A stretch of 36,683 bases of DNA from Candidatus Woesearchaeota archaeon (GTDB lineage Archaea > Nanobdellota > Nanobdellia > Pacearchaeales > GW2011-AR1), in the NCBI GenBank assembly GCA_964652735.1, contig CAZZCD010000002.1, forward strand, positions 1 through 36,683. The letters run 5' to 3'. Positions 1 to 36,683 of the stretch are shown here, piece by piece; positions within the stretch are counted from its first letter, which is position 1; the number at the start of each line of letters is the position of its first letter. The position numbers and the translations under genes were made by a program. The notes under the pieces are model-generated. The model saw only the letters and a list, made by a program, of their open reading frames with translations. It was not told the DNA's origin and ran no database searches.

Positions 1-3000
1 ATTTCAACGGTGCAATTAGTCCTGTTACATTGTTATCATCTAAATAATAATTGCTCCAATCAGCATGGTCAAACCTGCTTGCAGTCATTCTATATGAAAC
101 TTCTCCTGCCTGGGTTCCGTGGATTGTTAAGGTGTTTTTCTCAGGGTTTTTTTCATACCAGACATCTCCATTAAATCCAGGGGTTAATATTATCTGGAGT
201 TTTTCCCAGTTCTCTCCAAAGTCTGTTGTCTGGTAAAATAGCCATAAATCAGAGCCTTTCTCTAGTTTGTCAAATTCAATTGTATAGTTGCTTTTCAGCA
301 TGACACTTCCTGTAACTTCTTCTTTTATCCCAACCATACCAGCCATATATGTTGCATAGTTCGTACCATCAATAGTATAAACAGGGTCAACTGTGCCGAC
401 TGTGATTTTGCTTACTTCGGTGATGGCATTGTTGTTCATATCAAGACCAGCACTAGTAATACGAAATATTTCATCATTACCAGTACTAAATGCCAAGGTA
501 TCAGCTGCATTACCAGGTCTGTATATTCCCGTGTCTCCATCATTTGTAAAAGTATATGCTGGATCACCAGCAGTAGAACTTCCATCTCCAAGCCGTAGTT
601 CATTTGCTATCCTCATATATCCAGCAAAAATAGATTCTCCTGTCCCGCTCACTGTCAAGTCGCCATCTATCTGCAGGTTTCCAGTAGAACCCAGATTCAT
701 CTTCTCAACATTATTAATTAAAAAACCAATATCAACATCTGTATCAAACCTAAGCGCCCAAGCAGCGTCATCATCCAAGAAACCAAATTCTGTACCTGTA
801 GCATATACATAACCATCTGCAACACCATCAGAACCAGCTAACTTAAATCCTGAAGCCGACGACGCACCTTTTACAGTCATTGTATTATAATCCCCAATTA
901 AAGTAGGGGTGGTTATTTCAGGTGAGGTCCCAAATACCCATTTTCCACTTCCTGTTTCATCTGAAACTCGTGTTGCCCAATTAGCAGAAGTTGTTGCAGT
1001 TATCTCTGTGTAATCAATTGCTGTTCCAAGTGTTGCTGCAACTGTTACTTTGTCTGTTGCTGCTCCTGTTGTTGTTATTCCTGTTCCTGCTTCAATTGTT
1101 GCAGTATTTCCACTAGAAATTGTCTGAGGAGTTCCAGAGGTTCCTGCAAGAGTCCAAGAACCATAATTATCAGAAGCTGAATCTGCAGTACAAGTAATTG
1201 TCCCTGCTGCACTTACAGAACTAACTCCTGTATTTGCTCCACAACTGCTTACTTCTAACCAGGCAGCTCCTGCATCTGTAATAGATCCTCCATTAATATC
1301 TAAACTTCCTTCAGCATCTATGTCTCCATCTTCATCAACTTCAAACTTTTGTACTCCCCCAACAGCTAATCCTAATAATGCATAGTCAGCTGTTGCACTA
1401 GCAGGATTAATGTAAACCGGTGCTCCTGAAGCAACTGTAGAAGAAGATAAATCTGTACTTGAAAACTTACCTGTCATTGTTTCATCTTGAGCAAGTGCTA
1501 AATACTGTGGATGGTCATCATCACCCAGACCACCTAAATCATCGTGATCAAAGTCTATCTCTCCAATAGAAATAGCTGTTCCTAATGTTGCTGCAACTGT
1601 TACCTTGTCTGTTGCTGCCCCTGTTGTTGTTATTCCTGTTCCTGCTTCTATTAATGCTGTATTACCCTGTGTAATTGTTTGGCCACTTCCACTAGTTCCT
1701 GCTAATGTGAAACTGCTCATGGTTCCTGTTCCTGTATCTCCTGCACAGTTTATTGTTCCGTCTGATGAGATACTGCTCACATACTGGTCAGCACTGCAAC
1801 CGCCATTGAAGAAGTTTGCTGTATCGTCATAAAGATTCCCGCCTCCTATATCCCAGTTACCATTAGTATAAAGACCAGATCCTGATTGGGATATGTAGTA
1901 ACTAGTCTGGAATGCAGTTCCAGTTCCTGGATAAATAGCTCCTTTAAAGTCAGTGTCATTATCTGTATAGAAAGTTCTGAAATTCTCCTGAACCCGATTG
2001 TTCATACCATAATGAGTGTATCCATTACCAGTGTACCAAATGCTTCCTCTTGCACTGGCCGCTTCTCCAAACTCAATGCCTGCACTGCCTGCGTCATTGC
2101 TCTCAATAAGTATCGTAGGGTCAGCATCATTATCTCCAATTTGTAACAATTCTGTTGGACTCGTCGTCCCTATGCCGACGTTGCCATTAACATATAGGCT
2201 TGCAGTTGAACCTTGGAGATTTGATGACGTGCCAATACCAACCTTCTTGTCAAAAAGGAAATTGCCCCATCCATCCCAGTACATCTTTCCAACTTGTGTA
2301 TCATCAGAGCGACTCGCATTTATTATAACCCTTTCATTATCATCTTCCAAGTGAATGTTTACTTCTTGATTAGCATTACCTAACTGAATATTCCCTGCAA
2401 CATGTAATTTTTCATCAGGGCTTGTCTGCCCGATGCCGACGTTGCCTTTCATATAAATTTCACCTGCCCCTTTAACATACATCAAATCAGACCCATCTTT
2501 ATCTTCAACTATTAAAGTTGTTTCAGTATTGCTATCTCCTGCCCGTATTCTAACACCATTACCAGTAGTAGCGTGAGTATTATCAAAACGTGCTATATAG
2601 TCTGCATTAACCGAATCAACTACATATAACTTATAATTACCAGGATTAGTCGTCCCTATGCCGACGTTTCCTGTTCCTTTTATTATCATAGACTCTTGTT
2701 CCGCAGTGCTATTATAAGTTACAAAATGCATGTCAATTAATGTACCACCAGGAGCGCGGGTATAAATCTTAGCATTATAGCTACCTTGGTTAAATCTTAA
2801 TTCAGTAGTTTCACCTACATCCCATGTAGGATTATGAAGTTCTACAATAGGATTTGATGTATCATAAACCTCCAAATTCGCCCCAGGACTAGTCGTCCCG
2901 ATGCCGACGTTTCCACCTGTTTCTATAACCATTCTTGGATTTGTAGCTAAATCATCTCCGCTTGCAAATGTAAAAGTATTGCTATTTGAATTATCTCTTC

Positions 3001-6000
3001 CAATAGCCCATCCTGCTGCTTGTGTGTCTCTAAATCTTATATCTGAATCACCTGTTCCACCACCATCAATAACTAAAACTGCATTAGCTGCATTTAATAA
3101 TTGCATAGTTCCTTCTCTTACATCTAACTTAGTCGCTGGACTCGTCGTCCCGATGCCGACGTTGCTCGTAATATTATCTATAGCCAAAGCAACTGAACTT
3201 GTCCCATAATTGTAAATCAGTAAATCACCTGAACTTACTGGACGATAAAGTTCCCATTGATAATTTCCATCTTCCATAAAAAAAATGCCTGCTTCTTCAT
3301 TATCAGGTGCATCTAAAAAAAGAAATGCATCTTGAGTAGAACTATTTATTAGTATGCCATCAAGAGCTGTGCTTGTTTCAACAGTTAATTTCTTAGCAGG
3401 GTTAGTTGTTCCGATGCCGACGTTGCCTAAAAAGTAATTATCGTTAGCAGATTCAGTCTGTCTAAAAGTAGCTATATTTGTAAGAGCTCTAGTATTATCA
3501 ATAATAGTAGTCCCATCTATAATAAAACGACTATCTGAACCATTTAACAAAAGGTTTCCTGTTCCTCCTATTTCTAATTGTTTGCTTGGACTCGCCGTCC
3601 CAATGCCGACGTTGCCGTCATTTTGGAATGTTGTTAAAATTGTTGTCCCATACGCTATTTTTATATCATTGCTATCAGCAAATATAGAATATGCATTTGC
3701 TTGACCAGTGTCATCTATAACAAAAGCAGGATTTGCTGAACCTTCAATTTCTAAAAATGTAGATGAACCACCATCTTCTCTTGTTGGACTCGTCGTCCCA
3801 ATGCCAACCTTATCAGTATTACTATCAACAAACAAAACACTTGAATCAACACTAAAGTTATTTGCTCCTAAAACAACATTTTTGAAAGCACCTGTATATG
3901 GAACATAAGTGTCTGAGATGTTTGTATCTTCTGCTCCGTAAATTGTTCCTGTTACATTCAAATCTCCCACAACATTTAATGTGTTTTGTGGGGTTGCTGT
4001 GCCGATGCCGACGTTGCCAGTGGTATACAACTGGTCTGTATATGTATTCTTCCAATATCTAATACTACTACCTAAATCTAAACTACTGTCAGCACTAGGT
4101 TTAAGAACAGCATTAACTTGGACAACACTTGTGGCTGAACCCAAATATAAATCAGAAGCTTTTGTTGTTATCAATGAATATCCTGTTCCATCACCAGAAG
4201 TATCTGTAATTTTTATTCCCCTACTATTTACACTATTAACAACAATGTCCAACTTCGCCGAAGGACTAGTCGTCCCAATGCCAACCTTATCAGTATTACT
4301 ATCAACAAACAAAACACTTGAATCAACACTAAAGTTATTTGCTCCTAAATCAACATTTTTGAAAGCGCCTGTATAAGGCACAAAATCACCTGTAACATTC
4401 ACACCATTAATATATGTATTATGCGCTACAATATCATTTGCAATAAAGTTGTGTGTTCCCTCTATTGCTAAATCATAAACATGTTGTGGCTCGTGAGTTT
4501 TAATTGAAACAATCTTGTCAAAGAAAATATCAGCAGAAACATTTAAATATTTATTACCAGTATCTTTAGTTATGGTTGAAGTTACTATATCAATACCTGG
4601 AAAATTGAAAGAGAAAATGCAAAGAAGTGGCATAGGACTACATGTATTAGTTGAAAGACTAATAAAACAATTAGAAGAAGAGAAAGAAATGATAGATTGG
4701 TCAGTTAAATTGCAAAGAGCTTCTAGGAAAGGTAGGTTTGATGAACTGAAAAGAAGAGGATTAGTATAAATGAAATTTGTAGTTGATACAAATGTGTTAT
4801 TAACATTTTTTTGGGAGGATTCTTTTACTAAAGGAATATTACTTGACCAAGATTTTGAATTCTTTGCCCCAGAATATGCGTTAGAAGAAATCAATGGGCA
4901 TATATCTGAAATATTGCAAAAAACAAACACCTCATTAGAGCAATTCAAAGAACTAAGAAGAGATTTAGCTATCTGTGTTGAATTTATTCCATTAGAAAAA
5001 TATTCAGAATTTCTACAAAAAGTTTCAGATATTTCAGATAAAAAAGATGTTGATTTTATCGCATTAGCACTAAAACTCAAACTTCCTGTCTGGTCTAATG
5101 ACAAACATCTTAAGCAACAATCTTTAGTTAAAATATTCACAACAGAAGAATTAGTTAAATCCTTAGAATCCTCATAATTTCCTAACTTAGGAACAGCAAT
5201 CTCCTCACCTTCTTCTAATTCACTAACTTTAACCCAACCATCCTCTGTTAAATAAGGATGATTCCCAGTTGTGTTAACAGCTCTGCCACTCTCTGTAATC
5301 AACTCATAAATAGGCTTTTCACCCATATCTAATAAAGCTTTGACTTTGTTTGAAACAATCTCACCTGTTTCTTCATCTAAACTCAAAACATATTCACCAG
5401 CTTCAATATCTTTAATCTGCTTCTCTGAACCGTCTGCCATTGAAATCAGGCTGTCTTCTGCAACACACAATCCTGTTACGTTTAAGTCTCCATCAACATT
5501 CAAGGTGTTTTGTGGTGTTGTCGTCCCGATGCCGACGTTTCCACCTTCTAAGATTGTCATCTTCACATCATTACTTGTAGCAAAATATAATGGTTTGGCT
5601 TCTAACACATTAATCATACCATATTCTGCTGCATTATATCCGATATTCATACCATCTGAAATAAGAGCTCCTGTTTCATCTGTTGTAAATTTAATATATG
5701 CCTGACCTAAGCTGTGAATCTGAAGTGGGCGTGTTGGACTCGCCGTCCCGATGCCGACGTTGCCGTTAATCGCTAAAGCCGTACCCGCCGCCAAAGATTG
5801 ATCTGCCACATAGCCAATTACCTGGGCTCCTGATGATTGAACTGCCCAAGTATAAGATGACCCCGAACCAATATGTAACAATCCAAGAGGATTCGTCGTC
5901 CCGATGCCGACGTTGCCGTCTCCTCTTACGAGAAAATAGTTGCTTGAACCTGTTCGGTCTTGAATATAAAATGCTTTATCAGAAGAATTTGTCCCAGCTT

Positions 6001-9000
6001 TTATCCATGGTCCAAAACTCTGACCCGTTGTACTTCCTGCAGTAATTTCAGAAACATAATAATTATCCGCACCTGTCAATTCAAGCGCTCGTTGAGCGGC
6101 TCCTGCTAAGATTTCTACTTTATTACTTGGATTCGTAACTCCAATGCCGACGTTTCCTTCAACAATCAATCCATTAGCAGGAGGTTGTATATTATAATAA
6201 CCTCCTACCGAGAGACCAGAATTACTATGAAGTCCCATACCATACGCACCTTCATAAAATCTCATAAAATTAATGCCGGTAGTATTCACATTTTGTATAA
6301 ATGCTTGCACCCCTCCTGACGCTGAGTTTTCCAATCTTAAAGTAGGGTTATTATCCTTCAAATGAAGTAAGGAAGAAGGACTACTCGTCCCAATCCCAAC
6401 CATATTAGTATTTGAATCAACAAACAAAACACTTGAATCAACACTAAAGTTATTCGCTCCTAAATCAACATTGTAAAGAGCACCTGTATATGGAACATAA
6501 GTGTCTGAAAGATTTGCATCTCCTGCTCCGTATATTGTTCCGGTCACGTTTAAATCTCCAACAACATTCAAAGTGTTTTGTGGTGTTGTTGTGTTAATGC
6601 CGACGTTGCCGCTTCCTATAATAGCCAAAGCATCTCTGAAATCAGTACCATTAGATTGACTTAGATAAAGGTTACCATATATGTCATTACCTTTTGCTAT
6701 AATTTGAGTTGTCCCAAAGGCAGTATTAAATTGTCCCCAAGTATGATAATCATCTCCACCAGTATACCTATAAACCCGTATTCCATCAGTACTTCTATTT
6801 TCAGCACCACTAATTTTATTTAAGGTTAAATGAGCAGGAAGTGTTGAAGCGTCCCCGATGCCGACGTTTCCTCCTTGTTGTATTCTCATTGCCTCTGCAA
6901 CAGTACCACCTTGCTCTACTGCAAAAGCTAAATCACTATCGGTAGAACCTGTATCAATACCTGATATTCTGGCTATATTACCAGAACCTAAATTAAATAA
7001 AAGATTAGCAAATGAGTTAGTAGCACCATCTTCGTTTTGTATCATAATAGTTGCATCTGCTTCCTGACCACTAGAACTACTAGCATCATACGCTGTGGCA
7101 TCATCCTTCCTAACAACTAATAATGATGCTGGTGTTGTCGTCCCGATGCCGACGTTGCCACCTGTTTCAACCGTTACCAATTCCTGACTATTCATAGTAT
7201 TCACAGCCCCGTAAGCAATTTGGAATTTAGTATCATCATTCATACCTAATTTCCATGAATTAGCTTCTGCTGCTCCACCGCCAACTTCATAATAAATTTC
7301 ACCTGCTGCACTTTTTCCTCTAACTTCTATGGAAACATCTGCTGCATTTGTAAATGATGCTAATTGCTCATTATCTCCTGTAACTTCTAAAACATGCCCA
7401 GGTGTCGCCGTCCCGATGCCGACCCTATCAGTATTACTATCAACAAACAAAACACTTGAATCAACACTAAAATTATTTGCTCCTAAATCAACATTTTTTG
7501 TTGCACCTGTGTAAGGCACAAAATCCCCTGTAACATTCACACCATTAATATATGTATTATGAGCAACAATGTCATTTGCAATAAAGTTGTGTGTGTTTTC
7601 TATTGCAAGGTCATAAACATGCTGTGCTGGGTGTTGTTCTATTGAAGTTATTTTTTCCCATTTTATTATGTTTTGCCCATAATCAGGCACTGCTATTTCC
7701 ATTCCTTCTTCTAAATAAATTACTTTAAGCCACTCTACACCATCAGAAAGTTTTAAATATTCCTTGTTACTATTTTTATTTATGGCTGAATTAATAACTT
7801 CCCCTGAAACTGAATTAGATTTTAAATTAATGTCTAAAGCTGTAGTTCGATTAATGAAACAAGACATATCTGTAAGATTTAAACAAACAAGAGAAATAAC
7901 TGATGAAGATTGGGAATTTTGTGAGCAAATTAATTGGCATCCTGTTGATGAACTACCTATGAAAGAAGAATTTGTTAAAGAACTAAGAAAAAGAGAAAAA
8001 GGTCCGTTCATTAAATTTAATTCTGTGGATGAACTATTTAAAAAATGAGTTATACTCAAATTATTCATCCCAAATGTCAAAGAGAAATTAATAAGGTCTG
8101 TAGAAAAAATCCTATTCTTGAAAAAGTCCTTAGAAAAAAGATGGATGAAATCATCCAAAACCCCGGTCACTATAAATCTCTCAGACATGAGCTTGCTGGA
8201 GAAAGAAGAGTTCACATCCTCAAAAGTTTTATCCTCAAATTCAAAATTGATGAAGTCAACAAAATAGTTATGTTCCTCGCCTTCAGGCACCACGACAAAG
8301 CCTACTGATTTTTCCCCTAATTTTTCCTCAGAAGATAATTTAACCAAATAAGGATGATTTCCTGTTGTATTAATGCTTCTACCAGATTCTGTGGTTAACT
8401 CATAAATAGGCTTTTCACCCATATCTAATAATGCTAACACTTCATTAGAAACAATGTCTCCTGTTTCTTCATCTAAACTTAAAACACGCTCTCCCATTTG
8501 AACATCTTTAATCTCTTTTTTAGTTCCATCTGCCATTGAAATCAGAGAGTCTTCTGCAACACACAATCCTGTGACATTCAAATCTCCATCAACATTCAAT
8601 GTGTTTTGTGGTGTTGATGTGTTGATGCCGACGTTGCCGTCATTTTGAATCCTGACCCGTTCGTTCCCAGCCGCTTGACCTCCAGAATAAAATCGTATAT
8701 TACCAGAAGTATGACGTGCTATGATACTCAAACCCCCACTTAAATCTCCATCTGCTTCAATTGCTGCACCATCTTGCAGATATGCCCCAATAGGAGTATA
8801 TGCACTACCAAATGTAAAGAGATTCAACCAACCGCCATCGGCTTGAATTGAAGCTAGAGAACGTGAGTTGTTAGTTGGTTCTTTTACATAGAGGTCACCA
8901 TCATAAACTTCCAACTTCGCCGAAGGACTCGCCGTCCCAATTCCGACGTTACCACCTTCTAAAATAACCATATGCTCAGCTAATGTTCCAGTTCCTATAT

Positions 9001-9478
9001 TTTTCTTAAATATTAATCTTTCATTATCACTTTCAATGCCAACTATCCATTCATCTGTAGGAGACACTGAAGTTCCACCACTAGAAAGATACAAGTTTGA
9101 ATCTCCTCCACCTGCTTCGTGAATTTGAATAAGTCCTTGGACATCAAGTGCTTGATGTGGAGCAGTCGTCCCGATGCCGACGTTTCCTGAACTATCTAAA
9201 TTAATCCCTGTAGTTCCAGCATACTTAATATTCATTACATCATTACCTTGGTTATAATATAAATAACCTTTATTAGTGCCAGCATCTACTTGGAATCTTA
9301 TACCTACATCTGTATCTGCTGAATTAGCATCTGTATCTGAATTTATATCAATCCATGCTTCTCCTGTATCCGCTACATCTAACTTCTGTGAAGGACTCGT
9401 CGTCCCGATGCCGACATTACTGTTGTTATCAACATAAACATCTTCCTGATGCACGAAAGAATCGTGATATTCTGTTCT
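1..9478 (-). CDS. Giant repeat-rich secreted/surface fibre protein, 3'-partial (continues past the window start); hosts two inteins
   Basis: Plus-strand triplets in phase 2 mod 3 contain no TTA/CTA/TCA. I checked this by hand for 2-1650, 4430-5281, 5912-6154, 7742-8563 and 9380-9478. For the remainder it is implied by the absence of any in-phase minus-strand ORF call. An ORF with no stop inside the window is not listed, as shown by the unlisted partial pyrH at the right edge. The translation is Gly/Thr/Asn/Val-rich with 23 in-frame G-N-V-G-I-G-T-T-S-P modules and a DDHPQYL motif. Its repeat units match those in ORF 9479..12646. Confidence 0.8.
1020..1648 (-). repeat. Direct duplication of a 74-nt core (1020-1093 and 1575-1648) within a roughly 555-nt module repeat
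   Basis: The two copies differ at 4 positions. Both encode ...EAGTGITTTGAATDKVTVAATLGTA... Confidence 0.8.
4542..4549 (+). promoter_or_regulatory. TATA box of the intein-2 VapBC operon
   Basis: TTTAAATA (context TTTAAATATT) lies 30 nt upstream of ATG 4572. Confidence 0.5.
4572..4769 (+). CDS. VapB-like antitoxin (65 aa) embedded antisense in intein 2
   Basis: The ORF track calls a TTG start at 4515, which would lie inside the intein C-lobe. ATG 4572 is 30 nt downstream of TTTAAATA. The N-terminus MVEVTISIPGKLKEKM is typical of a small RHH/AbrB-type antitoxin. Its TAA stop is immediately followed by the vapC ATG. Confidence 0.6.
   Translation: MVEVTISIPGKLKEKMQRSGIGLHVLVERLIKQLEEEKEMIDWSVKLQRASRKGRFDELKRRGLV
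4770..5177 (+). CDS. vapC: PIN-domain toxin VapC (135 aa) embedded antisense in intein 2
   Basis: The N-terminus is MKFVVDTNVLL (first acidic residue). It continues ...APEYALEEI..., ...DVDFIALALKL... and ...VWSNDKHL, giving the PIN acidic-residue pattern. Size and position directly after a small antitoxin ORF also fit. Confidence 0.8.
   Translation: MKFVVDTNVLLTFFWEDSFTKGILLDQDFEFFAPEYALEEINGHISEILQKTNTSLEQFKELRRDLAICVEFIPLEKYSEFLQKVSDISDKKDVDFIALALKLKLPVWSNDKHLKQQSLVKIFTTEELVKSLESS
7752..7759 (+). promoter_or_regulatory. TATA box of the intein-1 TA operon
   Basis: TTTAAATA (context TTTAAATATT) lies 30 nt upstream of ATG 7782. The VapBC cassette has the identical box and spacing. Confidence 0.5.
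7782..8048 (+). CDS. Putative antitoxin (88 aa) of the intein-embedded RelE-type module
   Basis: The ORF track calls a TTG start at 7764. I prefer ATG 7782, which lies exactly 30 nt downstream of TTTAAATA. Its stop overlaps the toxin start (ATGA at 8045-8048). It is small and acidic, and its C-terminus (...REKGPFIKFNSVDELFKK) resembles that of the antitoxin at 13866 (...YEKGRFVELK). Confidence 0.6.
   Translation: MAELITSPETELDFKLMSKAVVRLMKQDISVRFKQTREITDEDWEFCEQINWHPVDELPMKEEFVKELRKREKGPFIKFNSVDELFKK
8045..8308 (+). CDS. RelE/ParE-family toxin (87 aa) embedded antisense in intein 1
   Basis: The pattern ...NPGHYKSLRHELAGERRVHILKSFILKFKIDEVNKIVMFLAFRHHDKAY matches the RelE/ParE layout (NP..x..L...L.G..R..i...f.l.y.i.......v....HH..aY). 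Its size is as expected and it has a 4-nt overlap with the upstream antitoxin. Confidence 0.75.
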   Translation: MSYTQIIHPKCQREINKVCRKNPILEKVLRKKMDEIIQNPGHYKSLRHELAGERRVHILKSFILKFKIDEVNKIVMFLAFRHHDKAY

Positions 9479-12400
9479 CTATAGATATTGTGCTTTTACT
9501 TCATCTGCTGATAATGCCCGGTTGTAAATGCGAACATCATCTAAACTCCCATTTAAATAATTACCCCCCCTATTCCCAATTGATGTAAGAGTAAAAGATG
9601 AAAAATCAGTAGATGTACCGCTAACATCATTTTCACCATTTAAATATATAATTGTTTGATTGTTTGTCTCATCATAGGTTAATGTTATAAATACCCACTC
9701 ATTTAAATTCCAAGGATTACTATTTAAATAATCACCTTCGTCTGCTAGTGCCCAATGTATATGATTATATAAATAAACATCCAAACCATCATTGGTAGAT
9801 GTAAATATTCCTGTCCAATATGCTTTAGTATATTGATAAAGCCATAATTCAGCACTAAATGACCCTGATATTGTTCTTCCTACACTAATATAATCATCTC
9901 CATCAAATTCAAAATCACCACCATTATTGAATCCACCTGATGAATTTGCTGTTGCTCCGTGATTTGTTCCGTGTTGATTGTAAATAGAACTATCTAAAAC
10001 AGTTTCGCTTCCTGCTGAACCTACAAGGTTTTCAGAATTAAAATTCATCGCTAAAATTAATCCTTCATCTGAAATCTCATGAATGCTTTTTGTATTTGTA
10101 AAACCATTAACATCTAATGTATAATTGGGACTAGTCGTCCCGATGCCGACGTTGCCTCCTGATTCAATTCTAAGAAGTTCTCCACCATTATATTGAAATA
10201 TATAATTACCTCCACTTATCCAATAACGGTCTAAAACAAAATCACCATTAGCATCATAAAACTCAATCGTCCCATAATGAGTTGCATCACTGCCCCCACC
10301 TATTTTTTTACTATTAGGTATGCTTAATTGATAAAGAGGACTCGTCTCCCCGATGCCAACGTTACCGCCTGCTTCTATTCTCATCTTTTCAGACCAACCA
10401 CTCTGTCCATAAGCACTATAAGTCCCAAACACTAAATCAGCAGGGGCATCAGAATCTCCAAAAGCAATATATGAATCAGTAGCATCTGCTGTTAAGATTA
10501 TAAAATTATCATTTGTATCCTCTTTTATCCCAAATGTAGCACTGGCTTTAGTTATATCTAAAGTTTTGGTTGGACTAGTCGTCCCAATCCCAACCATATC
10601 AGTATTTGAATCAACAAACAAAGTATCTGTGTCTACAGTCAGATTCTTCTTCAGCTCTGTGTTTCCGTAAACAATAAAATCATTAACTACACTCATGTTC
10701 TGCTTTGTCAGATTCATAGAAGTTATATTATAAACATAAATTGTCTGTGCATAAATACTGCCTGCGTCAATTGTAACACCTCCAGAAGCCCAGTCTCCAT
10801 CTACATCCAAGCTTCCTGCAATATCAAAATCCCCTACTACAGAAGTGTTCAAAGGCATGAAGAAAGTTGAGTCATAGCCATCCAGGGTCTCAGAACCCTG
10901 AGCAGATATATTAATGCATGTCAAAGTATCTCCAATTATTTGAACAGCATGTCCAGCAGGACAGGCAGAAGGATAATTTGTAAGATTTGCCCATCCGAGC
11001 AAACTTGTTCCATAATTCAAAGCAACTGTTTCTGTATAACCTTCTCCAGGTGTTCCTGAAACACTTATTCCACTTCCAGAAGCAACATCTCCGACATAAT
11101 TTCCAGTTGTATCTGTTCCAAGAACAACAGAATCTGGCTGCACAGCTGTAACTCCTGTGCTTGAAATATTAATATCTCCAGAAACAGCTTTTGTTTCCCA
11201 GGCAGTTCCAGAACCAATCAAAATATTTCCAGAAGTTGCAGTGGTTGTTCCAAGAGATGAGCCATTTATCTTAACAACATCTGGATTTGGATAAGTTCCA
11301 GATAAATCACCACCTGCAGTCTGTCCTTCTTTAATATAATTATTATCAAAATAAGTAGTATTTACATTTATAGTAGTTGTTCCGCCCAAAGCCACAGAAC
11401 CTCCTCCTATCAAACCAGTGCCTGCAGTAATAGTTAAAGTTGAATTAGCCAAGTCTACATTTCCAACAGCTCCGTCAGTTATCATAGCACTAGTTATTGA
11501 GTCCACTTGGTCTTCATTCACATACCTAATATCTCCTGTCTGGTTAAGCTTAGTCTCATTAAGAATAAAATAATTACTTGCATTCTTATAGATATAAATC
11601 CCTCCTGCATAATATAAGGTATCTGTATTAATATCTTCAGAACACTCCCAAGCAGAAGAAGTAGCATTCCACTTAGCAATCTCTGTATCTGCACAGCTCA
11701 ATCCTGCAAGAGTGTCATTCTCTCTAAGATCAATAGTCTGATTAAGCTGGCTTTCTGAAAAACTTAAAGTTGAACCGTCAAATGTCAGATAATCGCTGTC
11801 TTCTGTCCAATTAAATCTTCCTTTGAACCAGTCTGCTGTCACATTTCCTGTAACATTAACATCACCACCAACCCTGATATCTCCTGTAACATTTATATCT
11901 CCAGAAACATTAACATCTTGAACAAATAAACTTGTTATTCTATTTATCAAGCTTCCTAAAAAGCTGAAAAATCCTGAACTAGCACTTACATTATAACTTC
12001 CTAAAGTAAGATTAGAATCCACACTAACCTCACTCAAATTAACATCTGTTGCCCTAAATGCATAAGGAACTCTTCCAAGCTGAGATACATTCTTCAAAGT
12101 TCCATCTCTGTAATAACATAAGTAATACTGGGTGTCATAATCTAGTAAACTGAGATTCCCTCCTCCTGAGCCAACTGTTGGAAGATAAAGTGAAACAATT
12201 CCTCGTGTATCTGTAGTTTGTGAGGTAGAATGGTTATAAACAACATCAGGACCACAAAGTGTACTTGAATTATCTGTAATATTAAATCCAAAAGTAAACG
12301 TTCCTGTTTCAATTGTTCCATTAGAAAATGTTGTCTGAAGATTTATATGAAAAGTGTCATTGATTGGAGCAGCAGAAACCATGCTTAAAAAGAATATCAA

Positions 12401-12646
12401 ACTTGAAGCCAAAAATAAATTTATTAATAATTTCTTAGAACTTGTAAATTTTGGATTTTGTTTTTTAACAGTTTTTTTATTTTTCTGTTTAGATGGATAT
12501 TTTTTAAACTCTATCTTTTTCTTACTAACTGAAATATACCATACACTACTTGACATACAATTATTAATCAAAGACCAATCATAAAAATTAGGAACCATTT
12601 CAGGTCTAAAACAGGGTATTTTGGGCCTTTTGTATGTTTTTTCCAT
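9479..12646 (-). CDS. N-terminal part of the giant surface protein (signal anchor, fibre repeats, LamG-like jelly-roll domain); ends at a TAG in the same phase as the downstream 9.5 kb frame
   Basis: ORF track gives 1055 aa. An ATATAAAA box lies 29 nt upstream of ATG 12646. There is a hydrophobic anchor LLINLFLASSLIFFLSMVSAAP and more than 30 N-x-S/T sequons by eye. Three NVGIGT(T/E)SP-type modules are present. The C-terminal ...GSLDDVRIYNRALSADEV is typical of LamG/concanavalin-like domains. Confidence 0.85.
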   Translation of the reverse strand: MEKTYKRPKIPCFRPEMVPNFYDWSLINNCMSSSVWYISVSKKKIEFKKYPSKQKNKKTVKKQNPKFTSSKKLLINLFLASSLIFFLSMVSAAPINDTFHINLQTTFSNGTIETGTFTFGFNITDNSSTLCGPDVVYNHSTSQTTDTRGIVSLYLPTVGSGGGNLSLLDYDTQYYLCYYRDGTLKNVSQLGRVPYAFRATDVNLSEVSVDSNLTLGSYNVSASSGFFSFLGSLINRITSLFVQDVNVSGDINVTGDIRVGGDVNVTGNVTADWFKGRFNWTEDSDYLTFDGSTLSFSESQLNQTIDLRENDTLAGLSCADTEIAKWNATSSAWECSEDINTDTLYYAGGIYIYKNASNYFILNETKLNQTGDIRYVNEDQVDSITSAMITDGAVGNVDLANSTLTITAGTGLIGGGSVALGGTTTINVNTTYFDNNYIKEGQTAGGDLSGTYPNPDVVKINGSSLGTTTATSGNILIGSGTAWETKAVSGDINISSTGVTAVQPDSVVLGTDTTGNYVGDVASGSGISVSGTPGEGYTETVALNYGTSLLGWANLTNYPSACPAGHAVQIIGDTLTCINISAQGSETLDGYDSTFFMPLNTSVVGDFDIAGSLDVDGDWASGGVTIDAGSIYAQTIYVYNITSMNLTKQNMSVVNDFIVYGNTELKKNLTVDTDTLFVDSNTDMVGIGTTSPTKTLDITKASATFGIKEDTNDNFIILTADATDSYIAFGDSDAPADLVFGTYSAYGQSGWSEKMRIEAGGNVGIGETSPLYQLSIPNSKKIGGGSDATHYGTIEFYDANGDFVLDRYWISGGNYIFQYNGGELLRIESGGNVGIGTTSPNYTLDVNGFTNTKSIHEISDEGLILAMNFNSENLVGSAGSETVLDSSIYNQHGTNHGATANSSGGFNNGGDFEFDGDDYISVGRTISGSFSAELWLYQYTKAYWTGIFTSTNDGLDVYLYNHIHWALADEGDYLNSNPWNLNEWVFITLTYDETNNQTIIYLNGENDVSGTSTDFSSFTLTSIGNRGGNYLNGSLDDVRIYNRALSADEVKAQYL

Positions 12647-12667
12647 TTTGCTTGGTTACCTTACAAT

Positions 12668-12675
12668 TTTTATAT
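12668..12675 (-). promoter_or_regulatory. TATA-like box for the giant gene (leaderless geometry)
   Basis: The minus strand reads ATATAAAA, starting 29 nt upstream of ATG 12646. Other genes in the window show the same spacing. Confidence 0.45.
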
Positions 12676-12785
12676 GTAAGTAAAATGAAAAAGTTGTTTT
12701 ATTGACGGTAAAATTCCTGTTTTTCCTCGTGTAAGTAAAATTTATAAAAGCAGAAAACATTAATTTATTAGTAAAAAGGGGAAAG

Positions 12786-12977
12786 ATGAAGCAACCAATT
12801 AAGATATATCTAAGTTCTGAAACAAAGAAAAAGCTACTTCAGAAGGCAAATGAAACAGGGTTTTACGACCGTGGCGCTTTGACAAAGTTTATAGAAAAAA
12901 TAGCTACAGAAGATATTTGTTTCTTAGATGAAAATTTGAGGAAAATGCTTAAGGTGCTATTCCCTGGTAAGGATTAG
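12786..12977 (+). CDS. Small ribbon-helix-helix (CopG-like) protein
   Basis: IKIYLSSETKKKLLQKANETGFYDRGALTKFIEKIA fits a beta-strand plus two-helix RHH pattern. TTTATAAA lies at 12741-12748. Confidence 0.5.
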   Translation: MKQPIKIYLSSETKKKLLQKANETGFYDRGALTKFIEKIATEDICFLDENLRKMLKVLFPGKD

Positions 12978-12980
12978 GAA

Positions 12981-13205
12981 TTATAATAATTCCAGAAATT
13001 CTTCTTTGCTTAATTTTACTTGTTTTAATATCTCTCTCAAAAGTCCTTTGCCTAATTTTTCATTTCCATGAATTGGAATGATAGTCCTTCTTCCATCAAG
13101 ATGTTTGAGTCTAACATGGCTACCTTTTCCTTTAATCATTTCAAAACCTTTTTTCTCTAAAATCTTACATAATTCTTTGCCAGAAATACGCACTAACTTA
13201 GCCAT
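12981..13205 (-). CDS. hicA: HicA mRNA-interferase toxin
   Basis: ...SGKELCKILEKKGFEMIKGKGSHVRLKH.DGRRTIIPIHGNE.LGKGLLREILKQ matches the HicA/YcfA signature. It lies immediately downstream of hicB. Confidence 0.85.
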   Translation of the reverse strand: MAKLVRISGKELCKILEKKGFEMIKGKGSHVRLKHLDGRRTIIPIHGNEKLGKGLLREILKQVKLSKEEFLELL

Positions 13206-13208
13206 TTT

Positions 13209-13451
13209 TTAATTAGAAACCATAAATGGCTTTTTTACCTGTACTTTTTGAATCCCTATAAATTTCATTGGTTCTATGTCTTCCCCATCAGCTTCTAAAC
13301 ATAATTCAATGGCTTCTTTAATTCTTTCCACTACTTCAGAAATTGTTTTTCCTTGTGTATGACAGCCTTGAATATCTGGAACAGTAGCTACGTAAATTCC
13401 ACCTTCATCTTGTTCAATCAATACTGTAAAATCTAATATCTTTTTTTCCAT
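13209..13451 (-). CDS. hicB: HicB antitoxin (UPF0150 fold)
   Basis: FTVLIEQDEGGIYVATVPDIQGCHTQGKTISEVVERIKEAIELCLE is the HicB N-domain pattern. I prefer ATG 13451 over the track's TTG 13457. Confidence 0.8.
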   Translation of the reverse strand: MEKKILDFTVLIEQDEGGIYVATVPDIQGCHTQGKTISEVVERIKEAIELCLEADGEDIEPMKFIGIQKVQVKKPFMVSN

Positions 13452-13539
13452 AACCAATAACTGTAATAGAATTATTTAAACCTTTCTTCATGAGGTTCTA
13501 AGACAAATTTTAAATACAGAAAAAACATGAAAGGATTGC

Positions 13540-13660
13540 GAGCCTGTAGCTCAGTCTGGTTAGAGCACTGCTCTTATATGAATCTAATTCGCAAGGATTA
13601 GTTTCTCTTGGAAGATTCTAAGAGAGGCAGGGGTCCTCGGTTCAAATCCGAGCAGGCTCA
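13540..13660 (+). tRNA. tRNA-Ile(UAU)-like with a 46-nt intron (13579-13624) at the canonical 37/38 position
   Basis: I folded it by hand. Acceptor is GAGCCUG/CAGGCUC, D stem GCUC/GAGC and anticodon stem CUGCU/GGCAG. The loop is C-U-UAU-A then the intron. T arm is CUCGG-UUCAAAU-CCGAG and the discriminator is A. TTTAAATA lies at 13509-13516, 31 nt upstream. Confidence 0.75.
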
Positions 13661-13741
13661 TAAAACTTTTAAAAAGTTTTAGATCAAACCTAGATACTTA
13701 TCAGTTATCTTTAAAAACTAATTTTGATAATTCTTTATAAT

Positions 13742-13814
13742 GCCCCGATAGTTCAGAGGCCAAGAATGCAAGGTTTTCAACCTTGTGACCCGGGTTCGAA
13801 TCCCGGTCGGGGCG
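13742..13814 (+). tRNA. tRNA-Glu(UUC)
   Basis: Acceptor is GCCCCGA/UCGGGGC, D stem GUUC/GAAU and anticodon stem CAAGG/CCUUG with loop UU-UUC-AA. T arm is CCGGG-UUCGAAU-CCCGG. Confidence 0.9.
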
Positions 13815-13839
13815 TTATAACCCTAATTTAAAAGAAAGA

Positions 13840-13863
13840 TTTATAAAGTATACATATGTATAC
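13840..13863 (+). promoter_or_regulatory. TATA box (13840-13847) plus perfect 16-nt palindrome GTATACATATGTATAC (13848-13863), a likely operator of the RelBE-like operon
   Basis: The palindrome lies between the TATA box and the ATG at 13866/13872. The downstream antitoxin has an RHH-like N-terminus, and such proteins typically bind sites of this kind. Confidence 0.5.
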
Positions 13864-13865
13864 CT

Positions 13866-14105
13866 ATGTATATGGAAACAACCATCAGGCTTAATATTGA
13901 TATAAAAAAAAGGTTGGATTCAATGAAAATTCATTCTAGAGAAAGTTATAATGATGTTGTTGCTAGAATTATAGGAGACAATAAGAAAATTGATGAAGAA
14001 AGTTTAAAAGAAACTATAGAAGTTCTCAGTGACCCCAAAACAATGAGAGACATTGCAGAAGCTCTTGAAGATTATGAAAAGGGGAGATTTGTAGAGCTTA
14101 AATGA
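13866..14105 (+). CDS. RHH-type antitoxin (RelB/ParD-like)
   Basis: The N-terminus TIRLNIDIKKRLDSMK looks like an RHH strand. It has an acidic C-terminus and an ATGA overlap with the toxin at 14102. Confidence 0.7.
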   Translation: MYMETTIRLNIDIKKRLDSMKIHSRESYNDVVARIIGDNKKIDEESLKETIEVLSDPKTMRDIAEALEDYEKGRFVELK

Positions 14106-14359
14106 GCTATAAAATATTTCTTTCTCCAAAGGCAAACGATTTCTTAGAAAAACTTGATAAAAAAGATAAAGAAAGGATGAAGAACAAATTAAAAGATTTA
14201 AGAGAAAGTCCAGAATTAGGAAAACCCCTTATAGGAAAGCTTGCTGGTTTGTGGAGTTTAAGAGCAGGGGATTATCGTGCTTTATATCAAATAAGAGATA
14301 GTGAACTCTTAATTCTTGTTTTAAAAATTGATCATAGAAAAAAGATATATAAAAAATAG
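14102..14359 (+). CDS. relE: RelE/ParE-family toxin
   Basis: ...LRESPELGKPLIGKLAGLWSLRAGDYRALYQIRDSELLILVLKIDHRKKIYK is the canonical RelE pattern. Confidence 0.85.
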   Translation: MSYKIFLSPKANDFLEKLDKKDKERMKNKLKDLRESPELGKPLIGKLAGLWSLRAGDYRALYQIRDSELLILVLKIDHRKKIYKK

Positions 14360-14429
14360 TCCTTAACCAACAAAGCAACTTGCCCTACGACGTGAGTAAG
14401 TTAAGATAATTTTTTAAAGTTCTTAACTT

Positions 14430-15623
14430 CTATCTGGTTTCTGGTTGGGGTGTTTTATTCAAAAGATTTTGATAAAACTCAAAACACTTATATTCTATTC
14501 TTTTTGCATTATATTTATTAAAAACACTTTTTCTTGCATTTTCCCTTAATCTTGAAGAAAGATCATTATCTGTAAGAACTCTTATTATTTGTGAAGCCAA
14601 CATTTCAGAATCTAAAGGATCACTAGTTAAACCATTATAATCATCTTGAACAACCTCTGTCATGGGTTCATAATTTGTAGTTATTGCAGGTGTTCCGCAT
14701 GCCAAAGCCTCTATTAGAGATCTCCCTAAACCTTCCCATAAAGTAGGTAAGGCAAAAACATCTGCCCAAGAATAATAATAAGGAAGCTTTTTTTTGGGTT
14801 TTTCGCCTAAAAAATACACTGTTTCTTCTAATCCTAAATTTTTTTTTATACCACGCAAATGTTCTTCTGTTTCAGAATCAAAAGTTTTCGAAGACCCAAC
14901 ATGGATATGGGTTACGTCTTCTAATTCATCTCTTACATGTCCTACCGCTTTAATAAGAGTTTCTAAGTTTTTATTACGAACAACTCTTGAAACACTAAGA
15001 ATTTTATATTTTGAATCAAGAAAAGAAGGTTCAATAGTTTCTCTAACTCTTTCCCGAGAAAAAGGATAAAATACTTCCATATCAACAGCATCTGGAATCA
15101 GTGCCACTCTTTCCTCATCAACTCTATATTGTTCAATGATTTTTCTTTTTAAAACATCTGAAATACAGATAATAGAATCTGCTTCTTTAACAGCTTCTGT
15201 AACTCTCGATATATCATTAATAGAAAGAACAAGTGGAACTTCTAACTCTTGCTTAAGAAAAATACCTAATTCTATTGAAAAAGGCGTCATAAAAGAACGC
15301 AGGATATCTGGATCAAAAGATTTTGCCAAATCTAAAATTTCTTCTTTTTCAGGCATAAAAACATCTCTAAAAAGAGGAAATGTAAAGTTCCTCTCTCCTC
15401 TTTGCAAAGACTTTAGAATCTCATAAAACTTTTCTTTATTCCTCAGAATAGCATAAGATTTTATCCCTTCAAGAACTCGGTCTTCTTCTTGTTTAAAATT
15501 AAGAAAAGATACTTCATCAAAAAAAGGTTCTTCATTTAAAGAAGGATTAAACTCTCTAACAAGATCTTTCTCTTTCCCTTTATAAGCTGTAATAGGGTCA
15601 TTTGGAATTGCCAACAATTTCAT
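14430..15623 (-). CDS. Glycosyltransferase family 4
   Basis: It has the EGLGRSLIEALACGTPAITT (E-x7-E region) GT-B signature. I moved the start to ATG 15623, which forms an ATGA overlap with the upstream GT2 stop; the track start 15650 would overlap by 31 nt. Confidence 0.85.
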   Translation of the reverse strand: MKLLAIPNDPITAYKGKEKDLVREFNPSLNEEPFFDEVSFLNFKQEEDRVLEGIKSYAILRNKEKFYEILKSLQRGERNFTFPLFRDVFMPEKEEILDLAKSFDPDILRSFMTPFSIELGIFLKQELEVPLVLSINDISRVTEAVKEADSIICISDVLKRKIIEQYRVDEERVALIPDAVDMEVFYPFSRERVRETIEPSFLDSKYKILSVSRVVRNKNLETLIKAVGHVRDELEDVTHIHVGSSKTFDSETEEHLRGIKKNLGLEETVYFLGEKPKKKLPYYYSWADVFALPTLWEGLGRSLIEALACGTPAITTNYEPMTEVVQDDYNGLTSDPLDSEMLASQIIRVLTDNDLSSRLRENARKSVFNKYNAKRIEYKCFEFYQNLLNKTPQPETR

Positions 15624-16405
15624 TTTATAATCACTTCCTTTTCCTCCCAATTAAAATAATTATAACCATCTTCTTTATAATCCCAAAAAACCCTTGCTTC
15701 AATTCCTGTTTCTGCAAGATGTTTAGCAAGAAATCTCTCAATAAATCTTTTTCTCTCTTCATGTTTAGAATTGCTTATGCTTTCTTCATGAATTCTATAT
15801 CTATACAGATACTCGGGATTTTGAGCAATTTGATTCTCATCTAATAATTTGCTAGCTCTTAAAATATGGTCCCAATCCATAGCATATAAAATTTCTGGAT
15901 CAAATCCCTTAATTTTTTCATGTGTCTCACGGGTAAAACACTTAATAGGCCCAACATAATTAAAATGAAATAATCTTTTTCTTGAAAAAGGGTGGCATGG
16001 TCTATCACAAATATGATTGCCCTGAGTATTTATTCTTTTATGCATAGAATAAGAATATTGAACATGCGGATTATTAAGCATAAAATCTAAAGTTGATTCA
16101 ACAGCATTAGGCTCTAAAATATCATCTCCATCTAAAATAAGAATGTATTTTCCTTCGGAATAATCAATAGCTTGATTTCTAGCAACTGCAGACCCCTCAT
16201 TAACAGACTTTCTATAAAACCCAACATTATCCATGTTAGAAATTTCTCTTTCAATAATCTCGCAAGTGTTATCTCTAGACCCATCATCAACAATAACAAC
16301 TTCAAACTTAGGAGCTAATGTTTGAGCTCTTACACTCTCTAAGGTTTCTCCTACAAATTCCTCCACATTGTACGTAGGGATGATTAAACTAGCAAGTGTT
16401 GTCAT
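15620..16405 (-). CDS. Glycosyltransferase family 2
   Basis: The motifs are LIIPTYNVEEF...VVIVDDGSRDNT...ILDGDD. Confidence 0.9.
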   Translation of the reverse strand: MTTLASLIIPTYNVEEFVGETLESVRAQTLAPKFEVVIVDDGSRDNTCEIIEREISNMDNVGFYRKSVNEGSAVARNQAIDYSEGKYILILDGDDILEPNAVESTLDFMLNNPHVQYSYSMHKRINTQGNHICDRPCHPFSRKRLFHFNYVGPIKCFTRETHEKIKGFDPEILYAMDWDHILRASKLLDENQIAQNPEYLYRYRIHEESISNSKHEERKRFIERFLAKHLAETGIEARVFWDYKEDGYNYFNWEEKEVIIK

Positions 16406-16406
16406 T

Positions 16407-17579
16407 TTATTTTGGTATTACAGAATTAAAAACTTCTAAATATTTATTCATAACTCTTTCAACAGAATATTCTTTTCTGACTCTTTCAAGTCCTTTTCCA
16501 CCCATCCCTTCTCTAAAATCCCTATTATTTTTTAAATATTGAATTGCTTTAGAAACCTCTTCTGGTTTACCAGATGTAACTAAAAACCCAATATCATCAT
16601 CTATAACTTCTGAAATTCCACCCACATCTGTACCAATCAGGGGCTTTTCACAAGCCATTGCTTCTAAAAAAACTAAAGGATGCCCTTCGTGTTTAGATGT
16701 TAATAAAAAAACATCCATTGCATTATATGCCTCGAGAATCTCAGGATAATCTAACTTTCCAACAAATCTAAATCTTGATTCAAGTCCTATTCTCCGAATT
16801 CTTTCTTCAAGTTCAACACGATCTCTCCCTTCCCCACACATAAGAAAATAAACATTACTCAAAACCCCGTCATTTTTAAGACGTTGGGCTATATATTCAA
16901 ACCTAAATACTTCTTTAATGGGTGTGAAATTAGAAACATGCCCAAGCACAAAAGCATTATCAGGTATGTCTACACTTTTTCTGTAATTTGTATCTTTTTT
17001 AAAGAATTTTTCTGTATCAACAAAATTTGGAATATGTATGGATTCTTTTGTTATCCCCAATTCTTCCTCTGCTATTCTTTGTAAATCTTTAGAAACAAAA
17101 GTCAGTGCATCTGCTTTATTTAAACAAAGTCTTAATAGGGGATTAATATCTAATTTAGAACCATTTGTATGTATATCGCTTCCATGACCTGTCACAATAT
17201 AAGGCAAATTTATACCATCTAGTTTTAATTTTTCTCTAGCAGCATATGCTGGAAGAGCATGAGGCACAGCATAATTAGCATGAACTAGATCTAATCCAAC
17301 CTCTTTATGAACATCACAAAGTCTTGAACCAAGAGTCCAAACATAAGGCTCATTTTTCATACAAGGATAATCTACTTTTCTAACTCTGTGAAGTTGAACT
17401 CCTAACTCTTCCATATCAGGAGGATTTTCATCAGTATCATATCCTATAAAATGAACTTTATGACCACTTCTCACAAATTGCTCTGCCATTCTAGTAGCCA
17501 TAATTCCACTCCCTCCTAAATGAGGATAATAAAAAGACAACATTCCTATTTTCAGAGGTTTATTCTTATTATTTACCAT
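16407..17579 (-). CDS. Glycosyltransferase family 4 (BshA-like N-terminus)
   Basis: The motifs are MLSFYYPHLGGSGIMATRMAEQFVRSGHKVHFI and HEGHPLVFLEAMACEKPLIGTDVGGISEVI. Confidence 0.9.
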   Translation of the reverse strand: MVNNKNKPLKIGMLSFYYPHLGGSGIMATRMAEQFVRSGHKVHFIGYDTDENPPDMEELGVQLHRVRKVDYPCMKNEPYVWTLGSRLCDVHKEVGLDLVHANYAVPHALPAYAAREKLKLDGINLPYIVTGHGSDIHTNGSKLDINPLLRLCLNKADALTFVSKDLQRIAEEELGITKESIHIPNFVDTEKFFKKDTNYRKSVDIPDNAFVLGHVSNFTPIKEVFRFEYIAQRLKNDGVLSNVYFLMCGEGRDRVELEERIRRIGLESRFRFVGKLDYPEILEAYNAMDVFLLTSKHEGHPLVFLEAMACEKPLIGTDVGGISEVIDDDIGFLVTSGKPEEVSKAIQYLKNNRDFREGMGGKGLERVRKEYSVERVMNKYLEVFNSVIPK

Positions 17580-17686
17580 TATATAGCTCTTCTATGCTTT
17601 ATTTATAAATCCTTTGTTTTTATTATAAAATAGTGAAAGTTTATATAATTTTTGTGTAATTTTAAAGAAAAAACAGAACTTATCAC

Positions 17687-18181
17687 TTATTTCACTCTTT
17701 TCATCAAATCAAAAAGAGATTTCTTCTCAAACAGAATAATCCTTTTTTCCTTTAAATCAATATGAACCTTAATCAAACCAAGCATACTTGTAAAAACAGT
17801 GCAGACAAGGAAATTTTTTCCCTTAATATTTTGTAAGGAAAAAATTATCTTCTGAAGTTTATTTTTTATATCTCGCTTTTTCATCTCCTTAACAATCATT
17901 TCTTCTATTTCTTCAAGGTTAAAATCAAAATCAAGCTTAATTTCCAGCGGAATCTTTTTTGTTATCATTTCAACAGGAATTTTTTCAATCTTTTTTCCAA
18001 TCCTGAAACTAAACATTTTTTTTGCATCAGGAATATAAAAGTCAACATGTATTTGATTATCTTTGCCCTCTTTATCTATTGTGAAAAACCCAGAACACAG
18101 ATATGCTTTTGAATTCTCCTTTATAAAATTCTTAAACATAGTTGAAGAATGTAATTTCTCTAGATAAAATTGAAAGTTCAT
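17687..18181 (-). CDS. Hypothetical protein
   Basis: The ORF is 164 aa and starts 1 nt after the upstream NYN gene. I recognise no motif. Confidence 0.55.
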   Translation of the reverse strand: MNFQFYLEKLHSSTMFKNFIKENSKAYLCSGFFTIDKEGKDNQIHVDFYIPDAKKMFSFRIGKKIEKIPVEMITKKIPLEIKLDFDFNLEEIEEMIVKEMKKRDIKNKLQKIIFSLQNIKGKNFLVCTVFTSMLGLIKVHIDLKEKRIILFEKKSLFDLMKRVK

Positions 18182-18182
18182 T

Positions 18183-18725
18183 TCAAAAAAACTTATCTAA
18201 AACAGATTTACTTAATTGTTTGAAAGCATCACATTCGTGCTTTAAATGATAAGAAAACTTTATTTCAAATCCTATGTTCTCAACGTTTTTTCCAATTTCT
18301 TGAACAGCTTTTATAGCAGGGACAAAATCTCCATCTGTAGAAACTAATATTGCAGTATCATAGGCATTGTTATAAGCTAATTTTACCATATCAACAGCAA
18401 GATGAATGTCATCTTCTTTAACCTGATAATCTATTTTTCCATCAATCTTAACTTTTTGCATTCTACATAAAATAAGCTTAAAATTTGGAATCTTTTTCAA
18501 TTTTTCAAAGAATTTTTGCTGTTTCCTATAGGTTATTCCATCTTTTTTCCTATCTAAAGGTGCAGTATAATAATAAACCCTTATCTTTTTCCTTCCTGAA
18601 ACAAGATGCCTAGAAAATCTATCAAAATCAAATTTCATAAAAGTTTTAGATGCTCCATATATTTCTTTAAGAATATGGTAAAAATTACTTCCATCAATAA
18701 AAATAATTATTCTATCAGTCATCAC
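18183..18725 (-). CDS. NYN/LabA-like (PIN-related) domain protein
   Basis: The motifs are IIIFIDGSNFYH... and ...AILVSTDGDFVPAIKAVQEIGKNVENIGF. Confidence 0.8.
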   Translation of the reverse strand: MMTDRIIIFIDGSNFYHILKEIYGASKTFMKFDFDRFSRHLVSGRKKIRVYYYTAPLDRKKDGITYRKQQKFFEKLKKIPNFKLILCRMQKVKIDGKIDYQVKEDDIHLAVDMVKLAYNNAYDTAILVSTDGDFVPAIKAVQEIGKNVENIGFEIKFSYHLKHECDAFKQLSKSVLDKFF

Positions 18726-18832
18726 AAAACATATTTCAAAGAATTAATAAAGTTAACTATGAAACCCAGAGTTGCCGAAGCAATTCTGGGGGATATATAA
18801 TTATAATTATATTTAAAAGTTTTTAAGGTTTT

Positions 18833-18970
18833 CTATTTTCTTTCATCAATCTCTTTTTTTAAAGATTTAGTAAATACGCTAACTTTCATTCTTTTTATCT
18901 TCTTATCTCCACGAATTCTTAGAGCCACACTGCCATCTTTTTCTTCTTTCTCACCAACAACAATTAATTT
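18833..18970 (-). pseudogene. Displaced 3' remnant of a ThrRS-type anticodon-binding domain (45 codons plus stop, no start, preceded by an in-frame TAG)
   Basis: The minus-strand translation is KLIVVGEKEEKDGSVALRIRGDKKIKRMKVSVFTKSLKKEIDERK*. It aligns with the C-terminus of the intact ThrRS (VILAGDEEEKNNTIAVRHMGKVNYNVKIDDFIKELKKSIEERK*). About 19 of 43 positions are identical by eye, including the terminal ...ERK stop. Confidence 0.6.
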
Positions 18971-19016
18971 CTAAGTGGTTATAAATATTTATATTCTCCT
19001 TTAACTATAATGTTAT

Positions 19017-20144
19017 ATGAAATTTAACATTCTGCAATATTTACCTAACACAACAAAAATAATGATAGATAAAGAAATAAGAAAAGAATTATTTTCTAAT
19101 AAATCTATAAGTGAATGGAGTAAATCTCTTAATGTTCCTTTAAAAAACATAAGCAGATATATCAATGGGACAAGATCCATTCCGATAACATTATTAACTG
19201 AATTGGCCAAATCAAAGAAGATAAACAGTAAATTACAAGATAAAATAAAACTTAAAATAACTAAAAGCGGGAATTATCTCAGAATTGGCCCAATAATTAA
19301 AATAGATGAAGACTTGATATATGTAGCAGAATTGATTAAAGGGGATGGACATATCACCCCCAATTTCTGGAGGATAATCTTTGTGAATAATAATGGATTT
19401 TTAATAACTTATGTTCATAATTTTTTCAAGTCTTTAGGAATAAAACAAAGCCAGATAAGCCTTATTAAAAGAAAAGATGCTAATTTTCTTACTATAAGAT
19501 CATCCTTATTAGCCATATTATTCAATAAAATTTTGGAGGTTCCATCAGGAAGAAAAAAAGAATTAAATATTCCTGAATTCGTACTTTCAGACAGAAATTT
19601 AAGTATCGCGGCGGTTAGGGGAGCATTTGATGCTGAAGGACATATAACTTCAAAAGGTTCTAGAAGGATTTCTATAACATCAAATAGTAAAAAATGGTTA
19701 ACCCAATTAAAACAAATCTTAGAGAAGTTAAATATAAATTCAAGAATATTTGAAGACAAATCAAAAAGAAAAGAGCCACTCTACAGGCTCTTTATATCCC
19801 ATAGACAAAATCTCATAAAATTTCTAAAAATAATCAAACCTTTACACACGAAAAGAAAAGAAAAATTAAAAGAAAGATTATCTGATTATACAAAAAATCC
19901 TCAAAAAGAATTTCATAAGAGAATATTGCTCTCAATAAAAAAGGGAAATACCAGAAGAAGAGAAATTGCTAGCGATATAAAACAGGATTTAATATTAATT
20001 GGGAACAATATTAATTGGTTAAAGAAAAAAAGGTATATAGATTCTTTCGAAAAGATTTATACAAACAAAGGATGTTACCATAAATACAAAGTTACTGGAA
20101 AAGGGGAAGGATATCTAGAAAAATCACTTTCTTTCTTCGATTGA
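19017..20144 (+). CDS. Free-standing double-motif LAGLIDADG homing-endonuclease-like protein with N-terminal HTH
   Basis: Two dodecapeptide motifs are present: YVAELIKGDGHI and IAAVRGAFDAEGHI. The N-terminal SISEWSKSLNVPLKNISRYINGTRSIP looks like an HTH. The 3' end overlaps the thrS 3' end convergently by 21 nt. Confidence 0.8.
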   Translation: MKFNILQYLPNTTKIMIDKEIRKELFSNKSISEWSKSLNVPLKNISRYINGTRSIPITLLTELAKSKKINSKLQDKIKLKITKSGNYLRIGPIIKIDEDLIYVAELIKGDGHITPNFWRIIFVNNNGFLITYVHNFFKSLGIKQSQISLIKRKDANFLTIRSSLLAILFNKILEVPSGRKKELNIPEFVLSDRNLSIAAVRGAFDAEGHITSKGSRRISITSNSKKWLTQLKQILEKLNINSRIFEDKSKRKEPLYRLFISHRQNLIKFLKIIKPLHTKRKEKLKERLSDYTKNPQKEFHKRILLSIKKGNTRRREIASDIKQDLILIGNNINWLKKKRYIDSFEKIYTNKGCYHKYKVTGKGEGYLEKSLSFFD

Positions 20145-21818
20145 TTTTTTAAGTTCCTTAATGAAATCATCAATTTTAACATTATAATTAACTTTTCCCA
20201 TATGACGAACAGCAATTGTGTTATTTTTCTCTTCCTCGTCCCCAGCCAGAATCACCCAAGGAATTTTCATAATCTCTGCATCTTTAACTTTAGAAGAAAC
20301 AGACACAGATCTTAAATCCGAATCAATTCTCAAACCAAGAATGTTTTTTTTCAATTGCTCTACTGCTTTTACAGCATATTTTTCATTTCTGCTTGTTAAG
20401 CTCAACACACGAACCTGAACAGGAGCAAGCCATGTCATAAGCCTTCCTTTTGTATGCTCAAGAAGAATCCCTATAAACCTCTCTAGAGAACCATAAACAG
20501 TTCTGTGTAACATAATTGGCCTTTTCTTTTTGTTGTCTTTATCAGTATATTCTAATTCAAATCGCTCTGGCATTGCAAAATCTAATTGTATCGTTGCTGT
20601 CTGCCATGTTCTTCCTAATGAATCTTTAATATGAAAATCAATCTTAGGACCATAAAAAACACCTTCACCTTTATTTAGTTTAAACTTGATTTTTTTCTTT
20701 TTTAAAACTTCTTCTAAAATTTTTTCAGCCATAACCCACATTTTGTCAGAACCAATTCTTTTTTCAGGTCTTGTAGAAAGTTCAACATGATAATCAAATT
20801 TAAATTTTTTATAAAATTTGGAAACTAATCCTATAACATCAATAACTTCTTTCTCAACTTGTTCTTCATTAGCACAATAAATATGTGCATCATCTTGAGT
20901 AAATTTAATAACTCTGAACAAGCCACCCAAAACCCCTGAAAGTTCTTGTCTATGAACAGTTCCTAATTCAGCAATTCGTAAAGGTAAATCCCTGTAGCTC
21001 TTTGGAGAATTTTTAAAAACCAGGATGCCTCCAGGACAATTCATTGGTTTAACTGCAAAAACATTATTATCATAATCTGTTAAGAAAATATTTTCCCTGT
21101 ATTTTTCCCAGTGGCCTGAAATCTGCCATAATTTTTTATTTAAAATTTGAGGGGTTGAAATTTCCTGGTAATTTGCCTTTTTATGTTCTTCTCTCCAAAA
21201 TTTAATAAGTTCTTTATAAATAATCCATCCATTATTATGCCAAAAAACCATACCTGGCGCAGTTTCAGAAAAACTAAATAAATCCATTTGTTGGCCAATA
21301 ATCCTATGGTCATTATTTTTTAATTTTGAGCTATCAAGAATGTTTTTCCCAATACTTCTCAAAAGATTCTTTGAATCAATTTTTTCTTCTGTCTTTTTTT
21401 CAGTTCTAATCTCCCTTGACAATTCACTTAACGGGTGCCCTTTAACTTTTAATTCAAACTCCTTGTAATACCCAAAAGGAGCGTTTGTAACATTGAAATC
21501 CCCTCCAAGCTCTTTTCCAGCCTTTTTCAAAACCTCAACAGCTACATCAGAAGAAGCAAGATTATTTGAAAGATGAGCATAAGGATATAAAACAATGTTT
21601 TTAACATTTACTTGGCCTGCAACATCCTTAATATTCTTCACAAGTTCTTTAATAGATTCCTTAACGCTGTCGGTTTTTTCAACAGCAGTTAAAACCACGA
21701 GGGATTCTTTAACTTTTTCCCCTTTTTTCTCTTTATCTGTCAGCACCTCAATGTTTTTCAAAGCTTTTTTTAAAGGTTTAAAATTAATATAATCAACATG
21801 TAAAGTTAGGATTTTCAT
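20124..21818 (-). CDS. thrS: Threonyl-tRNA synthetase with archaea-specific N-terminal editing domain
   Basis: The editing domain reads MKILTLHVDYINFKP...LYPYAHLSNNLA...APFGYYKEFELKVKGHPLSEL. Class II core motifs are present (FRVIKFTQDDAHIYC, YGPKIDFHIKDSLGRTWQTATIQLDF). An anticodon-binding domain follows. Confidence 0.95.
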   Translation of the reverse strand: MKILTLHVDYINFKPLKKALKNIEVLTDKEKKGEKVKESLVVLTAVEKTDSVKESIKELVKNIKDVAGQVNVKNIVLYPYAHLSNNLASSDVAVEVLKKAGKELGGDFNVTNAPFGYYKEFELKVKGHPLSELSREIRTEKKTEEKIDSKNLLRSIGKNILDSSKLKNNDHRIIGQQMDLFSFSETAPGMVFWHNNGWIIYKELIKFWREEHKKANYQEISTPQILNKKLWQISGHWEKYRENIFLTDYDNNVFAVKPMNCPGGILVFKNSPKSYRDLPLRIAELGTVHRQELSGVLGGLFRVIKFTQDDAHIYCANEEQVEKEVIDVIGLVSKFYKKFKFDYHVELSTRPEKRIGSDKMWVMAEKILEEVLKKKKIKFKLNKGEGVFYGPKIDFHIKDSLGRTWQTATIQLDFAMPERFELEYTDKDNKKKRPIMLHRTVYGSLERFIGILLEHTKGRLMTWLAPVQVRVLSLTSRNEKYAVKAVEQLKKNILGLRIDSDLRSVSVSSKVKDAEIMKIPWVILAGDEEEKNNTIAVRHMGKVNYNVKIDDFIKELKKSIEERK

Positions 21819-21852
21819 GTCAGAAAGAATGAAATCAGGTTTAAAAATTCTT

Positions 21853-22563
21853 TTACTTTTTCCATATTTGATGAAAAAATTCTTTATACATTTCTGCTAT
21901 TTGTTTAGATTTTATTAAATAGCCAACTGGTTTCTCGCCCCAAGAGAAGAAAGCAATTTTATCTCTACAAATGCTTATATTAGAAGGTATTGGAAAGTCT
22001 ACATATTTTATTTTCAAAATTTTTCTTTTTGCAAATAATTTTCTTAGTTCTTTTGGAGCTAACCCCTTAATATTTAATCCCTTAGCTTTTCTCTTAGCAT
22101 CATACATTTCAAAAAATTCCTGTATCTCCTTATTCATTTCTTTTACATTTACAGAGAAAAACAGATATTCTTCCCCCCTCTTCGTGTCTTCTATTAAAAT
22201 ATTGAGCATAGAAATTATTCCTTTTGTTCCTTCAAATATCTCGGCACCCTGTTTTTCTTTTGATTTTTTTTGTTGTAATTCTAATTCTGGCAATATTTTT
22301 AGAAAATCTTTCTTTTTATCATCAATAAAACTCAAAATTTGTTTTGGTGGAACAGTCTGATAAAACTTAATCTTTCCTTTTTTAATATAAGAGATCAATC
22401 CTTTCTCAATAAGTGTATTAATTGAATTGTGCACTGCCGAGCTTGCCATTCTTGATTTCTCTATAATATTTCCTACTTTAGTCTCTCCAAGCCTTAGAAG
22501 AGAGATATAAACAGAAATCTCCCCCTTACTTAAACCCACTTCCTCAAGAATTGCAGTATCCAT
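21853..22563 (-). CDS. TrmB-family transcriptional regulator
   Basis: The N-terminal wHTH is GLSKGEISVYISLLRLGETKVGNIIEKSRMASSAVHNSINTLIEKGLISY. Confidence 0.8.
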   Translation of the reverse strand: MDTAILEEVGLSKGEISVYISLLRLGETKVGNIIEKSRMASSAVHNSINTLIEKGLISYIKKGKIKFYQTVPPKQILSFIDDKKKDFLKILPELELQQKKSKEKQGAEIFEGTKGIISMLNILIEDTKRGEEYLFFSVNVKEMNKEIQEFFEMYDAKRKAKGLNIKGLAPKELRKLFAKRKILKIKYVDFPIPSNISICRDKIAFFSWGEKPVGYLIKSKQIAEMYKEFFHQIWKK

Positions 22564-22677
22564 TAAAAAAAGACCCAGTTAAACTATTTAAATCTTGTTA
22601 TAACTCTCCAAAAATAGAGAGTTATTATTTATATTAGATAATGTCTATAAAATATTAATTAAATCAATGAAAAGAAA

Positions 22678-23160
22678 ATGAAACTCAAAAAATACATAAC
22701 AAAACAAGGATGGAAAGAAGATTGGAATCAGACAAAGAAAGATTTCAGAAAAGTTGGTAAGCTTGCGAAGAAAGTTGGAGAAACAGCTTACTGGGATCTC
22801 TATTATACAACTGGTTACAGCAGCATGGCTGGTCTTGGTAATGGTATAGCGAATGCTCAAAAAGGAGAGTCCTTTAAGAAAGGATTCGGAGAAGCTTACG
22901 TCAATAATTTCCCTTTAGGAATGGCTGTAAATCTTGCATATCCTATATTATTCAATAAATTAAAGAAATCCAAGAACTATAGACTTTACGCTAATCTGGC
23001 AACACTAGGAATTAATGCAGGATTTCTAGCATGGCATTATCTTACAGGAACAGATAATCCTATACAAGCTATGGTTCCAAATACTCTCGTAGGATTAGCT
23101 ATGGCTAATGGACATGTATCCCAGACAAAAAAGAAAAATCTCGAAGAAGCAATAGTTTAA
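22678..23160 (+). CDS. Hypothetical protein (possibly membrane-associated)
   Basis: The ORF is 160 aa and I recognise no motif. Confidence 0.5.
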   Translation: MKLKKYITKQGWKEDWNQTKKDFRKVGKLAKKVGETAYWDLYYTTGYSSMAGLGNGIANAQKGESFKKGFGEAYVNNFPLGMAVNLAYPILFNKLKKSKNYRLYANLATLGINAGFLAWHYLTGTDNPIQAMVPNTLVGLAMANGHVSQTKKKNLEEAIV

Positions 23161-23169
23161 AAAATTAAT

Positions 23170-24966
23170 CTAAAGAAATTTATGAACTTGCTTTCTCGCT
23201 TTTCTTAGTTTTTTCTTGTGTTTCTTCAAAAATACATTTATTTTTTTTATTGCAATCTCTTTCAACTCTGAAGTCAGCATTTCTCCTTTCCTATATTTAT
23301 TTTCTATTTCTGCAAGTTTTTTATCATTAGGTTCAAAAAACATTTTCAAATACTGGAAAGAAACATCTTTATCAGGATTTCCTCCTTTCTCTTTATGCTC
23401 TTTAACAGTATCTCTTCCGCCTGAAAAAGCATATTTCCTTATCTTCCTCTCAACATCTTTAGGAGAATCAGTCATAGCTATAAAAGACGACTTGTCACTG
23501 CTTGACATTTTCCCAGTTCCTTTCAAACTAGGAATAAAAATATGATAAGTTGAGCTTATCTGGTTAAAATCATAATCTTTATACCTGTTCCCCATACCTC
23601 TTGCAATTCTTATGTGTGGGTCTTGGTCTGTTCCAACAGGAATAAATGTTGGAATAGGTTTGCCTTCAAACTCTGGAAGTTGTGGATGAAACATATCTGC
23701 TACCTGTAGTAGAGAAGCATTCATTTTTCCAGGAGAAATAGCCCCATAAACTGCTCTGAATTCATTAAAAGTAGCATATCTTGAAAAATTCGAAGCCAGT
23801 TTATAATATGCATTTGACTTTTCAGCGTCCCTTGATCTCTCGCTCTGAAAATAAAAATCAACATTTTTTGGCTTTAATCCTAATGCTATATAATTAAGCA
23901 AGTACTGCTCTATAGCTATTTTTCTGAGTTCTTCAAGAGATTTTTCCCGGGTATTATAAGCTTCAAGATCTGCAACAGCAATATACAATTTTGCCCCTAA
24001 CTTTTGATAAAATATCATTTGTTGTGCGAGCAACATATGGCCAAAATGAAAATCTCCAGAAGGCATTAAACCAGTCATCATAACAAATTCCTTTCTATTC
24101 TTAATGCAATCTAAAATCTTTTCAAAATCCCTATGCGCAAAAACAGCTTTTCTTCTAAAAAGAATATTGTCATTAAACATTTTTGGCAGACTTGGCAGTA
24201 GTTTTATGCCAAATTTTCTTACTAATTTCTTATAATCAATTTCTCCAGAGACTTCCCATGGAGTAACTGTTGTTCCTTCTGTCATGCCATAATTTAAGTT
24301 AATTTCTCTTTTAAAACTTTTTACTTTTTTAATCACGGCTTCAACTAAAACATCAATTGTATCAATCTTTCTAAAAGAAGTATTTTTTAACATAACTGCA
24401 AGCTCTGTACATCCAAGTAAAACAGCATCAAATTCTTTTTTACAAATCTCTTTAACTTTTTCAATCTGCTTGGATTTTTCTAGCCCTTTATTGAAATTAA
24501 AAATAGCTTCTGATAGAATTTTTGTTTCTTCGCTAGAGGGTTTAATTATATTAAACTCATCAAAATCATAAAGTCCTTTATTAAGAGTACTTGGAGTGCC
24601 AATTATCAAAATATTTTTAAGATTATTCTCAATAAGAAAATCCTTGACTTCTTTCCTTAAATCTAAAATAGGGGTATCAATTTCTTCCTGTAATTTATCA
24701 TAAAACAAGTGAATTGTATTACAAATTATCAAGATAAAATCTACATCAAATTTTTCCAGTTCTTTAAGACCATCTAGATAAGGTTTTAGATCTCTATCAA
24801 AAATTTTTTCATGGATCAGTTCTGGTGCAGGGATACTATTAACAATTATCTGCGGAAAATCCTCATTGCTTCTAACTAAATCTTTTTCTTGTAATTTTCT
24901 AATTAATCTCTTATAAAACTCTCCTGTAGCTTCTGGACCAATTCCACCAAGAACACCTATCTTAAT
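23170..24966 (-). CDS. trpS: In-frame fusion: Asp/Glu racemase domain (about 24286-24966) plus archaeal tryptophanyl-tRNA synthetase (23170-24285)
   Basis: The TrpRS part reads MTEGTTVTPWEVSGEIDYKKLVRKFG, with HIGH-type FHFGH, GTDQDPHIRIAR and KMSSS. The racemase part has ICNTIH and LGCTELAVM (the two catalytic Cys motifs). The N-terminal KIGVLGGIGPEATGEFY motif lies upstream of the track's TTG start 24732. The frame is open back to TAG 24991-24993 with no ATG/GTG/TTG. ATT 24964-24966 sits 9 nt after GGAGGT (24976-24981). Confidence 0.7.
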   Translation of the reverse strand: MKIGVLGGIGPEATGEFYKRLIRKLQEKDLVRSNEDFPQIIVNSIPAPELIHEKIFDRDLKPYLDGLKELEKFDVDFILIICNTIHLFYDKLQEEIDTPILDLRKEVKDFLIENNLKNILIIGTPSTLNKGLYDFDEFNIIKPSSEETKILSEAIFNFNKGLEKSKQIEKVKEICKKEFDAVLLGCTELAVMLKNTSFRKIDTIDVLVEAVIKKVKSFKREINLNYGMTEGTTVTPWEVSGEIDYKKLVRKFGIKLLPSLPKMFNDNILFRRKAVFAHRDFEKILDCIKNRKEFVMMTGLMPSGDFHFGHMLLAQQMIFYQKLGAKLYIAVADLEAYNTREKSLEELRKIAIEQYLLNYIALGLKPKNVDFYFQSERSRDAEKSNAYYKLASNFSRYATFNEFRAVYGAISPGKMNASLLQVADMFHPQLPEFEGKPIPTFIPVGTDQDPHIRIARGMGNRYKDYDFNQISSTYHIFIPSLKGTGKMSSSDKSSFIAMTDSPKDVERKIRKYAFSGGRDTVKEHKEKGGNPDKDVSFQYLKMFFEPNDKKLAEIENKYRKGEMLTSELKEIAIKKINVFLKKHKKKLRKARKQVHKFL

Positions 24967-25118
24967 TCCAGGGAAACCTCCTATCTCTAGCTAAGAAAAA
25001 GTCTTCAATTTTATTGCCAGAGATATTTGTTTCTCATACTATTTTCTCTAATAAAACATATTTAAATGTTTCTAAAATCCCCACAAATATTTATAAATAA
25101 TATTCTGCTTCAATTCAT

Positions 25119-27167
25119 ATGAAAAAAATGAGGCTATTATTAACAGCATTAATGTTAACCCTATTTCTATTCCCTTTAATATCTGCAAAAATAATAATCA
25201 ACCAGCAGCCAGAAGAAGTTTATAATTTAGGTGATGTAATTTCTATTCCTATAACAATAGTGGCTTCTGTAGATATGGTTGGTAGTTTAAACATTGATTT
25301 GATGTGTATGGGGAGGGAAGTTAATTATAAAATTGGGATACCTTCCTTATCCTTTGGTGAAGAATATAGAACAGATATTTATGTTCCTTTAATAAAAAAT
25401 GAAATTGGCGAGCTTAAGGGAATATGTAAAGTAAAGGCTTATCTTGGAGAAGATTATGTTCTGACAAATGAATTTAGGATTTCTGATTTGATTTTCTTGG
25501 AAACTGATTTTCAGGTTCTTGAATTTAATCCTGGAGGAAATCTTTTAATTGAAGGTCAAGCAACCATGGAAAACAGCAAATCAGTAAATGGGTTTATAGA
25601 ATTATCTCTTGTTGAAGGAAACGCTTCAATATTAAGTCATCTTGAAACAATAAGCAATGGATTTTTTTTAATAAATAGCTCTCTTCCAAAAGACATAAAG
25701 GCAGGAGCTCTTCTTTTGAAATTAAACGCATATGAATTAGACACTAGTGGAGAAAAAACAAACAAGGGATTTTTAAATCAAAATATAAAAATAAATCAGG
25801 TTCCAACAAATCTTGAAATAATTTTTGATTCAGAAAGGGTAGAGCCAGGAACAAATCTAAAAGTTAAAGCTGTTCTTCATGACCAAACAGGAGAAAAAAT
25901 ACCTTCTATTTCCACGATAATAATAAAGAATGAAAATGATAAAATTATGGAACAAATTGCTGAAATCGCAACAGATGAATTTTTTGAATTTCCAATATTG
26001 TATAATGAAGCACCTTCAAAATGGAAAGTAATTTTTACTTCAAACGAATTAACAAGCGAATCATTCTTCACGATAATTGAAAAAGAATCAATAGATATTG
26101 AAATAATAAACAGAACATTAACTATTACAAACACAGGGAATGTTCTATATAATAAAATAGCTTTGATTAAAGTTGGTAATGAAACCTTGAATATTAATAT
26201 TTATCTTGAAGTTGACAAAAGCCAGAAATATATCATTACAGCTCCTGATGGTGAATATGAAGTAGAAGTCATAGCAGGAGATAGTGTGGTTTTAGAAGAG
26301 GTCATGCTTACAGGAAAAACAATAGATGTAAAAAAAGCACCAGGGACGATTGGAAGTCTTGTAAAATATCCTGTTGTCTGGATTTTTGTGATTCTAATTC
26401 TTGGATTTGTTGTTTTTCTCATATTTAAAAAGGGTTCTAAGAAAACTTTCATAGGATATCCATTTTCTAAAAACAAAAGAGATAAAAAAGATAAGATTAA
26501 AAGCCAAAAAGAAGGTGTTAAAGGAAAATTTATGCCATTAGTAAAAGGCTCTCTTGTTAATTCAAAAAATAAGGCAGAACTTTCTCTTTCAATAAAAGGA
26601 GATAAACAAAATGTAAGTGTTATTGCCCTTAATATAAAAAATCTCAAAGAGGTCCAGTCAAAAAAAGGAAATACAGAAGCAACTCTACAAAAAATAGTTA
26701 ACATTGCCGAGGAAAATAAAGCAGCAACATATGAAAGTCACAATACTTTGTTTTTTATTTTGGCTCCGACAAAAACAAGAACCTTTAAAAATGAAAAAAT
26801 AGCTTTGGAACTTGCACATAAAATAAAAGAAATACTTGCACATCACAACAAAATGTTTAAAGAGAAAATAAATTTTGGAATTTCTCTTAATTATGGAACA
26901 ATAGTTGCAAAACAAGACCAAGATTCACTTAAATTCATGAGTTTAGGAACATTAATAACTGTTGCAAAAAAGATATCTTCTCTTGCAAACGAAGATATCT
27001 TATTAAGTGATAAAATGAATGATATACTTAGATCTCATGTAAAAACAACAAAACAAGAAAAAAGTGGTATGGATGTTTATTCTATAAAAGGAATAAAAAA
27101 TGTTGAAGAACACAAAAAATTCATAAGAACTTTTTTAGACAGGATTGAAGGTAAAGAGAAGAAATAA
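25119..27167 (+). CDS. Membrane protein: signal peptide, large extracellular domain, one TM, and a cytoplasmic degenerate nucleotide-cyclase-like domain
   Basis: The N-terminus is MKKMRLLLTALMLTLFLFPLISA and the TM is YPVVWIFVILILGFVVFLIF. The C-terminal ...VSVIALNIKNL...INFGISLNYGTIVAK....KFMSLGTLITVAKKISSLANEDILLSDKM resembles a class III cyclase fold. TTTATAAA lies 29 nt upstream of the ATG. Confidence 0.75.
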   Translation: MKKMRLLLTALMLTLFLFPLISAKIIINQQPEEVYNLGDVISIPITIVASVDMVGSLNIDLMCMGREVNYKIGIPSLSFGEEYRTDIYVPLIKNEIGELKGICKVKAYLGEDYVLTNEFRISDLIFLETDFQVLEFNPGGNLLIEGQATMENSKSVNGFIELSLVEGNASILSHLETISNGFFLINSSLPKDIKAGALLLKLNAYELDTSGEKTNKGFLNQNIKINQVPTNLEIIFDSERVEPGTNLKVKAVLHDQTGEKIPSISTIIIKNENDKIMEQIAEIATDEFFEFPILYNEAPSKWKVIFTSNELTSESFFTIIEKESIDIEIINRTLTITNTGNVLYNKIALIKVGNETLNINIYLEVDKSQKYIITAPDGEYEVEVIAGDSVVLEEVMLTGKTIDVKKAPGTIGSLVKYPVVWIFVILILGFVVFLIFKKGSKKTFIGYPFSKNKRDKKDKIKSQKEGVKGKFMPLVKGSLVNSKNKAELSLSIKGDKQNVSVIALNIKNLKEVQSKKGNTEATLQKIVNIAEENKAATYESHNTLFFILAPTKTRTFKNEKIALELAHKIKEILAHHNKMFKEKINFGISLNYGTIVAKQDQDSLKFMSLGTLITVAKKISSLANEDILLSDKMNDILRSHVKTTKQEKSGMDVYSIKGIKNVEEHKKFIRTFLDRIEGKEKK

Positions 27168-27172
27168 TTATA

Positions 27173-27991
27173 TTATTTCTTTTTCTCATCACTTTTTTTA
27201 AAGATTTTTTGGACGTCTTTTTTGGAAAATTTTTTCTTTTTGAAATCCTTACGTAAGAATTTTAATGCTATTCCTGCTCCCAGAATAATCAAACCAGAAA
27301 AGAATACAATCCAGAAAACAGTACCTGCCTTATTAAAAAATATTTGAACAAATGCAAGATAAGTATCGCCTGCAATAGACCCAATAACTTTTTCAAGCCC
27401 TAATAAAGGAAGAGAAGAAAGTGTAAGGATAGAACCAACAACTATTAATGTGTTTTTTTTATGCTCTACCAAAAAGAAAATCAAAACAACCAGAACAGCA
27501 AAGGCGATAAGGGTAAAATAAAACTTCTCTTCCCAATAATTCTTAGCTTTTTCAGAAACCAAGAAAAGAGGCAACTCTGTCTCACCAAAGCAATCCCAAA
27601 ATCCACAATCATATTCCTCATAATAAATCTGCTCTACAATATTTTCTATTCCCTGATTAATAAGGGCTTCAGGAGTTTCTGGTATTTCTTCTAAGATATC
27701 ACAAGGAATCACAAAAGTATATCCTCCTCCTGCAAACACATATGATGTTTCATTTTGGCAATGTTCTCTCATAAATTCACTGGCCTCTTCCATCTCATTA
27801 GTTAAATTAAAATCTCCTACAGTAATGCCAAGTTTATCTTCAGTAAGATTTTGTAAGATAGGGCCAATTTCTTCCTGGAGATTTTCATAGCCTAAAGAAA
27901 GTGATAAAACAAAAAAAACATTTCCAAGAAGAAGAACGATAAAAAGAAGAACATATACAATAACTAATAAACCACCTCTAATAAAACCCAT
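27173..27991 (-). CDS. Hypothetical multi-pass membrane protein
   Basis: The ORF is 272 aa, with hydrophobic segments at the N-terminus and in the C-terminal half. Confidence 0.65.
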   Translation of the reverse strand: MGFIRGGLLVIVYVLLFIVLLLGNVFFVLSLSLGYENLQEEIGPILQNLTEDKLGITVGDFNLTNEMEEASEFMREHCQNETSYVFAGGGYTFVIPCDILEEIPETPEALINQGIENIVEQIYYEEYDCGFWDCFGETELPLFLVSEKAKNYWEEKFYFTLIAFAVLVVLIFFLVEHKKNTLIVVGSILTLSSLPLLGLEKVIGSIAGDTYLAFVQIFFNKAGTVFWIVFFSGLIILGAGIALKFLRKDFKKKKFSKKDVQKIFKKSDEKKK

Positions 27992-28081
27992 AATAAATTA
28001 AGGAAAAAAGTGTTTATAAATTTTGATAGTTTTATAAAAATCAACAAAAACCTTTATTAACTAATTCGGTTTTTATCTCTT

Positions 28082-30862
28082 ATGATAGAAAAAAAAGAGG
28101 ATTTGGAAAAAAATCAAAAAGAAAATCAAAGACCTGATTTTATAGCGTGGTTTTCTGAATTAAACAAAGGTTCTGGAAATATTGTTGGTGGAAAAGGGGC
28201 AAATCTTGGAGAGATGTACAACCTTAAAATTCCTGTTCCCCCTGGTTTTGTTGTTACAGCGCAGGCTTATGATTATTTAATAAAAAAGGCGAATATTGAT
28301 GATAAAATAAAAGAGCTTCTTGGTCAAATAAAATATGAGGACACAAATCAGCTAAATGAGATAACAAAACAAATTCGTGATTATATAGAAAAGGCAGAAT
28401 TTCCAAAAGAGATGGAAGAAGAAATTTTAGAAGCTTATGAGACTCTTGGGGCAGAAGACTCTGGATTAAAAAACAAGCCAGCATATGATATTCTTAAAAA
28501 ATCTCCTAAAGCAATATTTGTTGCTGTACGAAGTTCTGCTACTGCAGAGGATTTGGCTGATGCAAGTTTTGCAGGTCAACAAGATACATATCTAAATATA
28601 AAAGGAAAATCAGAACTAATAATATCAATAAAAAAATGCTTTGCTTCTCTTTTCACTTCAAGAGCAACATATTATAGAAACAAAAAAGGATTTAAACACG
28701 AACAGGTAAGTCTTGCAGTTATAGTGCAAAAAATGATAGATGCTAACAAATCAGGAGTAATTTTTTCTAAAGACCCCTCTTCAGGAAAAGAGAATGTAAT
28801 AATTGAAGCTGTATGGGGTCTTGGTGAAGGGATTGTTTCAGGACAAATCTCTCCTGACAGATATATTGTTTCAAAAGATTCTGGAGAAAAAGTCGTCAAG
28901 GAAAAAGAGATAGCAAAAAAGAAAATTGCAATTACACGGGATTCATCTGGAAAAAAGGAAATTGTAAAGCTTAAAGATGAAATTTCTGAAAGACAAGTTC
29001 TTAAGGAATATGAAATTATGAAACTGGCAGAAATTGCACTAAAACTTGAAAAACATTATCAAAAGCCACAAGATATTGAGTTTGCAATTGAAAGGGAAAA
29101 TCTTTATATTGTCCAGACAAGGCCAATTACTACTTTGGGAAAAAGGCACGAGGGTGGTGAAAAAGAATTAAAAGGAGAGTTAATACTAAAAGGACTTGCA
29201 GCTTCTCCAGGAATTGGTTCTGGAAAAATAAAAATTGTTGAAACCATAGAAGATTTAGGGAAAGTAAGCCAAGGAGATGTCTTAGTAACAAAAATGACAA
29301 ATCCAGATATGGTTGTTACCATGCAAAAATCTGCAGCAATTGTTACAGATGAAGGAGGACTCACAGCACATGCAGCAATTGTTTCGAGAGAAATGGGAAT
29401 TCCTGCAGTTGTTGGAACTCAAGATGCAACTACTAAACTAAAAGAGGGTGAAATAATAACTGTGGATGGATTTAACGGGAGAATCTACAAGGGAAAGGTT
29501 GCAGAAAGTGTTCAAAAAGAAGTTCTTCCAGTAACTGCCCAGACAAAAACAAAGATAAAAGTGATTCTAGACCTCCCGAGTTTTGCTTCACGTGCTGCAA
29601 AAACAAAATTAAAAGAAGTTGGTTTAGCAAGATTAGAAGGAATAATTGCAGAATCAGGGAAACACCCAAAATATTTTTCAGAAAAAAATTCTTTACAAGA
29701 GTATGAAGAAATTCTCTTTAAAGGTATAAGAGAAATTGCTCAGTATTTTGAAGAAATTTGGGTGAGAACTTCTGACATTAGAACAGATGAATTTAAAAAT
29801 TTAGAAGGTGCGCCAAAAGAAGTAGAAGCTAATCCAATGTTAGGAATGCATGGAATAAGATATGGAATCAAACATCCTGAAATATTTAAGGCAGAATTAA
29901 AAGCTATGAAACGGGTTTCAGATGAGGGTAAAAAAATAGGAATACTTTCCCCGCAAGTAATTTCTGTGGAAGAAATAAAAAAATTAAAAGAATTTCTAAA
30001 AGAAATTGGATTTGATCAGGCAAAAGTCGGTGTTATGATAGAAACCCCTGCTTCTGTTCAACTTATAAAAGAATTTTGTGAAGAAAAAATAGATTTTATC
30101 TCTTTCGGAACAAACGACCTTACCCAATACACTCTTGCTGTTGATAGGGGAAATAGGGAAGTACAAGGTCTTTACAATGAATCAGACCTTTCTATTCTCT
30201 ACCAAATCCAATATGTTCTGAAAGTCTGCAAAGAACACCATATCGAGACAAGCATTTGTGGACAAGCAGGAAGTCAAAAAGAAATGGTTAAGTTCCTAGT
30301 AGAAAAAGGAATTGATAGTATAAGTGTAAATGCTGATGTTGCTACAGATATTGCAAATTATGTTGCAGAACTTGAAGCTAGAACAACAGGGCAAGAAGAA
30401 AAGCGAGAATCAGAAGAAGCTTTTGTAAAACCTGACTACACCAAGCCTGAAGAAGAAAAGTTTGAGCCTGAAGAAGCTGGTAAAGAAGTTTCAGAAGAAA
30501 CTCATGAAGAACCTCAAGAAGAATCTACACCAGAACCTGATGAAGAAGAATTTCCAATAATAAAGGGAGCTGAACCTGTTCAAGAAAAAGAGCTAGAACT
30601 TGAAAAAGAAGAGCCAGAGCCTGAAGAAGAACCCCCTCCTGAAACACAGCCCCAACCAGAGCCAGAACCCGAACCAGAGCCAGTTGAAGAAAAAGAAGAA
30701 CCAGAAACATCTGAAGAAATAACCGAAGATATTGAGAAAAGTGGTGTTCCTGAGGAAATAGCTAAGAAAGAAGAAAAACTTGATGAAGTAGAAGAAGAAC
30801 AAGATAAACCAGTTGAAGAAAAACAAGAACCTAGTGAAGAAGAAGTTTTAGATGTTTTCTAA
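28082..30862 (+). CDS. ppsA: Phosphoenolpyruvate synthase (pyruvate, water dikinase) with an acidic Glu/Pro-rich C-terminal extension of about 160 aa
   Basis: The motifs are GGKGANLGEM, the phosphohistidine swivel TDEGGLTAHAAIVSREMGIPAVVG, and the PEP-utilising TIM barrel GTNDLTQYTLAVDRGN. The tail starts at about 30383. Confidence 0.95.
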   Translation: MIEKKEDLEKNQKENQRPDFIAWFSELNKGSGNIVGGKGANLGEMYNLKIPVPPGFVVTAQAYDYLIKKANIDDKIKELLGQIKYEDTNQLNEITKQIRDYIEKAEFPKEMEEEILEAYETLGAEDSGLKNKPAYDILKKSPKAIFVAVRSSATAEDLADASFAGQQDTYLNIKGKSELIISIKKCFASLFTSRATYYRNKKGFKHEQVSLAVIVQKMIDANKSGVIFSKDPSSGKENVIIEAVWGLGEGIVSGQISPDRYIVSKDSGEKVVKEKEIAKKKIAITRDSSGKKEIVKLKDEISERQVLKEYEIMKLAEIALKLEKHYQKPQDIEFAIERENLYIVQTRPITTLGKRHEGGEKELKGELILKGLAASPGIGSGKIKIVETIEDLGKVSQGDVLVTKMTNPDMVVTMQKSAAIVTDEGGLTAHAAIVSREMGIPAVVGTQDATTKLKEGEIITVDGFNGRIYKGKVAESVQKEVLPVTAQTKTKIKVILDLPSFASRAAKTKLKEVGLARLEGIIAESGKHPKYFSEKNSLQEYEEILFKGIREIAQYFEEIWVRTSDIRTDEFKNLEGAPKEVEANPMLGMHGIRYGIKHPEIFKAELKAMKRVSDEGKKIGILSPQVISVEEIKKLKEFLKEIGFDQAKVGVMIETPASVQLIKEFCEEKIDFISFGTNDLTQYTLAVDRGNREVQGLYNESDLSILYQIQYVLKVCKEHHIETSICGQAGSQKEMVKFLVEKGIDSISVNADVATDIANYVAELEARTTGQEEKRESEEAFVKPDYTKPEEEKFEPEEAGKEVSEETHEEPQEESTPEPDEEEFPIIKGAEPVQEKELELEKEEPEPEEEPPPETQPQPEPEPEPEPVEEKEEPETSEEITEDIEKSGVPEEIAKKEEKLDEVEEEQDKPVEEKQEPSEEEVLDVF

Positions 30863-30894
30863 ATATTTATAAATAAAAAATACTATTATAAAAT

Positions 30895-31437
30895 ATGGCT
30901 AAGATTTCTAAAAAAAAGAAGACAGCATCCAAAGCAAAAACCACCCTCAAGAGAAAAACCAAGACTAAAACAACAACTTCTCCGTCAAAAAAAAGAGATG
31001 AAATAAGGATTGGCAAAGCCCTTACAGATAATTTCATTGCTCTTCAAAAAATCATGGTAAATCTCTCTACAAAATTTGACAATCTCTCAAACCAAATATC
31101 AAAACTTCTTGAATTATTTGAAATATCTGCAAAATCTCTTGCAGGAAAAGATTTTGAAAGAGATAAAGAAAATAAAGATATGAAGGCAATTCTTGAAAAA
31201 CTCGATAACATTTCCCAACAATCAGGATTAATTGGAAAGGGTTTGGCACTTATTCATGAAATAAGTTCTGAGAAAGAACCCCCTGCTATGCCACCAGCAC
31301 AAAGACCACCAATCCCTATAAGAAAACCAACTCTGCCTCCTAAAAAACCAGCTTTAGGAATGCAAGGTTATCAGAGGTCAATCGCATCCAAGGATTCTGA
31401 ACCTAGAACCCCAAAATCAATGACTAGAGAAATCTAA
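30895..31437 (+). CDS. Hypothetical protein with basic N-terminus, coiled coil and Pro-rich C-terminus
   Basis: The ORF is 180 aa. TTTATAAA lies 29 nt upstream of the ATG. Confidence 0.6.
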   Translation: MAKISKKKKTASKAKTTLKRKTKTKTTTSPSKKRDEIRIGKALTDNFIALQKIMVNLSTKFDNLSNQISKLLELFEISAKSLAGKDFERDKENKDMKAILEKLDNISQQSGLIGKGLALIHEISSEKEPPAMPPAQRPPIPIRKPTLPPKKPALGMQGYQRSIASKDSEPRTPKSMTREI

Positions 31438-31463
31438 ATAGAATGCTTTTAAAATCATAGAGG

Positions 31464-32165
31464 ATGCTTAAACAAACTTCAAAAAATTTCAAGGAATTTT
31501 TCCTTTTAGAATTTACAAAAGAACTGATAAGAAGCACTGGAACATATAAAGAACTTAGAATAAAAAAAGAAGTCAAAAGGGTTATTCATAGAAAACCTAT
31601 AAAGCTCGGGCTACCACCAAAAGACTTATTGAAAAAAAATATATTGCATGGGGAGATTAAAGAAAAAATAAAAAGAGATTCTGAAACAATATCCCATTTA
31701 AAAAAAGAGGAGACTTTGTCTGAATTTAAAAAATTTTATTCTCTTACAAAACCGCCCTTGAGAGCTCCTTCCCCATACAGAATTCCTGCTCAGCTTAGAA
31801 TCCCTGAATCAAGACTTCCAGAAACAGTTCAGCATTTTAGACCAATACCAACTCAGAGAACAATAGATTTAGGAAAACTTAATCCCCTTATAAGAGATTC
31901 TCTTGTGAAAGTAATAGAATGTAACGGTCCTGAAGAAAAGATTATTGTGGTGGGAAGGATGGGAAGAAAAAGCACAAAAGTGATATTAAGCAAAGAAGAA
32001 ATAGATAGTATAATAAACAAATTCTCTAAAGCTGCAAAAATTCCTGTTCAGGAGGGTGTTTTTAAAGTTGTTTTTGGAAGATTAATCTTTTCTGCTATTG
32101 TTTCTGAAGTTGTTAGTTCAAAATTCCTAATTAGAAAGATGTTTGGTCCTGGTCTTGTCAGATAG
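31464..32165 (+). CDS. Hypothetical protein whose C-terminal half resembles the N-terminal domain of FlaI/VirB11-type secretion ATPases, with no ATPase core
   Basis: ...VIECNGPEEKIIVVGRMGRKSTKVILSKEEIDSIINKFSKAAKIPVQEGVFKVVFGRLIFSAIV...KFLIRKM. The ORF ends where the Walker A domain would begin. Confidence 0.5.
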   Translation: MLKQTSKNFKEFFLLEFTKELIRSTGTYKELRIKKEVKRVIHRKPIKLGLPPKDLLKKNILHGEIKEKIKRDSETISHLKKEETLSEFKKFYSLTKPPLRAPSPYRIPAQLRIPESRLPETVQHFRPIPTQRTIDLGKLNPLIRDSLVKVIECNGPEEKIIVVGRMGRKSTKVILSKEEIDSIINKFSKAAKIPVQEGVFKVVFGRLIFSAIVSEVVSSKFLIRKMFGPGLVR

Positions 32166-33660
32166 AATAATTCCCGACAAATTCTTTAAGTTCTTCTTCT
32201 GTTTCTGGTTCTTCAGAAAAACGCTTTGCAATATCCTTAAGAAATTTCATCCTATCTCTATCCATAAACGACTCCAAAATATTTCTGCTTAAATTAGAAT
32301 CATAATTCTCCTCACGCCAATATTCTCCTAATTCATATCTTATAGTTATAAATCCCTTCTTAGATGTTGCTTCTTTAACTTCTACAGAAGCATTTCTAAA
32401 TTTTTCATTGAGGATTGCTCTTTCTTGTTCAGTAAGACCAACAATTATTTCTGGCACATAAATTTCTGTTTCTTCCATTTCATAACCGGTTTCATCTGTT
32501 GAATCTGTTTCAAAAATTTCCTCTATTAGCTCCTCTGAAATTGTTTCATTTGCATCCACTTTCCCTTCTTCAAGAAGTGTTGATAAAGAAATAATTTCCT
32601 GACCAGAATCAATAAAACTAATCTTTAAATTTCCTTGCTCTAAAATTAAATCAAGATTTGATATATCAATAACAATCTCCTTGCTTCTGCTTCCCAAATA
32701 ATCTTCTCCAAAACCTTTTCCTGTCTCAGAATAATTTGTTGTGACAAGAACTTCATTATCTTTTATTTCCAATCCAACATCATTATCAGATAATTGTTCA
32801 GAATCTGTCCTAACACTTCTAGGTTTAATTTCTGCTCTTTCTCCTTCTTGTAGCGTATAGGTGAAAGTTTCACCTGCAAAGACCTGGCCATTAGCTTCTC
32901 TTTCAAATTCAACAACAGCTTTTCCAGTCATTCCTAAATTTAAAAAGAAATTGGAAATAGCTGTAGCAAACCCAGAAATAACATTTCCAGTTATAGGTGC
33001 ATCTTGTGTTTCTTTTGTTATGTTTTCTGTTTCTGGGGTCTCTGTTTCTGCTGGTTCTGTTATATTTTCTGTTTCAATAGTGTCTGCTTCTTCTTTTGTT
33101 ATGTTTTCTGCCTGTGTCTCGGTTGTTTCTGGCTCACTTGTTTGTTCTGCACTTGGTTCTTCCTCAGAAAGAATGCTTAATGCAAAATATACTGTTGGAA
33201 ATGTTTCTCTTTCTCCCAAAAGTCCATATCCTTCACCAGAGCCTGAAATAGATGCTCCTTGAATATAAAAACTTCCCTCACTTAATTCTTCTGAAATCAA
33301 ATCCTTTAGATTATATTCAAAAATATTTTCGTTGTTTTCAAAGACTAATTTTGATGAAGCTGGAATAAGCTCTCCTTCTTGTAAAGACAATCTTAGCTCT
33401 CCCTCAAGCGACTTGTCTTGTTGATAATCTGCATCTAAATCAAGGATAGCCTGTCCTGTTATTTCCCTCTCAGAAAAAATTAAAATAAAAATCAAAGCAA
33501 TCAAAAAAACCACCCCAAAAATTGCTAAAAAGATTTTCTTATAACTTAACTTTCCTGGTCCGCGATATTCAGAAATAACCTTTCCGTCAACTCTTTTGCT
33601 ATGATATATGTATGGCCCATAAATCTTCCCTCCTTTTTTTATATATTTTTTATAAGCCAT
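32158..33660 (-). CDS. Membrane-anchored acidic surface protein, hypothetical
   Basis: The N-terminus is MAYKKYIKKGGKIYGPYIYHSKR and the TM is IFLAIFGVVFLIALIFILIF. It has Glu/Thr-rich repeats (ETENITEPAETETPETENITKE). Confidence 0.65.
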   Translation of the reverse strand: MAYKKYIKKGGKIYGPYIYHSKRVDGKVISEYRGPGKLSYKKIFLAIFGVVFLIALIFILIFSEREITGQAILDLDADYQQDKSLEGELRLSLQEGELIPASSKLVFENNENIFEYNLKDLISEELSEGSFYIQGASISGSGEGYGLLGERETFPTVYFALSILSEEEPSAEQTSEPETTETQAENITKEEADTIETENITEPAETETPETENITKETQDAPITGNVISGFATAISNFFLNLGMTGKAVVEFEREANGQVFAGETFTYTLQEGERAEIKPRSVRTDSEQLSDNDVGLEIKDNEVLVTTNYSETGKGFGEDYLGSRSKEIVIDISNLDLILEQGNLKISFIDSGQEIISLSTLLEEGKVDANETISEELIEEIFETDSTDETGYEMEETEIYVPEIIVGLTEQERAILNEKFRNASVEVKEATSKKGFITIRYELGEYWREENYDSNLSRNILESFMDRDRMKFLKDIAKRFSEEPETEEELKEFVGNYSI

Positions 33661-33719
33661 TTTAATTTAAGTGTAGGGTAACTACAAAAATAAAATTAGA
33701 TATTTAAATTTTCGCTATT

Positions 33720-34811
33720 TTAATATCCGCAGTTCTCAGCTTCCCAAATATTATATCCTTCACCAGTATTTATGTTTGGGACACCGAGCGAATCATCAAG
33801 TCTTAAGTAACTTATATCATTATCTGACAGATAAGCCGCAAAAGTTATAAGGAAACAGCCTATTTCTGCCGAACCTCCGCTGAAATTTGCATAATAACCT
33901 ATGAAATCTGTTACAACATTGCTCTTTGGAAGATTGTTACTATCAAAAAAGATATTATTCCAGACAGAATTTATTATTCCTGTATCCACAGGAGAATCTA
34001 AAATACATCCTCCAACCCCATCTCCAGAAAATCCTGCTGAGCATGTACAATCAGGATTACAATTTGCGCCTCCGTCACAGTCATTTACATCAACATCATC
34101 CCCATCCCATATTCCATTACAAGTGCCTGGAGCTTCTGATGTACAAGAAGAAACATCAAAAGATAAGCAATCAACATTACATGCTAATGTTCCTTCGTCA
34201 AATCCCTGGCTAATACAATCTTCTCCTCCTAATTCTGTTCCATCACAAATTTCATCAACCTCATCTCCATTTGGATTTTGAATTATATTATCCCCGCAAT
34301 AACCTGTTCCAGGATCTCCAGTTCCACCATTATCTCCATTATCTCCTGGTGGAGCTGAACCTGATATTGTAGCTGTGTCTGTTATAGCCCCTACTGTTTC
34401 GGTTCCAGAACTTGATGTATAAATAGGTGCTACAGAAACTTCATAGAAAACACTAATATCACCAACCCCATCAAAATCATCAGAATCAAAACTAAAAAGT
34501 CTTTCTTGTGTTTGTATAAGTGGAATTTTCTCATCTACACTAGTGCTATCTGTACCATCAAAGAAAATAAATCTTACACCAATTAAATCACCCTCTCCTG
34601 AACTTCTTCTTACAAGAACTTTAACATTAGCGCCATCAATATAAGCAGATTTAATACTCAAATCAAGTGTTAATCTTGATAATTCAATTCCCTCTGCTCC
34701 TTCCTGAAGAATGTTTCTTACTACAACCCATACAATTCCCACAGCAACAAGAACCAGGAGAATTATTATTAAAGTTGCGACAATTGCTGAAAGACCTCTT
34801 TTATCTTGCAT
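33720..34811 (-). CDS. Archaeal type IV pilin-like protein (class III signal peptide) with a Cys-rich repeat region
   Basis: The N-terminus is MQDKRGLSAIVATLIIILLVLVAVGIV (KRG/LS prepilin-peptidase-type site). The region CGDNIIQNPNGDEVDEICDGTELGGEDC... resembles Cys-rich CG(D/N)G..E..EECD repeats. Confidence 0.7.
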   Translation of the reverse strand: MQDKRGLSAIVATLIIILLVLVAVGIVWVVVRNILQEGAEGIELSRLTLDLSIKSAYIDGANVKVLVRRSSGEGDLIGVRFIFFDGTDSTSVDEKIPLIQTQERLFSFDSDDFDGVGDISVFYEVSVAPIYTSSSGTETVGAITDTATISGSAPPGDNGDNGGTGDPGTGYCGDNIIQNPNGDEVDEICDGTELGGEDCISQGFDEGTLACNVDCLSFDVSSCTSEAPGTCNGIWDGDDVDVNDCDGGANCNPDCTCSAGFSGDGVGGCILDSPVDTGIINSVWNNIFFDSNNLPKSNVVTDFIGYYANFSGGSAEIGCFLITFAAYLSDNDISYLRLDDSLGVPNINTGEGYNIWEAENCGY

Positions 34812-34898
34812 TAATAAAAAAAGGTTTTCTTATTTATAAAATTAAGCACAGCATAGATAAACAACTAAAAAAATCAAGAACATTAATAAAAAATCAAA

Positions 34899-35162
34899 TT
34901 ATTGCGGCTGTTGTTGAATTTGTCCTTCAGGAATATATGGAACCAATATCAACGTCTCATTTCCAACAGGGATTTGAGCAAACCCGTTCTGTTGTATTTG
35001 TGAGATAATTGTTGCTATTGCAAATTCAATACCCTCACTTTGTCTATCAACCGCATATCCTGTAACACCTGGTCGAATCAAAAACATATACACCAAAATA
35101 ACAGCCATAACCACTATAATCGCAATCAAAAATGTTATAAGAACCTTTTTTTTATCTGCCAT
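34899..35162 (-). CDS. Small single-TM protein
   Basis: The ORF is 87 aa, with a basic N-terminus followed by the TM VLITFLIAIIVVMAVILVYMFLI. Confidence 0.5.
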   Translation of the reverse strand: MADKKKVLITFLIAIIVVMAVILVYMFLIRPGVTGYAVDRQSEGIEFAIATIISQIQQNGFAQIPVGNETLILVPYIPEGQIQQQPQ

Positions 35163-35228
35163 GATGGAATTAAATAAATCCTCTTTAAAAACTTTGTGTC
35201 AATTTAATTTATAGGATTTATTATATAT

Positions 35229-36017
35229 TTAGCTTGTGGTTGTAATTTCAACCATTGTTATGATATCTCCCCAAGCAATATCTATGCCATTTGCTTTTAG
35301 ATAAACAGAAATAACATCTCCTGCATTAAATATTACTATGTCTTTTGATTGAACATTATGGTCTTTTTTTATTCCTGGAGATTCTGTGCTAAAAATGTTT
35401 CCAAACCCAATTGGTTCCCCGTTTCTATAAACTATTATTTCTATGTCCCCTGGATTGCTCCCAGAAACCTCGATGTTTGTTGAAACAGCTGTAATGCTTC
35501 CATCTCTTACCATAACATATCCTTTTTCTAAACTTGTTTCAACTTCTGTAGCTGTCTGTAGGAATCCTGATTCACTCATCGTTCCAGCAAATCCAAAGTT
35601 TAGGAATTGTCTTTTATCATGGGCAACAATCAAATCTCCCTGCTCTTTAAGCTCTTCTACAGAGTAAGTTATAACATAAATCTGGTCCTCTTTTTCTTCT
35701 TCTTTATAAGAAATTTCATAGATTGCAAGATTGTGGTCTCCTACATTCTCAATATGAACTGACTTTGGAAGGGAATCAAAATCAACTTCCTTTACAAAAG
35801 AAATTGCAGATGGAAGAACTCCTCTTTTCTGAACAAAATCTGAAACATATTCATAAACCTGTGTGGAAATATCCCCAACAGAAACACTTTCAACCACGTC
35901 TTGGATTTCTTCTTGCCCAAGATCTGTTTCATTCGTATCTAGCTGGGCAGACACAAGCAATCCTACAACAATAAGTAAAAACATTACAACACCTAAACCA
36001 AAAAATATTTTTCTCAT
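35229..36017 (-). CDS. Secreted or anchored hypothetical protein
   Basis: The N-terminal signal or anchor is MRKIFFGLGVVMFLLIVVGLLVSA. The ORF is 262 aa. Confidence 0.6.
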   Translation of the reverse strand: MRKIFFGLGVVMFLLIVVGLLVSAQLDTNETDLGQEEIQDVVESVSVGDISTQVYEYVSDFVQKRGVLPSAISFVKEVDFDSLPKSVHIENVGDHNLAIYEISYKEEEKEDQIYVITYSVEELKEQGDLIVAHDKRQFLNFGFAGTMSESGFLQTATEVETSLEKGYVMVRDGSITAVSTNIEVSGSNPGDIEIIVYRNGEPIGFGNIFSTESPGIKKDHNVQSKDIVIFNAGDVISVYLKANGIDIAWGDIITMVEITTTS

Positions 36018-36121
36018 TATTTATTAGACCCTTTTATTATATTAGATTACTAAAAGGTTATTATATTTAAATATTTCCAATCTCCAAGTAAATTTAAAAA
36101 TAAAAAAAACACTAAATTAAT

Positions 36122-36403
36122 ATGCAAGACAGAGTTACAAAAGAAAAAATACAAAGATACAGAACCATAACATCTAAGGCAGTAGAAATCGCAAAAAGTT
36201 CCATAGTTAAAGGAAAAGAAAAAGAAGCTAAGGAAATAATCGAGATGGTTTCTAATTATCTTTCAGATTCAGAATATTTTGAAAAAAATAAAGATTTTGT
36301 AAATGCGTTTGCTGCACTAAGCTATGCTCACGGTTGGTTGGATGCAGGAGTTAGATTAGATATATTTGATATCAAAAATAATAAATTTTTTACAGTGAAG
36401 TAA
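36122..36403 (+). CDS. Small archaeal DUF357-like protein
   Basis: ...SDSEYFEKNKDFVNAFAALSYAHGWLDAGVRL resembles the conserved Y..GWLDAG motif of that family, from memory. Confidence 0.5.
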   Translation: MQDRVTKEKIQRYRTITSKAVEIAKSSIVKGKEKEAKEIIEMVSNYLSDSEYFEKNKDFVNAFAALSYAHGWLDAGVRLDIFDIKNNKFFTVK

Positions 36404-36434
36404 GATATAAAAATAAGGATTGCTTTCAATAAAC

Positions 36435-36683
36435 ATGAAAAAAGAGGTTGTTGTGTTGAGTCTTGGAGGGAGTTTAATAATTCCTAATAATGTTGATATA
36501 ACATTTTTAAGAAAATTCAAAAAAGTGATTTTGAGAAATATAAAAAAATATAAGTTCATAGTTGTGTGTGGGGGAGGAAGTATTGCAAGAAAATATATTT
36601 CTGCTTTAAGAGGAGAAGGATTAAATAAAAAGCTTCAGAGCTTTTCAGGAATTTCTGCAACAAGAATGAATGCGAGATTTATG
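36435..36683 (+). CDS. pyrH: Uridylate kinase (archaeal PyrH, amino-acid-kinase fold), 3'-partial at the window end
   Basis: The translation is MKKEVVVLSLGGSLIIPNNVDITFLRKF...FIVVCGGGSIARKYISAL...FSGISATRMNARFM. It is not in the ORF track because no stop lies in the window. Confidence 0.8.
   Translation, partial: MKKEVVVLSLGGSLIIPNNVDITFLRKFKKVILRNIKKYKFIVVCGGGSIARKYISALRGEGLNKKLQSFSGISATRMNARFM

Follow-up and report, generated by a model that had tools for sequence, protein, structure and literature searches.

A tiny archaeon with an AT-rich genome has two giant surface-fibre genes that carry a repeated protein motif, whose DNA forms a sharp island of rare codons, is spelled in dialects particular to the locus and marks the points at which repeats and orthology end. 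We think it somewhat better than an even chance (probability about 0.55) that gene conversion or recombination over short tracts homogenises this DNA, which would also act as a joint for the duplication and swapping of modules. The 26-mer would encode the capping loop that ends one structural module and starts the next in a trimeric β-helix fibre; its synonymous sites would be kept alike by repeated short-tract gene conversion among copies, within and between fibre genes, as a concerted evolution confined to about 20–26 nt; and this stretch would serve as the joint for duplicating or replacing whole modules, or for closing them with a tip domain. That conversion is the homogenising process, and that it serves or causes module shuffling, we infer from the observations set out below.

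The fibre genes and their motif copies

The window, that is, the whole stretch of DNA analysed (36,683 nucleotides), belongs to a 478,485-base assembly of a genome that is 71% complete, with a GC content of 32% and a GC3 of 0.216. Gene A contains 23 motif copies, one degenerate copy and two inteins, the first lying 14 codons after the copy at 8610–8635 and the second after that at 5514–5539; the paralogous VGIN-type site at 6582–6607 has no intein. The N-terminal region of gene B is common to a relative of the same genus, and its C-terminal end has a Laminin_G_3 domain, this LamG tip and the stop codon being placed between the words at 10153 and 9418. A Pfam search found no S74 domain in either gene.

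Translation gives 26 in-frame copies of xVGI(G/N)T..P in the two minus-strand ORFs, from 2157–2182 to 10572–10597, the same number and coordinates as in the initial annotation; a looser pattern adds a 27th, degenerate copy, KVGIGTSSN, at about 2220–2245. Most copies are spelled AAC GTC GGC ATC GGG ACG ACG AGT CC, hereafter the word. At three or fewer mismatches this 26-mer has 15 matches, on the minus strand only, and none in 100 shuffles. Across the assembly the core 18-mer occurs 8 times exactly, 12 times with at most one mismatch and 17 times with at most two, and all 17 are confined to genes A and B.

9479–12646 (minus): gene B, ORF of 1055 aa with 3 motif copies
2–9454 (minus): gene A, giant fibre-like ORF of 3151 aa, running off the contig start
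10572–10597 (minus): first motif of gene B, second kind, NTDM VGIGTTSP, ATG GTT GGG ATT GGG ACG ACT AGT CC
10338–10363 (minus): AAC GTT GGC ATC GGG GAG ACG AGT CC
10128–10153 (minus): exact 18-mer, AAC GTC GGC ATC GGG ACG ACT AGT CC
9393–9418 (minus): ten codons into gene A, AAT GTC GGC ATC GGG ACG ACG AGT CC
9159–9184 (minus): exact 18-mer, ending ACG ACT GCT CC
8925–8950 (minus): AAC GTC GGA ATT GGG ACG GCG AGT CC
8610–8635 (minus): VGIN type, left half as in the word (AAC GTC GGC ATC), right half A-rich (AAC ACA TCA ACA CC)
7401–7426 (minus): NTDR VGIGTATP, AGG GTC GGC ATC GGG ACG GCG ACA CC
7131–7156 (minus): exact 18-mer, ending ACG ACA ACA CC
6843–6868 (minus): AAC GTC GGC ATC GGG GAC GCT TCA AC
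6582–6607 (minus): VGIN type, AAC GTC GGC ATT AAC ACA ACA ACA CC
6378–6403 (minus): second kind, ATG GTT GGG ATT GGG ACG AGT AGT CC
6129–6154 (minus): AAC GTC GGC ATT GGA GTT ACG AAT CC
5889–5914 (minus): exact 18-mer preceded by GGC, ending ACG ACG AAT CC
5736–5761 (minus): exact 18-mer, ending ACG GCG AGT CC
5514–5539 (minus): exact 18-mer, ending ACG ACA ACA CC
4263–4288 (minus): second kind, AAG GTT GGC ATT GGG ACG ACT AGT CC
3990–4015 (minus): AAC GTC GGC ATC GGC ACA GCA ACC CC
3786–3811 (minus): second kind, AAG GTT GGC ATT GGG ACG ACG AGT CC
3588–3613 (minus): AAC GTC GGC ATT GGG ACG GCG AGT CC
3399–3424 (minus): AAC GTC GGC ATC GGA ACA ACT AAC CC
3138–3163 (minus): sole exact match to the full 26-mer
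2886–2911 (minus): exact 18-mer, ending ACG ACT AGT CC
2643–2668 (minus): AAC GTC GGC ATA GGG ACG ACT AAT CC
2418–2443 (minus): AAC GTC GGC ATC GGG CAG ACA AGC CC
2220–2245 (minus; derived from the residue number): 27th, degenerate, DKK VGIGTSSN, AAG GTT GGT ATT GGC ACG TCA TCA AA
2157–2182 (minus): last copy before the C-terminal region of gene A, AAC GTC GGC ATA GGG ACG ACG AGT CC

The motif peptide is the capping-loop motif of trimeric β-helix fibres, as found in phage tail fibres and Bdellovibrio MAT proteins. It matches the loop consensus given for MAT (mosaic adhesive trimer) and S74-type β-helix fibres, V-G-G/N-pi-x-x-P-x-x-x-L (Caulton et al. 2024, PMC10769870). Bd2133 matches part of gene A by sequence (E 9.6e-9) with the motifs aligned, and related structures are PDB 8OND (Bd2133) and 8OJN. 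In its description of the loop, the MAT paper (PMC10769870) treats the motif as protein and does not discuss codons, whereas the feature described here is at the codon level.

An island of rare codons

The genome's codon table, against which the initial annotation proposed to set the motif, shows that the motif uses the rarest synonymous codons of the genome and not preferred ones: in 259 other long ORFs the frequencies are AAC 0.224, GTC 0.077, GGC 0.080, ATC 0.107, GGG 0.162 and ACG 0.039, a product of ∼9e-7 per copy. Over the 26 copies, third-position G+C at N, V, G, I, G and T is 0.96, 0.81, 0.96, 0.62, 0.92 and 0.81; Pro (+8), just as conserved, has 0.04, Leu (+12) 0.27 and the flanks about 0.1–0.3, the GC island spanning only about 6–7 codons. 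Codon preference does not account for this sharp island, and codon optimisation is not supported.

Copies differ at 1.16 of the six third positions, and ungapped identity of their flanks has a median of 0.10. Codon choice is mixed at the conserved Pro, Leu and Val nearby, where same-codon fractions are 0.44, 0.42 and 0.55. Codons outside the motif are ordinary and AT-rich, with module GC3 of 0.09–0.32 against 0.216 for the genome, and the modules are old, their proteins being only 22–36% identical to each other. The GC3 island, the rare codons and the uniformity within loci agree with the original proposal that a constraint or homogenisation acts on the nucleotides beyond the protein; the pattern bears the mark of concerted evolution.

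Codon dialects in relatives and other loci

Different genomes spell the motif in different dialects. The full word is used in genomes G000 and G011, GTA/GTC GGC ATC GGC ACG in G004, and AAC GTC GGA ATA GGA ACA in G007 and G016. G033 (28 copies) and G038 (14 copies), which share the order and the architecture, use common AT-rich codons that vary freely; word-like and free spelling both occur within the single genomes G004 and G024. The orthologue comparison suggested at the outset is thus divided, synonymous sites varying freely in some relatives (G033, G038) and not in others.

Third-position differences average 2.24 within and 2.83 between four genomes (permutation p=0.002), and 2.87 within and 4.57 between loci from unbiased degenerate scans. 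In 35 of 37 loci with at least three copies the observed difference is below that predicted from the codon usage of the locus's own flanks (medians 2.83 and 4.22, Wilcoxon p=2e-7; 1.92 and 3.99 in G000). The 28 copies in one gene of G033 show no homogenisation (4.51 against 4.42), and copy number alone is therefore insufficient. AT-rich dialects are homogenised too, with flanks only 13–20% identical (loci L394, L308 and L431), so that homogenisation is a general property of the motif DNA. The left and right halves combine independently, with L1+R1, L2+R1 and L1+R2 all present, and the switch from C to G lies at the same centre, with codons ending in C (GGC, GTC) on the left and codons ending in G (GGG, ACG) on the right, in every GC background.

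The GC-rich dialect GGC AAC GTC GGC ATC / GGG ACG ACG is the commonest in bacteria, archaea and viral contigs, and AT-rich genes from CPR bacteria, from other archaea and from viral contigs contain the same 18–21-mer in frame. The exact 18-mer occurs in at least 151 stretches of genome_contigs. Record titles among the matches listed include CPR bacteria, Gammaproteobacteria, Acidobacteria, Planctomycetes, Elusimicrobia and Bacteroidota, and, on the archaeal side, Woese-, Nano- and Aenigmatarchaeota and methanogens. Of 251 occurrences 248 are in frame as NVGIGT, and flank GC3 is below 0.45 in 85 loci. Among the 130 copies that an unbiased metagenome sample has in low-GC3 ORFs, the word is the commonest 21-mer, with 8 copies in 5 loci compared with 3 for the next.

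This spread across bacteria and archaea, together with the rank of the word in low-GC3 metagenome copies, would also follow if motif DNA were repeatedly overwritten by copies from co-habiting organisms or viruses, among them GC-rich donors in which these codons are ordinary, the motif alone being similar enough to recombine. The same codons are indeed common in GC-rich ORFs, 70 of 117 X1 contigs match the window partly and then diverge (in the runs containing the genome), and summed depth is higher at bins containing words. Such import is nevertheless doubtful: no transfer was found when the genes were compared by blastn with all loci, which gave just 40–60 nt around the word, and an archaeon would need to take up DNA very often and to recombine very short patches. 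Both the preference for GGG/ACG over GGC/ACC even in GC-rich ORFs and the genome-specific dialects would be left unaccounted for.

Just as doubtful is a direct sequence-specific function, whether a site for DNA binding or modification, a small RNA structure or a slow-codon ribosome pause at each module boundary. Identity of the word across domains, the dominance of this single word over other GC-rich spellings, the C-left/G-right preference and the use of the genome's rarest codons would suit it, but the free AT-rich codons of G033 and G038 and the presence of both classes in G004 and G024 do not, the nearby conserved Pro and Leu are not recoded, and neither a site nor a pause predicts homogeneous AT dialects. 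The inverted repeat CGTCG-N9-CGACG, in which the initial annotation saw a 5-bp GC stem, does occur, which is nothing out of the ordinary when the peptide is spelled GC-rich. A hairpin is not supported: there is no covariation (GTG accompanies ACG in 30 cases and ACC in 5). Its stability is unremarkable, the folding energy of the word being at the 19th percentile among all 589,824 synonymous encodings and at the 44th–56th among those of the same GC3, and the folds vary from copy to copy when each is taken with its native surroundings (z from −0.4 to −2.5). Rfam gave no match to the word, and complementary stretches of at least 10 nt elsewhere in the assembly are absent except in another fibre gene and for one 10-mer. 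Translational pausing, also suggested earlier, is unlikely in view of the relatives with 28 and 14 copies in common, varying codons, the homogenised AT-rich dialects and the tRNA genes with matching anticodons (CCC, GCC and CGU for GGG, GGC and ACG; 19 tRNAs were found).

There is very little likelihood that the motif is a passive legacy, not yet decayed, of recent module duplication or of import from a GC-rich donor. The word does resemble the spelling of a GC-rich genome, and common codons of AT-rich genes are its transition products at some positions (GGT at −1 and +2, GGA at +4); synonymous decay, however, should be equally fast inside and outside the motif, whereas the flanking synonymous sites are fully native, the module proteins are highly diverged, and the codons of the Pro, Leu and Val close by are heterogeneous.

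Short-tract conversion, the reading we prefer, has a need of its own, since a GC-rich dialect that survives AT mutation pressure requires that conversion be biased or that selection act, for instance on how stably a very short homology pairs. Under the neutral theory of multigene families, a family as a whole drifts no more slowly when conversion is unbiased; something besides conversion is therefore needed to hold a GC-rich word in a genome of 32% GC and to give CPR bacteria and archaea the identical word. The homogeneous AT-only dialects, the AGT kept for Ser and the C-left/G-right polarity all contradict a simple GC bias. The identity tracts measure 18–34 nt and so do not exceed the lengths of homology generally cited for RecA-type recombination.

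The motif as a probable module joint

Within the window the larger repeats end 0–4 nt from a word, and one of them, 3786–4018 against 6378–6610, spans word to word. Homology of gene B to a gene of G007 (aa 6–691, 48.6%) stops at the first motif (aa 681–690). Over all loci compared, segments of 85–99.5% identity have 48 internal ends, of which 16 fall no more than 15 nt from a motif centre (2.9 expected, maximum 8 in 1000 draws), a statistic drawn from just 13 locus pairs, many of them on the same contigs. Alignments run into the conserved motif and then stop, so such coincidence of endpoints is expected under any modular history. Public contigs aligned to the gene gave no usable structural variant, and no recombination event was seen directly. 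Among the roles first proposed for the 26-mer, that of recombination anchor fits best, given the dialects and the ends of repeats and homology at the motif, although this evidence is indirect.

That the giant gene is a chimera assembled at shared k-mers is scarcely credible, for although public k=31 contigs break at several words (ends 5763, 7158 and 9422) and some junctions among the pieces listed overlap by the word only, longer zero-difference pieces listed cross words at 2182–2668, 2668–3163, 6607–6868, 8635–9184 and 10153–10597 at similar depths (4–7 in X1), module GC3 agrees with the genome, and many independent assemblies show the same pattern.

Comparison with known systems

Recombination between conserved motifs has been described for the distal tail-fibre and adhesin genes of T-even phages, at the His boxes of gp37 and the glycine-rich motifs of gp38 (Tetart et al. 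1996, 1998, as summarised in Trojet et al. 2011, PMC3157838), where, by that summary, short conserved motifs likewise lie between hypervariable segments of a host-recognition fibre. The present case differs in being a chromosomal gene of a DPANN-type archaeon with about 27 copies, known from sequence and not from crosses, and in that synonymous sites are homogenised into locus dialects, one of them, GC-rich, common to bacteria, archaea and viral contigs.

GRINS, in the definition quoted from Nivina et al. 2021 (PMC8256042), are duplicated regions of >500 bp, >80% identical, with mean absolute skews >0.15; as portrayed there, they resemble our motif in that modular genes are recoded mainly at third positions, with strand skew and gene conversion between modules. 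Here the island is about 21–26 nt with a single C-to-G switch, and its hosts are AT-rich archaea, CPR bacteria and phages; it is not a member of the GRINS class.

At antigenic-variation loci, conserved short repeats anchor segmental gene conversion, as do the direct repeats around the Borrelia vls cassettes and the conserved blocks in Neisseria pilS. These loci share with the fibre genes the placing of nucleotide-conserved anchors beside variable cassettes of a surface protein; in the fibre genes, which show no sign of a silent cassette array or of machinery dedicated to the process, the anchors lie within one long reading frame.

Genes, host genome and fibre identity

The assembly from which the window comes is 478 kb in size and 71% complete, with 31.7% GC. 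Two giant minus-strand ORFs take up window positions 2-12646:

2..9454, minus strand: gene A, 3151 aa, running off the contig, with two Hint/intein inserts (Pfam)
9479..12646, minus strand: gene B, 1055 aa, with a C-terminal Laminin_G_3 (LamG) domain (Pfam)

Neighbouring genes encode a threonyl-tRNA synthetase with an archaea-specific editing domain, a class I (Trp/Tyr) tRNA synthetase, pyruvate phosphate dikinase and glycosyltransferases. These neighbours place the fibre genes on an archaeal chromosome.

Parts of genes A and B match PHROG 9942 'tail fiber protein' (E 1.5e-21 and 2.9e-20), and a block of modules in gene A, a module being the stretch between successive motif copies, is similar to Bd2133, a Bdellovibrio fibre of solved structure (8OND; E 9.6e-9), in an alignment that sets motif copy against motif copy. 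In the accessible text of Caulton et al. 2024 (PMC10769870) the motif peptide is the capping loop at the edges of trimeric beta-helix fibres, with the consensus V-G-G/N-pi-x-x-P-x-x-x-L. In genes A and B the peptide in its typical form reads NVGIGTTSP and is encoded by a GC-rich 26-mer, AAC GTC GGC ATC GGG ACG ACG AGT CC, here called the word. The copies fit the beta-helix fibre loop consensus V-G-(I)-G/N-T-x-x-P-x-x-x-L, V, G and I being present in 26/26 copies, Pro at codon +8 relative to the motif in 25/26 and Leu at +12 in 22/26. The only Pfam families found on the two genes are Hint/intein and Laminin_G_3; the C-terminal autoproteolytic chaperone domain that is confined to the S74 subgroup is absent from these Pfam results, in which the extreme C-terminus of gene A lies off the contig. 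By motif and similarity, genes A and B are assigned to the MAT / S74-type tail-fibre superfamily, with a putative fold of trimeric beta-helix or beta-prism type.

Gene B stops at 9479-9481 after its LamG-type tip, and gene A, which has no N-terminal anchor of its own, starts at a GTG 25 nt further on. In G007, a genome of the same genus, a B-type N-terminus and a module array are joined in one 2672-aa ORF. It may be that genes A and B were a single fibre gene until a tip cassette, entering between two words, divided it (window 9418-10153). A third, smaller fibre-like ORF of 340 aa is found on another contig of the same genome (C1:22270-23289), where GNVGIGTTGP occurs once and is spelled in an intermediate way, GGC AAC GTT GGG ATT GGG ACT; at C1:22809 a 14-nt piece of the word is read as S-V-G-I-G-I.

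Conservation of the word

The 26 in-frame copies reported in the initial annotation were each recovered in place as xVGI(G/N), and a 27th, degenerate copy was found. At up to three mismatches the 26-mer gives 15 matches, on the minus strand only, and none in 100 shuffles. Its core 18-mer, AACGTCGGCATCGGGACG, occurs eight times exactly and 17 times within two mismatches, and nowhere in the assembly outside these two genes.

The codons are unusual for this genome: across 259 other long ORFs each is the least used or second least used of its synonyms (AAC 0.22, GTC 0.077, GGC 0.080, ATC 0.107, GGG 0.16, ACG 0.039); the product of the word-codon frequencies is ∼9e-7 per copy. The contrast that the annotation drew between the motif and the usual codons of its gene was borne out. 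Third-position G+C (GC3) lies at 0.62-0.96 over the codons for N V G I G T, drops to 0.42, 0.12 and 0.04 at the three codons that follow, and is 0.1-0.3 in the flanks, giving a GC island of 6-7 codons; the genome as a whole has a GC3 of 0.216 and the modules between words 0.09-0.32. Conservation of the word is real, and lies far beyond chance or codon preference.

Spelling in relatives and across domains

When 41 genomes of the same order were searched with a degenerate N-V-G-I-G-T pattern, matches were found in 21; the reversed control pattern had no match in the same 41 genomes. By the initial annotation, freely varying synonymous sites in orthologues would speak against its reading. Such variation is seen in two relatives, where the codons are AT-rich (G033, with 28 copies in one 3111-aa ORF, and G038, with 14 copies), and is not seen in four others, G011, G021, G027 and G036, whose spelling is that of the window's own genome. 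Variant spellings are seen as well: mostly GTA/GTC GGC ATC GGC ACG ACG in G004, and AAC GTC GGA ATA GGA ACA in G007, G016 and G010. Both styles occur inside a single genome in G004 and G024. The free codons of G033 and G038, and the coexistence of styles, indicate that the peptide does not need the word codons, which argues against an obligatory role in translation or folding.

The exact 18-mer is present in at least 151 stretches of the genome collection. Among the matches listed, bacterial record titles cover many CPR/Patescibacteria lineages, Gammaproteobacteria, Acidobacteria, Planctomycetes, Elusimicrobia, Bacteroidota and Omnitrophica, and archaeal titles cover Woese-, Nano- and Aenigmatarchaeota and methanogens; again among the matches listed, 248 of 251 occurrences are in frame as NVGIGT (open frames of at least 80 aa), and 85 loci have a flank GC3 below 0.45.

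Because that scan was ascertained on the word itself, metagenome and viral contigs were also scanned with a fully degenerate pattern, giving 169 and 223 distinct copies. Third positions matching the word are bimodally distributed in metagenome ORFs with flank GC3 <0.40 (31, 30, 25, 9, 9, 3, 6 and 8 copies with 0 to 7 matches), and copies from the same locus agree with each other in the degenerate scans. Among the 130 metagenome copies with flank GC3 <0.45, the commonest 21-mer is GGC AAC GTC GGC ATC GGG ACG (8 copies, 5 loci) and the next commonest has 3 copies; no rival GC-rich spelling is present in this set.

Locus dialects and homogenisation

Copies of the motif tend towards a locus-specific spelling, or dialect. 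Third-position differences in four word-bearing genomes are 2.24 of 6 within and 2.83 between (permutation p=0.002). The unbiased sets give 2.87 of 7 within a locus and 4.57 between loci, and loci without any GC-word copy give 2.43 and 4.26. Shared codon usage could produce such likeness within a locus. To allow for this, the codons chosen for these amino acids in the flanks of a locus were used to calculate the difference to be expected there. Observed differences fall below this expectation in 35 of the 37 loci with at least three copies (median 2.83 compared with 4.22; Wilcoxon p=2e-7). For the window's genome the values are 1.92 observed and 3.99 expected; one exception is G033, with 4.51 observed and 4.42 expected. 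Paralogues are in this sense more alike within than between, beyond codon usage, which is how concerted evolution is recognised.

Homogeneous dialects that are entirely AT-ending also exist. At L394, one of the loci from the degenerate scans, five copies read GGA AAT GTA GGT ATT GGT ACT, and the flanks of such dialects are only 13-20% identical. Dialects with a motif GC3 of 0.0 are found among the homogeneous ones, and there is no link between how homogeneous a locus is and its motif GC3 (Spearman 0.02). We conclude that the within-locus uniformity, as judged by sequence comparison, bears the signature of a concerted evolution that does not reach beyond the motif, and not simply of GC drive.

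Recent import or recent duplication is contradicted as a source of the homogenised tract by protein identity between the flanking modules of just 22-36%, by the native GC3 of the modules and by the adjacent conserved Pro, Leu and Val codons, which are not homogeneous. Codon optimisation, or translational accuracy at conserved residues, is excluded since Pro(+8), Leu(+12) and Val(+14), equally conserved, are spelled with ordinary AT-rich codons.

The motif as a probable module joint

The larger internal repeats in the window, of which the longest are 218-293 nt, end 0-4 nt from a word, and in the repeat pair 3786-4018 / 6378-6610 (86%) the repeat is bounded exactly by two successive words. Homology between gene B and a gene of the same-genus G007 extends over aa 6-691 (48.6%) and ends at the first motif (aa 681-690); gene A and G021 have only the C-terminal 230 aa in common. 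Gene B has its LamG tip and its stop codon in the interval from the word at 10153 to that at 9418, and gene A starts 10 codons ahead of a word.

Over all loci compared, segments of 85-99.5% identity have 48 internal ends, of which 16 fall within 15 nt of a motif centre (expected 2.9; maximum 8 in 1000 draws), a count that comes from 13 locus pairs only, many from one contig and not independent, and that involves alignments, which tend to end at conserved motifs anyway. With these reservations of non-independence and alignment ends, segment endpoints lie in the conserved motif, as motif-mediated exchange requires.

The two halves of the word also combine independently. AAC GTC GGC ATC is joined either to GGG ACG ACG AGT CC or to AAC ACA ACA ACA CC, GTT GGS ATT is also joined to GGG ACG ACG AGT CC, and each half is paired with its own module type. 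Among public contigs from four sequencing runs on the gene, every joint listed has a shorter side of 20-34 letters, just the word itself, and many contigs match the word only and then diverge. Of the roles put forward in the initial annotation, that of recombination anchor fits best, on the indirect evidence of the repeats and homologies that end at the word.

The k=31 public contigs of these runs (X1-X4) break at several word copies (window 1500-11000), and summed depth is several-fold higher in bins holding exact words. Such genes therefore seem prone to fragment, and possibly to mis-join, in short-read assemblies.

We favour, with a probability of roughly 0.55, the reading that the word is a recombination-homogenised module junction; this leaves the cross-domain dominance of one GC-rich, polarised spelling unaccounted for.

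C/G polarity

Third positions in the word are C up to ATC and G from GGG onward. The same polarity is seen in exact-18-mer copies from low-GC3 ORFs (106 copies, 71 loci among the matches listed) when only unascertained positions are counted: at four-fold sites C:G is 31:3 at -2 and 97:1 at -1, and 0:80, 2:29, 14:46, 9:27 and 10:20 at +6 to +10. The unbiased set (330 copies, 197 loci) has C/(C+G) values of 0.91, 0.65 and 0.62 at -1, +1 and +2, and of 0.35, 0.12, 0.31 and 0.17 at +4 to +7, with a background of 0.57. The A/T pattern is inconsistent, and Ser stays AGT.

Such dyad-like polarity could be the footprint of recombination begun at the motif centre. A central break would allow both 3' tails to invade, and T:G mismatches on the invading strand would be repaired to C:G; the coding strand would be left with C on the left and G on the right, the AGT on the right being untouched. 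In the wider account to which this belongs, and which we regard as improbable, the word would be a cross-domain DNA adapter, a GC-rich standard junction by which viruses, CPR bacteria and DPANN archaea duplicate, swap or even exchange modules.

GC-biased conversion is consistent with the confinement of silent-site G+C enrichment to the tract. As the whole story it is ruled out by the C-left/G-right polarity, the retained AGT, the homogeneous dialects with GC3 of 0.0 and the Spearman value of 0.02.

Structural, regulatory and enzymatic readings

The inverted repeat CGTCG-N9-CGACG, to which the initial annotation had drawn attention, does not behave as a selected hairpin. When all 589,824 synonymous encodings of GNVGIGTTSP were folded, the word gave -8.5 kcal/mol and 19% folded better; among encodings with equal GC3, 44-56% did so, making its stability ordinary for a GC-rich encoding. 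Five copies folded in their own context gave different structures. Covariation between Val and Thr third bases is absent from 392 unbiased copies, with an odds ratio of 0.61 (p=0.18) in the A/T subset and no compensation in the C/G subset.

Rfam gave no matches over 1-13000 at E up to 1. A search of both strands of the assembly for a trans-acting complement met 10-12-mers of the word outside its own copies in two places only, the 14-nt piece at C1:22809, inside another fibre-like gene, and a single 10-mer on a further contig, C15. Translational pausing at module boundaries, also suggested previously, is opposed by the free-codon relatives, by the AT dialects and by the presence of tRNA genes with anticodons CCC, GCC and CGU. 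A shufflon, other site-specific inversion or a DGR is not supported: the copies are all direct, minus-strand and in frame. The window has 21 ORFs of at least 150 aa, and a Pfam scan of 20 of them (all but 26201..26704, minus strand, inside the 25119-27167 ORF) turned up neither a recombinase or integrase nor a reverse transcriptase; of smaller window ORFs, the scan took in just the four inside the inteins.

Inteins and other neighbours

The inserts in gene A and the ORFs within them are as follows:

4418-5467, minus strand: intein in gene A, aa 1330-1679, C...HN then T
7556-8563, minus strand: intein in gene A, aa 298-633, C...HN then T
4515-4769 and 4770-5177, plus strand: ORFs inside the intein at 4418-5467
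7764-8048 and 8045-8308, plus strand: ORFs inside the intein at 7556-8563

Each intein carries a small opposite-strand gene pair in the place expected for a homing endonuclease domain. One pair consists of an 84-aa ORF and a PIN_2 protein (E 3.9e-19), the other of a 94-aa ORF and a ParE-family toxin (E 6.2e-6, above the cut-off), and from these matches the pairs look like toxin-antitoxin cargo. Across the cargo regions, 233 and 190 codons long, the fibre frame is free of stops, compared with 20-33 stops in the other two minus frames, and both strands therefore appear to be kept coding.

Gene A has four copies of the module NVGI(N/G)T.TPQNTLNV.GDLNVTG, of which two (8563-8635 and 5467-5539) are interrupted by an intein directly after ...NVTGL, and two (6403-6607 and 3811-4015) are uninterrupted, which suggests intein spread or loss between paralogous sites of one gene.

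Further along the window, the class I (Trp/Tyr-type) tRNA synthetase ORF at 23170-24732 (minus strand) resembles Asp/Glu/hydantoin racemase at its N-terminus (E 5.7e-12 over residues 1-132), a fusion that is unusual if the start is real. An NYN-domain protein at 18183-18725 (E 6e-26) adjoins a LAGLIDADG gene at 19017-20144, and this second gene shares sequence with the end of the threonyl-tRNA synthetase gene in an overlap.

Implications

If the word is a recombination junction, it would show where one module ends and the next begins in giant surface proteins that number in the thousands and are so far uncharacterised, both in episymbiotic CPR and DPANN organisms and in phages, and would offer a testable handle on the variation of their attachment organs. 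It would also suggest a natural splice point for fibre engineering and explain the short-read assembly fragmentation of such genes. The persistence of a GC-rich word against strong AT pressure, together with its C/G polarity, bears on the existence of biased or strand-asymmetric conversion in prokaryotes.

Comparison with known systems

The full-text literature searched, a scope that takes in few subscription journals, yielded no paper on codon-level conservation of this motif and no description of silent-site homogenisation into locus dialects, nor of one GC-rich spelling common to archaea, bacteria and viral contigs, very low GC3 genes included. That fibre and adhesin genes evolve through module swaps, with conserved motifs as the exchange points, is well known. 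The closest concept to the word joints is the motif-based exchange described for the fibre and adhesin genes of T-even phages, as presented in the accessible portion of PMC3157838. GRINS, from polyketide synthase genes, are defined in the portion available of PMC8256042 as duplicated sequences of >500 bp with >80% identity and mean absolute skews >0.15. They resemble the word in silent-site recoding, skew and conversion; with an island of 6-7 codons and longest internal repeats of 218-293 nt, however, the word falls short of the >500 bp that the definition demands, and is therefore a different element from GRINS (PMC8256042).

Follow-up and report, generated by a model that had tools for sequence, protein, structure and literature searches.

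The window analysed here, a 36,683-nucleotide stretch of one contig of a Candidatus Woesearchaeota archaeon, carries on its minus strand a giant gene interrupted by two candidate inteins, each with a pair of open reading frames on the opposite strand. The gene extends from position 9478 down to position 2 as an open frame of 3159 codons that continues past the left edge of the window (>3159 residues), and an in-frame TAG stands at 9479-9481, just upstream of the giant frame. The translation of 2-9478 is a repetitive, putative surface protein with GNVGIGTTSP-type repeats. Since a Pfam search with the three extein segments matched no family, the host protein is left without a classification. The motif of the homing site, TPQNTLNV(D/V)GDLNVTG, occurs in four copies in the giant gene; two are invaded (8567-8578 and 5471-5482) and two are intact and uninterrupted (6539-6550 and 3947-3958), and the intein-less target DNA is of the type ..GATCTTAATGTTACTGGT|ACT...

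Intein 2 spans 350 residues (4418-5467, minus strand; residues 1338-1687 of the host frame, read from 5467 down to 4418) and has the sequence CVAEDSLISMADGSEKQIKDI...TTGNHPYL...VYDLAIEGTHNFIANDIVAHN/T. It matches Pfam Intein_splicing with an E-value of 1.5e-27 (96.8 bits against a cut-off of 35.8) over profile positions 1-155, and because this match runs over intein residues 8-350, a large insertion must separate the two splicing lobes. The NCBIfam profiles intein_Nterm and intein_Cterm (the TIGR01445/TIGR01443 pair) match at 5e-8 and 4.5e-7, both above their cut-offs. The class 1 catalytic residues (Cys1, TxxH, His-Asn and Thr+1) can all be read in the translation: Cys1 is encoded at 5465-5467, block B is TTGNHP, and block F/G is VYDLAIEGTHNFIANDIVAHN, ending in ..IVAHN with the terminal Asn codon at 4418-4420 and Thr at +1. 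Intein residues T67, H70 and P71 are nearly invariant among 29 relatives. The AlphaFold2 model is a HINT fold whose best Foldseek matches are DnaB and RecA mini-inteins (E-values of 1e-8 to 1e-5), the Ssp and Npu DnaB mini-inteins matching at about 1e-8. In the model, the N-terminal lobe (residues 1-100; 5168-5467) consists of beta strands with pLDDT 91-97, and the C-terminal lobe (residues 311-350; 4418-4537), which has tblastn matches in the C lobes of three related loci (L006, L081 and L089), has pLDDT 85-96. Intein 2 is thus confirmed as a candidate class 1 intein at 4418-5467, and the elements that a preliminary description had listed here, including a gap between the lobes that holds a gene cassette, all lie where it placed them. 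The predicted spliced product resembles the two uninterrupted repeat copies.

The residues between the lobes (101-310) form a 210-residue read-through linker that is the antisense of the cassette's promoter, vapB and vapC. Its limits, given earlier as 4529-5176, are shifted by the modelled lobe edges to 4538-5167. It is rich in Ser, Asn and Leu, matched no family in a Pfam search, and has pLDDT below 50 in AlphaFold2, so that this stretch of the minus-strand product is predicted to be unstructured. The Ssp and Npu DnaB mini-inteins (PDB 6frg, 6frh, 4o1r and 1mi8) likewise lack an endonuclease and assemble the HINT fold from an N and a C lobe, and intein 2 shares with them the full set of class 1 catalytic residues; however, they have a short linker, whereas that of intein 2 is 210 residues of nonsense sequence, the reverse complement of an operon.

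On the plus strand the cassette begins exactly with an archaeal BRE/TATA-like element, AGAAACATTTAAATA (4535-4549), which includes TTTAAATA (4542-4549). The element ends 22 nucleotides before the ATG of the first gene, a leaderless-type spacing, and the motif recurs at an equal distance in embedded copies of the cassette (L006, L016 and L089) and in free ones (L003, L004, L010, L015 and L024). We regard it as a putative promoter. A scan of 4300-5600 for sigma-70 promoters and terminators gave sites not above those in shuffled sequence; such a scan is unsuited here because the host is an archaeon. The first gene, vapB-like (4572-4769, from ATG to TAA), encodes 65 residues, and its stop codon directly abuts the ATG of vapC (4770-5177, ATG to TAA; 135 residues, MKFVVDTNVLL...WSNDKHL) in the same frame. 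Promoter element and both genes occupy the positions first reported for them, and the vapC stop (5175-5177) and an Asn codon of the intein (5177-5179) do share base 5177.

The identification of VapC as a PIN-domain protein, proposed initially from the letters of the sequence, is borne out by its match to Pfam PIN_2 (PF10130; 3.9e-19, 69.7 bits against a cut-off of 22.4) and by its acidic residues: D6, E40 and D93 do not vary across 43 homologues, at least 90% of these also keep D95 and D111, and all five are present in the window protein. The family profile also matches the PIN protein PAE0151 (PDB 2fe1) at E = 0.0018. VapC has 110 homologues, from DPANN archaea wherever the source is named, and in approximately 70 of 78 loci the PIN gene is preceded by an ORF of 63-98 codons with a TAA-ATG or ATGA junction. 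The 65-residue protein found no significant match in Pfam and PDB searches; its best NCBIfam hit is VapB_Sulfo (E = 0.007; 16.9 bits against a cut-off of 60), Pfam RHH_1 matches two of the 26 members of its family at 0.04, and a PDB profile search returned no match. W43, Q48, R52 and R55 in its C-terminal half are invariant. We therefore treat the two genes as a candidate type II toxin-antitoxin (TA) unit in which the antitoxin role of the upstream gene is putative. A search for terminal inverted repeats and target-site duplications around the cassette yielded short AT-rich chance matches and no transposition signature.

What is the basis of the open minus-strand frame across these two genes? 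The host frame stays open from 2 to 9478 and so reads through intein 2, as had been proposed, and between 4572 and 5177 the intein frame contains no stop codons, against 26 and 17 in the other two antisense frames. When both plus-strand proteins are resampled synonymously with the codon usage of the window, 3.7 stops are expected on average and the frame is open with a probability of 0.0017. This probability becomes 0.010 under the codon usage of the cassette itself and 0.004 when codon order is shuffled. Among 11 other genes of the window, none of 3812 same-phase antisense stretches of 216 codons is open. The openness claimed for this frame is therefore real and is not due to chance. Nor is it intrinsic to the protein family, a possibility rejected because resampling expects 3.7 stops and free copies have a mean of 4.4. 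Rather, both genes occupy the one antisense phase in which wobble faces wobble, and antisense stops can thus be removed synonymously. Site-by-site synonymous fingerprints of such stop avoidance are seen: GAC-CAA is used and not GAT-CAA, TTG/TTA-CAA and not CTT-CAA, and GTA-TAT and not GTT-TAT. Similarly, the dipeptides [F,Y,H,N,D,C]-Tyr are absent from embedded cassettes. Stop-freeness thus arises from placement in one frame and in this phase, from synonymous codon choice and from the absence of these Tyr dipeptides.

Members of this vapBC family occur between intein or Hint lobes in 10 independent metagenomic loci, from independent NCBI, JGI and ENA assemblies; L089, for example, comes from JGI 3300014656, a groundwater sample. 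A single-protein scan of genome contigs gave six loci of the family, embedded or not, and an alignment-based metagenome scan was needed for a wider set. Canonical intein lobes flank the genes in the window, L006, L081 and L089, Hint-like lobes flank them in L005, L019, L022 and L079, and lobe remnants lie beside them in L016 and L050; at L016-L018 the remnant is that of an N lobe only. The minus strand is uninterrupted in these homologous loci, as the preliminary description would have it: all 10 embedded copies have zero antisense stops over vapB and vapC, against eight stop-free copies among 59 others, which have a mean of 4.4 stops (Fisher p = 1.3e-7). Likewise, vapB and vapC share one frame in every embedded copy and in 28 of the 59 others (p = 0.0015), and forbidden dipeptides number 0 per embedded locus against 0.42 elsewhere. 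Both genes are intact in 10 of 10 embedded copies. In L006 the cassette follows block B; in the window, L081 and L089 it follows the ..IAVP strand. The second Hint type (L005, L019, L022 and L079) lacks block G and the terminal Asn, and L005 has a degenerate block A as well. In proteins of this type the nonsense linker is probably retained, which suggests that splicing is not strictly needed for the cassette to be tolerated. Eight stop-free copies have no recognisable Hint lobes; stop-freeness may therefore outlive embedding or have another cause.

The free copies are otherwise similar to the embedded ones. The vapBC (PIN_2) loci of DPANN archaea, for example that of the Pacearchaeota metagenome-assembled genome GCA_016181895.1 (L001/L004), which encodes proteins of 65 and 134 residues with 74% VapC identity, share the BRE/TATA motif and are under purifying selection of the same strength; however, they carry antisense stops, and in about half of them the genes overlap by ATGA and are read in different frames. 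As third codon positions coincide between the frames of the two strands, plain dN/dS is blind to which strand is selected, and we judged this from the asymmetry between codon positions 1 and 2. The p-distances of embedded VapC at codon positions 1, 2 and 3 are 0.273, 0.132 and 0.439, those of free VapC are 0.334, 0.160 and 0.518, and substitution rates in the linker region track the codon positions of the plus strand and not those of the minus strand. Median dN/dS of VapC is 0.18 in embedded and 0.19 in free copies, and that of the vapB-like gene is about 0.25 in embedded copies. Across embedded copies the values range from 0.07 to 0.49; the L079-L050 pair has 0.077 at dS 0.56, and the closest pair, the window and L089, has a VapC value of 0.49 with few changes. 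The embedded plus-strand genes are thus under purifying selection, like the free copies, and the minus-strand frame is held stop-free without being conserved as protein. Both coding layers are maintained.

These data bear on whether the arrangement is a relic or an artefact, that is, whether the giant gene is a pseudogene or a misassembly with a frame open by chance, or the TA genes are dead and serve as linker DNA. The TAG upstream of the giant frame and the solitary N-lobe remnant at L016-L018 would fit such a reading; however, a chance probability of about 0.002, the repetition of the layout in 10 loci from three databases, and the intact vapB and vapC of all 10, with dN/dS of 0.07-0.49 and with catalytic residues and promoter kept, speak against it, as does L005, in which a complete ORF of 2278 residues carries both cassettes. 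We consider this reading largely refuted and very improbable.

Is the cargo of intein 2 an isolated case? The preliminary description had noted a different TA family in the other intein of the window, and this is indeed present. Intein 1, a paralogue of 336 residues (7556-8563, minus strand; Intein_splicing 4.8e-22), contains on the plus strand an ORF of 94 codons (7764-8048) followed by a gene for a YafQ/RelE/ParE-type toxin of 87 residues (8045-8308; TIGR00053 YafQ 2.1e-15, ParE_toxin 6.2e-6), and its frame too is open across the antisense pair. YafQ/RelE cargo recurs in L005, DUF433 plus DUF5615 cargo is found in L090, PIN_2 cargo in L091, and ParE/RelE cargo in L092, a Kuenenbacteria contig from a CPR bacterium. 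The antisense ORFs of intein 2 matched no endonuclease family in Pfam or NCBIfam, and LAGLIDADG or HNH domains appear in none of the precomputed Pfam lists of 46 intein relatives. In two Patescibacteria relatives (P0146 and P0150) this slot is filled, in frame, by an NYN (PIN-like) domain.

Antisense ORFs within inteins are themselves already known, as homing endonucleases (Gorbalenya 1998; Gogarten 2002; Gosselin, Arsenault and Gogarten, bioRxiv 10.1101/2025.01.02.630785). In these non-canonical inteins the frame continues across an antisense ORF, its translation there shows no recognisable structure, and the proposed origin is the invasion of an intein by a free-standing gene. Like them, intein 2 has an opposite-strand ORF between its splicing blocks and a frame that is open across it. 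The cargo differs: in non-canonical inteins it is one LAGLIDADG or VSR-like DNA endonuclease gene that drives homing, whereas in intein 2 it would be a two-gene TA operon with its own promoter (a PIN_2 VapC and an antitoxin candidate). The hosts differ as well: the former sit in replication or phage proteins, inteins of the present type in giant, repetitive proteins from DPANN archaea and from one CPR bacterium. In the literature searched the layout had been reported for homing endonucleases only, and we found no report there of a TA operon as intein cargo; judged from sequence, it is this cargo that appears to be new.

Given this precedent, could the PIN protein and its small, DNA-binding partner be a homing nuclease? 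Every antisense intein ORF described earlier is a homing endonuclease, the NYN domains of P0146 and P0150 occupy the same slot, and two of the four target-motif copies in the giant gene are invaded. However, the nearest relatives, at 74% identity, are ordinary free two-gene loci among TA pairs, and the sister slots hold RelE/YafQ, ParE/RelE and DUF433-DUF5615 pairs and not DNA endonucleases. PIN/VapC toxins, moreover, are RNases. We find a homing role for this pair decidedly unlikely.

A further precedent is provided by fractured genes, in which, as cited in later literature, a free-standing endonuclease gene separates the two parts of a split intein (Dassa et al. 2009). They resemble intein 2, with expression presumed for the latter, in having a separately expressed gene in the endonuclease position; but in fractured genes, stop and start codons reportedly break up both the intein and its host gene, whereas the frame of intein 2 is continuous. 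A corresponding reading of our locus, in which the halves would be translated apart and trans-spliced and the TA genes would occupy the space between two genes, can appeal to this known layout. It conflicts with the lack of a stop after the N lobe, with the continuity of the frame from 2 to 9478, and with the selection that keeps the frame open, which would be pointless in a split arrangement. It is the least probable of the readings considered here.

We consider it probable that the promoter-vapB-vapC unit sits reversed in a dispensable intein loop, where it is read through and spliced out and, less certainly, kept by addiction. A minimal self-contained type II TA transcription unit would be placed in reverse between the two splicing lobes. 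The ribosome would translate its reverse complement as an unstructured linker of approximately 210 residues, the lobes would fold around this linker, and protein splicing would take out lobes and linker together; with their joint excision the mature protein would regain a normal repeat (..DLNVTGL-TYINGVNVTG..), the junction peptide being ..GDLNVTGLTYINGVNVTGDFVPYTGAFK... On the other strand, the BRE/TATA element would drive a leaderless vapBC mRNA. Less certainly, the TA pair may act as an addiction module in an intein that lacks a homing endonuclease: loss of the cassette, and hence of the intein and the surrounding gene, would be penalised, and the intein may in return offer the pair a harmless landing site in a very large gene. 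Antisense may be the sole orientation that lets a stop-bearing gene pair live inside an ORF. An addiction function of the cargo is, on these sequence grounds, plausible.

Alternatively, the cassette may be a hitch-hiker that survives in a neutral intein loop and brings no gain in persistence to intein or host gene. Close relatives live freely in TA-rich islands (L001/L004), the cassette occupies at least two positions in canonical inteins and also a second Hint type, as opportunistic insertion followed by filtering might produce, and stop-free copies occur outside recognisable Hint domains too. However, at least four TA families recur in one intein family in which LAGLIDADG and HNH domains are found in 0 of 46 relatives, an enrichment better accounted for if endonuclease-less inteins persist with the help of TA cargo. 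We therefore view the hitch-hiker reading as rather unlikely, though deserving of serious consideration. It and the addiction model differ in the last, inferred step only.

Finally, the two transcription units may be coupled, either through modulation of the giant gene by the convergent TA promoter (by interference or antisense RNA) or through modulation of the TA genes by the giant transcript. The conserved promoter of the cassette opposes transcription of the host gene, and one gene carries two such cassettes; however, the argument is one of geometry, and the same cassettes work free-standing. We hold coupling to be improbable, and it is compatible with the addiction model and not exclusive of it.

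More broadly, we tentatively suggest, as a possibility that we do not yet favour, that the inteins of giant repeat proteins in DPANN and CPR organisms, together with intein-like Hint domains, exchanged the homing endonuclease for TA operons and became "addictive inteins" that persist by post-segregational killing. The TA lineages concerned (PIN_2, RelE/YafQ, ParE and DUF433-DUF5615) would have specialised through stop-free antisense frames and single-frame junctions and would move between Hint loops, a movement to which the L005/L019 and L006/L016 grouping points. The rare architecture of an antisense gene inside an intein is here extended to another class of selfish cargo, and this cargo suggests a second route to intein persistence, addiction and not homing. 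The locus is also a clean natural case of dual-strand coding whose selective fingerprints (wobble phase, codon choice and forbidden dipeptides) can be read site by site.

Engineered sequence entanglement has a natural precedent in such a case. In engineered toxin/essential-gene pairs (bioRxiv 10.1101/2024.11.07.622342; STALEMATE, PMC12455656), nesting in alternative frames reportedly links the fates of two genes; those designs are synthetic, whereas the layout of intein 2 is natural, recurrent and antisense, with an overlap product that would be discarded by splicing. Nature also sets a precedent here for placing cargo in intein loops, sites that are then erased from the protein. Because gene callers overlook nested operons, the TA and defence genes of DPANN and CPR organisms, as well as intein diversity, are probably under-counted.

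How can an intein accommodate a complete toxin-antitoxin (TA) operon? The minus-strand frame 2-9478 is stop-free for 3159 codons, exits the window at its left end and encodes a repetitive product rich in GNVGIGTTSP-like units; the window is otherwise archaeal, encoding, for example, a threonyl-tRNA synthetase bearing an archaea-specific editing domain. Intein 2 comprises residues 1338-1687 of this giant frame (5467 down to 4418, minus strand). It starts at GL/CVAEDSLISMADG, contains TTGNHPYL and ends at VYDLAIEGTHNFIANDIVAHN/T; Pfam Intein_splicing matches its residues 8-350 (1.5e-27), and the NCBIfam N- and C-terminal intein models match as well. The insertion site is the motif TPQNTLNV(D/V)GDLNVTG, of which the giant gene contains four copies, two invaded and two intact, and judging from these sequences splicing would restore a stretch resembling the intact copies. 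In an AlphaFold2 model of the 350-residue intein (29-sequence alignment), residues 1-100 (pLDDT 91-97) and 311-350 (pLDDT 85-96) are all beta, and Foldseek groups the model with the Ssp and Npu DnaB and Mtu RecA mini-inteins. The stretch between them, residues 101-310, is modelled at pLDDT below 50 and is nearly devoid of secondary structure; these residues correspond to positions 4538-5167, nearly the exact extent of the cassette carried on the opposite strand. We also note an in-frame TAG (9479-9481, minus strand) that parts the giant frame from a 1058-residue ORF (9482-12655, minus strand) with a Laminin_G_3/LamG domain at its end; no ATG lies nearby, and these may be either two neighbouring genes or a single one exceeding 4200 residues, its stop read through, recoded or erroneous.

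On the plus strand, the element TTTAAATA (4542-4549) belongs to a BRE/TATA-type motif, AGAAACATTTAAATA (4535-4549), that ends 22 nt 5' of the ATG of vapB, the 65-residue candidate antitoxin gene (4572-4769), which is followed by the 135-residue vapC (4770-5177). The coordinates of the preliminary description are all correct, and its assignment of VapC to the PIN domain is borne out by a match to PIN_2 (PF10130, 3.9e-19) and by the PIN acidic residues D6, E40, D93 and D111, all of which are present. The BRE/TATA-type motif stands at an equal distance from the ATG in this clade's embedded copies (those between or adjoining intein or Hint lobes) and free-standing copies, and from its sequence we infer that it acts as a promoter. 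In the clade with an 80-residue antitoxin (e.g., loci L036, upstream of 2306, L041, and L079, 2700-2750), the palindrome AACGTAnnnTACGTT lies between a TATA-like box and the antitoxin ATG, is kept whether the copy is free or embedded, and is likely an autoregulation operator. Similarity among the cassettes of the window and of loci L006, L016 and L089 begins exactly at the BRE/TATA-type motif, immediately past the intein C lobe, and the opposite edge is at most a few codons from the end of vapC; the cassette thus amounts to a minimal transcription unit. A search of its surroundings for inverted repeats or target duplications found none.

Is the open host frame a product of chance? Over 4572-5177 the intein frame contains no stop, and the remaining two antisense frames contain 26 and 17. 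Synonymous redrawing of both plus-strand proteins with the window's codon usage gave a mean of 3.7 stops and left the frame open in 0.17% of trials, a share that was 1.0% with the cassette's own codon usage and 0.4% under codon-order shuffling. Of 3812 stretches, each 216 codons long, drawn from the 11 other genes of the window, not one was open in the equivalent antisense phase. The reported passage of the host frame through both TA genes without a stop is therefore real, an open frame arising by chance in 0.17-1.0% of the redrawn or shuffled sequences.

The same nesting is found elsewhere. We identified 110 VapC homologues, the few source-named ones being from Pacearchaeota, Woesearchaeota or an uncultured archaeon, and compared 6 loci from species-representative genomes, 80 from metagenomes and 1 obtained by exact look-up, calling embedding by tblastn with intein or Hint lobes, a criterion blind to whether the antisense frame is open. 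Canonical intein lobes flank the cassette in L006, whose host is a GIGTTTP protein of the same type, in L081, and in L089, whose cassette shares 92% DNA identity with that of the window; lobe remnants adjoin it in L016-L018 and L050. A second, Hint-like lobe type flanks it inside giant ORFs in L005 (3592-5826), L019 (2322-3665), L022 (500-1711) and L079 (2490-3680). The host frame is stop-free across vapB and vapC in all 10 distinct embedded copies versus 8 of the 59 other distinct copies (Fisher p = 1.3e-7), which average 4.4 antisense stops; homologous loci thus keep the minus-strand frame open. The second lobe type (consensus CYDNETxIxTENGWKYF ... LLVSPEHKVY ... GKIYDVDVxNDxVLVKR) matches Intein_splicing slightly below threshold and is without block G and the terminal His-Asn, and in L005 block A is degenerate as well. 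Its ability to splice is doubtful and the linker probably stays in the protein, so tolerance of the cassette is not always splicing-dependent. L005 encodes a complete 2278-residue ORF with two Hint-like domains, one carrying a RelE/YafQ-like pair and one vapBC, as do the two inteins of the window.

Stop-free vapBC copies without recognisable Hint lobes occur in L008, L009, L015, L035, L063, L013, L043 and L055, where the antisense frame spans about 250-410 residues and ends just beyond the cassette; L009 and L013 have G+C-rich flanks. L040/L044, also stop-free, retain the remnant LLVSPSYKIY. Because the lobe-less stop-free copies are intermixed with embedded ones in the VapC tree, they may have left Hint domains recently; alternatively, they may be cassettes in transit. 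Separately, in L020 a 392-residue antisense-open frame (189-1364, minus strand) crosses a vapBC cassette and runs on into a GNVGIG repeat without intein lobes, and its C-terminal region resembles, by eye only, a phage tail-spike intramolecular chaperone (Peptidase_S74-like) domain.

How does the frame stay open? In every embedded copy, the wobble positions of the host frame lie opposite those of vapB and vapC. In this phase an antisense stop requires a T- or C-ending codon before Tyr, or a T-ending codon before His or Gln, and such stops can be removed synonymously except after residues having only T- or C-ending codons. For example, the conserved VapB Leu-Gln is TTG, TTA or CTG before CAA in embedded copies versus CTT-CAA in the free copies L003, L010 and L012. 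Similarly, the VapC Asp-Gln is GAC-CAA in embedded copies, in a 33% G+C genome, and GAT-CAA in L014. Likewise, at the Val/Ile-Tyr site, L019, the sole embedded copy with Tyr, has GTA-TAT, and free copies have GTT/ATT-TAT. Embedded copies have no dipeptides in which Tyr follows Phe, Tyr, His, Asn, Asp or Cys; the other copies have 0.42 per locus. Finally, all 10 embedded copies, versus 28 of 59 others, have both genes in a single frame with the vapB stop directly against the vapC ATG; with the usual ATGA overlap, one of the two would fall in an unfavourable phase.

Since the wobble positions of the two strands coincide, dN/dS alone cannot separate them, and we therefore compared codon positions 1 and 2. 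VapC p-distances at plus-strand positions 1, 2 and 3 are 0.273, 0.132 and 0.439 in embedded copies and 0.334, 0.160 and 0.518 in free ones, giving position 1 to position 2 ratios of 2.06 and 2.08. As plus-strand position 1 is the minus-strand second position, the latter is twice as variable as the minus-strand first position, the reverse of the pattern that protein-level selection on the minus strand would leave. Plus-frame dN/dS is 0.18 (VapC) and 0.25 (VapB) for embedded pairs and 0.19 and 0.20 for free pairs; where both members are embedded it is 0.077 for L079-L050 (dS 0.56) and 0.14 for L006-L016. The strand comparison proposed in the preliminary description thus finds the plus-strand genes constrained. 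Together with the acidic residues, these values argue that the embedded TA genes are maintained as functional, the host frame being merely kept open.

A second TA family does occupy the window's other intein, as had been claimed. Intein 1 (7556-8563, minus strand) carries, directly after block B (HPYL) and so at a different position in the fold, antisense ORFs at 7764-8048 and 8045-8308 (plus strand): a YafQ/RelE/ParE-type toxin with a 94-residue ORF upstream. The putative antitoxin (7764-8048) weakly matches positions 353-437 of the intein-containing replication factor C model NF003157 (E = 0.0012), which could be chance or a hint of related sequence within RFC inteins. A whole-intein search returned 46 relatives, those named coming from Nanoarchaeota, several CPR lineages, Omnitrophota and others; precomputed Pfam lists show a LAGLIDADG or HNH domain in none of the 46. 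Some of the 14 whose sequences were read are partial proteins with GNVGIGTTSP-type repeats, and several relatives have long Ser/Asn/Leu-rich slots. In the three contigs whose slots were examined on the opposite strand, we found DUF433 (1.7e-17) with DUF5615 (4.6e-12) in L090, an 82-residue ORF with PIN_2 (6.2e-18) in L091, and an 85-residue ORF with a ParE/RelE toxin (1.4e-10) in L092, a Kuenenbacteria (CPR) contig. Two Patescibacteria proteins, P0146 and P0150, carry an in-frame NYN domain (PIN-like nuclease, PF01936) in the endonuclease slot of related inteins of GNVGIGTTSP proteins, which may be an undescribed type of intein-associated nuclease. Elsewhere in the window, a 377-codon frame (19011-20141, plus strand) adjoining the threonyl-tRNA synthetase gene matches LAGLIDADG_3 (2.8e-19) without Hint lobes and is possibly a free-standing homing endonuclease or a regulator. 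Just upstream of tRNA-Glu (13741-13815), a 121-nt Rfam tRNA match (13540-13660, plus strand; 56.8 bits) is missed by ARAGORN, and its length points to an archaeal tRNA with an intron.

Inteins with antisense ORFs for LAGLIDADG endonucleases have been described by Gorbalenya (1998) and by Gogarten et al. (2002), and actinobacteriophage inteins harbour antisense LAGLIDADG and VSR-like as well as out-of-frame EndoVII-like endonucleases, with in-frame translation lacking a recognisable fold and an origin by invasion of the intein by free-standing genes proposed (Gosselin, Arsenault and Gogarten, bioRxiv 2025, 10.1101/2025.01.02.630785). Intein 2 shares this architecture, but its cargo is not a homing endonuclease. 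Full-text literature searches did not turn up any account of a TA operon within an intein; in the literature covered, the antisense ORF-in-intein architecture has precedent and this cargo has none. A split intein is ruled out by the continuous frame.

These analyses confirm the preliminary observation, support its interpretation, and show nested dual-strand coding under two differing kinds of selection. Genes with their own stop codons fit inside an ORF in antisense orientation only. We propose that the ribosome would translate the giant protein across the antisense strand of the operon, that the lobes would fold around the 210-residue linker and then splice it out, and that the operon would be transcribed from its own promoter. 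This is the best explanation, and a probable one even with its proposed function included. Less certainly, the TA pair may serve as an addiction module, stabilising both itself and the endonuclease-less intein, and the intein may in turn give the TA pair a harmless insertion site.

Follow-up and report, generated by a model that had tools for sequence, protein, structure and literature searches.

How can one surface-protein gene hold two inteins that each carry, on the opposite strand, a toxin–antitoxin (TA) operon of a different family, and what would maintain such an arrangement? The question arises from a window of 36,683 nt (the whole stretch of DNA analysed) from a Pacearchaeota/Nanoarchaeota-like archaeon, whose relevant features are collected in Table 1. 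We consider it likely that selfish elements are nested here: the intein would render the inserted DNA phenotypically silent, and the TA operon would stand in for the homing endonuclease as a means of persistence. No description of antisense TA operons inside inteins was found in the literature searched.

Table 1. Features of the host gene, the two inteins and their cassettes (slashes mark the insertion point or the junction with the host)
Feature	Position	Strand	Details
Host gene	2..9478	-	open frame of 3159 codons, runs off the window
Empty homologous intein site, third repeat module	6538..6539	-	NVTG/TIYGAGD
Empty homologous intein site, fourth repeat module	3946..3947	-	NVTG/TIYGAED
Intein 1	7556..8563	-	336 aa; class-1 termini C1 ... 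HN / T+1; Pfam Intein_splicing 5e-22
Intein 1 N-lobe, blocks A-B	8342..8563	-	aa 1-74, ends HPYLV
Intein 1 insert, site I	7748..8341	-	aa 75-272 in the intein frame
Intein 1 strand SDGVEWLKVIYLEEGMEIAVPD (N4-type), closed short loop and blocks F/G	7556..7747	-	
Putative TATA box TTTAAATA, cassette 1	7752..7759	+	preceded by AGAAAGT (BRE-like); 22 nt before ATG
Antitoxin, cassette 1	7782..8048	+	88 aa; stop overlaps toxin start (ATGA)
RelE/YafQ-like toxin	8045..8308	+	87 aa; ParE_toxin PF05016
Spacer, toxin stop to block B	8309..8341	+	two T5 runs
Intein 2	4418..5467	-	350 aa; class-1 termini; Pfam Intein_splicing 1.5e-27
Intein 2 N-lobe and strand EDGWVKVSELEEGEEIAVPKLGN	5177..5467	-	aa 1-97
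Intein 2 insert, site II	4535..5176	-	aa 98-311 in the intein frame; canonical endonuclease site
Intein 2 C-lobe (ADIFFDKIVSIK...AHN)	4418..4534	-	39 aa
Putative TATA box TTTAAATA, cassette 2	4542..4549	+	preceded by AGAAACA; 22 nt before ATG
VapB-like antitoxin, cassette 2	4572..4769	+	65 aa; toxin ATG directly after
PIN_2 toxin	4770..5177	+	135 aa; stop abuts Hint strand; PF10130 E 3.9e-19

Host gene and empty homologous sites

The host product, longer than 3159 aa, is a GNVGIGTTSP-repeat surface protein. Upstream lies an ORF in the same frame (9479-12646) that encodes a signal/transmembrane region and LamG, separated from the host frame by a TAG only; elsewhere in the window TAG serves as a normal stop codon, and its presence may mean that the host gene is a recent pseudogene or in fact two genes. 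The inteins occupy two of four equivalent repeat modules, at the same site in each, the occupied modules reading NVTGL/intein/TYINGVNVTGDF and the empty ones NVTG/TIYGAGDANLSDT. Occupied and empty repeats of the same protein align with each other, so that the predicted spliced product is exactly as long as a module without an intein. Stand-alone TA pairs, namely HicAB and a VapB-type/ParE pair, adjoin the host gene in the same genome.

The first-pass annotation of the sequence had called a hypervariable surface repeat protein an unusual intein host. For the intein clade in question, such a setting is the rule: its hosts, in DPANN archaea and Patescibacteria, are surface proteins of the GNVGIGT-repeat, LamG and 'tail fibre' kinds.

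Two canonical inteins

Both inteins begin with CVAEDSLIS, and thus with the Cys nucleophile of block A (TIGR01445 E values of 1e-8 and 5e-8 between them), contain TTGNHPYL in block B, where the TxxH motif is invariant in alignment A1, and end with VYDLAIE.THNFIANDIVAHN/T, which supplies the penultimate His, the terminal Asn and Thr +1 (TIGR01443, 7e-7 and 5e-7). The full canonical termini ascribed to them at first reading are accordingly present, the insertions are in frame and their removal restores the host sequence, as expected of class-1 inteins. Judged from these motifs, both are canonical and probably splicing-competent. Assignment to the bacterial intein-like (BIL) domains was rejected on the same complete set of residues. 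A Pfam search of either intein frame yielded no endonuclease family.

Deprived of their inserts, the two inteins can be aligned over their whole length with the Npu DnaB mini-intein 4O1R (E values of 4e-18 for intein 1 and 7e-26 for intein 2), and it is on this alignment that the Hint assignment of intein 2 is based. For intein 1, the lobes were modelled by AlphaFold2 with pLDDT above 90, and Foldseek returned 4O1R as the best match (TM 0.90, rmsd 1.5 A). In the model the Hint fold still closes around the site I insert, a topology that is favoured by the inclusion of relatives of the same architecture in the input alignment. The insert itself is an S/N/L-rich antisense read-through peptide (pLDDT below 50 for residues 82-271).

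The N-lobes of the two inteins are identical at 60 of 74 positions, which makes 14 differences rather than the 13 in 73 residues first counted, and blocks F/G are, as had been noted, nearly identical (23/24). The term 'close paralogues' is weakly founded, since the N-lobes are equally close to inteins of other metagenome-assembled genomes (59/73 for P0001 and 58/74 for P0027), which points to two architectures that are old lineages and not the outcome of a recent event within this genome.

Unrelated antisense cassettes at two Hint loops

Both cassettes lie on the plus strand and are stripped down to putative promoter, antitoxin and toxin, as proposed from the first inspection. On 4O1R, cassette 1 maps to HKFLT/INGW, past block B but short of the strand that follows it and about 24 residues before the endonuclease site, while cassette 2 maps to ALPRNSG/SDIYW, the point at which the mini-intein has no endonuclease domain. 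The two inserts thus sit in different loops, in agreement with the initial claim. The claim that the toxins are unrelated (RelE fold versus PIN) also stands, since no similarity was detected between them; the antitoxins are equally dissimilar to each other. Neither a common loop nor homology of the TA genes, the two outcomes that would have spoken against separate capture, was thus observed.

The toxin of cassette 1 belongs to the RelE/ParE fold (PF05016, 27.1 bits for a cut-off of 23). Strict membership of YafQ was rejected, as the TIGR00053 match (E 2e-15, 57.1 bits) is below the NCBI cut-off of 87.25 and denotes relatedness only. The antitoxin precedes the toxin with an ATGA overlap (8045-8048) indicative of translational coupling; its ATG is at 7782, the annotated ORF start at 7764 being too long. 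It shares 60% identity with the protein paired with RelE in L001 and is homologous to the antitoxin upstream of the stand-alone RelE genes of L089 and L092, from which it differs in its N-terminal part (WVNWSEIAREE in the stand-alone relatives). The pair recurs in L001, L031, L089 and L092. The T5 runs of the downstream spacer could possibly act as an archaeal terminator.

In cassette 2, the PIN toxin scores 69.7 bits against PF10130 (cut-off 22.4), and alignment A2 shows no variation at D6, E40 and D93, with D or E at the fourth acidic position. Its small antitoxin gene lies upstream in the same operon, the last base being 1 nt ahead of the PIN ATG; here too the annotated start, at 4515, is too long, the ATG being at 4572. 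This antitoxin is 57% identical to the PIN partner in L003 and has a weak NCBIfam match (NF050799 VapB, E 0.015, far below cut-off) and none in Pfam; neither cassette's antitoxin passes a curated family threshold in Pfam or NCBIfam. L003, L004, L005 and L031 share this pair. Inspection of the sequence downstream of the PIN gene revealed no clear terminator.

Other loci hold full-length homologues of the TA genes (57-66% identity), and substitutions in the TA frame fall preferentially on third codon positions, both for PIN (54 vs 37 and 21) and for RelE (31 vs 24 and 16). These comparative patterns indicate that the plus-strand ORFs are real genes. The arrangement AGAAAnnTTTAAATA-N22-ATG is conserved in eight embedded cassettes of three TA families.

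An open frame opposite the TA genes

The intein frame contains no stop through either cassette, as against 19-29 in the other two frames of that strand, and the two stand-alone TA pairs of the window have at least three stops in every opposite-strand frame. When synonymous codons were resampled, the probability that no stop would arise was 0.0054 (RelE) and 0.014 (PIN). In addition, TTA, CTA and TCA codons are absent from two embedded RelE genes, that of cassette 1 included, compared with 3-9 in stand-alone relatives of 60-68% identity. The openness of the intein frame exceeds chance. Nevertheless, low antisense stop density is partly a property of the PIN_2 family: among 80 PIN_2 relatives, 33 have no stop in the corresponding antisense frame across the PIN gene (mean 1.9), and 29 have this frame open across the whole cassette, about 20 of the latter with no recognisable Hint lobe nearby. 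For the PIN cassette, the background-based P of 4e-4 is therefore too optimistic.

Recurrence in related genomes

The same arrangement recurs in numerous uncultured relatives among the archaea and in some bacteria. Antisense TA cassettes are present in 38 of 117 related proteins (25 PIN_2, 17 DUF433/DUF5615, 6 RelE), which bears out the suggestion of a wider class of intein-borne TA modules, and Hint lobes flank at least 6 of the 80 PIN_2 loci taken from species-representative genomes. Among the inteins of the relatives, site I is filled more commonly than site II (site I only, 36; site II only, 15; both, 4-7; none, 1). The PIN_2 family occupies either site, depending on the intein; conversely, closely related Hint scaffolds carry RelE, PIN_2 or DUF433/DUF5615 at the same site. 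Both sites are filled in one intein, that of locus L004, and L031 has at least three cassettes in one open frame of 3.4 kb. This is the pattern to be expected if, as first surmised, capture or exchange has been recurrent; it supports independent acquisition or cassette exchange by Hint-lobe recombination, and the sequences fit either. The surface-protein members of the clade among the 117 relatives have no LAGLIDADG domain, which appears only in distant matches such as DnaB, RecA, terminase and similar proteins. In Patescibacteria, the same loops hold non-TA cargo in the form of sense-coded NYN domains. In L004 and some others among the relatives, the frame is broken at the intein ends.

Discussion

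The nearest parallel is provided by large inteins with LAGLIDADG or HNH endonucleases, in which selfish cargo likewise splits the Hint domain and loops out of it. According to Beyer et al. (2019, PMC6801210), intein endonuclease domains all occupy one site, and cassette 2 shares exactly this conserved position, whereas cassette 1 and most relatives use the loop that links block B to the following strand. Furthermore, the cargo described here is not a nuclease that drives homing and is not fused to the Hint domain, but a two-gene TA operon on the opposite strand with a predicted promoter of its own. A mini-intein whose homing endonuclease gene is out-of-frame has also been described, in which an independently translated gene overlaps the intein frame as it does here; its authors call the overlap a rarity and a secondary invasion. 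We take that gene to be on the intein's own strand, since it is described as out-of-frame and the words antisense, reverse or opposite strand are absent from the paper. By contrast, the genes reported here are antisense, come in pairs, encode TA systems and may be present as several cassettes per intein.

In antitoxin-then-toxin order, overlap or adjacency, family and size, the cassettes resemble ordinary type II TA systems (VapBC PIN_2, RelBE/YafQ, DUF433-DUF5615), from which they differ by being antisense within a coding sequence, with recoded synonymous sites, and by a promoter module common to several families. With BIL and pretoxin-HINT domains the inteins share a hypervariable secreted or surface repeat-protein host, as well as weak PT-HINT Pfam matches; unlike BILs, they have the full class-1 set and are predicted to restore a repeat module of normal length. 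Group I and II introns may carry nested or antisense endonuclease ORFs, and there too a self-splicing element renders a second selfish gene harmless; here, however, splicing would take place at the protein level, so that the antisense strand of the cargo has to be open to translation as well. Chromosomal integron arrays contain TA cassettes that are credited with array stabilisation and are comparable to the array of L031, except that no integrase or attC site was seen in the archaeal loci.

How would the two layers work together? A BRE/TATA promoter just inside one cassette border would drive the TA operon, the 22-nt distance between TATA box and ATG being consistent with a leaderless mRNA, and the antitoxin and toxin genes are translationally coupled or directly adjacent. 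Owing to the antisense orientation, the intein frame has Leu or Ser where the cassette has stop codons of its own, which, together with a codon choice that avoids stops, keeps this frame open. A ribosome on the host mRNA would then translate about 200 codons of meaningless, unstructured peptide, which would loop out of the Hint fold and leave with the intein upon protein splicing, so that the repeat module regains its usual length. The intein would thus offer the TA operon an insertion site free of phenotypic cost, from which imprecise deletion would wreck the host protein. In return, losing the allele that bears the intein, for instance through gene conversion from the empty modules of the same gene, would be made costly by the operon through post-segregational release of the toxin. 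Cassettes may move among inteins and between the two permissive Hint loops, most simply by recombination in the Hint lobes.

A one-sided relationship, in which the inteins are neutral landing pads or the TA systems serve the cell in stress or abortive infection and the intein gains nothing, appears rather unlikely to us. It would account for the stand-alone pairs kept beside the host gene, for PIN_2 cassettes outside inteins and for the NYN cargo in the patescibacterial loops; yet all antisense cassettes identified in archaeal surface-protein inteins are TA pairs, of three families, and the absence of an endonuclease from these inteins fits a replacement of function. Alternatively, the internal promoters might interfere with, or phase-vary, the surface protein, TA coding being secondary. 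Strong consensus promoters oriented against the host gene could be read in this way, and transcripts that meet no clear terminator past the PIN gene could enter the N-lobe, but regulation would need neither two intact genes nor three TA families, and the codon-position bias and the catalytic residues kept in full-length homologues bespeak selection on protein. We therefore hold this explanation to be quite improbable.

Death of the host gene or of the inteins, with the cassettes residing in a pseudogene and the open frame being a leftover or due to chance, is very improbable too. The upstream TAG, the frame breaks in L004-like relatives and the tendency of PIN_2 genes to be free of antisense stops might all suggest decay, whereas the 3159 open codons, the intactness of every catalytic motif in both inteins, the recurrence of stop-free embedding in dozens of independent loci and the lack of TTA, CTA and TCA in embedded RelE copies, and only in those, argue against it. 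Hardly any credence can be given to the notion that the insert is a genuine sense-strand domain and the plus-strand ORFs are artefacts: the insert peptide is indeed 50-57% identical among relatives, but this follows from the wobble position that it shares with the TA frame, and it has neither family match nor predicted structure, while the plus-strand ORFs match PIN_2 and ParE/RelE and substitutions track their frame. Nested selfish elements remain the explanation that we favour. If it is true, addiction would substitute for homing as the means by which these inteins persist.

Two inteins with inserts at different points of the Hint fold

Both inteins of the surface-protein gene retain C1, the TxxH of block B, the VYDL of block F, the terminal HN and a Thr at +1. 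They occupy an equivalent position in two repeat modules, which read ...NVTGL/intein/TYINGVNVTGDFVPYTGA, and two uninterrupted modules of the host protein read ...NVTG/TIYGAGDANLSDTYVPYTGA (at 6538/6539 and 3946/3947). A spliced module would equal an uninterrupted one in length exactly, with NVTGL-TYINGVNVTGDF as the predicted ligated junction. A split intein or 'fractured gene' was ruled out, since no stop follows the N-lobe and no start precedes the C-lobe. The first-pass annotation had regarded the inteins as close paralogues. Its figures for their similarity stand (60/74 identical residues in the N-lobes, 23/24 in the F/G segment), but the two N-lobes are no nearer to each other than to N-lobes from other genomes, implying that both architectures are old and widespread.

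Features of the inteins, their cassettes and the surrounding region
Feature	Position	Strand	Remarks
Intein 1	8563..7556	minus	336 aa; Pfam Intein_splicing and TIGR N- and C-terminal intein models passed
TATA box, cassette 1	7752-7759	plus	TTTAAATA
Antitoxin, cassette 1	7782-8048	plus	
RelE/ParE-fold toxin, cassette 1	8045-8308	plus	PF05016 over cut-off
Intein 2	5467..4418	minus	350 aa; Pfam Intein_splicing and TIGR N- and C-terminal intein models passed
TATA box, cassette 2	4542-4549	plus	TTTAAATA
Antitoxin, cassette 2	4572-4769	plus	
PIN_2 toxin, cassette 2	4770-5177	plus	E 3.9e-19
Host frame	9478 to 2	minus	3159 codons; continues beyond the window's left end
ORF with signal/TM region and LamG domain	9479-12646	minus	1055 aa; upstream of host frame, same frame
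HicA/HicB pair (stand-alone)	12981-13457		directly upstream of surface-protein gene
Intron-containing tRNA	13540-13660		between the stand-alone TA pairs
tRNA-Glu	13741-13815		between the stand-alone TA pairs
VapB-type antitoxin/ParE pair (stand-alone)	13866-14359		directly upstream of surface-protein gene
Stand-alone NYN-domain protein	18183-18725	minus	
Free-standing LAGLIDADG_3 protein	19017-20144	plus	375 aa

Once the inserts are deleted, the Npu DnaB mini-intein structure (4O1R) can be aligned over the full length of each intein, with no internal gap at either junction (E 7e-26 and 4e-18). The junction of cassette 2 is at ALPRNSG/SDIYW, where the endonuclease is deleted (site II), and that of cassette 1 at HKFLT/INGW, about 24 residues earlier and ahead of the strand that precedes the endonuclease site (site I, between block B and that strand). 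In an AlphaFold model of full-length intein 1, pLDDT exceeds 90 at residues 1-80 and 272-336 and stays below 50 in the insert, which sits between strands 71-75 and 276-280; superposition on 4O1R gives a target TM of 0.90 and an rmsd of 1.5 Å. Alignment and model thus bear out the claim of different insertion positions, the inserts mapping to separate loops. The Hint lobes are intact and predicted, on modelling, to fold around the insert. One might argue for a single common site if KLSSEEKLGEKSVGFVVVPEGEE, found after block B in intein 1, were a degenerate first copy of the strand. This reading was ruled out because KLSSEEKLGEKSVGFVVVPEGEE, from residue 86, is the antisense of the RelE C-terminus, and because in the model the fold is built by the downstream strand. 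Beyer et al. 2019 (PMC6801210) place all endonuclease domains of inteins, and with them the large insertions, at a single conserved site and discuss why other positions should be excluded; by this rule, the position of cassette 1 is unexpected. A third insertion point ('site 0') was seen about 11 residues past the intein start (CVAEDSLISVV/.../IKDIK.GDYVLSL) in five related intein proteins (P0026, P0031, P0038, P0041 and P0078; columns 16-70 of the intein alignment A1), with 40-110 additional residues.

Toxin–antitoxin cassettes

Toxins and antitoxins of the two cassettes show no mutual similarity, in keeping with the view that unrelated TA genes are involved. The cassette 1 toxin is kin to YafQ, yet falls under the YafQ subfamily cut-off, and the two genes of this cassette are joined by an ATGA overlap. 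Neither antitoxin passed curated family thresholds. That of cassette 1 gave weak matches to DUF2683 (E 0.011) and to positions 353-437 of NCBIfam NF003157 (E 0.0012), an 864-position model of the replication factor C small subunit. These positions may fall within an intein of that RFC model, in which case the match hints that a classical archaeal RFC intein harbours similar sequence.

Both TATA boxes have AGAAA ahead of them and the ATG 22 nt further on, a spacing to be expected of a leaderless archaeal transcript. A AGAAAnnTTTAAATA-N22-ATG module stands upstream of eight embedded cassettes of three TA families at other loci. A sigma-70 promoter/terminator scan of the region found no enrichment over shuffled sequences, the sigma-70 model being ill-suited to an archaeon.

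Antisense frames free of stops

The intein frame contains no stop across either cassette, and the two remaining opposite-strand frames contain 19-29; each opposite-strand frame of the two stand-alone TA pairs in the window has at least three. Measured against background stop density, the open frames have P of about 2-4e-4 per cassette, a null that is too optimistic for PIN_2 because stop density is low throughout this family: the intein-phase frame of the PIN gene is stop-free in 33 of 80 PIN_2 relatives (mean 1.9 stops), and the depletion is thus family-wide. The case for a non-chance open frame therefore rests on synonymous resampling and on the comparison of embedded with stand-alone RelE genes. 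With protein sequences fixed and synonymous codons drawn again from the codon usage of the window, a stop-free frame had a probability of 0.0054 for RelE, 0.014 for PIN, 0.15 for the VapB-like gene and 1.0 for the cassette 1 antitoxin, whose amino-acid sequence permits no stop in the intein frame. The best control for stop avoidance is the RelE family. In five stand-alone RelE relatives (60-68% identity; 85-87 codons long), TTA, CTA or TCA occurs 3-9 times and no antisense run stays open for more than 39 codons; the embedded copies, in the window and at locus L001, contain no such codon.

Three of the four TA genes share wobble positions with the intein frame. RelE overlaps this frame codon on codon, and L001 repeats the same phases. 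Between the window and embedded relatives, substitutions in the TA frame peak at third codon positions (54/37/21 for PIN, 31/24/16 for RelE), and identity in the TA frame (59-64%) is at least as high as intein-frame identity over the same bases. Neither a family match in domain searches nor a predicted structure in AlphaFold was found for the insert peptide. Judged on sequence, the cassettes are intact antisense operons, apparently self-promoted and recoded for translatability on the other strand.

Host gene and its surroundings

GNVGIGTTSP motifs are the building units of the repeat protein encoded by the host frame. A lone in-frame TAG (9479-9481, minus) is all that separates this frame from the LamG ORF, and relatives read '...HYL-RG...' without a stop at this place. 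Recoding of TAG is unlikely, since TAG terminates 6 of 30 genes in the window; the codon may instead mark a pseudogene (broken gene), a polymorphism or an error. TATA-type promoters, the intron-containing tRNA and the homologues of the ThrRS indicate that the window is archaeal, the named ThrRS relatives being from Pacearchaeota (70% identity) and Nanoarchaeota (69%). GC content is 0.29-0.31 within the cassettes as compared with 0.36-0.44 across the host gene. GC skew reaches +0.27 in the interval centred on cassette 2 (4501-5000) and climbs only to zero over cassette 1. The window also encodes the free-standing LAGLIDADG_3 and NYN-domain proteins listed in the table; NYN is sense-coded cargo in the related Patescibacteria inteins P0012, P0044, P0057, P0069 and P0077.

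Related inteins in other genomes

With both inteins as queries, 117 proteins were found. Most members with a named source belong to Nanoarchaeota/Woesearchaeota or Patescibacteria, and LamG, 'tail fibre' or Gly-rich repeat proteins are the hosts of many named members. No LAGLIDADG domain was present in any surface-protein member among the 117 matches. In two Patescibacteria (P0049 and P0089), intein hosts of the same clade begin with phage-integrase SAM-like N-terminal domains (PF13495, PF02899). According to signatures taken from host-frame translations of confirmed cassettes, 38 of the 117 proteins carry cassettes (25 PIN_2, 17 DUF433/DUF5615, 6 RelE). In a motif-based parse, 36 inteins had an insert at site I alone and 15 at site II alone; 4-7 had both sites filled, and one, the mini-intein P0031, had neither.

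The wider class of intein-borne TA modules foreseen in the first-pass annotation was confirmed in the DNA of selected hits, where intact antisense operons were found. They comprise a VapB-like antitoxin with PIN_2 at site I (L003), an antitoxin with RelE in a second, divergent Hint type (CYDNETEILT...WSGN/S; L001), for which Pfam scores are sub-threshold only, DUF433 with DUF5615 (L006), a single intein with DUF433 and DUF5615 at site I and an antitoxin with PIN_2 at site II (L004), and two PIN_2 cassettes with the strand duplicated (L005). L054, an intein of the window type, is about 1070 aa long and contains three cassettes; in L031 an open frame of 3.4 kb, closed by a type-2 C-lobe, contains at least three. 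Arrays of two to at least three TA cassettes per open antisense frame of 1.7 to >3.4 kb were seen in L031 (1234-3285), L026, L049, L055 and L083; PIN_2 and RelE types alternate in them, and the L031 cassettes have an SD-like GGTGA ahead of the ATG in place of a TATA box.

Among 80 PIN_2 loci from species-representative genomes, the antisense frame is open over the whole cassette in 29, an antisense ORF of more than 1.7 kb surrounds nine, and Hint lobes of either type flank at least six. About 20 open-antisense PIN_2 cassettes are without recognisable Hint lobes and may be relics of embedding or have another host context. Such loci include L024, L030, L037, L040, L043, L047, L069, L074, L084 and L086, where 330-450 codons are open (the entire cassette and a further 100-300 nt to either side); their sources are Methanophagales, Thermoplasmatota, Halobacteria and DPANN. 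The read-through peptide of cassette 2 had 58 matches at E<=1e-3 and 17 at 1e-10 in an exhaustive HMMER search of 1.84 billion cluster representatives, some of the 58 matched proteins being 1000-2800 aa long. A word-indexed search with the antisense insert peptide returned two proteins and missed known relatives, and is of no use for class size. The antisense-TA-in-intein arrangement is rare but recurrent.

tRNA-like elements in related inteins

In the Patescibacteria inteins L007 (2590-2850) and L008 (630-900), site I holds about 250 nt without an ORF on the antisense strand, in the order tRNA-like element, TTGACA-N17-TAnnnT, about 45 nt, intrinsic terminator. The element has acceptor and T arms, and compensatory changes in it distinguish the two loci. 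Neither ARAGORN nor Rfam at gathering thresholds detected tRNA genes as cargo in these inteins; sub-threshold matches were to tmRNA and mascRNA (E 4e-5 and 4e-4). Archaeal inteins contain tRNA-like sequence on the sense strand and in frame, as in L003 (273-356, called tRNA-Ile(aat) by ARAGORN), L054 and the peptides of P0009, P0020, P0029, P0038, P0041 and P0050, with the recurrent host-frame peptide GVAQSGTAADS...LRVRN.GLE.KSEVPSSS. These in-frame sequences often adjoin the cassette border and are possibly attachment-site remnants.

Discussion

The distribution of cargo may reflect either repeated independent insertion or recombinational exchange. PIN_2 lies at site II in the window, P0020, P0025 and P0038, and at site I in P0001, P0003, P0017 and P0018. 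Scaffolds of the intein 1 type carry RelE (window), PIN_2 (P0001, P0003) or DUF433/DUF5615 (P0019, P0026, P0027), and RelE cassettes follow block B in two unrelated Hint types. At L026, a unit of N-lobe plus cassette is repeated, with a copy of the Hint N-lobe ahead of each cassette, which is exactly what unequal recombination between differently loaded inteins would give.

Independent genes can be housed only in antisense orientation if the host frame is not to end, since TA stops become Leu or Ser codons when read from the opposite strand. The precursor would be translated straight through the cassette, and the read-through peptide would leave together with the intein. Inside the intein the insertion would do no harm and would be difficult to remove imprecisely, and the independently expressed TA operon would punish loss of the allele, an otherwise easy event because the gene has two empty target sites of its own. 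It is tempting to speculate, although we regard this as a real possibility rather than the probable outcome, that such 'addictive inteins' form an unrecognised class of composite mobile elements. Endonuclease-less surface-protein inteins of DPANN and, in modified form, of Patescibacteria would carry and exchange stop-free TA operons in antisense, as single cassettes or as arrays; the cargo would keep the intein and the hypervariable gene through post-segregational killing, the Hint lobes would act as portable homology arms when cassettes are shuffled, and at least one natural large-insertion site would exist besides that of the endonuclease.

The nearest known systems include endonuclease-bearing inteins, whose insert lies in the same loop as cassette 2, and ordinary type II TA modules. 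The cyanobacterial dnaX intein has an out-of-frame endonuclease, termed a rarity by its authors; BIL and PT-HINT domains resemble the window inteins in host type but differ in their termini. No description of TA modules inside inteins was found in open-access papers and bioRxiv, and the word 'intein' is absent from the best-matching DPANN genomics papers in these sources. Inteins with nested selfish cargo are a kind already known, from which the strand, the cargo type, the insertion site and the required dual coding are a large and unexpected departure.

In practical terms, gene callers give the long frame only, so that TA genes stay unannotated and read-through peptides enter protein databases as 'hypothetical' sequence. 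Large insertions of this clade occur more often at the second site (between block B and the strand after it) than at that of the endonuclease, and extra insertion sites may be useful for engineering split or domain-inserted inteins. The natural antisense overlaps of 0.6 to >3.4 kb, apparently kept by synonymous-site selection, show the tolerance for overlapping genes. With a whole clade that has putative addiction modules in the endonuclease's stead, and empty targets a few kb off in the same ORF, the persistence of endonuclease-less inteins becomes a testable question, and chromosomal TA modules gain a concrete genomic niche and a plausible vehicle of mobility.

Follow-up and report, generated by a model that had tools for sequence, protein, structure and literature searches.

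The window analysed here, a stretch of 36,683 nucleotides with a G+C content of 33%, carries on its minus strand a giant repetitive gene interrupted by two inteins, and within each intein, on the opposite strand, lies a compact toxin–antitoxin (TA) operon, called below cassette 1 (in intein 1) and cassette 2 (in intein 2). The features are as follows.

2–9478, minus: host gene for a giant repeat protein ('GNVGIGTTSP' repeats, tail-fibre-like); open frame of 3159 codons that runs off the window start.
4418–5467, minus: intein 2, 350 aa, a paralogue of intein 1 (Pfam Intein_splicing 1.5e-27, 96.7 bits).
4542–4549, plus: TATA box of cassette 2, TTTAAATA; the ATG at 4572 lies 22 nt farther on.
4572–4769, plus: putative antitoxin gene of cassette 2, 65 aa, RHH-like N-terminus (MVEVTISIPGKLKEKM).
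4770–5177, plus: putative toxin gene of cassette 2, 135 aa, PIN_2 domain, VapC-like (Pfam PIN_2 3.9e-19).
7406–7555, minus: C-extein flank of intein 1, its DNA 91% identical to the C-extein flank of intein 2 (4268–4417).
7556–8563, minus: intein 1, class 1, 336 aa, with Cys1, TTGNH (block B), C-terminal AHN, and Thr at +1.
8342–8563, minus: N-terminal part of intein 1, blocks A and B (CVAEDSLISMADG...GNHPYLV).
7748–8341, minus: read-through of cassette 1 in the intein frame, a Ser/Leu/Asn/Phe-rich linker of 198 codons without a stop, predicted to be disordered.
7556–7747, minus: rest of the intein 1 splicing domain, namely the hairpin after block B (DGVEWLKV..EIAVPD) with blocks F and G, placed by alignment to DnaB mini-inteins and comparison with intein 2.
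7742–7759, plus: putative promoter of cassette 1, a BRE-like ATCAGAAAGT followed by the TATA box TTTAAATA (7752–7759).
7782–8048, plus: gene for an 88-aa antitoxin-like protein, its family unnamed and marked by an invariant DWxFC...WHPVDEL.
8045–8308, plus: RelE/YafQ-type toxin gene, 87 aa, overlapping the antitoxin-like gene by ATGA; invariant C-terminal HHD.AY.
8309–8341, plus: 3' tail of cassette 1, two T5 runs resembling an archaeal terminator together with a faint further copy of the promoter motif, a weak assignment read from the sequence.

The source is a DPANN-type archaeon, its nearest relatives being labelled Nanoarchaeota, Pacearchaeota, and Woesearchaeota in MAG records, whose taxon labels may be unreliable. 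The exteins have no Pfam match, and the segment between the inteins (5471–7555) is matched by the PHROG tail fiber family phrog_9942 (7.8e-27). Intein-free copies of the same repeat module occur in the host ORF. An in-frame TAG at 9479–9481 splits a LamG-containing upstream ORF from the intein-bearing frame; the latter must start at GTG 9454 or ATG 9235, be reached by readthrough of the TAG, or belong to a freshly broken gene. An Rfam scan of 4000–9000 returned no RNA family.

Intein 1 is canonical, as the initial annotation had proposed. Its frame reads NVTGL/CVAEDSLISMADG...GNHPYLV...HNFIANDIVAHN/T from 8563 to 7556, it is matched by Intein_splicing of Pfam (4.8e-22, 78.9 bits), and after removal of the insert the remaining 139 aa align over their full length with the DnaB mini-inteins of Npu and Ssp (4o1r, E 3.9e-18; 1mi8). 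Intein 2 occupies the same insertion context (NVTGL/C...AHN/TYINGVNVTGDFVPYTGA), and the two share the N-terminal nucleophile (Cys1 in CVAEDSLIS), a block B (NTTGNHPYL) that aligns with the block B His of DnaB mini-inteins, and a block G ending in IVAHN/T, an ending also found in 57 related inteins. In the AF2 model of intein 1 residues 1–80 and 272–336 have pLDDT above 90 and form a confident HINT fold out of the two lobes, while the insert is disordered (pLDDT below 50 for 83–270); with Foldseek the model reaches TM 0.89–0.90 to DnaB mini-inteins (0.90 to Npu DnaB 4o1r). A BIL or pretoxin-HINT identity was rejected: both canonical junctions are present, the extein repeats go on at both sides, and PT-HINT scores 20.9 and 30.1 bits against 78.9 and 96.7 for Intein_splicing (inteins 1 and 2, respectively). 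Neither intein has a Pfam match to LAGLIDADG or HNH, in keeping with the earlier report of none in the insert. The Ser/Leu/Asn/Phe-rich linker described on the intein strand was likewise recovered and, since its translation is unconserved at the protein level in the family comparison and is predicted to be disordered, a functional domain in this frame was rejected.

The position of the insert had to be revised. The initial annotation counted SDGVEWLKVIYLEEGMEIAVPD among blocks F and G, yet it is the hairpin that normally follows directly upon block B; thus, cassette 1 sits right after HPYLV, where some 25 residues still separate it from the canonical endonuclease slot downstream. The idea that a cassette fills this slot consequently fails for intein 1 but, on the alignment with DnaB mini-inteins, holds for its sibling at 4418–5467, which had been missed together with its own antisense cassette. 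Given that cassettes 1 and 2 lie at different positions of the splicing domain, they represent independent insertions.

Both cassettes have the layout of type II TA modules. In cassette 1 the TATA box and the two overlapping plus-strand ORFs lie exactly where they had been described, and the ATG begins exactly 22 nt past the TATA box, a leaderless-type geometry; the promoter motif is also kept upstream of most stop-free relatives. The second copy of this motif (8322–8341) agrees at no more than about 11 of 21 bases and by itself lacks significance. The RelE/ParE identity proposed for the 87-aa product was borne out by profiles from four independent sources: ParE_toxin of Pfam (27.1 bits, cut-off 23), the NCBIfam YafQ family (2.1e-15, 57 bits, under its cut-off of 87), the PHROG RelE-like toxin family (2.5e-5 over 1–87 of 88), and, weakly, a profile of the toxin family against the PDB (Helicobacter pylori HP0894/HP0892 toxins, E 0.007–0.016), where a sequence search with the toxin alone gave nothing. 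The partner gene is less readily named. It is a small, conserved upstream gene, in line with the antitoxin role first suggested, and it is kept with the toxin by the 4-nt overlap in most of 61 relatives; its 44 homologues are all hypothetical proteins of Nanoarchaeota and Pacearchaeota. The antitoxin profile searches, however, gave no match: the protein has no counterpart in Pfam or the PDB and none among the antitoxins of NCBIfam, and a PDB profile search with the family returned chance-level matches only (e.g. interferon-gamma, E 0.1). Some relatives fuse an RHH-like N-terminus to the conserved DWEFC..WHPVDEL part, which stands without it in the cassette 1 copy and its clade. A match to positions 354–437 of the intein-containing RFC small-subunit model NF003157 (NCBIfam, E 0.0014) is probably due to chance. 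In cassette 2 the antitoxin shows a faint VapB match (E 0.015, NCBIfam), and its relatives carry precomputed Pfam RHH_12 assignments; in the PIN toxin D6 is conserved in 18 of 19 relatives and D93 in all 19. PADLOC matched none of the four cassette proteins.

How a host frame can run through two foreign operons becomes apparent from their codons. Counted per antisense frame, stops number 0, 18, and 20 in cassette 1 and 26, 0, and 17 in cassette 2, the intein frame being the open one in both. Among ordinary genes of the same 36,683-nt window, no stop-free antisense frame was seen in 362 windows of 527 nt or in 325 windows of 606 nt (the lengths of cassettes 1 and 2, respectively), and two free-standing TA modules 5 kb away (HicAB-like and Phd/RelE-like) have at least 3–6 antisense stops. 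The cassette 1 toxin avoids exactly TTA, CTA, and TCA, the codons that would make antisense stops, and the operon holds its own control: Leu is written TTA or CTA in 0 of 7 cases in the toxin, where these codons would stop the antisense frame, but in 7 of 7 in the antitoxin, where they are harmless. By synonymous resampling the probability of an open frame is 0.006 for the RelE toxin, 0.014 for the PIN toxin, and 0.14 for the antitoxin of cassette 2. In 27 of 61 unique related cassettes there are no antisense stops and no TTA, CTA, or TCA in the toxin, and 29 are ordinary relatives with 3–11 antisense stops, proportions that are biased by the metagenome scan having ranked matches by antisense translation. 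This codon pattern indicates that the openness of the intein frame across the cassette is selected. The constraint on the proteins falls on the other strand: in the TA frames entropy is 1.2 bits at third positions against 0.6–0.7 at positions 1 and 2, and 38% of differing codons are synonymous, compared with 7% in the antisense frame, a signature that marks the TA frames as those selected at the protein level.

These observations bear on the suspicion that the locus is an artefact, made of chance ORFs in AT-rich DNA, a chimeric assembly, or a dead pseudogene ORF. The G+C content of 33%, the TAG upstream at 9479–9481, and the modest Pfam ParE score of 27 bits could be read in this way. Yet the profile scores (PIN_2 3.9e-19, YafQ 2.1e-15, an antitoxin family with 44 homologues), the coding signature in the TA frames, and a nested arrangement repeated in dozens of independent contigs from varied samples and assemblers led us to reject chance ORFs and assembly chimeras; moreover, 3159 stop-free codons at 33% G+C are beyond chance, and the avoidance of stops is codon-specific. 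We therefore give an artefact practically no weight.

Related inteins, mined and their inserts tabulated as the initial annotation had recommended, show the antisense arrangement widely, in dozens of contigs of uncultured archaea and bacteria. Among antisense ORFs of 57 complete intein relatives from named genomes, Pfam recognized DUF433 (16), DUF5615 (15), ParE_toxin (7), and PIN_2 (4). The archaeal cassettes fall into at least three families (antitoxin-like/RelE, RHH/PIN, and DUF433/DUF5615), and relatives of this intein extend from DPANN archaea to CPR/Omnitrophota bacteria. The same cassette family also occupies a second, unrelated intein type (CYD..TEILT...SPEH.VY...IYDVDV...WSGN/S) of LamG-rich giant proteins. 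Arrays of two or three cassettes per intein, with conserved junction motifs, were found, one 802-aa intein of the second type holding three. Cassettes 83–91% identical in DNA have unrelated flanks, and between two of the loci (L011 and L014) similarity stops at the toxin stop codon; judged by these borders, the cassette is a discrete unit. A scan of viral contigs with the cassette alignment gave no relatives and thus no sign of a virus-borne element. About a dozen stop-free cassettes lie outside any intact intein or long ORF, some beside decayed intein remnants (L001-3, L017, and L024) and others without any, so that stop-freeness persists beyond its proposed niche.

Could the nested nucleases serve the mobility of the intein itself, PIN-fold proteins acting as unconventional homing nucleases and their small partners as regulators? 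Most inserts of this intein family are indeed PIN-fold (antisense DUF5615/Mut7-C, PIN_2, and PIN_10), an in-frame NYN domain is present in 5 of 8 tested CPR inteins, and the first 150 nt of the two C-exteins are more alike (91%) than the inteins themselves (about 69–80%), resembling a co-conversion tract. Nonetheless, the cassette 1 toxin is predicted to be a ribosome-dependent mRNA interferase of the RelE/YafQ type and no DNA nuclease, the two-gene architecture is that of classic TA modules with close free-standing relatives, and two intein families, unrelated and with different target sites, house the same cassettes, which argues against site-specific homing enzymes. We consider this role highly improbable. 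A regulatory antisense module, in which convergent transcription and approximately 0.6 kb of complementarity between TA and host mRNAs tune the giant surface protein, TA coding being secondary, seems very unlikely as well: a strong consensus promoter does face the direction of host transcription, and the overlap with the host mRNA is always complete, but purifying selection at the protein level is clear in the TA frames, and the unrelated TA families involved number at least three or four, as expected of passengers and not of a specific regulator.

Overall, we suggest that two class-1 mini-inteins have each been colonised by an antisense, stop-free TA cassette for which the intein is a safe harbour, an explanation we hold to be likely. 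Each cassette would be self-contained, bringing a BRE/TATA promoter, an ATG placed where transcription is predicted to begin, and genes for an antitoxin and a toxin: the unnamed antitoxin family, a RelE/YafQ-type mRNA interferase, and an oligo-T tail in cassette 1, an RHH-like antitoxin and a PIN_2 (VapC-like) nuclease in cassette 2. Translation of the host gene would continue uninterrupted across the cassette, read as its reverse complement, which is possible only because the cassette codons leave one antisense frame stop-free, yielding a disordered linker of about 200 aa between the HINT parts. The HINT domain would then fold, splice, and take the linker out with itself, leaving the mature surface protein unaffected, while the TA genes would be expressed independently from the opposite strand. 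With the linker removed by splicing and the TA genes expressed separately, the intein would provide, within a coding region, a safe harbour, and the cassette may be seen as a mobile unit fitted to this niche by its antisense stop-freeness. From these features we infer that the TATA boxes drive transcription, that the precursor is translated and spliced, and that the toxins act as such and are neutralised by their partners; any stabilising effect belongs with these inferences. The nesting of an antisense RelE-type operon in an intein with an open frame, claimed from the outset, thus gains support from its anatomy, the absence of stops, and its recurrence.

The initial annotation had offered two functional readings, safe harbour and addiction, and the former fits best with several TA families, several positions, two intein types, and arrays, all stop-free. 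Under addiction the TA pair would replace homing, stabilising an endonuclease-less intein or its repeat module by poisoning the cells that lose it. LAGLIDADG and HNH domains are absent from every relative examined in this intein family; the host ORF is repetitive and has intein-free module copies, making recombinational loss of the intein a real risk; TA modules persist beside decayed intein remnants; and chromosomal TA cassettes are known to stabilise integron arrays and genomic islands. However, a TA module that has outlasted its intein (L001-3) shows that the cassette does not guarantee intein integrity, and stop-free cassettes also occur without any nearby intein. We regard addiction as possible but rather unlikely; it is compatible with the safe-harbour reading and does not exclude it, and a penalty that the TA pair imposes on loss of the intein-bearing segment is likely a side effect.

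The one cargo of textbook inteins is a homing endonuclease read in frame. What is carried here, in many lineages, is an operon on the other strand, presumably transcribed independently, and the intein would be a neutral pocket for other selfish elements. The overlaps (0.5–1.8 kb) are among the clearest natural long antisense gene overlaps, the avoidance of TTA, CTA, and TCA being measurable against an internal control in the same operon. Two candidate answers, addiction or mere tolerance, are thereby offered for the persistence of endonuclease-free mini-inteins in non-essential, recombining host genes. A DnaB-type mini-intein appears to tolerate unstructured inserts of 200–600 aa at two positions, which is useful for intein engineering. 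Since gene callers annotate the giant ORF only, the TA genes are missing from protein databases, which contain meaningless antisense translations of cassettes, embedded in predicted proteins as long as 5993 aa. Whether we face a dedicated class of mobile TA cassettes, with stop-free antisense as an adaptation and inteins of giant surface proteins as platforms (single cassettes or up to three in an array, three or four TA families at the least, two or more unrelated intein families, DPANN and CPR/Omnitrophota), is in our view evenly balanced; if so, inteins would be gene-carrying platforms beyond selfish elements, and gene callers would be blind to a sizeable set of TA and nuclease genes in ultra-small prokaryotes. 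The literature searched, papers on giant proteins included and most subscription journals outside its coverage, held no description of TA genes inside inteins, which agrees with the lack of precedent noted earlier.

Set against known systems, the DnaB mini-inteins (Npu 4o1r and Ssp 1mi8) are the closest solved relatives in sequence and fold, and all class-1 catalytic positions are shared; the host here, however, is a repetitive tail-fibre-like/LamG giant surface protein instead of a conserved site in a replication enzyme, and intein 1 has a 594-nt insert that codes on the other strand. Inteins with homing endonucleases (PI-SceI in VMA1, Mtu RecA; LAGLIDADG/HNH) likewise nest a selfish gene in a surface loop of the HINT domain, which tolerates a large insert and removes it, and cassette 2 lies in exactly that slot, its canonical position. 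Yet their place is taken here by a two-gene antisense operon with its own promoter, unfused to the intein, that encodes a TA pair and no DNA endonuclease, the insert being a meaningless linker in the intein frame. As in RelBE/YafQ-DinJ and VapBC, the gene for a small antitoxin precedes, and overlaps or adjoins, that of a RelE/YafQ-fold toxin of about 90 aa or a PIN toxin of about 135 aa, and the cassette family also has free-standing relatives; unlike in ordinary type II modules, the operon is wholly inside another gene, antisense, with codon usage bound by that gene's frame, and the antitoxin of cassette 1 belongs to an unnamed family without a recognisable DNA-binding domain. Compact TA cassettes, single or tandem, are also found in integron arrays, whose platform they are thought to stabilise. 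The arrays of two or three seen here, with similarity ending at cassette borders, are alike, but the platform is an intein in a coding gene, the cassettes bring their own promoters, and the only junction motifs seen are promoter-like. Group I introns shelter free-standing homing-endonuclease genes in either orientation, the insertion being phenotypically silent; there splicing acts on RNA and the sheltered gene need keep no host frame open, whereas splicing at the protein level is what forces stop-free antisense recoding here. The nearest precedent found is 'ShiLan', HNH elements inserted out of frame into phage methylase genes (Arsenault, Gosselin and Gogarten 2025, PMC11855218). In that report a selfish gene likewise uses an alternative frame while the host frame stays stop-free, and gene callers see the host ORF only (PMC11855218). 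As described there, those elements are single HNH genes, out of frame on the same strand, and without a splicing domain, so that the extra peptide is retained (PMC11855218); here it is an antisense TA operon that is accommodated, and the intein would remove the peptide.

Two inteins lie in a single giant minus-strand ORF; without a stop over 3159 codons (9478 to 2), it continues past the window start and encodes a repeat protein with many 'GNVGIGTTSP' modules that has no Pfam match and matches phage tail-fibre families (phrog_9942, 7.8e-27). The remaining window (33% G+C overall) is archaeal chromosome, with a threonyl-tRNA synthetase (ThrRS) carrying the archaea-specific editing domain, pyruvate phosphate dikinase and glycosyltransferases. 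An in-frame TAG (9479-9481) separates the intein-bearing frame from an upstream 1055-aa LamG ORF (9479-12646), the first possible starts downstream of it being GTG 9454 and ATG 9235; in relatives, unlike in the window, the LamG domain is continuous with the same protein. A recent nonsense mutation or a sequencing error may explain this TAG, or it may mark the boundary of two separate genes. We also observed a free-standing 375-aa ORF (19017-20144, plus strand) with a LAGLIDADG_3 domain (2.8e-19) and without a splicing domain, convergent with the ThrRS gene and overlapping its end; this ORF may represent either a homing endonuclease that stands alone or the relic of an intein.

Inteins, antisense toxin-antitoxin (TA) cassettes and free-standing TA modules of the window
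8563 to 7556, minus strand: intein 1
7752-7759, plus strand: cassette 1 TATA box TTTAAATA, preceded by ATCAGAAAGT
7782-8048, plus strand: cassette 1 antitoxin-like ORF, 88 aa, its ATG 22 nt after the TATA box
Ending at 8308, plus strand: cassette 1 toxin ORF, 87 aa, in ATGA overlap with the 88-aa ORF; two T5 runs lie 3' of it
5467 to 4418, minus strand: intein 2
4542-4549, plus strand: cassette 2 TATA box, same as that of cassette 1, 22 nt before ATG 4572
4572-4769, plus strand: cassette 2 RHH-like ORF, 65 aa, with a faint VapB match
4770-5177, plus strand: cassette 2 PIN_2 protein (VapBC-like), 135 aa, Pfam PIN_2 3.9e-19; D6 and D93 kept in 18 and 19 of 19 relatives, respectively
12981-13457, minus strand: free-standing HicA/HicB-like TA module, just upstream of the giant gene
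13741-13815: tRNA-Glu, between the two free-standing modules
13866-14359, plus strand: free-standing Phd-like/RelE-ParE-like TA module with ATGA overlap, just upstream of the giant gene

Both inteins are canonical. The first, described in the initial annotation, was confirmed in the giant ORF at 8563 to 7556 (Pfam Intein_splicing, 4.8e-22) and reads NVTGL↓CVAEDSLISMADG...NTTGNHPYLV...QHVYDLAIENTHNFIANDIVAHN↓TYING, arrows marking the boundaries. The second, absent from that annotation (Intein_splicing, 1.5e-27), is inserted in the same context (NVTGL↓C...AHN↓TYINGVNVTGDFVPYTGA), and intein-free copies of the intein-bearing module also occur in the giant ORF (GDLNVTGTIYGA.D.N.SDTYVPYTGA). Without its insert, intein 1 comprises 139 aa that can be aligned over their whole length with the DnaB mini-inteins of Npu (4o1r, E 3.9e-18) and Ssp (1mi8, 7.7e-17). 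In an AlphaFold2 model of the full 336-aa intein, residues 1-80 and 272-336 exceed a pLDDT of 90, those at 83-270 stay under 50, and the folded part can be superposed on 4o1r (target-normalised TM 0.90) and 1mi8 (0.89). Splicing of the precursor would ligate the exteins into the junction ...DLNVTGL-TYINGVNVTGDF.... According to the alignment with the DnaB mini-inteins, the classical endonuclease slot lies after '...EIAVP' and before 'W.KI.SI', and this is the position of the insert in intein 2. In intein 1 the insert instead directly follows HPYLV↓ of block B and precedes the hairpin 'DGVEWLKVIYLEEGMEIAVP'; cassette 1 had been said to fill the endonuclease slot, and this hairpin had been mis-assigned to blocks F and G. 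Since the two cassettes occupy different intein sites, they derive from independent insertion events. The inteins are mutually ~69-80% identical and their first 150 nt of C-extein (7406-7555 and 4268-4417) 91% identical, the sequence beyond being unrelated (48%); this stretch looks like a tract of gene conversion or co-conversion, or else like a target site that is strongly conserved.

The plus-strand TATA box reported for cassette 1, a putative promoter of the pair, and the ATGA-coupled ORFs are all present, and a profile check of the claimed RelE/ParE fold found support in four sources: Pfam ParE_toxin (27.1 bits, cut-off 23), the NCBIfam YafQ-family toxin (2.1e-15, under the model's strict cut-off), the PHROG RelE-like toxin (2.5e-5, full length) and the H. 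pylori toxins HP0894/HP0892 (E 0.007-0.016 with a profile of the family). The 87-aa protein is a presumptive toxin. Its 88-aa partner is a putative antitoxin, by position and co-conservation only; its 44 homologues, from Nanoarchaeota and Pacearchaeota, are without exception annotated 'hypothetical', no Pfam domain was found in any of them nor a PDB relative of the protein, and the family shares an invariant core, DWxFC...WHPVDEL. NCBIfam also matches the same protein weakly (E 0.0014) to NF003157, an intein-containing RFC small-subunit model, at positions 354-437, probably by chance.

The open intein frame across the cassettes is selected, not accidental. Antisense stops number 0, 18 and 20 in the three frames of cassette 1 and 26, 0 and 17 in those of cassette 2, and ordinary genes of the window offered no stop-free antisense frame in either 362 windows of 527 nt or 325 windows of 606 nt. 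The window's two free-standing TA modules, at a distance of 5 kb, serve as an internal control and have closed antisense frames, with at least 6 (HicAB-like) and at least 3 (Phd/RelE-like) stops. Under synonymous resampling with the window's own codon usage, the intein frame stays open in 0.6% of cases for the RelE toxin, 1.4% for the PIN protein and 14% for the cassette 2 antitoxin. Because the codons of the RelE toxin are in register with those of the intein, TTA, CTA and TCA would each create an antisense stop; all three are unused, leucine being encoded by CTT (three times) and CTC (four times). The same codons are harmless in the cassette 1 antitoxin, which lies one base out of register, and its leucines are exclusively TTA (four) and CTA (three). 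By inspection, this ORF is protected at the amino acid level: Tyr is absent, and each His or Gln is preceded by Lys, Glu or Trp. Selection also acts on the TA frames themselves. Across 61 unique related cassettes from metagenomes, the first two codon positions have a TA-frame entropy of 0.6-0.85 bits and the third one of 1.2, and differing codons are synonymous in 38% of cases in the TA frame versus 7% in the intein frame. Thus, the intein-frame translation is a by-product whose sole constraint is freedom from stops, and the linker is rich in Ser, Leu, Asn and Phe because it is the reverse complement of AT-rich genes rich in Lys, Glu, Ile and Asn.

This arrangement is recurrent. A protein search with intein 1 retrieved many metagenomic 'proteins' matching the meaningless linker (e.g. 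...SSTGCQSICSQNSQSSSVISLVCLNL.DMSCFIN..., which is the antitoxin core read in antisense), and a metagenome scan yielded 323 loci, the best 80 of which all carry an antitoxin-like/RelE pair opposite the matched strand. Because the antisense translation determined the ranking of hits, the sample is biased in its shares of open and closed cassettes. Among the 61 unique ones, 27 are free of stops in the antisense frame that is in register with the toxin and lack TTA, CTA and TCA in the toxin itself, and 29, essentially a single clade with a third, upstream RHH gene in place of the TATA promoter, have 3-11 stops. Stop-free cassettes reside inside the window's intein type (L069, L078 and P0089, a 2525-aa LamG protein) and also inside a second, unrelated type (CYD..TEILT..GWK.F...SPEH.VY...IYDVDV.NDIVLV.R...WSGN↓S), identified by its motifs and by an Intein_splicing score under the threshold (28.8 bits, E 1e-6), which sits in LamG repeats of giant proteins of up to 5993 aa, at the motif DW(S/T)G.↓.NNGT. 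The penultimate residue of this second type is Gly, not His, and its site reads DW(S/T)GN↓GNNGT (L014 5755-6777, L009 3270-5675, P0081, P0101, P0087, P0098, P0102). The 802-aa intein of L009 holds three tandem cassettes, one RHH/PIN and two antitoxin-like/RelE, and in L004 RelE and PIN cassettes stand back to back with an open antisense frame of 456 codons. Cassettes of a third family, DUF433 (1.7e-17) plus DUF5615 (1.5e-12), sit at the position after block B in many window-type inteins and are also found in the second type.

In named genomes, an N-lobe alignment against one genome per species detected 201 relatives, and 78 of these loci were retrieved. By the taxon labels of the database records, the closest (70-81% identity) belong to Nanoarchaeota, Pacearchaeota and Woesearchaeota, and more distant ones to Patescibacteria, Omnitrophota and others. 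A complete in-frame intein is present at 57 of the 78 loci, with 108-593 aa from block B to the end, versus 66 in a bare mini-intein. Antisense ORFs of at least 55 aa number 94, in 46 of the 57 inteins, compared with 18 same-strand out-of-frame ORFs. Pfam was run on 69 of the 94, obviously low-complexity ones having been removed by eye, and returned DUF433 (16), DUF5615 (15), ParE_toxin (7), PIN_2 (4), PIN_10 (2), DUF2283 (1) and Gp49 (1). No LAGLIDADG or HNH domain was found by Pfam among these 69 ORFs and eight in-frame insert translations. Five of the eight insert translations, all from CPR inteins without antisense ORFs (L100, L122, L128, L131 and L150; CPR/Patescibacteria), contain an in-frame NYN, a PIN-like nuclease (1e-14 to 1e-25), where a homing endonuclease would sit. 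We know of no described NYN-containing inteins. That nested nucleases serve homing is improbable for the RelE cassette and a slim possibility for PIN-fold and NYN cargo. Other CPR inteins, with short inserts (L105, L106, L107, L113, L148, L158, L164 and others), have a family of small, hydrophobic antisense ORFs of 63-77 aa, apparently two-helix membrane proteins, without a Pfam match; one possibility is a type-I-like toxin.

The cassette is a discrete unit. Stop-free cassettes share a promoter motif, CAGAAAGTTTTAAATA(A/T)TC, 22-27 nt before the ATG, which appears in the intein frame as a recurrent '(D/E)YLKLS', and the pairs L011/L014, L006/L049 and L029/L048 are 83-91% identical in DNA with unrelated flanks, similarity between L011 and L014 ending at the toxin stop codon. 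Roughly twelve of the stop-free cassettes lie outside intact inteins. Decayed intein remnants adjoin some of them (L001-3, L017, L024). At L001 9650-10850, as in L002 and L003, a window-type intein downstream of a Peptidase_S74 tail-fibre-like gene has decayed, with a frameshifted N-lobe and stops in the C-lobe, and the antisense antitoxin/RelE-like pair is intact with its antisense frame open (P0025, a protein of this locus type, had 25 blocks in the contig index, and 24 contigs were covered). Others lie in TA-rich islands, with stops just beyond the cassette borders. At L030 (71-931 and 934-6606) and L038 (1305-3413), the antisense ORF across the cassette opens with a duplicate of the neighbouring gene's N-terminus (MRTGRTNL..., MKKQIIRKKRNN...), which has the appearance of a 5'-end duplication of the host gene caused by cassette insertion. 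The stop-free cassette at L015 (5400-8500) stands beside a reverse transcriptase, 23S-rRNA-IVP-type four-helix-bundle genes and C-type-lectin-fold fragments, a neighbourhood that looks like a diversity-generating retroelement.

Overall, nested selfish elements are the best-supported model for TA cassettes in inteins. The intein would hide its interior from the mature host protein, and cassettes that have become stop-free in antisense could live inside it without destroying the host gene. The nested architecture and safe-harbour reading of the initial annotation hold, its endonuclease-slot placement of cassette 1 being wrong. That TA addiction might stabilise the intein is compatible with nesting, as an addition to it. 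In agreement with that annotation, which knew of no precedent, no prior description of TA genes in inteins was found in the searchable literature, the nearest precedent found being the out-of-frame HNH 'ShiLan' insertion (PMC11855218). The TA-in-intein arrangement is widespread, apparently undescribed, and a variation on the 'selfish gene nested in an intein'.

Follow-up and report, generated by a model that had tools for sequence, protein, structure and literature searches.

Within the 36,683-nucleotide stretch of DNA analysed here (the window), two toxin–antitoxin (TA) cassettes lie in reverse orientation inside the two inteins of a gene for a giant surface protein in a DPANN-type archaeon. 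We consider it highly probable that these cassettes occupy loops of mini-inteins in the giant gene and that selection holds them free of stop codons in the frame that the giant gene requires. Four lines of evidence bear on this: the anatomy of the two strands, the motifs and fold of the inteins, the avoidance of particular codons across a family of homologous cassettes, and a marked contrast in selection between the overlapping frames.

The giant gene occupies positions 5-9478 of the minus strand as a stop-free frame of 3158 codons, which continues beyond the left edge of the window and encodes a protein with GNVGIGT repeats. It hosts two paralogous class-1 inteins with intact catalytic residues, and a Pfam scan of the giant frame gave two stretches that match PF14890 (Intein_splicing). 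IntA (minus strand, 7556-8563; 336 aa; PF14890 at 4.1e-48) shows Cys1, TGNH in block B and, at its C terminus, VAHN with Thr+1 next to it, and the catalytic residues of its paralogue IntB (minus strand, 4418-5467; 350 aa) are identical. Both inteins start with CVAEDSL, which supplies the nucleophile, contain NTTGNHPYL with the TxxH of block B, and finish with IVAHN and then T, giving the His-Asn pair and the +1 residue. The exteins on either side remain in the same frame and carry the same repeat motifs, as for an in-frame insertion. Two further paralogous sites in the same giant protein are empty, one at 6539-6550 on the minus strand (..DLNVTG/TIYGA..) and another at 3947-3958. Judged by these motifs, IntA and IntB are class-1 mini-inteins that interrupt two paralogous repeats at an equivalent position and are predicted to splice. 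No homing endonuclease family was found on either strand at the inteins with Pfam and NCBIfam. The window also contains an intron-containing tRNA, which together with the taxonomy of related loci points to a DPANN-type archaeon.

The splicing domain of IntA is made up of residues 1-78 and 272-336, and the intervening residues (~80-270) are the antisense read-through of a TA cassette, cassette A; the middle of IntB is likewise cassette B read through in antisense. In the AlphaFold2 model of IntA, pLDDT exceeded 90 at residues 1-78 and 272-336 and fell below 50 at residues 82-270. A Foldseek search with this model matched 4o1r, 1mi8 and 3ifj, DnaB mini-inteins among them, with TM scores of 0.88-0.90.

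Cassette A lies on the plus strand, opposite IntA, in the order putative promoter, antitoxin, toxin. Its putative TATA box TTTAAATA (plus strand, 7752-7759) is preceded by the purine-rich AGAAAG and starts 30 nt upstream of the antitoxin ATG, a spacing that would fit a leaderless mRNA if the element acts as a promoter; in the intein frame the same letters are read as ..YLK.. The antitoxin gene (plus strand, 7782-8048; 88 aa) is one base off the intein phase. Its product matched no Pfam family and is 50-74% identical to its relatives; a weak NCBIfam match to an RFC small-subunit model was treated as noise. It overlaps by 4 bp (ATGA) the gene for a RelE/YafQ-like toxin (plus strand, 8045-8308; 87 aa), which matches PF05016 at 6.2e-6 and, in NCBIfam, the YafQ family TIGR00053 at 2.1e-15, below the curated cutoff; a PDB sequence search with this toxin gave no match. 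Immediately 3' of the toxin stop codon are the T-runs TTTTTCCCCTAATTTTTCC (plus strand, 8309-8327), likely an archaeal terminator, which the intein frame reads as EKLGEK.

Cassette B has the same order of putative promoter, antitoxin and toxin on the plus strand opposite IntB. The TTTAAATA motif and its spacing recur here, at 4542-4549 on the plus strand with AGAAAC before it and 30 nt ahead of the ATG at 4572, and also in most of the homologous cassettes. A VapB-like antitoxin (plus strand, 4572-4769; 65 aa) has a weak NCBIfam VapB match (4572-4766), matched no Pfam family and is 60% identical to a homologue in locus L002. It abuts the gene for a PIN_2 toxin (plus strand, 4770-5177; 135 aa; PF10130 at 3.9e-19 over the full length), whose reading frame is shifted by one base relative to the intein phase. 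In both cassettes the two genes are small and adjacent in one operon, a single TATA box lies upstream of the pair and the toxin belongs to a known superfamily. We classify the cargo of IntA and IntB as type II TA modules, with predicted toxicity and predicted neutralization by the cognate antitoxin.

We infer that the inteins splice with these inserts in place and that the cassettes are transcribed. A compact TA cassette, made up of a BRE/TATA promoter, the antitoxin and toxin genes and a T-run, would have been inserted in reverse orientation into one loop of each splicing domain. Completion of the giant protein would depend on ribosomes passing through the intein, and the cassette, read in reverse complement, would therefore have to stay stop-free in one phase. 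The antisense of the cassette would be translated as a disordered linker of ~190-210 residues, and protein splicing would remove this linker together with the intein. Any mutation to TTA, CTA or TCA in the intein phase would truncate the host protein and be purged. For a toxin in the intein register, two of the six Leu codons and one of the six Ser codons would therefore be forbidden. In genes offset by one base, a codon ending in T or C could not precede Tyr, nor could one ending in T precede His or Gln. Toxin and antitoxin would be served by their own promoter and subject to ordinary purifying selection.

A preliminary description of this DNA had proposed that selection for an open antisense intein frame has shaped codon usage in the embedded toxin, and all of its factual statements were reproduced. 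The toxin gene and the minus-strand frame both use plus triplets at 2 mod 3 and are thus in exact codon register. Leu is encoded in the toxin by three CTT and four CTC codons and Ser by two AGT and one TCT, with no TTA, CTA or TCA. The free-standing gene at 14102-14359, which shares the PF05016 family with the embedded toxin but only 27% identity over 52 aa, has 15 Leu codons, of which 8 are TTA. It is part of a TA pair (plus strand, 13866-14359; VapB_antitox-family antitoxin and ParE/RelE-family toxin) that served as an internal control, and the antisense frames of this pair are closed. The other three embedded genes (7782-8048, 4572-4769 and 4770-5177) start at 0 mod 3 and contain 4, 3 and 11 in-frame TTA codons respectively, and the cassette A antitoxin has three CTA codons in its own frame. 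The intein phase never spells a stop: antisense stops in the three plus-strand phases number 40, 36 and 0 across IntA and 48, 30 and 0 across IntB (4418-5467). Antisense shadow ORFs elsewhere are limited in length, as had been described: inside the window's other genes, the longest stays open for 178 codons.

The toxin's codons do not follow the local default, since CTY is not the usual choice for Leu: the other genes of the window use TTA for 36.5% of Leu codons, CTA for 8.7%, CTT for 32% and CTC for 4.4%, so that TTA or CTA accounts for 45% of Leu, and TCA accounts for 24% of Ser. Under synonymous shuffling the RelE-like toxin was rarely open in the intein frame (P(0 stops) = 0.006). The proposal that its codon choice is shaped by the antisense intein frame is supported by both results. 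The three offset genes had been cited in the same sense; they do lack stops in the intein phase, but taken singly they are weak evidence under resampling, with P(0 stops) of 0.06-0.07 for the PIN toxin, 0.47-0.50 for the VapB-like antitoxin and 1.0 for the cassette A antitoxin. The last value arises because this antitoxin has no Tyr and every Gln or His follows Lys, Glu or Trp, which makes a stop impossible. The intein-phase register is intrinsically easy for these three proteins.

These values would fit an open frame that reflects chance or shared ancestry, a recent insert being open without any selection. The register that mirrors codons on the opposite strand is the most open shadow frame, and antisense stop density in register 1 was the lowest in the window, at 0.037 per codon. 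The toxin result by itself speaks against this. The empirical antisense stop densities of the window's other genes gave P values of ~2e-4 (cassette A) and ~5e-4 (cassette B). The signal within the window is real and rests mainly on the toxin, the offset genes individually adding little.

The homologous cassettes settle this point. We fetched 94 loci with the cassette A antitoxin, and these yielded an open set of 41 distinct cassettes, mostly from DPANN archaea, with a median amino-acid identity of 61%. All 41 are open in the register seen in the window, with 6-33 stops in each of the other two antisense phases. Forbidden codons are absent from these cassettes (0 of 286 Leu and 0 of 150 Ser codons), whereas closed relatives have 49 among 179 Leu and 10 among 105 Ser codons (59/284 in total), a contrast with log10 P between -46 and -95. 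At conserved Leu columns the open cassettes use a mixture of CTT, CTC, TTG and CTG, which points to ongoing synonymous turnover restricted to the allowed codons, and TTA is the commonest codon at the matching columns in closed relatives. Nor are the cassettes near-identical at synonymous sites, pS among them being 0.3-0.9. Zero forbidden codons in 436, despite this divergence and turnover, leave chance or common descent with a very small probability, and at the level of the family that explanation is already refuted. The PIN_2 homologues in the fetched loci (31-65% identical) behave in the same way, 18 of 18 being open in one register. CTC is in excess over CTT in the open cassettes, and stop avoidance alone is insufficient to account for this.

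RelE/YafQ-type toxins cleave mRNA in a codon-specific manner, so a toxin gene that avoids its own cleavage codons is conceivable, and the bias might serve the TA system in this way or through rare tRNAs, with the open antisense frame as a by-product. Fifteen of the homologous cassettes are free-standing, outside any intein, with the antisense frame still open, which would fit a cause intrinsic to the cassette. The antitoxin on the same mRNA as the toxin, however, has in-frame TTA four times and CTA three times, and the PIN gene has TTA 11 times. Moreover, the avoided phase is continuous across the whole region, from the promoter and the two genes to the 3' flank and the intein blocks, and the sets of avoided codons change with register exactly as antisense stops predict. 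A codon bias that serves the TA system itself is, on this evidence, highly improbable.

Of the 41 open cassettes, 26 lie within giant frames (up to 2272 codons, on other contigs) or run off the contig end within them, and these frames carry Laminin_G_3 domains. The host inteins belong to at least two unrelated families, the second of which matches Pfam only below the curated threshold. A tblastn search with the IntA and IntB blocks matched few loci and had suggested that most of the giant ORFs carry cassettes without inteins; translations and Pfam instead revealed the second, divergent family. Cassettes occupy two different loops of the homologous inteins and therefore derive from independent insertions. 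Relatives also carry arrays of cassettes, of RelE/YafQ-like, PIN_2/VapBC and other types, and one locus (L001), whose cassettes had seemed to lie in ORFs without inteins, combines tRNA genes and repeated C-terminal segments in a complex array. tRNA genes are embedded likewise in relatives. No relatives turned up in viral contigs scanned with the antitoxin profile.

In order to compare selection on the two strands, we used 48 pairs of cassettes. The toxin frame gave a pN/pS ratio of 0.22 and the antisense (intein) frame one of 1.18. The earlier claim of purifying selection acting on both strands at once thus stands in part: the toxin protein is conserved, but the intein strand inside the cassette is constrained only against stops. 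These results support the view that selection keeps the giant gene readable through the inserted genes. The purifying selection on the toxin also gives indirect support to its predicted toxicity and neutralization.

The same ratio bears on whether the read-through stretch is a functional domain conserved for its sequence, either as a third overlapping gene or as an intein linker. Database proteins are 44-57% identical over this stretch, the free-standing cassettes retain the open frame, and the excess of CTC (antisense GAG) might mirror an amino-acid preference. The identity is explained by conservation of the toxin and antitoxin on the opposite strand, and a pN/pS of ~1.2 is not that of a conserved protein when the toxin frame gives 0.22. 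AlphaFold2 pLDDT is below 50 throughout the stretch, no Pfam match was obtained, and the Ser/Leu/Asn/Phe-rich composition is that expected from the reverse complement of a Lys/Glu-rich gene. Free-standing open copies have no conserved start codon for the antisense frame. We therefore regard a functional read-through domain as very unlikely. We give similarly little weight to the possibility that only one strand is functional, the TA ORFs being decaying relics or the giant gene a pseudogene. Degraded versions do exist: in loci L003-L008 the N-terminal block is frameshifted and the C-terminal block is interrupted by a stop, and in the population represented by L032, L033 and L073 a single stop in the embedded toxin breaks the giant frame, so the constraint is not absolute. 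In the window, however, both toxins match their domains over the full length, the inteins retain their catalytic residues, the exteins are in frame with matching repeats on both sides, and the giant frame stays open for 3158 codons in DNA of 35-40% GC; the toxin-frame pN/pS likewise argues against decay.

As to why the cassettes reside in inteins, we favour the idea that an intein loop would be the sole cost-free place for an in-frame insert in a long ORF. As an addiction module, the cassette may in addition protect an endonuclease-less intein and its locus from loss. The open free-standing copies may mean that the constraint does not come solely from inteins, or that these copies are recent escapees. 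A more far-reaching possibility, which we hold only tentatively, is that a TA lineage kept free of antisense stops uses the inteins of DPANN surface genes as integration platforms. The intein would hide the insert from the host protein, addiction through the killing of intein-losing cells would take the place of a homing endonuclease, and cassettes would shuttle between inteins and intergenic sites, for which reason free-standing copies would still be open.

Several known systems resemble these cassettes in part. Rickettsia palindromic elements are mobile, insert in frame into ORFs and are translated, and are short and non-coding. As in the inteins described here, the insert is tolerated because the host frame stays open; the inserts here are instead 0.6-kb operons inside an intein and hence would be removed from the mature protein. 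Non-canonical inteins with an antisense or out-of-frame homing endonuclease were described by Gorbalenya (1998), as cited in a recent preprint (bioRxiv 10.1101/2025.01.02.630785); inteins of this kind are known from actinobacteriophages (bioRxiv 10.1101/2025.01.02.630785) and from a cyanobacterial dnaX gene (bioRxiv 10.64898/2026.09.14.751524). They share with IntA and IntB a second ORF between the splicing blocks, an intein frame that stays open with no recognizable fold, and low dN/dS for the cargo frame alongside high dN/dS for the intein frame. In contrast, the cargo here is a two-gene TA operon with a putative promoter and terminator of its own and no endonuclease; cassettes are of several types, form arrays in relatives, occupy more than one loop and reside in at least two intein families; and the hosts are giant surface proteins rather than replication or phage-packaging enzymes. 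The empty paralogous target sites in the giant protein also argue against active homing. Compared with known type II TA systems (RelE/YafQ, VapBC), the cassettes have the same antitoxin-then-toxin order, small genes and families (PF05016/TIGR00053 and PF10130), and the RelE-type pair has the same 4-bp ATGA overlap. They differ in being nested antisense in the coding sequence of another gene, which imposes a codon constraint, and the RelE-type antitoxin has no Pfam family. In fractured genes, split inteins flank a free-standing endonuclease gene (Dassa et al., 2009; PMC2677866), so that here too a separate gene lies between N- and C-terminal intein halves. The intein described here is, however, in one piece, and its frame runs through the intervening gene in antisense; the L032 variant alone, whose linker carries one stop, comes close to being split. 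We found no report of TA genes inside inteins in the literature searched, the coverage of which did not extend to subscription journals.

The cassettes provide an unusually clean natural case of selection on an antisense frame, in which the forbidden codons can be read off directly: they are absent in 41 diverged copies and are back in relatives outside ORFs. At two different loops, class-1 mini-inteins seem able to accommodate 190-210 residues of disordered insert, which is relevant to intein engineering. Gene callers that bar long opposite-strand overlaps will miss these TA genes, so that the numbers of TA and defence systems counted in DPANN archaea are probably too low. The findings widen the range of intein cargo beyond endonucleases to whole selfish operons with putative promoters of their own. 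They also suggest a route by which endonuclease-less inteins may persist, which is an open problem of the homing-cycle model.

The minus strand of the window is stop-free from 5 to 9478, a frame of 3158 codons that exits the window's left end and encodes a repetitive 'GNVGIGT(T/S)SP' protein with two Intein_splicing domains (Pfam, 4.1e-48). We placed the boundaries of the two inteins at 7556-8563 (IntA, 336 aa) and 4418-5467 (IntB, 350 aa), both on the minus strand. Each starts with CVAEDSL, contains NTTGNHPYL and ends in IVAHN followed by Thr, and both are inserted at the identical position of a paralogous repeat, after ..PQNTLNVDGDLNVTG. Two more copies of this insertion site in the same giant protein are unoccupied, which suggests that there is no ongoing homing. 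A single in-frame TAG (9479-9481) separates the 3158-codon ORF from a 1055-aa Laminin_G_3 ORF in the same frame (9479-12646, minus strand); the part downstream of this TAG lacks an ATG close to its beginning, and a GTG lies eight codons in. The arrangement could reflect two separate genes, a nonsense mutation or stop-codon read-through.

In the intein frame, the middle of IntA and IntB is rich in Ser, Leu, Asn and Phe and matched no family. On the plus strand, IntA holds an 88-aa antitoxin (7782-8048) that shares an ATGA overlap with a ParE/RelE-family toxin 3' of it (8045-8308; PF05016, 6e-6; NCBIfam YafQ family, 2e-15), and IntB holds a 65-aa VapB-like ORF (4572-4769) upstream of a PIN_2 toxin (4770-5177; PF10130, 3.9e-19, full length). 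Both cassettes carry AGAAAnnTTTAAATAT, and in each the TATA box begins exactly 30 nt upstream of the antitoxin ATG; in cassette A two T5 runs lie immediately 3' of the toxin stop. The RelE-type antitoxin (7782-8045) also gave a weak hit, probably noise, to NF003157, an RFC small-subunit model that contains an intein (positions 354-437 of the 864-position profile, E 0.0014). In the AlphaFold2 model of IntA, pLDDT exceeds 90 at residues 1-78 and 272-336 but is under 50 at 82-270; the confident part superposes on the DnaB and RecA mini-inteins with TM 0.88-0.90. Taken together, the motifs, the opposite-strand genes and this model indicate a mini-intein whose loop holds a reverse-oriented toxin-antitoxin operon, read through as a predicted disordered linker.

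The preliminary description had proposed that toxin codon usage is shaped to keep the antisense intein frame open, and the counts behind this proposal were reproduced. The RelE-like toxin is in exact register with the intein triplets (both start at 2 mod 3); its seven Leu codons are three CTT and four CTC, its three Ser codons two AGT and one TCT, and TTA, CTA and TCA, which would be stops in the intein frame, are absent. In the free-standing superfamily relative at 14102-14359 (27% identity over 52 aa), 8 of 15 Leu codons are TTA. The remaining three embedded genes, which start at 0 mod 3, have 4, 3 and 11 in-frame TTA codons. Antisense stops in the intein phase number zero over IntA and zero over IntB, compared with 30-48 in the other two phases. 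The other genes of the window encode Leu by TTA (36.5%), CTA (8.7%), CTT (32%) and CTC (4.4%) and 24% of their Ser by TCA, and their longest open antisense runs are 110, 178 and 102 codons by register, in line with the ceiling earlier put on shadow ORFs.

When synonymous codons were resampled from the codon table of the window's other genes, the probability of zero stops in the intein frame was 0.006 for the RelE-like toxin, where an open frame is thus rare, 0.06-0.07 for the PIN toxin, 0.47-0.50 for the VapB-like antitoxin and 1.0 for the RelE antitoxin. The last value arises because this antitoxin has no Tyr and its every Gln or His is preceded by Lys, Glu or Trp, making a stop impossible in that register. 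The claimed signal within the window is real but comes mostly from the RelE-like toxin, the open frames over the other three genes not being unusual. Empirical antisense stop densities (0.056, 0.037 and 0.068 per codon by register in the window's other genes) give open-frame probabilities of about 2e-4 for cassette A and 5e-4 for cassette B.

Many database proteins match the 'junk' middle of IntA at 44-57% identity, so this cassette also occurs elsewhere with its antisense frame open. Using an antitoxin alignment (A1), we fetched 52 metagenome and 42 genome loci, the latter mostly from Woesearchaeota, Pacearchaeota and Nanoarchaeota, with some from Methanoperedens, Methanophagales, Methanosarcinales and Thermoplasmatales; the comparison set was 64 distinct RelE-type cassettes. 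One antisense phase is stop-free across the whole antitoxin-toxin span in 41 of them, and 23 are closed. In all 41 the open phase coincides exactly with the codon register of the toxin and lies one base off that of the antitoxin, while the remaining two phases hold 6-33 stops. Giant open frames, or frames running off the contig, surround 26 (the largest outside the window has 2272 codons), such frames having Laminin_G_3 and Big domains; in the other 15 the frame is open across the cassette only. Extended to these loci, the codon argument held: forbidden codons make up 0 of 286 Leu and 0 of 150 Ser codons in open toxins, as against 49 of 179 and 10 of 105 in closed relatives. With the closed relatives as the codon-usage background, the open set has a probability of 1e-46; with window usage, this falls to 1e-95. 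Conserved Leu columns show a mixture of CTT, CTC, TTG and CTG in the open set, so synonymous sites have turned over, and in the closed set TTA is commonest. CTC is the commonest Leu codon of the open RelE/YafQ-type toxins (116 of 286; four of seven at 8045-8308), and its share there exceeds that among closed relatives (16%) and other window genes (about 4%) by more than stop avoidance alone explains.

The calculation leaves register 0 as the only one in which the RelE-type toxin can be open; through the ATGA overlap its antitoxin falls in register 1, which is inherently safe for that sequence. The PIN_2 toxins of the same loci (n=18, 31-65% identical to that of the window) are all open in one register, the sole one that their sequences permit. 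Among 48 pairs of open toxins 70-90% identical, pN/pS was 0.22 in the toxin frame, against 1.18 in the mirrored frame of the intein. This marks the toxin as a conserved protein, whereas the intein-frame linker is free to change as long as no stop arises in it.

RelE-type cassettes occur in inteins of the window's CVAE(D/N)SL type (L074, L025 and L027 among the fetched loci) and in a second, divergent type, CYDxxT..SPEHRVY / cassette / ..IYDVDVxNDIVLV..WSGNS, for which Intein_splicing matches spanning the cassette were sub-threshold only. Alignment of IntA, IntB, L002 and L074 revealed two insertion sites, before the DGxxWxKVxxLEEGxEIAVP hairpin (IntA, RelE type; L002, PIN type) and after it (IntB, PIN type; L074, RelE type); thus one cassette type occupies different sites and different types occupy one site. 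Homology between cassettes is limited by the TATA box at one side and the toxin stop codon at the other, and a search for terminal repeats or a recombinase found none. Relatives carry several cassettes in tandem within one open frame, including other antitoxin/toxin types. Arrays of three to six multi-type cassettes lie antisense in one 900-1900-codon open frame in L094, L083, L068, L027 and L092, and many of their antitoxins share an N-terminal M(V/A)S(V/I)T..P.ELK....F.W(I/V)NWSE.

Other cassettes are free-standing, with no surrounding intein and the antisense frame open over the cassette only (L070 3907-4581, L016 3838-4521, L029/L071 3949-4578, L077 3967-4677 and 4698-5450); they include an intergenic copy, Methanoperedens copies and an adjoining RelE-type and PIN-type pair. 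These may be recent escapees, or an intein-independent constraint may exist. At L032 4411, shared by L033 and L073 from one groundwater Nanoarchaeota population, one TTA inside the embedded toxin breaks the giant antisense frame into 1470 and 526 codons, so that the locus is either a recently formed pseudogene or on its way to a split intein. The free-standing open cassettes and this stop limit our confidence in the details.

The inteins of some relatives also seem to carry tRNA cargo. Sense-strand, in-frame tRNA genes lie inside giant ORFs or CYD-type inteins at L061 5046-5739, L064 5214-5304, L065 2037-2118, L066 1325-1412 and L001 332-413 and 1577-1658 (Rfam, 46-56 bits; Ile, Phe, Leu and Val by ARAGORN, 82-92 nt), each preceded by a TATA-like ..NNYLNVS.. 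motif. The 4.1-kb contig L001 (1-4114) combines three antisense toxin-antitoxin cassettes and two tRNA genes with four repeated segments ending in ..FFDNQGNLKLQGGYAENYASP and a stop; plus-strand ORFs of 385 and 637 aa span everything, and no intein blocks were detected in it. In the window itself, a 121-nt tRNA match at 13540-13660 (Rfam, 56.8 bits), missed by ARAGORN and adjoining tRNA-Glu (13741-13815), is probably an intron-containing archaeal tRNA. Virus-like contigs (L003-L008), with a Peptidase_S74 tail fibre and gyrase genes containing LAGLIDADG inteins, hold a degraded intein copy (e.g. L003 9652-10846; N-terminal block frameshifted, C-terminal block with a stop) enclosing an antisense RelE-like gene (44% identical); the protein is present in 25 blocks of the contig index, and 24 contigs were read.

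Inteins with antisense or out-of-frame homing endonucleases have been known since Gorbalenya 1998 (as cited in bioRxiv 10.1101/2025.01.02.630785) and were recently surveyed in actinobacteriophages (bioRxiv 10.1101/2025.01.02.630785) and cyanobacterial dnaX (bioRxiv 10.64898/2026.09.14.751524). They share architecture and selection signature with this locus, the dnaX intein with an out-of-frame endonuclease having the same reported two-frame pattern, but their defining feature is that the overlapping ORF is the endonuclease, which is not so here. A full-text search of the literature outside subscription journals turned up no description of toxin-antitoxin operons within inteins.

As a mechanism, the evidence best supports negative selection that removes nonsense mutations from the host gene. 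Because the giant protein would be translated through the intein, any resident cassette would have to be stop-free in that phase, and because the intein would remove the read-through peptide, its sequence would be otherwise irrelevant. As to why cassettes reside there, an intein loop may offer a site within a long ORF at which in-frame insertion costs the mature protein nothing, and from which precise loss of the insert is presumably unlikely. An addiction module could, moreover, keep intein-free alleles from replacing an intein that lacks an endonuclease.

Follow-up and report, generated by a model that had tools for sequence, protein, structure and literature searches.

Within the 36,683-nt stretch of DNA from a Candidatus Woesearchaeota archaeon analysed here (the window; contig CAZZCD010000002.1), an intact gene for threonyl-tRNA synthetase (thrS) runs into a convergent gene for a LAGLIDADG homing endonuclease, and on the far side of the latter lies a second sequence that resembles the end of thrS. 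The question raised by this locus is how one synthetase gene came to have two ends, and which of them is its own. The arrangement is probably the product of a mobile homing element of ~1.29 kb (window ~18965-20257), which invaded the 3' end of thrS, replaced it and displaced the native end. The parts of the locus are the following, in window coordinates:

18183..18832, minus strand: original downstream context of thrS, consisting of the native spacer and an NYN-domain gene (18183-18725; Pfam NYN, with a match to loci L060/L061)
18833..18964 (open frame to 18970), minus strand: remnant, the displaced native thrS 3' end, lacking a start codon, with an in-frame TAG at 18971-18973
18965..19016, plus strand: 5' region of the element (52 nt, conserved), which contains TATA-like boxes at ~18979-18995 and ends ...TAATTTC (GAAATTA on the thrS strand)
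19017..20144, plus strand: free-standing homing-endonuclease gene, 375 aa, with N-terminal HTH, double-motif LAGLIDADG core and C-terminal winged helix
19320..19349, plus strand: LAGLIDADG motif 1, YVAELIKGDG, with D110 invariant in 52 homologues
19608..19643, plus strand: LAGLIDADG motif 2, AAVRGAFDAEGH, with E207 in at least 90% of the 52 homologues and G208 invariant
20124..20144, both genes: 21-nt tail-to-tail overlap, the endonuclease tail SLSFFD-stop being the antisense of ThrRS IEERK-stop
20124..20257, minus strand: cargo, ~44 codons and a stop that replace the end of thrS, with ..CCTT/GGGTGAT as its beginning (identity and site comparison; the slash marks the junction)
20258..20376, minus strand: upstream co-conversion tract, foreign thrS sequence with no displaced counterpart (identity drop against L002)
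20377..21818, minus strand: native part of thrS
20124..21818, minus strand: thrS, intact, archaeal-type threonyl-tRNA synthetase, 564 aa (ORF and Pfam), a hybrid of native body and foreign 3' end

The thrS product carries tRNA-Thr_ED, tRNA-synt_2b and a full HGTP_anticodon domain (residues 468-558) in Pfam, and is 81-85% identical overall to its relatives P0002-P0005, P0008 and P0009. Its ORF is uninterrupted and collinear with relatives, and the endonuclease ORF lies outside any intron or intein. DNA identity to the endonuclease-free relative L002 is 91.6% over the native part (alignment columns 1-1442), and drops to 66.4% in 20258-20376 (Fisher p = 3e-13 vs gene body) and to 54% in the cargo (p = 3e-26). 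The control pair L001-L002 is flat along thrS and 89.9% identical across the co-conversion tract. Because identity to L002 falls from about position 20377, the foreign tract measures ~254 nt, made up of 134 nt of cargo and ~119 nt of co-conversion. The best DNA matches of the cargo are the thrS ends of endonuclease-carrying loci (L019 81%, L064 79%, L043 and L034 77%), and the nearest relatives common to the cargo and the endonuclease gene are all element-carrying loci, at 72-81% nucleotide identity. By these comparisons, the current 3' end of thrS is of foreign origin; since the closest cargo and endonuclease sequences are only 75-81% identical in nucleotides, the donor lineage is unsampled.

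The displaced sequence tells the complementary story. It is 43% identical to residues 522-564 of the ThrRS encoded beside it (E = 1e-7, in a single comparison), which agrees with the 44% that the first-pass annotation had estimated by eye, and 84% identical to the C-terminus of the close relative P0005 (E = 3e-18). The similarity is beyond chance, and the match is to ThrRS, in the native form found in the closest relatives, and not to another synthetase. At the DNA level it is 85.2% identical to L001, as is the gene body, and the remnant is of native origin. Its neighbourhood points the same way: over 168 nt, the context at 18183..18832 shares 89% identity with what lies directly 3' of the thrS stop in L060/L061. 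The earlier translation of the fragment 18833-18970 was exact; homology to thrS, however, begins only at 18964, and 18965-18970 are already part of the element, at its conserved end. The description of the remnant as decaying was not borne out, as it contains no frameshift or internal stop, and synonymous and nonsynonymous codon counts (7 vs 9), which are few, are no different from those of the control pair L001-L002 (11 vs 13). With remnant and gene body equally close to relatives, decay is not measurable here.

Relatives without the endonuclease preserve the state before insertion. In L001-L003 the gene order of the window is kept, the endonuclease gene is absent, and thrS ends in a remnant-like sequence; the ThrRS proteins P0002-P0005, P0008 and P0009 end ...GSVALRIRGxxxIKxMKV..SLKKEIxERx. 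The expectation that the closest endonuclease-free relatives would carry the remnant-like end, and not the present C-terminus of the window, is therefore confirmed. L060/L061 represent the exact empty site, in which the thrS stop is followed by the spacer of the window and the NYN gene, and the target site is likewise empty and uninterrupted in L001-L003 and L063. About 70% of the 120 nearest ThrRS sequences end in the putatively susceptible 'PY' type. The foreign type of end is not exclusive to the element, because B-type or B-like 3' ends occur without an endonuclease gene (P0006/L062, P0007/L060, P0017, P0031 and P0047), and the rule that a B-type end implies an endonuclease was rejected on the same five cases. 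These endonuclease-free B-type ends may represent lineages that served as sources, scars of element loss or simple recombinants. With an empty site in relatives, a foreign current end and a native remnant, the insertion of a free-standing homing endonuclease into the 3' end of thrS, as proposed in the first-pass annotation, is upheld; the extent of the replacement segment, given there as ~138 nt, was too short against the ~254 nt (20124-20376) indicated by the identity drops.

The inserted gene encodes a protein with the features of a LAGLIDADG endonuclease. It matches Pfam LAGLIDADG_3 (E = 2.8e-19, 69.6 bits) and, at threshold, the WhiA model (23.7 bits, cutoff 23.2), and 58 homologues of ~376 aa were retrieved. 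Both LAGLIDADG motifs, the second with the core AAVRGAFDAEG, end in Asp/Glu followed by Gly. An AF2 model (pLDDT 90.9, with a low-confidence tail at residues 371-375) displays two alpha-beta-beta-alpha-beta-beta-alpha units at residues ~98-275, as in a pseudo-dimeric fold. Foldseek matches, at probability 1.0, include I-DmoI (normalised to which TM is about 0.72-0.76), I-Tsp061I and the intein endonucleases TliVMA and PI-PfuI. Residues 297-370 separately have wHTH matches. These four endonucleases have in common with the thrS-element protein a monomeric two-motif LAGLIDADG core and the catalytic acidic residues; sequence identity to them is only about 20-24%, and the TliVMA domain is recovered by profile match (E = 2e-5). 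The family is under purifying selection (dN/dS 0.15-0.24), and the protein probably cleaves DNA.

Two other classes of LAGLIDADG protein were considered. Archaeal intron and intein endonucleases are embedded in their host genes, whose function is kept by splicing, whereas the thrS endonuclease is free-standing, thrS is uninterrupted, and the function of the gene would be kept by the replacement coding end. The endonuclease is not encoded within an intein or intron: there is no Hint or Intein_splicing match to the 375-aa protein in Pfam, no Rfam intron family in the thrS-endonuclease region, and the gene is antisense to thrS. Endonuclease-less inteins had also been noted nearby, which is roughly right: a giant ORF at 2..9478 (minus strand) has two Intein_splicing/Hint matches and no LAGLIDADG match. 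WhiA is a domesticated LAGLIDADG and HTH transcription factor that has lost the catalytic acidic residues; regulators of its type are conserved by vertical descent. It is among the structural matches, one endonuclease homologue is labelled WhiA by JGI, and both proteins combine a LAGLIDADG scaffold with a C-terminal domain of helix-turn-helix type. The thrS endonuclease nevertheless differs from the WhiA-type regulators: it keeps its catalytic residues, is absent from the nearest relatives, and has a patchy, mobile distribution that includes movement between lineages.

The endonuclease gene is locked to its cargo at one end and has its own upstream region at the other. As annotated at first pass, thrS ends at 20124 and the convergent plus-strand gene (19017-20144) overlaps it by 21 nt, that is, by the stop and six codons. 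This overlap recurs in most related loci, and the endonuclease consensus ends SLSFFD. The 52-nt region before the gene is conserved in 15 same-clade loci up to the end of the element, beyond which the sequences diverge; it is likely to be the promoter of the endonuclease gene, with TATA-like boxes read directly off the conserved region in an organism that is an archaeon.

The locus is not isolated: it belongs to a thrS-specific element family spread across DPANN archaea, sampled here entirely from metagenome assemblies. An endonuclease homologue converges with thrS in 44 of the 56 loci retrieved; the other 12 lie on contigs that stop within about 310 nt, so that the thrS neighbourhood is unreadable. 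Across loci the insertion always occupies one nucleotide position. At least 14 non-redundant loci retain a thrS 3' remnant, which begins 50-110 nt before the endonuclease gene; some of these remnants contain stops or indels, and many element-carrying loci have no detectable remnant. L024 is a second independent case of thrS end replacement: its thrS body is 95% identical to that of P0063/L063, which lacks the endonuclease; compared with the C-terminus of P0063, the remnant of L024 is 95% identical and its current end only 49%. The break falls exactly at CCTT/GGGTGAT in L024 and likewise in L064, and both lack a co-conversion tract. Degenerate endonuclease copies (stops in L019, a frameshift in L011, truncations in L030, L016 and L053) stand beside conserved ones, which fits the homing-endonuclease life cycle. 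Taken together, these loci plausibly constitute a DPANN-wide and previously undescribed family of free-standing LAGLIDADG homing elements, each directed at the same one site within the part of thrS for the anticodon-binding domain, locked by overlap to its cargo, and repeatedly overwriting the ThrRS C-terminus with remnants and loss scars left behind; this broader reading is favoured with some reserve.

The element has moved horizontally, as L021 and L034 demonstrate. The block shared by these two loci (thrS 3' end, endonuclease gene and promoter) is ~91% identical, far closer than their thrS bodies (~77%) and flanks (33-49%), with a dS of 0.30 for the endonuclease and 1.26 for thrS. The element is also carried by L024 and L064 and not by L063, which is nearer to L024. 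Much of the transmission appears to be vertical or within clades, because family-wide endonuclease identity tracks ThrRS body identity (Mantel rho 0.57). Correlation with the 45-aa ThrRS C-terminus is 0.48, falling to a weak partial value of 0.23 when the body is controlled for, and among ThrRS pairs with body identity >0.6 no significant correlation of the endonuclease was found either way; the origin of the C-terminus was judged from locus-level breakpoints and not from this global correlation. A viral vector received no support, since a search of IMG/VR contigs yielded no relatives of the endonuclease.

A mechanism can be proposed from these observations. LAGLIDADG homing endonucleases make site-specific double-strand cuts in targets of about 20 bp, leaving 4-nt 3' overhangs. 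The mobile unit consists of a ~44-codon replacement thrS 3' end, the convergent endonuclease gene and the 52-nt probable promoter region. The endonuclease would cut an endonuclease-free thrS at or near ...ATGAAGATTCCTTA/yATwrTTGTwrTTGG..., a site that encodes the conserved IPY-IVV-GDKEE strand of the anticodon-binding domain, and the break would be repaired by copying from an element-carrying allele. On the left side, repair would use thrS homology, with ~119 extra nucleotides of donor thrS co-converted in the genome of the window; on the right side, it would use the homology of the 3' end native to the recipient with the displaced one in the donor. This putative homology-arm role of the remnant is inapplicable to loci that show no remnant. 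The product would be a functional hybrid thrS whose new end has a changed target site (CCTTGGGTGATTCTGGCTGG), while the last 44 codons of the native gene would come to lie downstream as a remnant without promoter or start. At the site, element-free alleles read CCTTAyATwrTTGT and carrier alleles CCTTGGGTGATyyT, and because of this difference the carrier allele is presumably immune to cutting.

Other explanations have to account for the same observations. The protein might be a domesticated WhiA-like regulator, or another host-beneficial factor tied to thrS, with the mosaic ends arising by ordinary recombination with foreign DNA. The gene does adjoin thrS even at 33-38% protein identity in several DPANN lineages, and the additional HTH and winged-helix domains, the structural match to WhiA, the purifying selection and the overall correlation with ThrRS body identity would all suit a resident factor. 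Against this, the catalytic D/E of both motifs is retained, unlike in WhiA, the closest structural matches are active endonucleases, and the gene is missing, by inference or direct check, in the closest relatives and around most of the 120 nearest ThrRS sequences. Insertion at a single nucleotide position with displaced 3' ends left behind, horizontal transfer of the block and the presence of pseudogenised copies also speak for a mobile element, and domestication is accordingly considered unlikely.

Simple duplication or faulty assembly could also produce two ends. If the thrS 3' end had been duplicated in tandem, the copies had diverged and the endonuclease gene had entered between them later by an unrelated event, two collinear ends, both closing ..ERK-stop and 43% identical, would be expected much as observed; yet the downstream copy is as close to L001 as the gene body is (85.2% vs 85.2%), the copy inside the gene shares 54% identity with relatives and 77-81% with the thrS ends of other endonuclease-carrying lineages, the divergent tract reaches ~119 nt upstream of the duplicated part, and the same junction recurs in unrelated lineages, so that this history is highly improbable. 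Hardly any credence is given to an artefact in which two co-assembled strains were joined at thrS, so that the gene only looks hybrid and its end is duplicated. Both the window and every locus compared with it are metagenomic contigs, and strain mixtures are common in DPANN archaea, but the three-part arrangement is found in many independent assemblies that differ in sample and pipeline (JGI, ENA, Logan and NCBI MAGs), the order of B-end, endonuclease gene, A-remnant and native downstream sequence is unlike a simple strain switch, and thrS is an intact ORF with a complete anticodon-binding domain.

Comparable systems are known from other genomes. In the intronless homing of T-even phages, free-standing endonucleases of the seg and mob genes lie beside their target, and double-strand break repair is accompanied by flanking co-conversion, with the carrier allele resistant; these enzymes are mostly GIY-YIG or HNH proteins, usually intergenic, and do not displace gene ends. 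Closer parallels are the fungal mitochondrial mobile ORFs (mORFs) with C-terminal duplication, described in atp6 of Allomyces macrogynus, in atp6, atp9, cox2 and nad3 of Glomus sp., in atp9 of Rhizopus and in cox2 of Mortierella (PMC3630166; also PMC6279837). Like the thrS element, they are free-standing LAGLIDADG (in fungi also GIY-YIG) ORFs inserted in the 3' part of an essential gene, providing a foreign in-frame replacement C-terminus and displacing the native one downstream, where it is unused; in both systems the native copy groups with close relatives, unlike the inserted one. The levels of identity are also strikingly close. For Glomus atp6 they are 91% between native copy and a relative, and 63.5% between the two copies (PMC3630166); for thrS they are 85% between remnant and a relative, and 54% between the current end and the native-type end of L002. 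The thrS element differs in residing on an archaeal (DPANN) chromosome with an aminoacyl-tRNA synthetase as its target, in place of organellar respiratory genes; in its opposite strand and 21-nt stop-to-stop overlap, fungal mORFs mostly sharing the strand of the host gene, often as an in-frame fusion; in the added N-terminal HTH and C-terminal winged helix; and in forming one coherent family with one target across several archaeal lineages. In the literature searched, mostly non-subscription journals, no paper joining thrS with LAGLIDADG, or 'free-standing LAGLIDADG' with archaea, and no prior report of an mORF-type mechanism on archaeal chromosomes was found; an earlier description is possible.

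Organellar homing endonucleases follow a 'bring your own gene end' strategy, which appears to extend to an archaeal chromosome and to an essential translation gene. The family offers a natural, replicated data set on the life cycle of homing endonucleases in uncultivated archaea, with empty sites, fresh insertions, decayed remnants, pseudogenes and possible loss scars. Its protein may provide a new LAGLIDADG scaffold with HTH and winged-helix additions and a predictable target of ~20-30 bp, which could have potential for genome engineering. Otherwise puzzling mosaic ThrRS C-termini in Pacearchaeota and Woesearchaeota would be explained, which matters for the use of aminoacyl-tRNA synthetase genes as phylogenetic markers. 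If the reading of a DPANN-wide family is true, no homing system of the mORF type (C-terminal replacement) would have been documented earlier on an archaeal chromosome, and a selfish endonuclease would continually drive the mosaic evolution and horizontal transfer of a core archaeal translation gene.

The 3' end of the threonyl-tRNA synthetase gene shows a three-part layout, and ORF calls, Pfam searches and alignment confirm the first-pass annotation on this point: an intact thrS, a convergent endonuclease gene, and a start-less thrS fragment beyond it.

20124-21818, minus strand: thrS, intact, encoding an archaeal-type threonyl-tRNA synthetase (ThrRS) of 564 aa with archaeal editing domain, class II core and complete HGTP anticodon-binding domain
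19017-20144, plus strand, convergent on thrS: endonuclease ORF, 375 aa (Pfam LAGLIDADG_3, E = 2.8e-19)
18833-18970, thrS strand, immediately beyond the endonuclease start codon: the remnant, a 45-codon open fragment recognized by ThrRS alignment
18183-18725: NYN-domain gene, downstream of the remnant; a 164-aa gene also lies downstream

thrS and the endonuclease ORF share their last 21 nt, with the endonuclease SLSFFD-stop antisense to the ThrRS IEERK-stop. The remnant frame has an in-frame TAG ahead of it and no usable start, and its translation is 43% identical to ThrRS residues 522-564 (E = 1e-7). Source names of the nearest ThrRS proteins point to a low-GC DPANN archaeon of the Pacearchaeota / 'Nanoarchaeota' type.

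Comparison with close relatives distinguishes the two thrS ends. The nearest ThrRS proteins (P0002-P0005, P0008 and P0009, 81-85% identical to that of the window) terminate in ...GSVALRIRGxxxIKxMKV..SLKKEIxERx, which resembles the remnant and is unlike the window's current ...NNTIAVRHMGKVNYNVKIDDFIKELKKSIEERK. Gene order in the related contigs L001-L003 is as in the window (PPDK, 272 aa, 677 aa, class I W/Y synthetase, thrS, a variable gene, 164 aa, glycosyltransferases), and the endonuclease gene is absent from all three. Aligned with L002, the window's thrS shows two abrupt drops in identity.

Nucleotide identity of window thrS to L002, by alignment segment
Columns 1-1442, window down to ~20377: 91.6% (reference body)
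Columns 1443-1561, window 20258-20376: 66.4% (Fisher p versus body 3e-13)
Columns 1562-end, window 20124-20257: 54% (Fisher p versus body 3e-26)

The control pair L001-L002 has no such step, with 86.5%, 89.9% and 74.5% over the same segments. The remnant aligns with the L001 and L002 thrS 3' ends from ATTGTTGTTGG to the stop codon inclusive, and its DNA is 85.2% identical to L001, the same value as for the window's thrS body. In the endonuclease-free loci L060/L061, the spacer and NYN gene found after the window's remnant come straight after the thrS stop (89% over 168 nt), and this arrangement is the empty site. By these sequence relationships, the remnant is the native thrS end and the current end is foreign. 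The proposal that an inserted endonuclease element had replaced the 3' end is thus supported by native-type ends in endonuclease-free relatives, sharp breakpoints and an empty site. Its foreign 3' end stands, while the extent first given to it (roughly 20124-20261) does not, since identity already drops at ~20377, which gives a tract of ~254 nt. This tract comprises 134 nt of cargo, which has a displaced counterpart, and ~119 nt upstream without one, read as co-conversion. The best DNA matches of the cargo are thrS ends of loci that carry the endonuclease gene (L019 81%, L064 79%, L043 and L034 77%), largely the same loci as those with the most similar endonuclease genes (L018, L034, L019, L064 and L020, 72-75%); among the sampled donors, none is closer than ~80%.

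The surroundings of thrS vary in other ways. The slot between thrS and the conserved 164-aa gene holds the NYN gene in the window (18183-18725) and L060, CofD in L001 (7762-8697) and L062, and a 60-aa ORF in L002 (7750-7932)/L003; the region 3' of thrS is variable even in loci that lack the endonuclease gene. On the other side, a TrmB-family regulator gene (21853-22563, minus) and a 160-aa ORF (22678-23160, plus) separate the W/Y synthetase gene from thrS. These synthetase genes abut or overlap in relatives L001, L003, L060 and L068, which indicates a second insertion in the window (21853-23160).

The endonuclease belongs to a family with a consistent genomic setting. A profile scan over GTDB species genomes and JGI metagenomes yielded 56 loci, from Nanoarchaeota, Pacearchaeota and Woesearchaeota MAGs and one MAG labelled Aenigmatarchaeota; all loci are metagenome assemblies, though many are independent. 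The endonuclease gene faces a convergent thrS in 44 of these, and the remaining 12 contigs end inside the gene or at most ~310 nt past it. Most loci share the 21-nt stop-to-stop overlap; in the others it measures 0, 4, 22, 23, 33, 34 or 46 nt. Pairing with thrS persists at 33-38% endonuclease identity, with other ThrRS architectures (no editing domain, or a 625-aa type). When the 1.5 kb preceding every endonuclease gene was searched with ThrRS C-termini, at least 14 non-redundant loci proved to have a thrS 3' fragment there at E 1e-4 or better, in thrS orientation and 50-110 nt away from the endonuclease start; several others gave weaker matches, and in about half of the carrier loci no remnant was detected. 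The fragments are intact in L004, L024 and L064 and broken by stops or indels in L006/L029, L027, L011/L031 and L016. Within the window's clade, a conserved stretch of 52 nt with TATA-like boxes precedes the endonuclease ATG; conservation stops at ...GAAATTA, where divergent sequence or the remnant takes over, and this places the element end at window 18965.

Some loci depart from this pattern. In L010 (362-3366), and also in L023, the endonuclease, which shares 63% identity with that of the window, retains the SLSFFD end and adjoins a very different 625-aa ThrRS (35% identical, ending ..PLPLPVLISKRPVFI), with a 4-nt overlap and no remnant; this suggests a jump of the endonuclease gene onto another thrS type. 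L052 (3889-3933) and L054 (3-107), with a 626-aa ThrRS type, have a 15-codon fragment upstream of the endonuclease gene that is 93% identical to the current thrS end (LPLPRLLSKRPIFV.); in these loci the duplicated ends have barely diverged. L053 (203-1129, minus) also encodes a further, distant LAGLIDADG paralogue (22% identical), ~3 kb from the thrS-associated endonuclease gene on a 211-kb contig.

The protein has 58 homologues, nearly all of 370-380 aa. Alignment of 52 of them shows D110 invariant in motif 1 (ELIKGDG) and, in motif 2 (RGAFDAEG), E207 in at least 90% and G208 invariant. An AlphaFold2 model (pLDDT 90.9, final five residues low-confidence) has two alpha-beta-beta-alpha-beta-beta-alpha units, preceded by an N-terminal helical HTH region and followed by a C-terminal winged helix. 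Foldseek matches its core to the TliVMA and PI-PfuI intein endonucleases, I-DmoI (TM ~0.75 normalised to I-DmoI) and I-Tsp061I, with WhiA ranked lower; a profile search against PDB sequences gives the same picture and relates residues 297-370 to winged helices of the AspA/MarR/PadR type. The family dN/dS of 0.15-0.24 is consistent with a protein kept functional, for which cleavage activity is predicted. Degenerate copies also occur, with two in-frame stops in L019, a frameshift in L011 and loss of residues 1-101 in L030, and the L016 and L053 copies lack the winged helix.

Separate lineages show the same replacement. The L024 ThrRS body is 95% identical to P0063, whose contig L063 is endonuclease-free with a type-A (native-type) end; the P0063 C-terminus is matched at 95% identity by the L024 remnant and at just 49% by the current L024 end. 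In L024 and in the carrier L064 (P0013), host-like sequence gives way to foreign sequence precisely at ATTCCTT|GGGTGAT, the L063 counterpart being ATTCCTTA|CATAATTGT, and comparison with L063 reveals no upstream co-conversion in either. With thrS dS to L024 of 0.39 for L063 and 0.70 for L064, the element-free locus is closer than the carrier, so the presence of the element is discordant with the host tree. Conversely, the L021 and L034 thrS bodies are only ~77% identical (dS 1.26), whereas the final 200 nt of thrS, the endonuclease gene and its likely promoter are ~91% identical (endonuclease dS 0.30), and the flanks past the element are unrelated (33-49%). Here a discrete block has been transferred, and the pattern mirrors that of the window. 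Across the family, Mantel correlations of endonuclease identity are 0.57 (rho) with the ThrRS body and 0.48 with the C-terminus; since it tracks the body at least as well as the C-terminus, much of the family history is within-clade.

The target sequence differs between endonuclease-free and carrier alleles, and more distant endonuclease clades pair with other site variants (IPF-I.T, KIN-.I.V).

Consensus at the thrS target site
Endonuclease-free, type A: ATGArGATTCCTTAyATwrTTGTwrTTGGnGAyAArGA (peptide IPY-I(I/V)V-GDKEE)
Carrier, window's clade: ATGArrrTTCCyTGGGTGATyyTnnnnGGnGAy (peptide IPW-VI..GD)

The type-A site in L002, for example, reads ...GATGCTGAAATTATGAAGATTCCTTATATTGTTGTTTTAGGAGGTAAGGAGG..., and the same site in the window's own allele reads ...ATGAAAATTCCTTGGGTGATTCTGGCTGGGGACGAGG.... 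Judged by the junctions in the window, L024 and L064, insertion took place directly after CCTTA. The enzyme would recognize ~20-30 bp across this point and cut alleles without the element; a carrier allele would then serve as repair template, and the length co-converted on the thrS side would vary (~119 nt for the window, ~0 for L024 and L064). The other crossover would fall inside the donor's displaced 3' end, which would explain why the junction is the same across lineages yet the remnant is host-like. As the new end retains a complete anticodon-binding domain, thrS is predicted to stay functional.

Among the 120 nearest ThrRS, 82 tails are 'PY' / 40-residue type-A, 16 are 'PW' and 6 are 'PF', in a patchy distribution. 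Ends resembling the window's foreign one also occur without an endonuclease gene in P0031 (L068/L069), P0047 (L070) and P0017 (L065-L067) and are therefore not confined to carriers. Two endonuclease-free close relatives, L060 (2055-3749) and L062 (177-1862), have a third foreign thrS 3' tract of ~310 nt, marked by 'PFVVLIGDKEQKNKTLAIRH'; the two tracts are 95% identical, with different upstream breakpoints and a final ~27 nt that is type-A-like. These tracts may be scars of endonuclease-gene loss through recombination between cargo and remnant, or they could represent resistant source alleles or ordinary recombinants.

Other features of the window include a giant ORF of at least 3159 aa (2-9478, minus) that runs past the left window end. 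It has two Pfam Intein_splicing/Hint matches (~7556-8542 and ~4418-5446; ~330-340 residues each) and no Pfam LAGLIDADG match; these are the endonuclease-less inteins already recognized in the first-pass annotation. The adjoining 1055-aa ORF (9479-12646) contains a Laminin_G_3 domain. Rfam places a second tRNA at 13540-13660 (plus), just upstream of tRNA-Glu (13741-13815) and not reported by ARAGORN; its length of 121 nt indicates that it probably contains an intron. The class I W/Y synthetase ORF (23170-24732, minus) is 520 aa long, against 366-375 aa in relatives, and resembles the C-terminal half of Asp/Glu racemase over its first ~130 residues. The extension would be a genuine fusion or else a racemase gene fragment read through into the synthetase frame, starting at an upstream TTG.

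The closest known parallels are fungal mitochondrial mobile ORFs with C-terminal duplication, in which a LAGLIDADG or GIY-YIG ORF brings a foreign C-terminus and the native one lies unused downstream, as in Allomyces atp6, Glomus atp6, atp9, cox2 and nad3, Rhizopus atp9 and Mortierella cox2 (PMC3630166; PMC6279837). The thrS element shares this architecture. Unlike the fungal ORFs, it resides on an archaeal chromosome and targets an aaRS gene, its endonuclease gene is antisense with a stop overlap, the enzyme is flanked by HTH and winged helix, and a single family has kept to the same site in several DPANN lineages. Full-text literature, incompletely covered, gave no link of thrS or DPANN with free-standing LAGLIDADG genes, and no endonuclease relatives were found in IMG/VR viral contigs. 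Taken at the sequence level, the evidence supports a single, recent-looking insertion by a member of a homing element family specific to thrS, with homing as a predicted activity. The mechanism has precedent and the archaeal aaRS setting differs; dozens of replicate loci, together with a clean empty site and breakpoints, make this a good, directly testable system.
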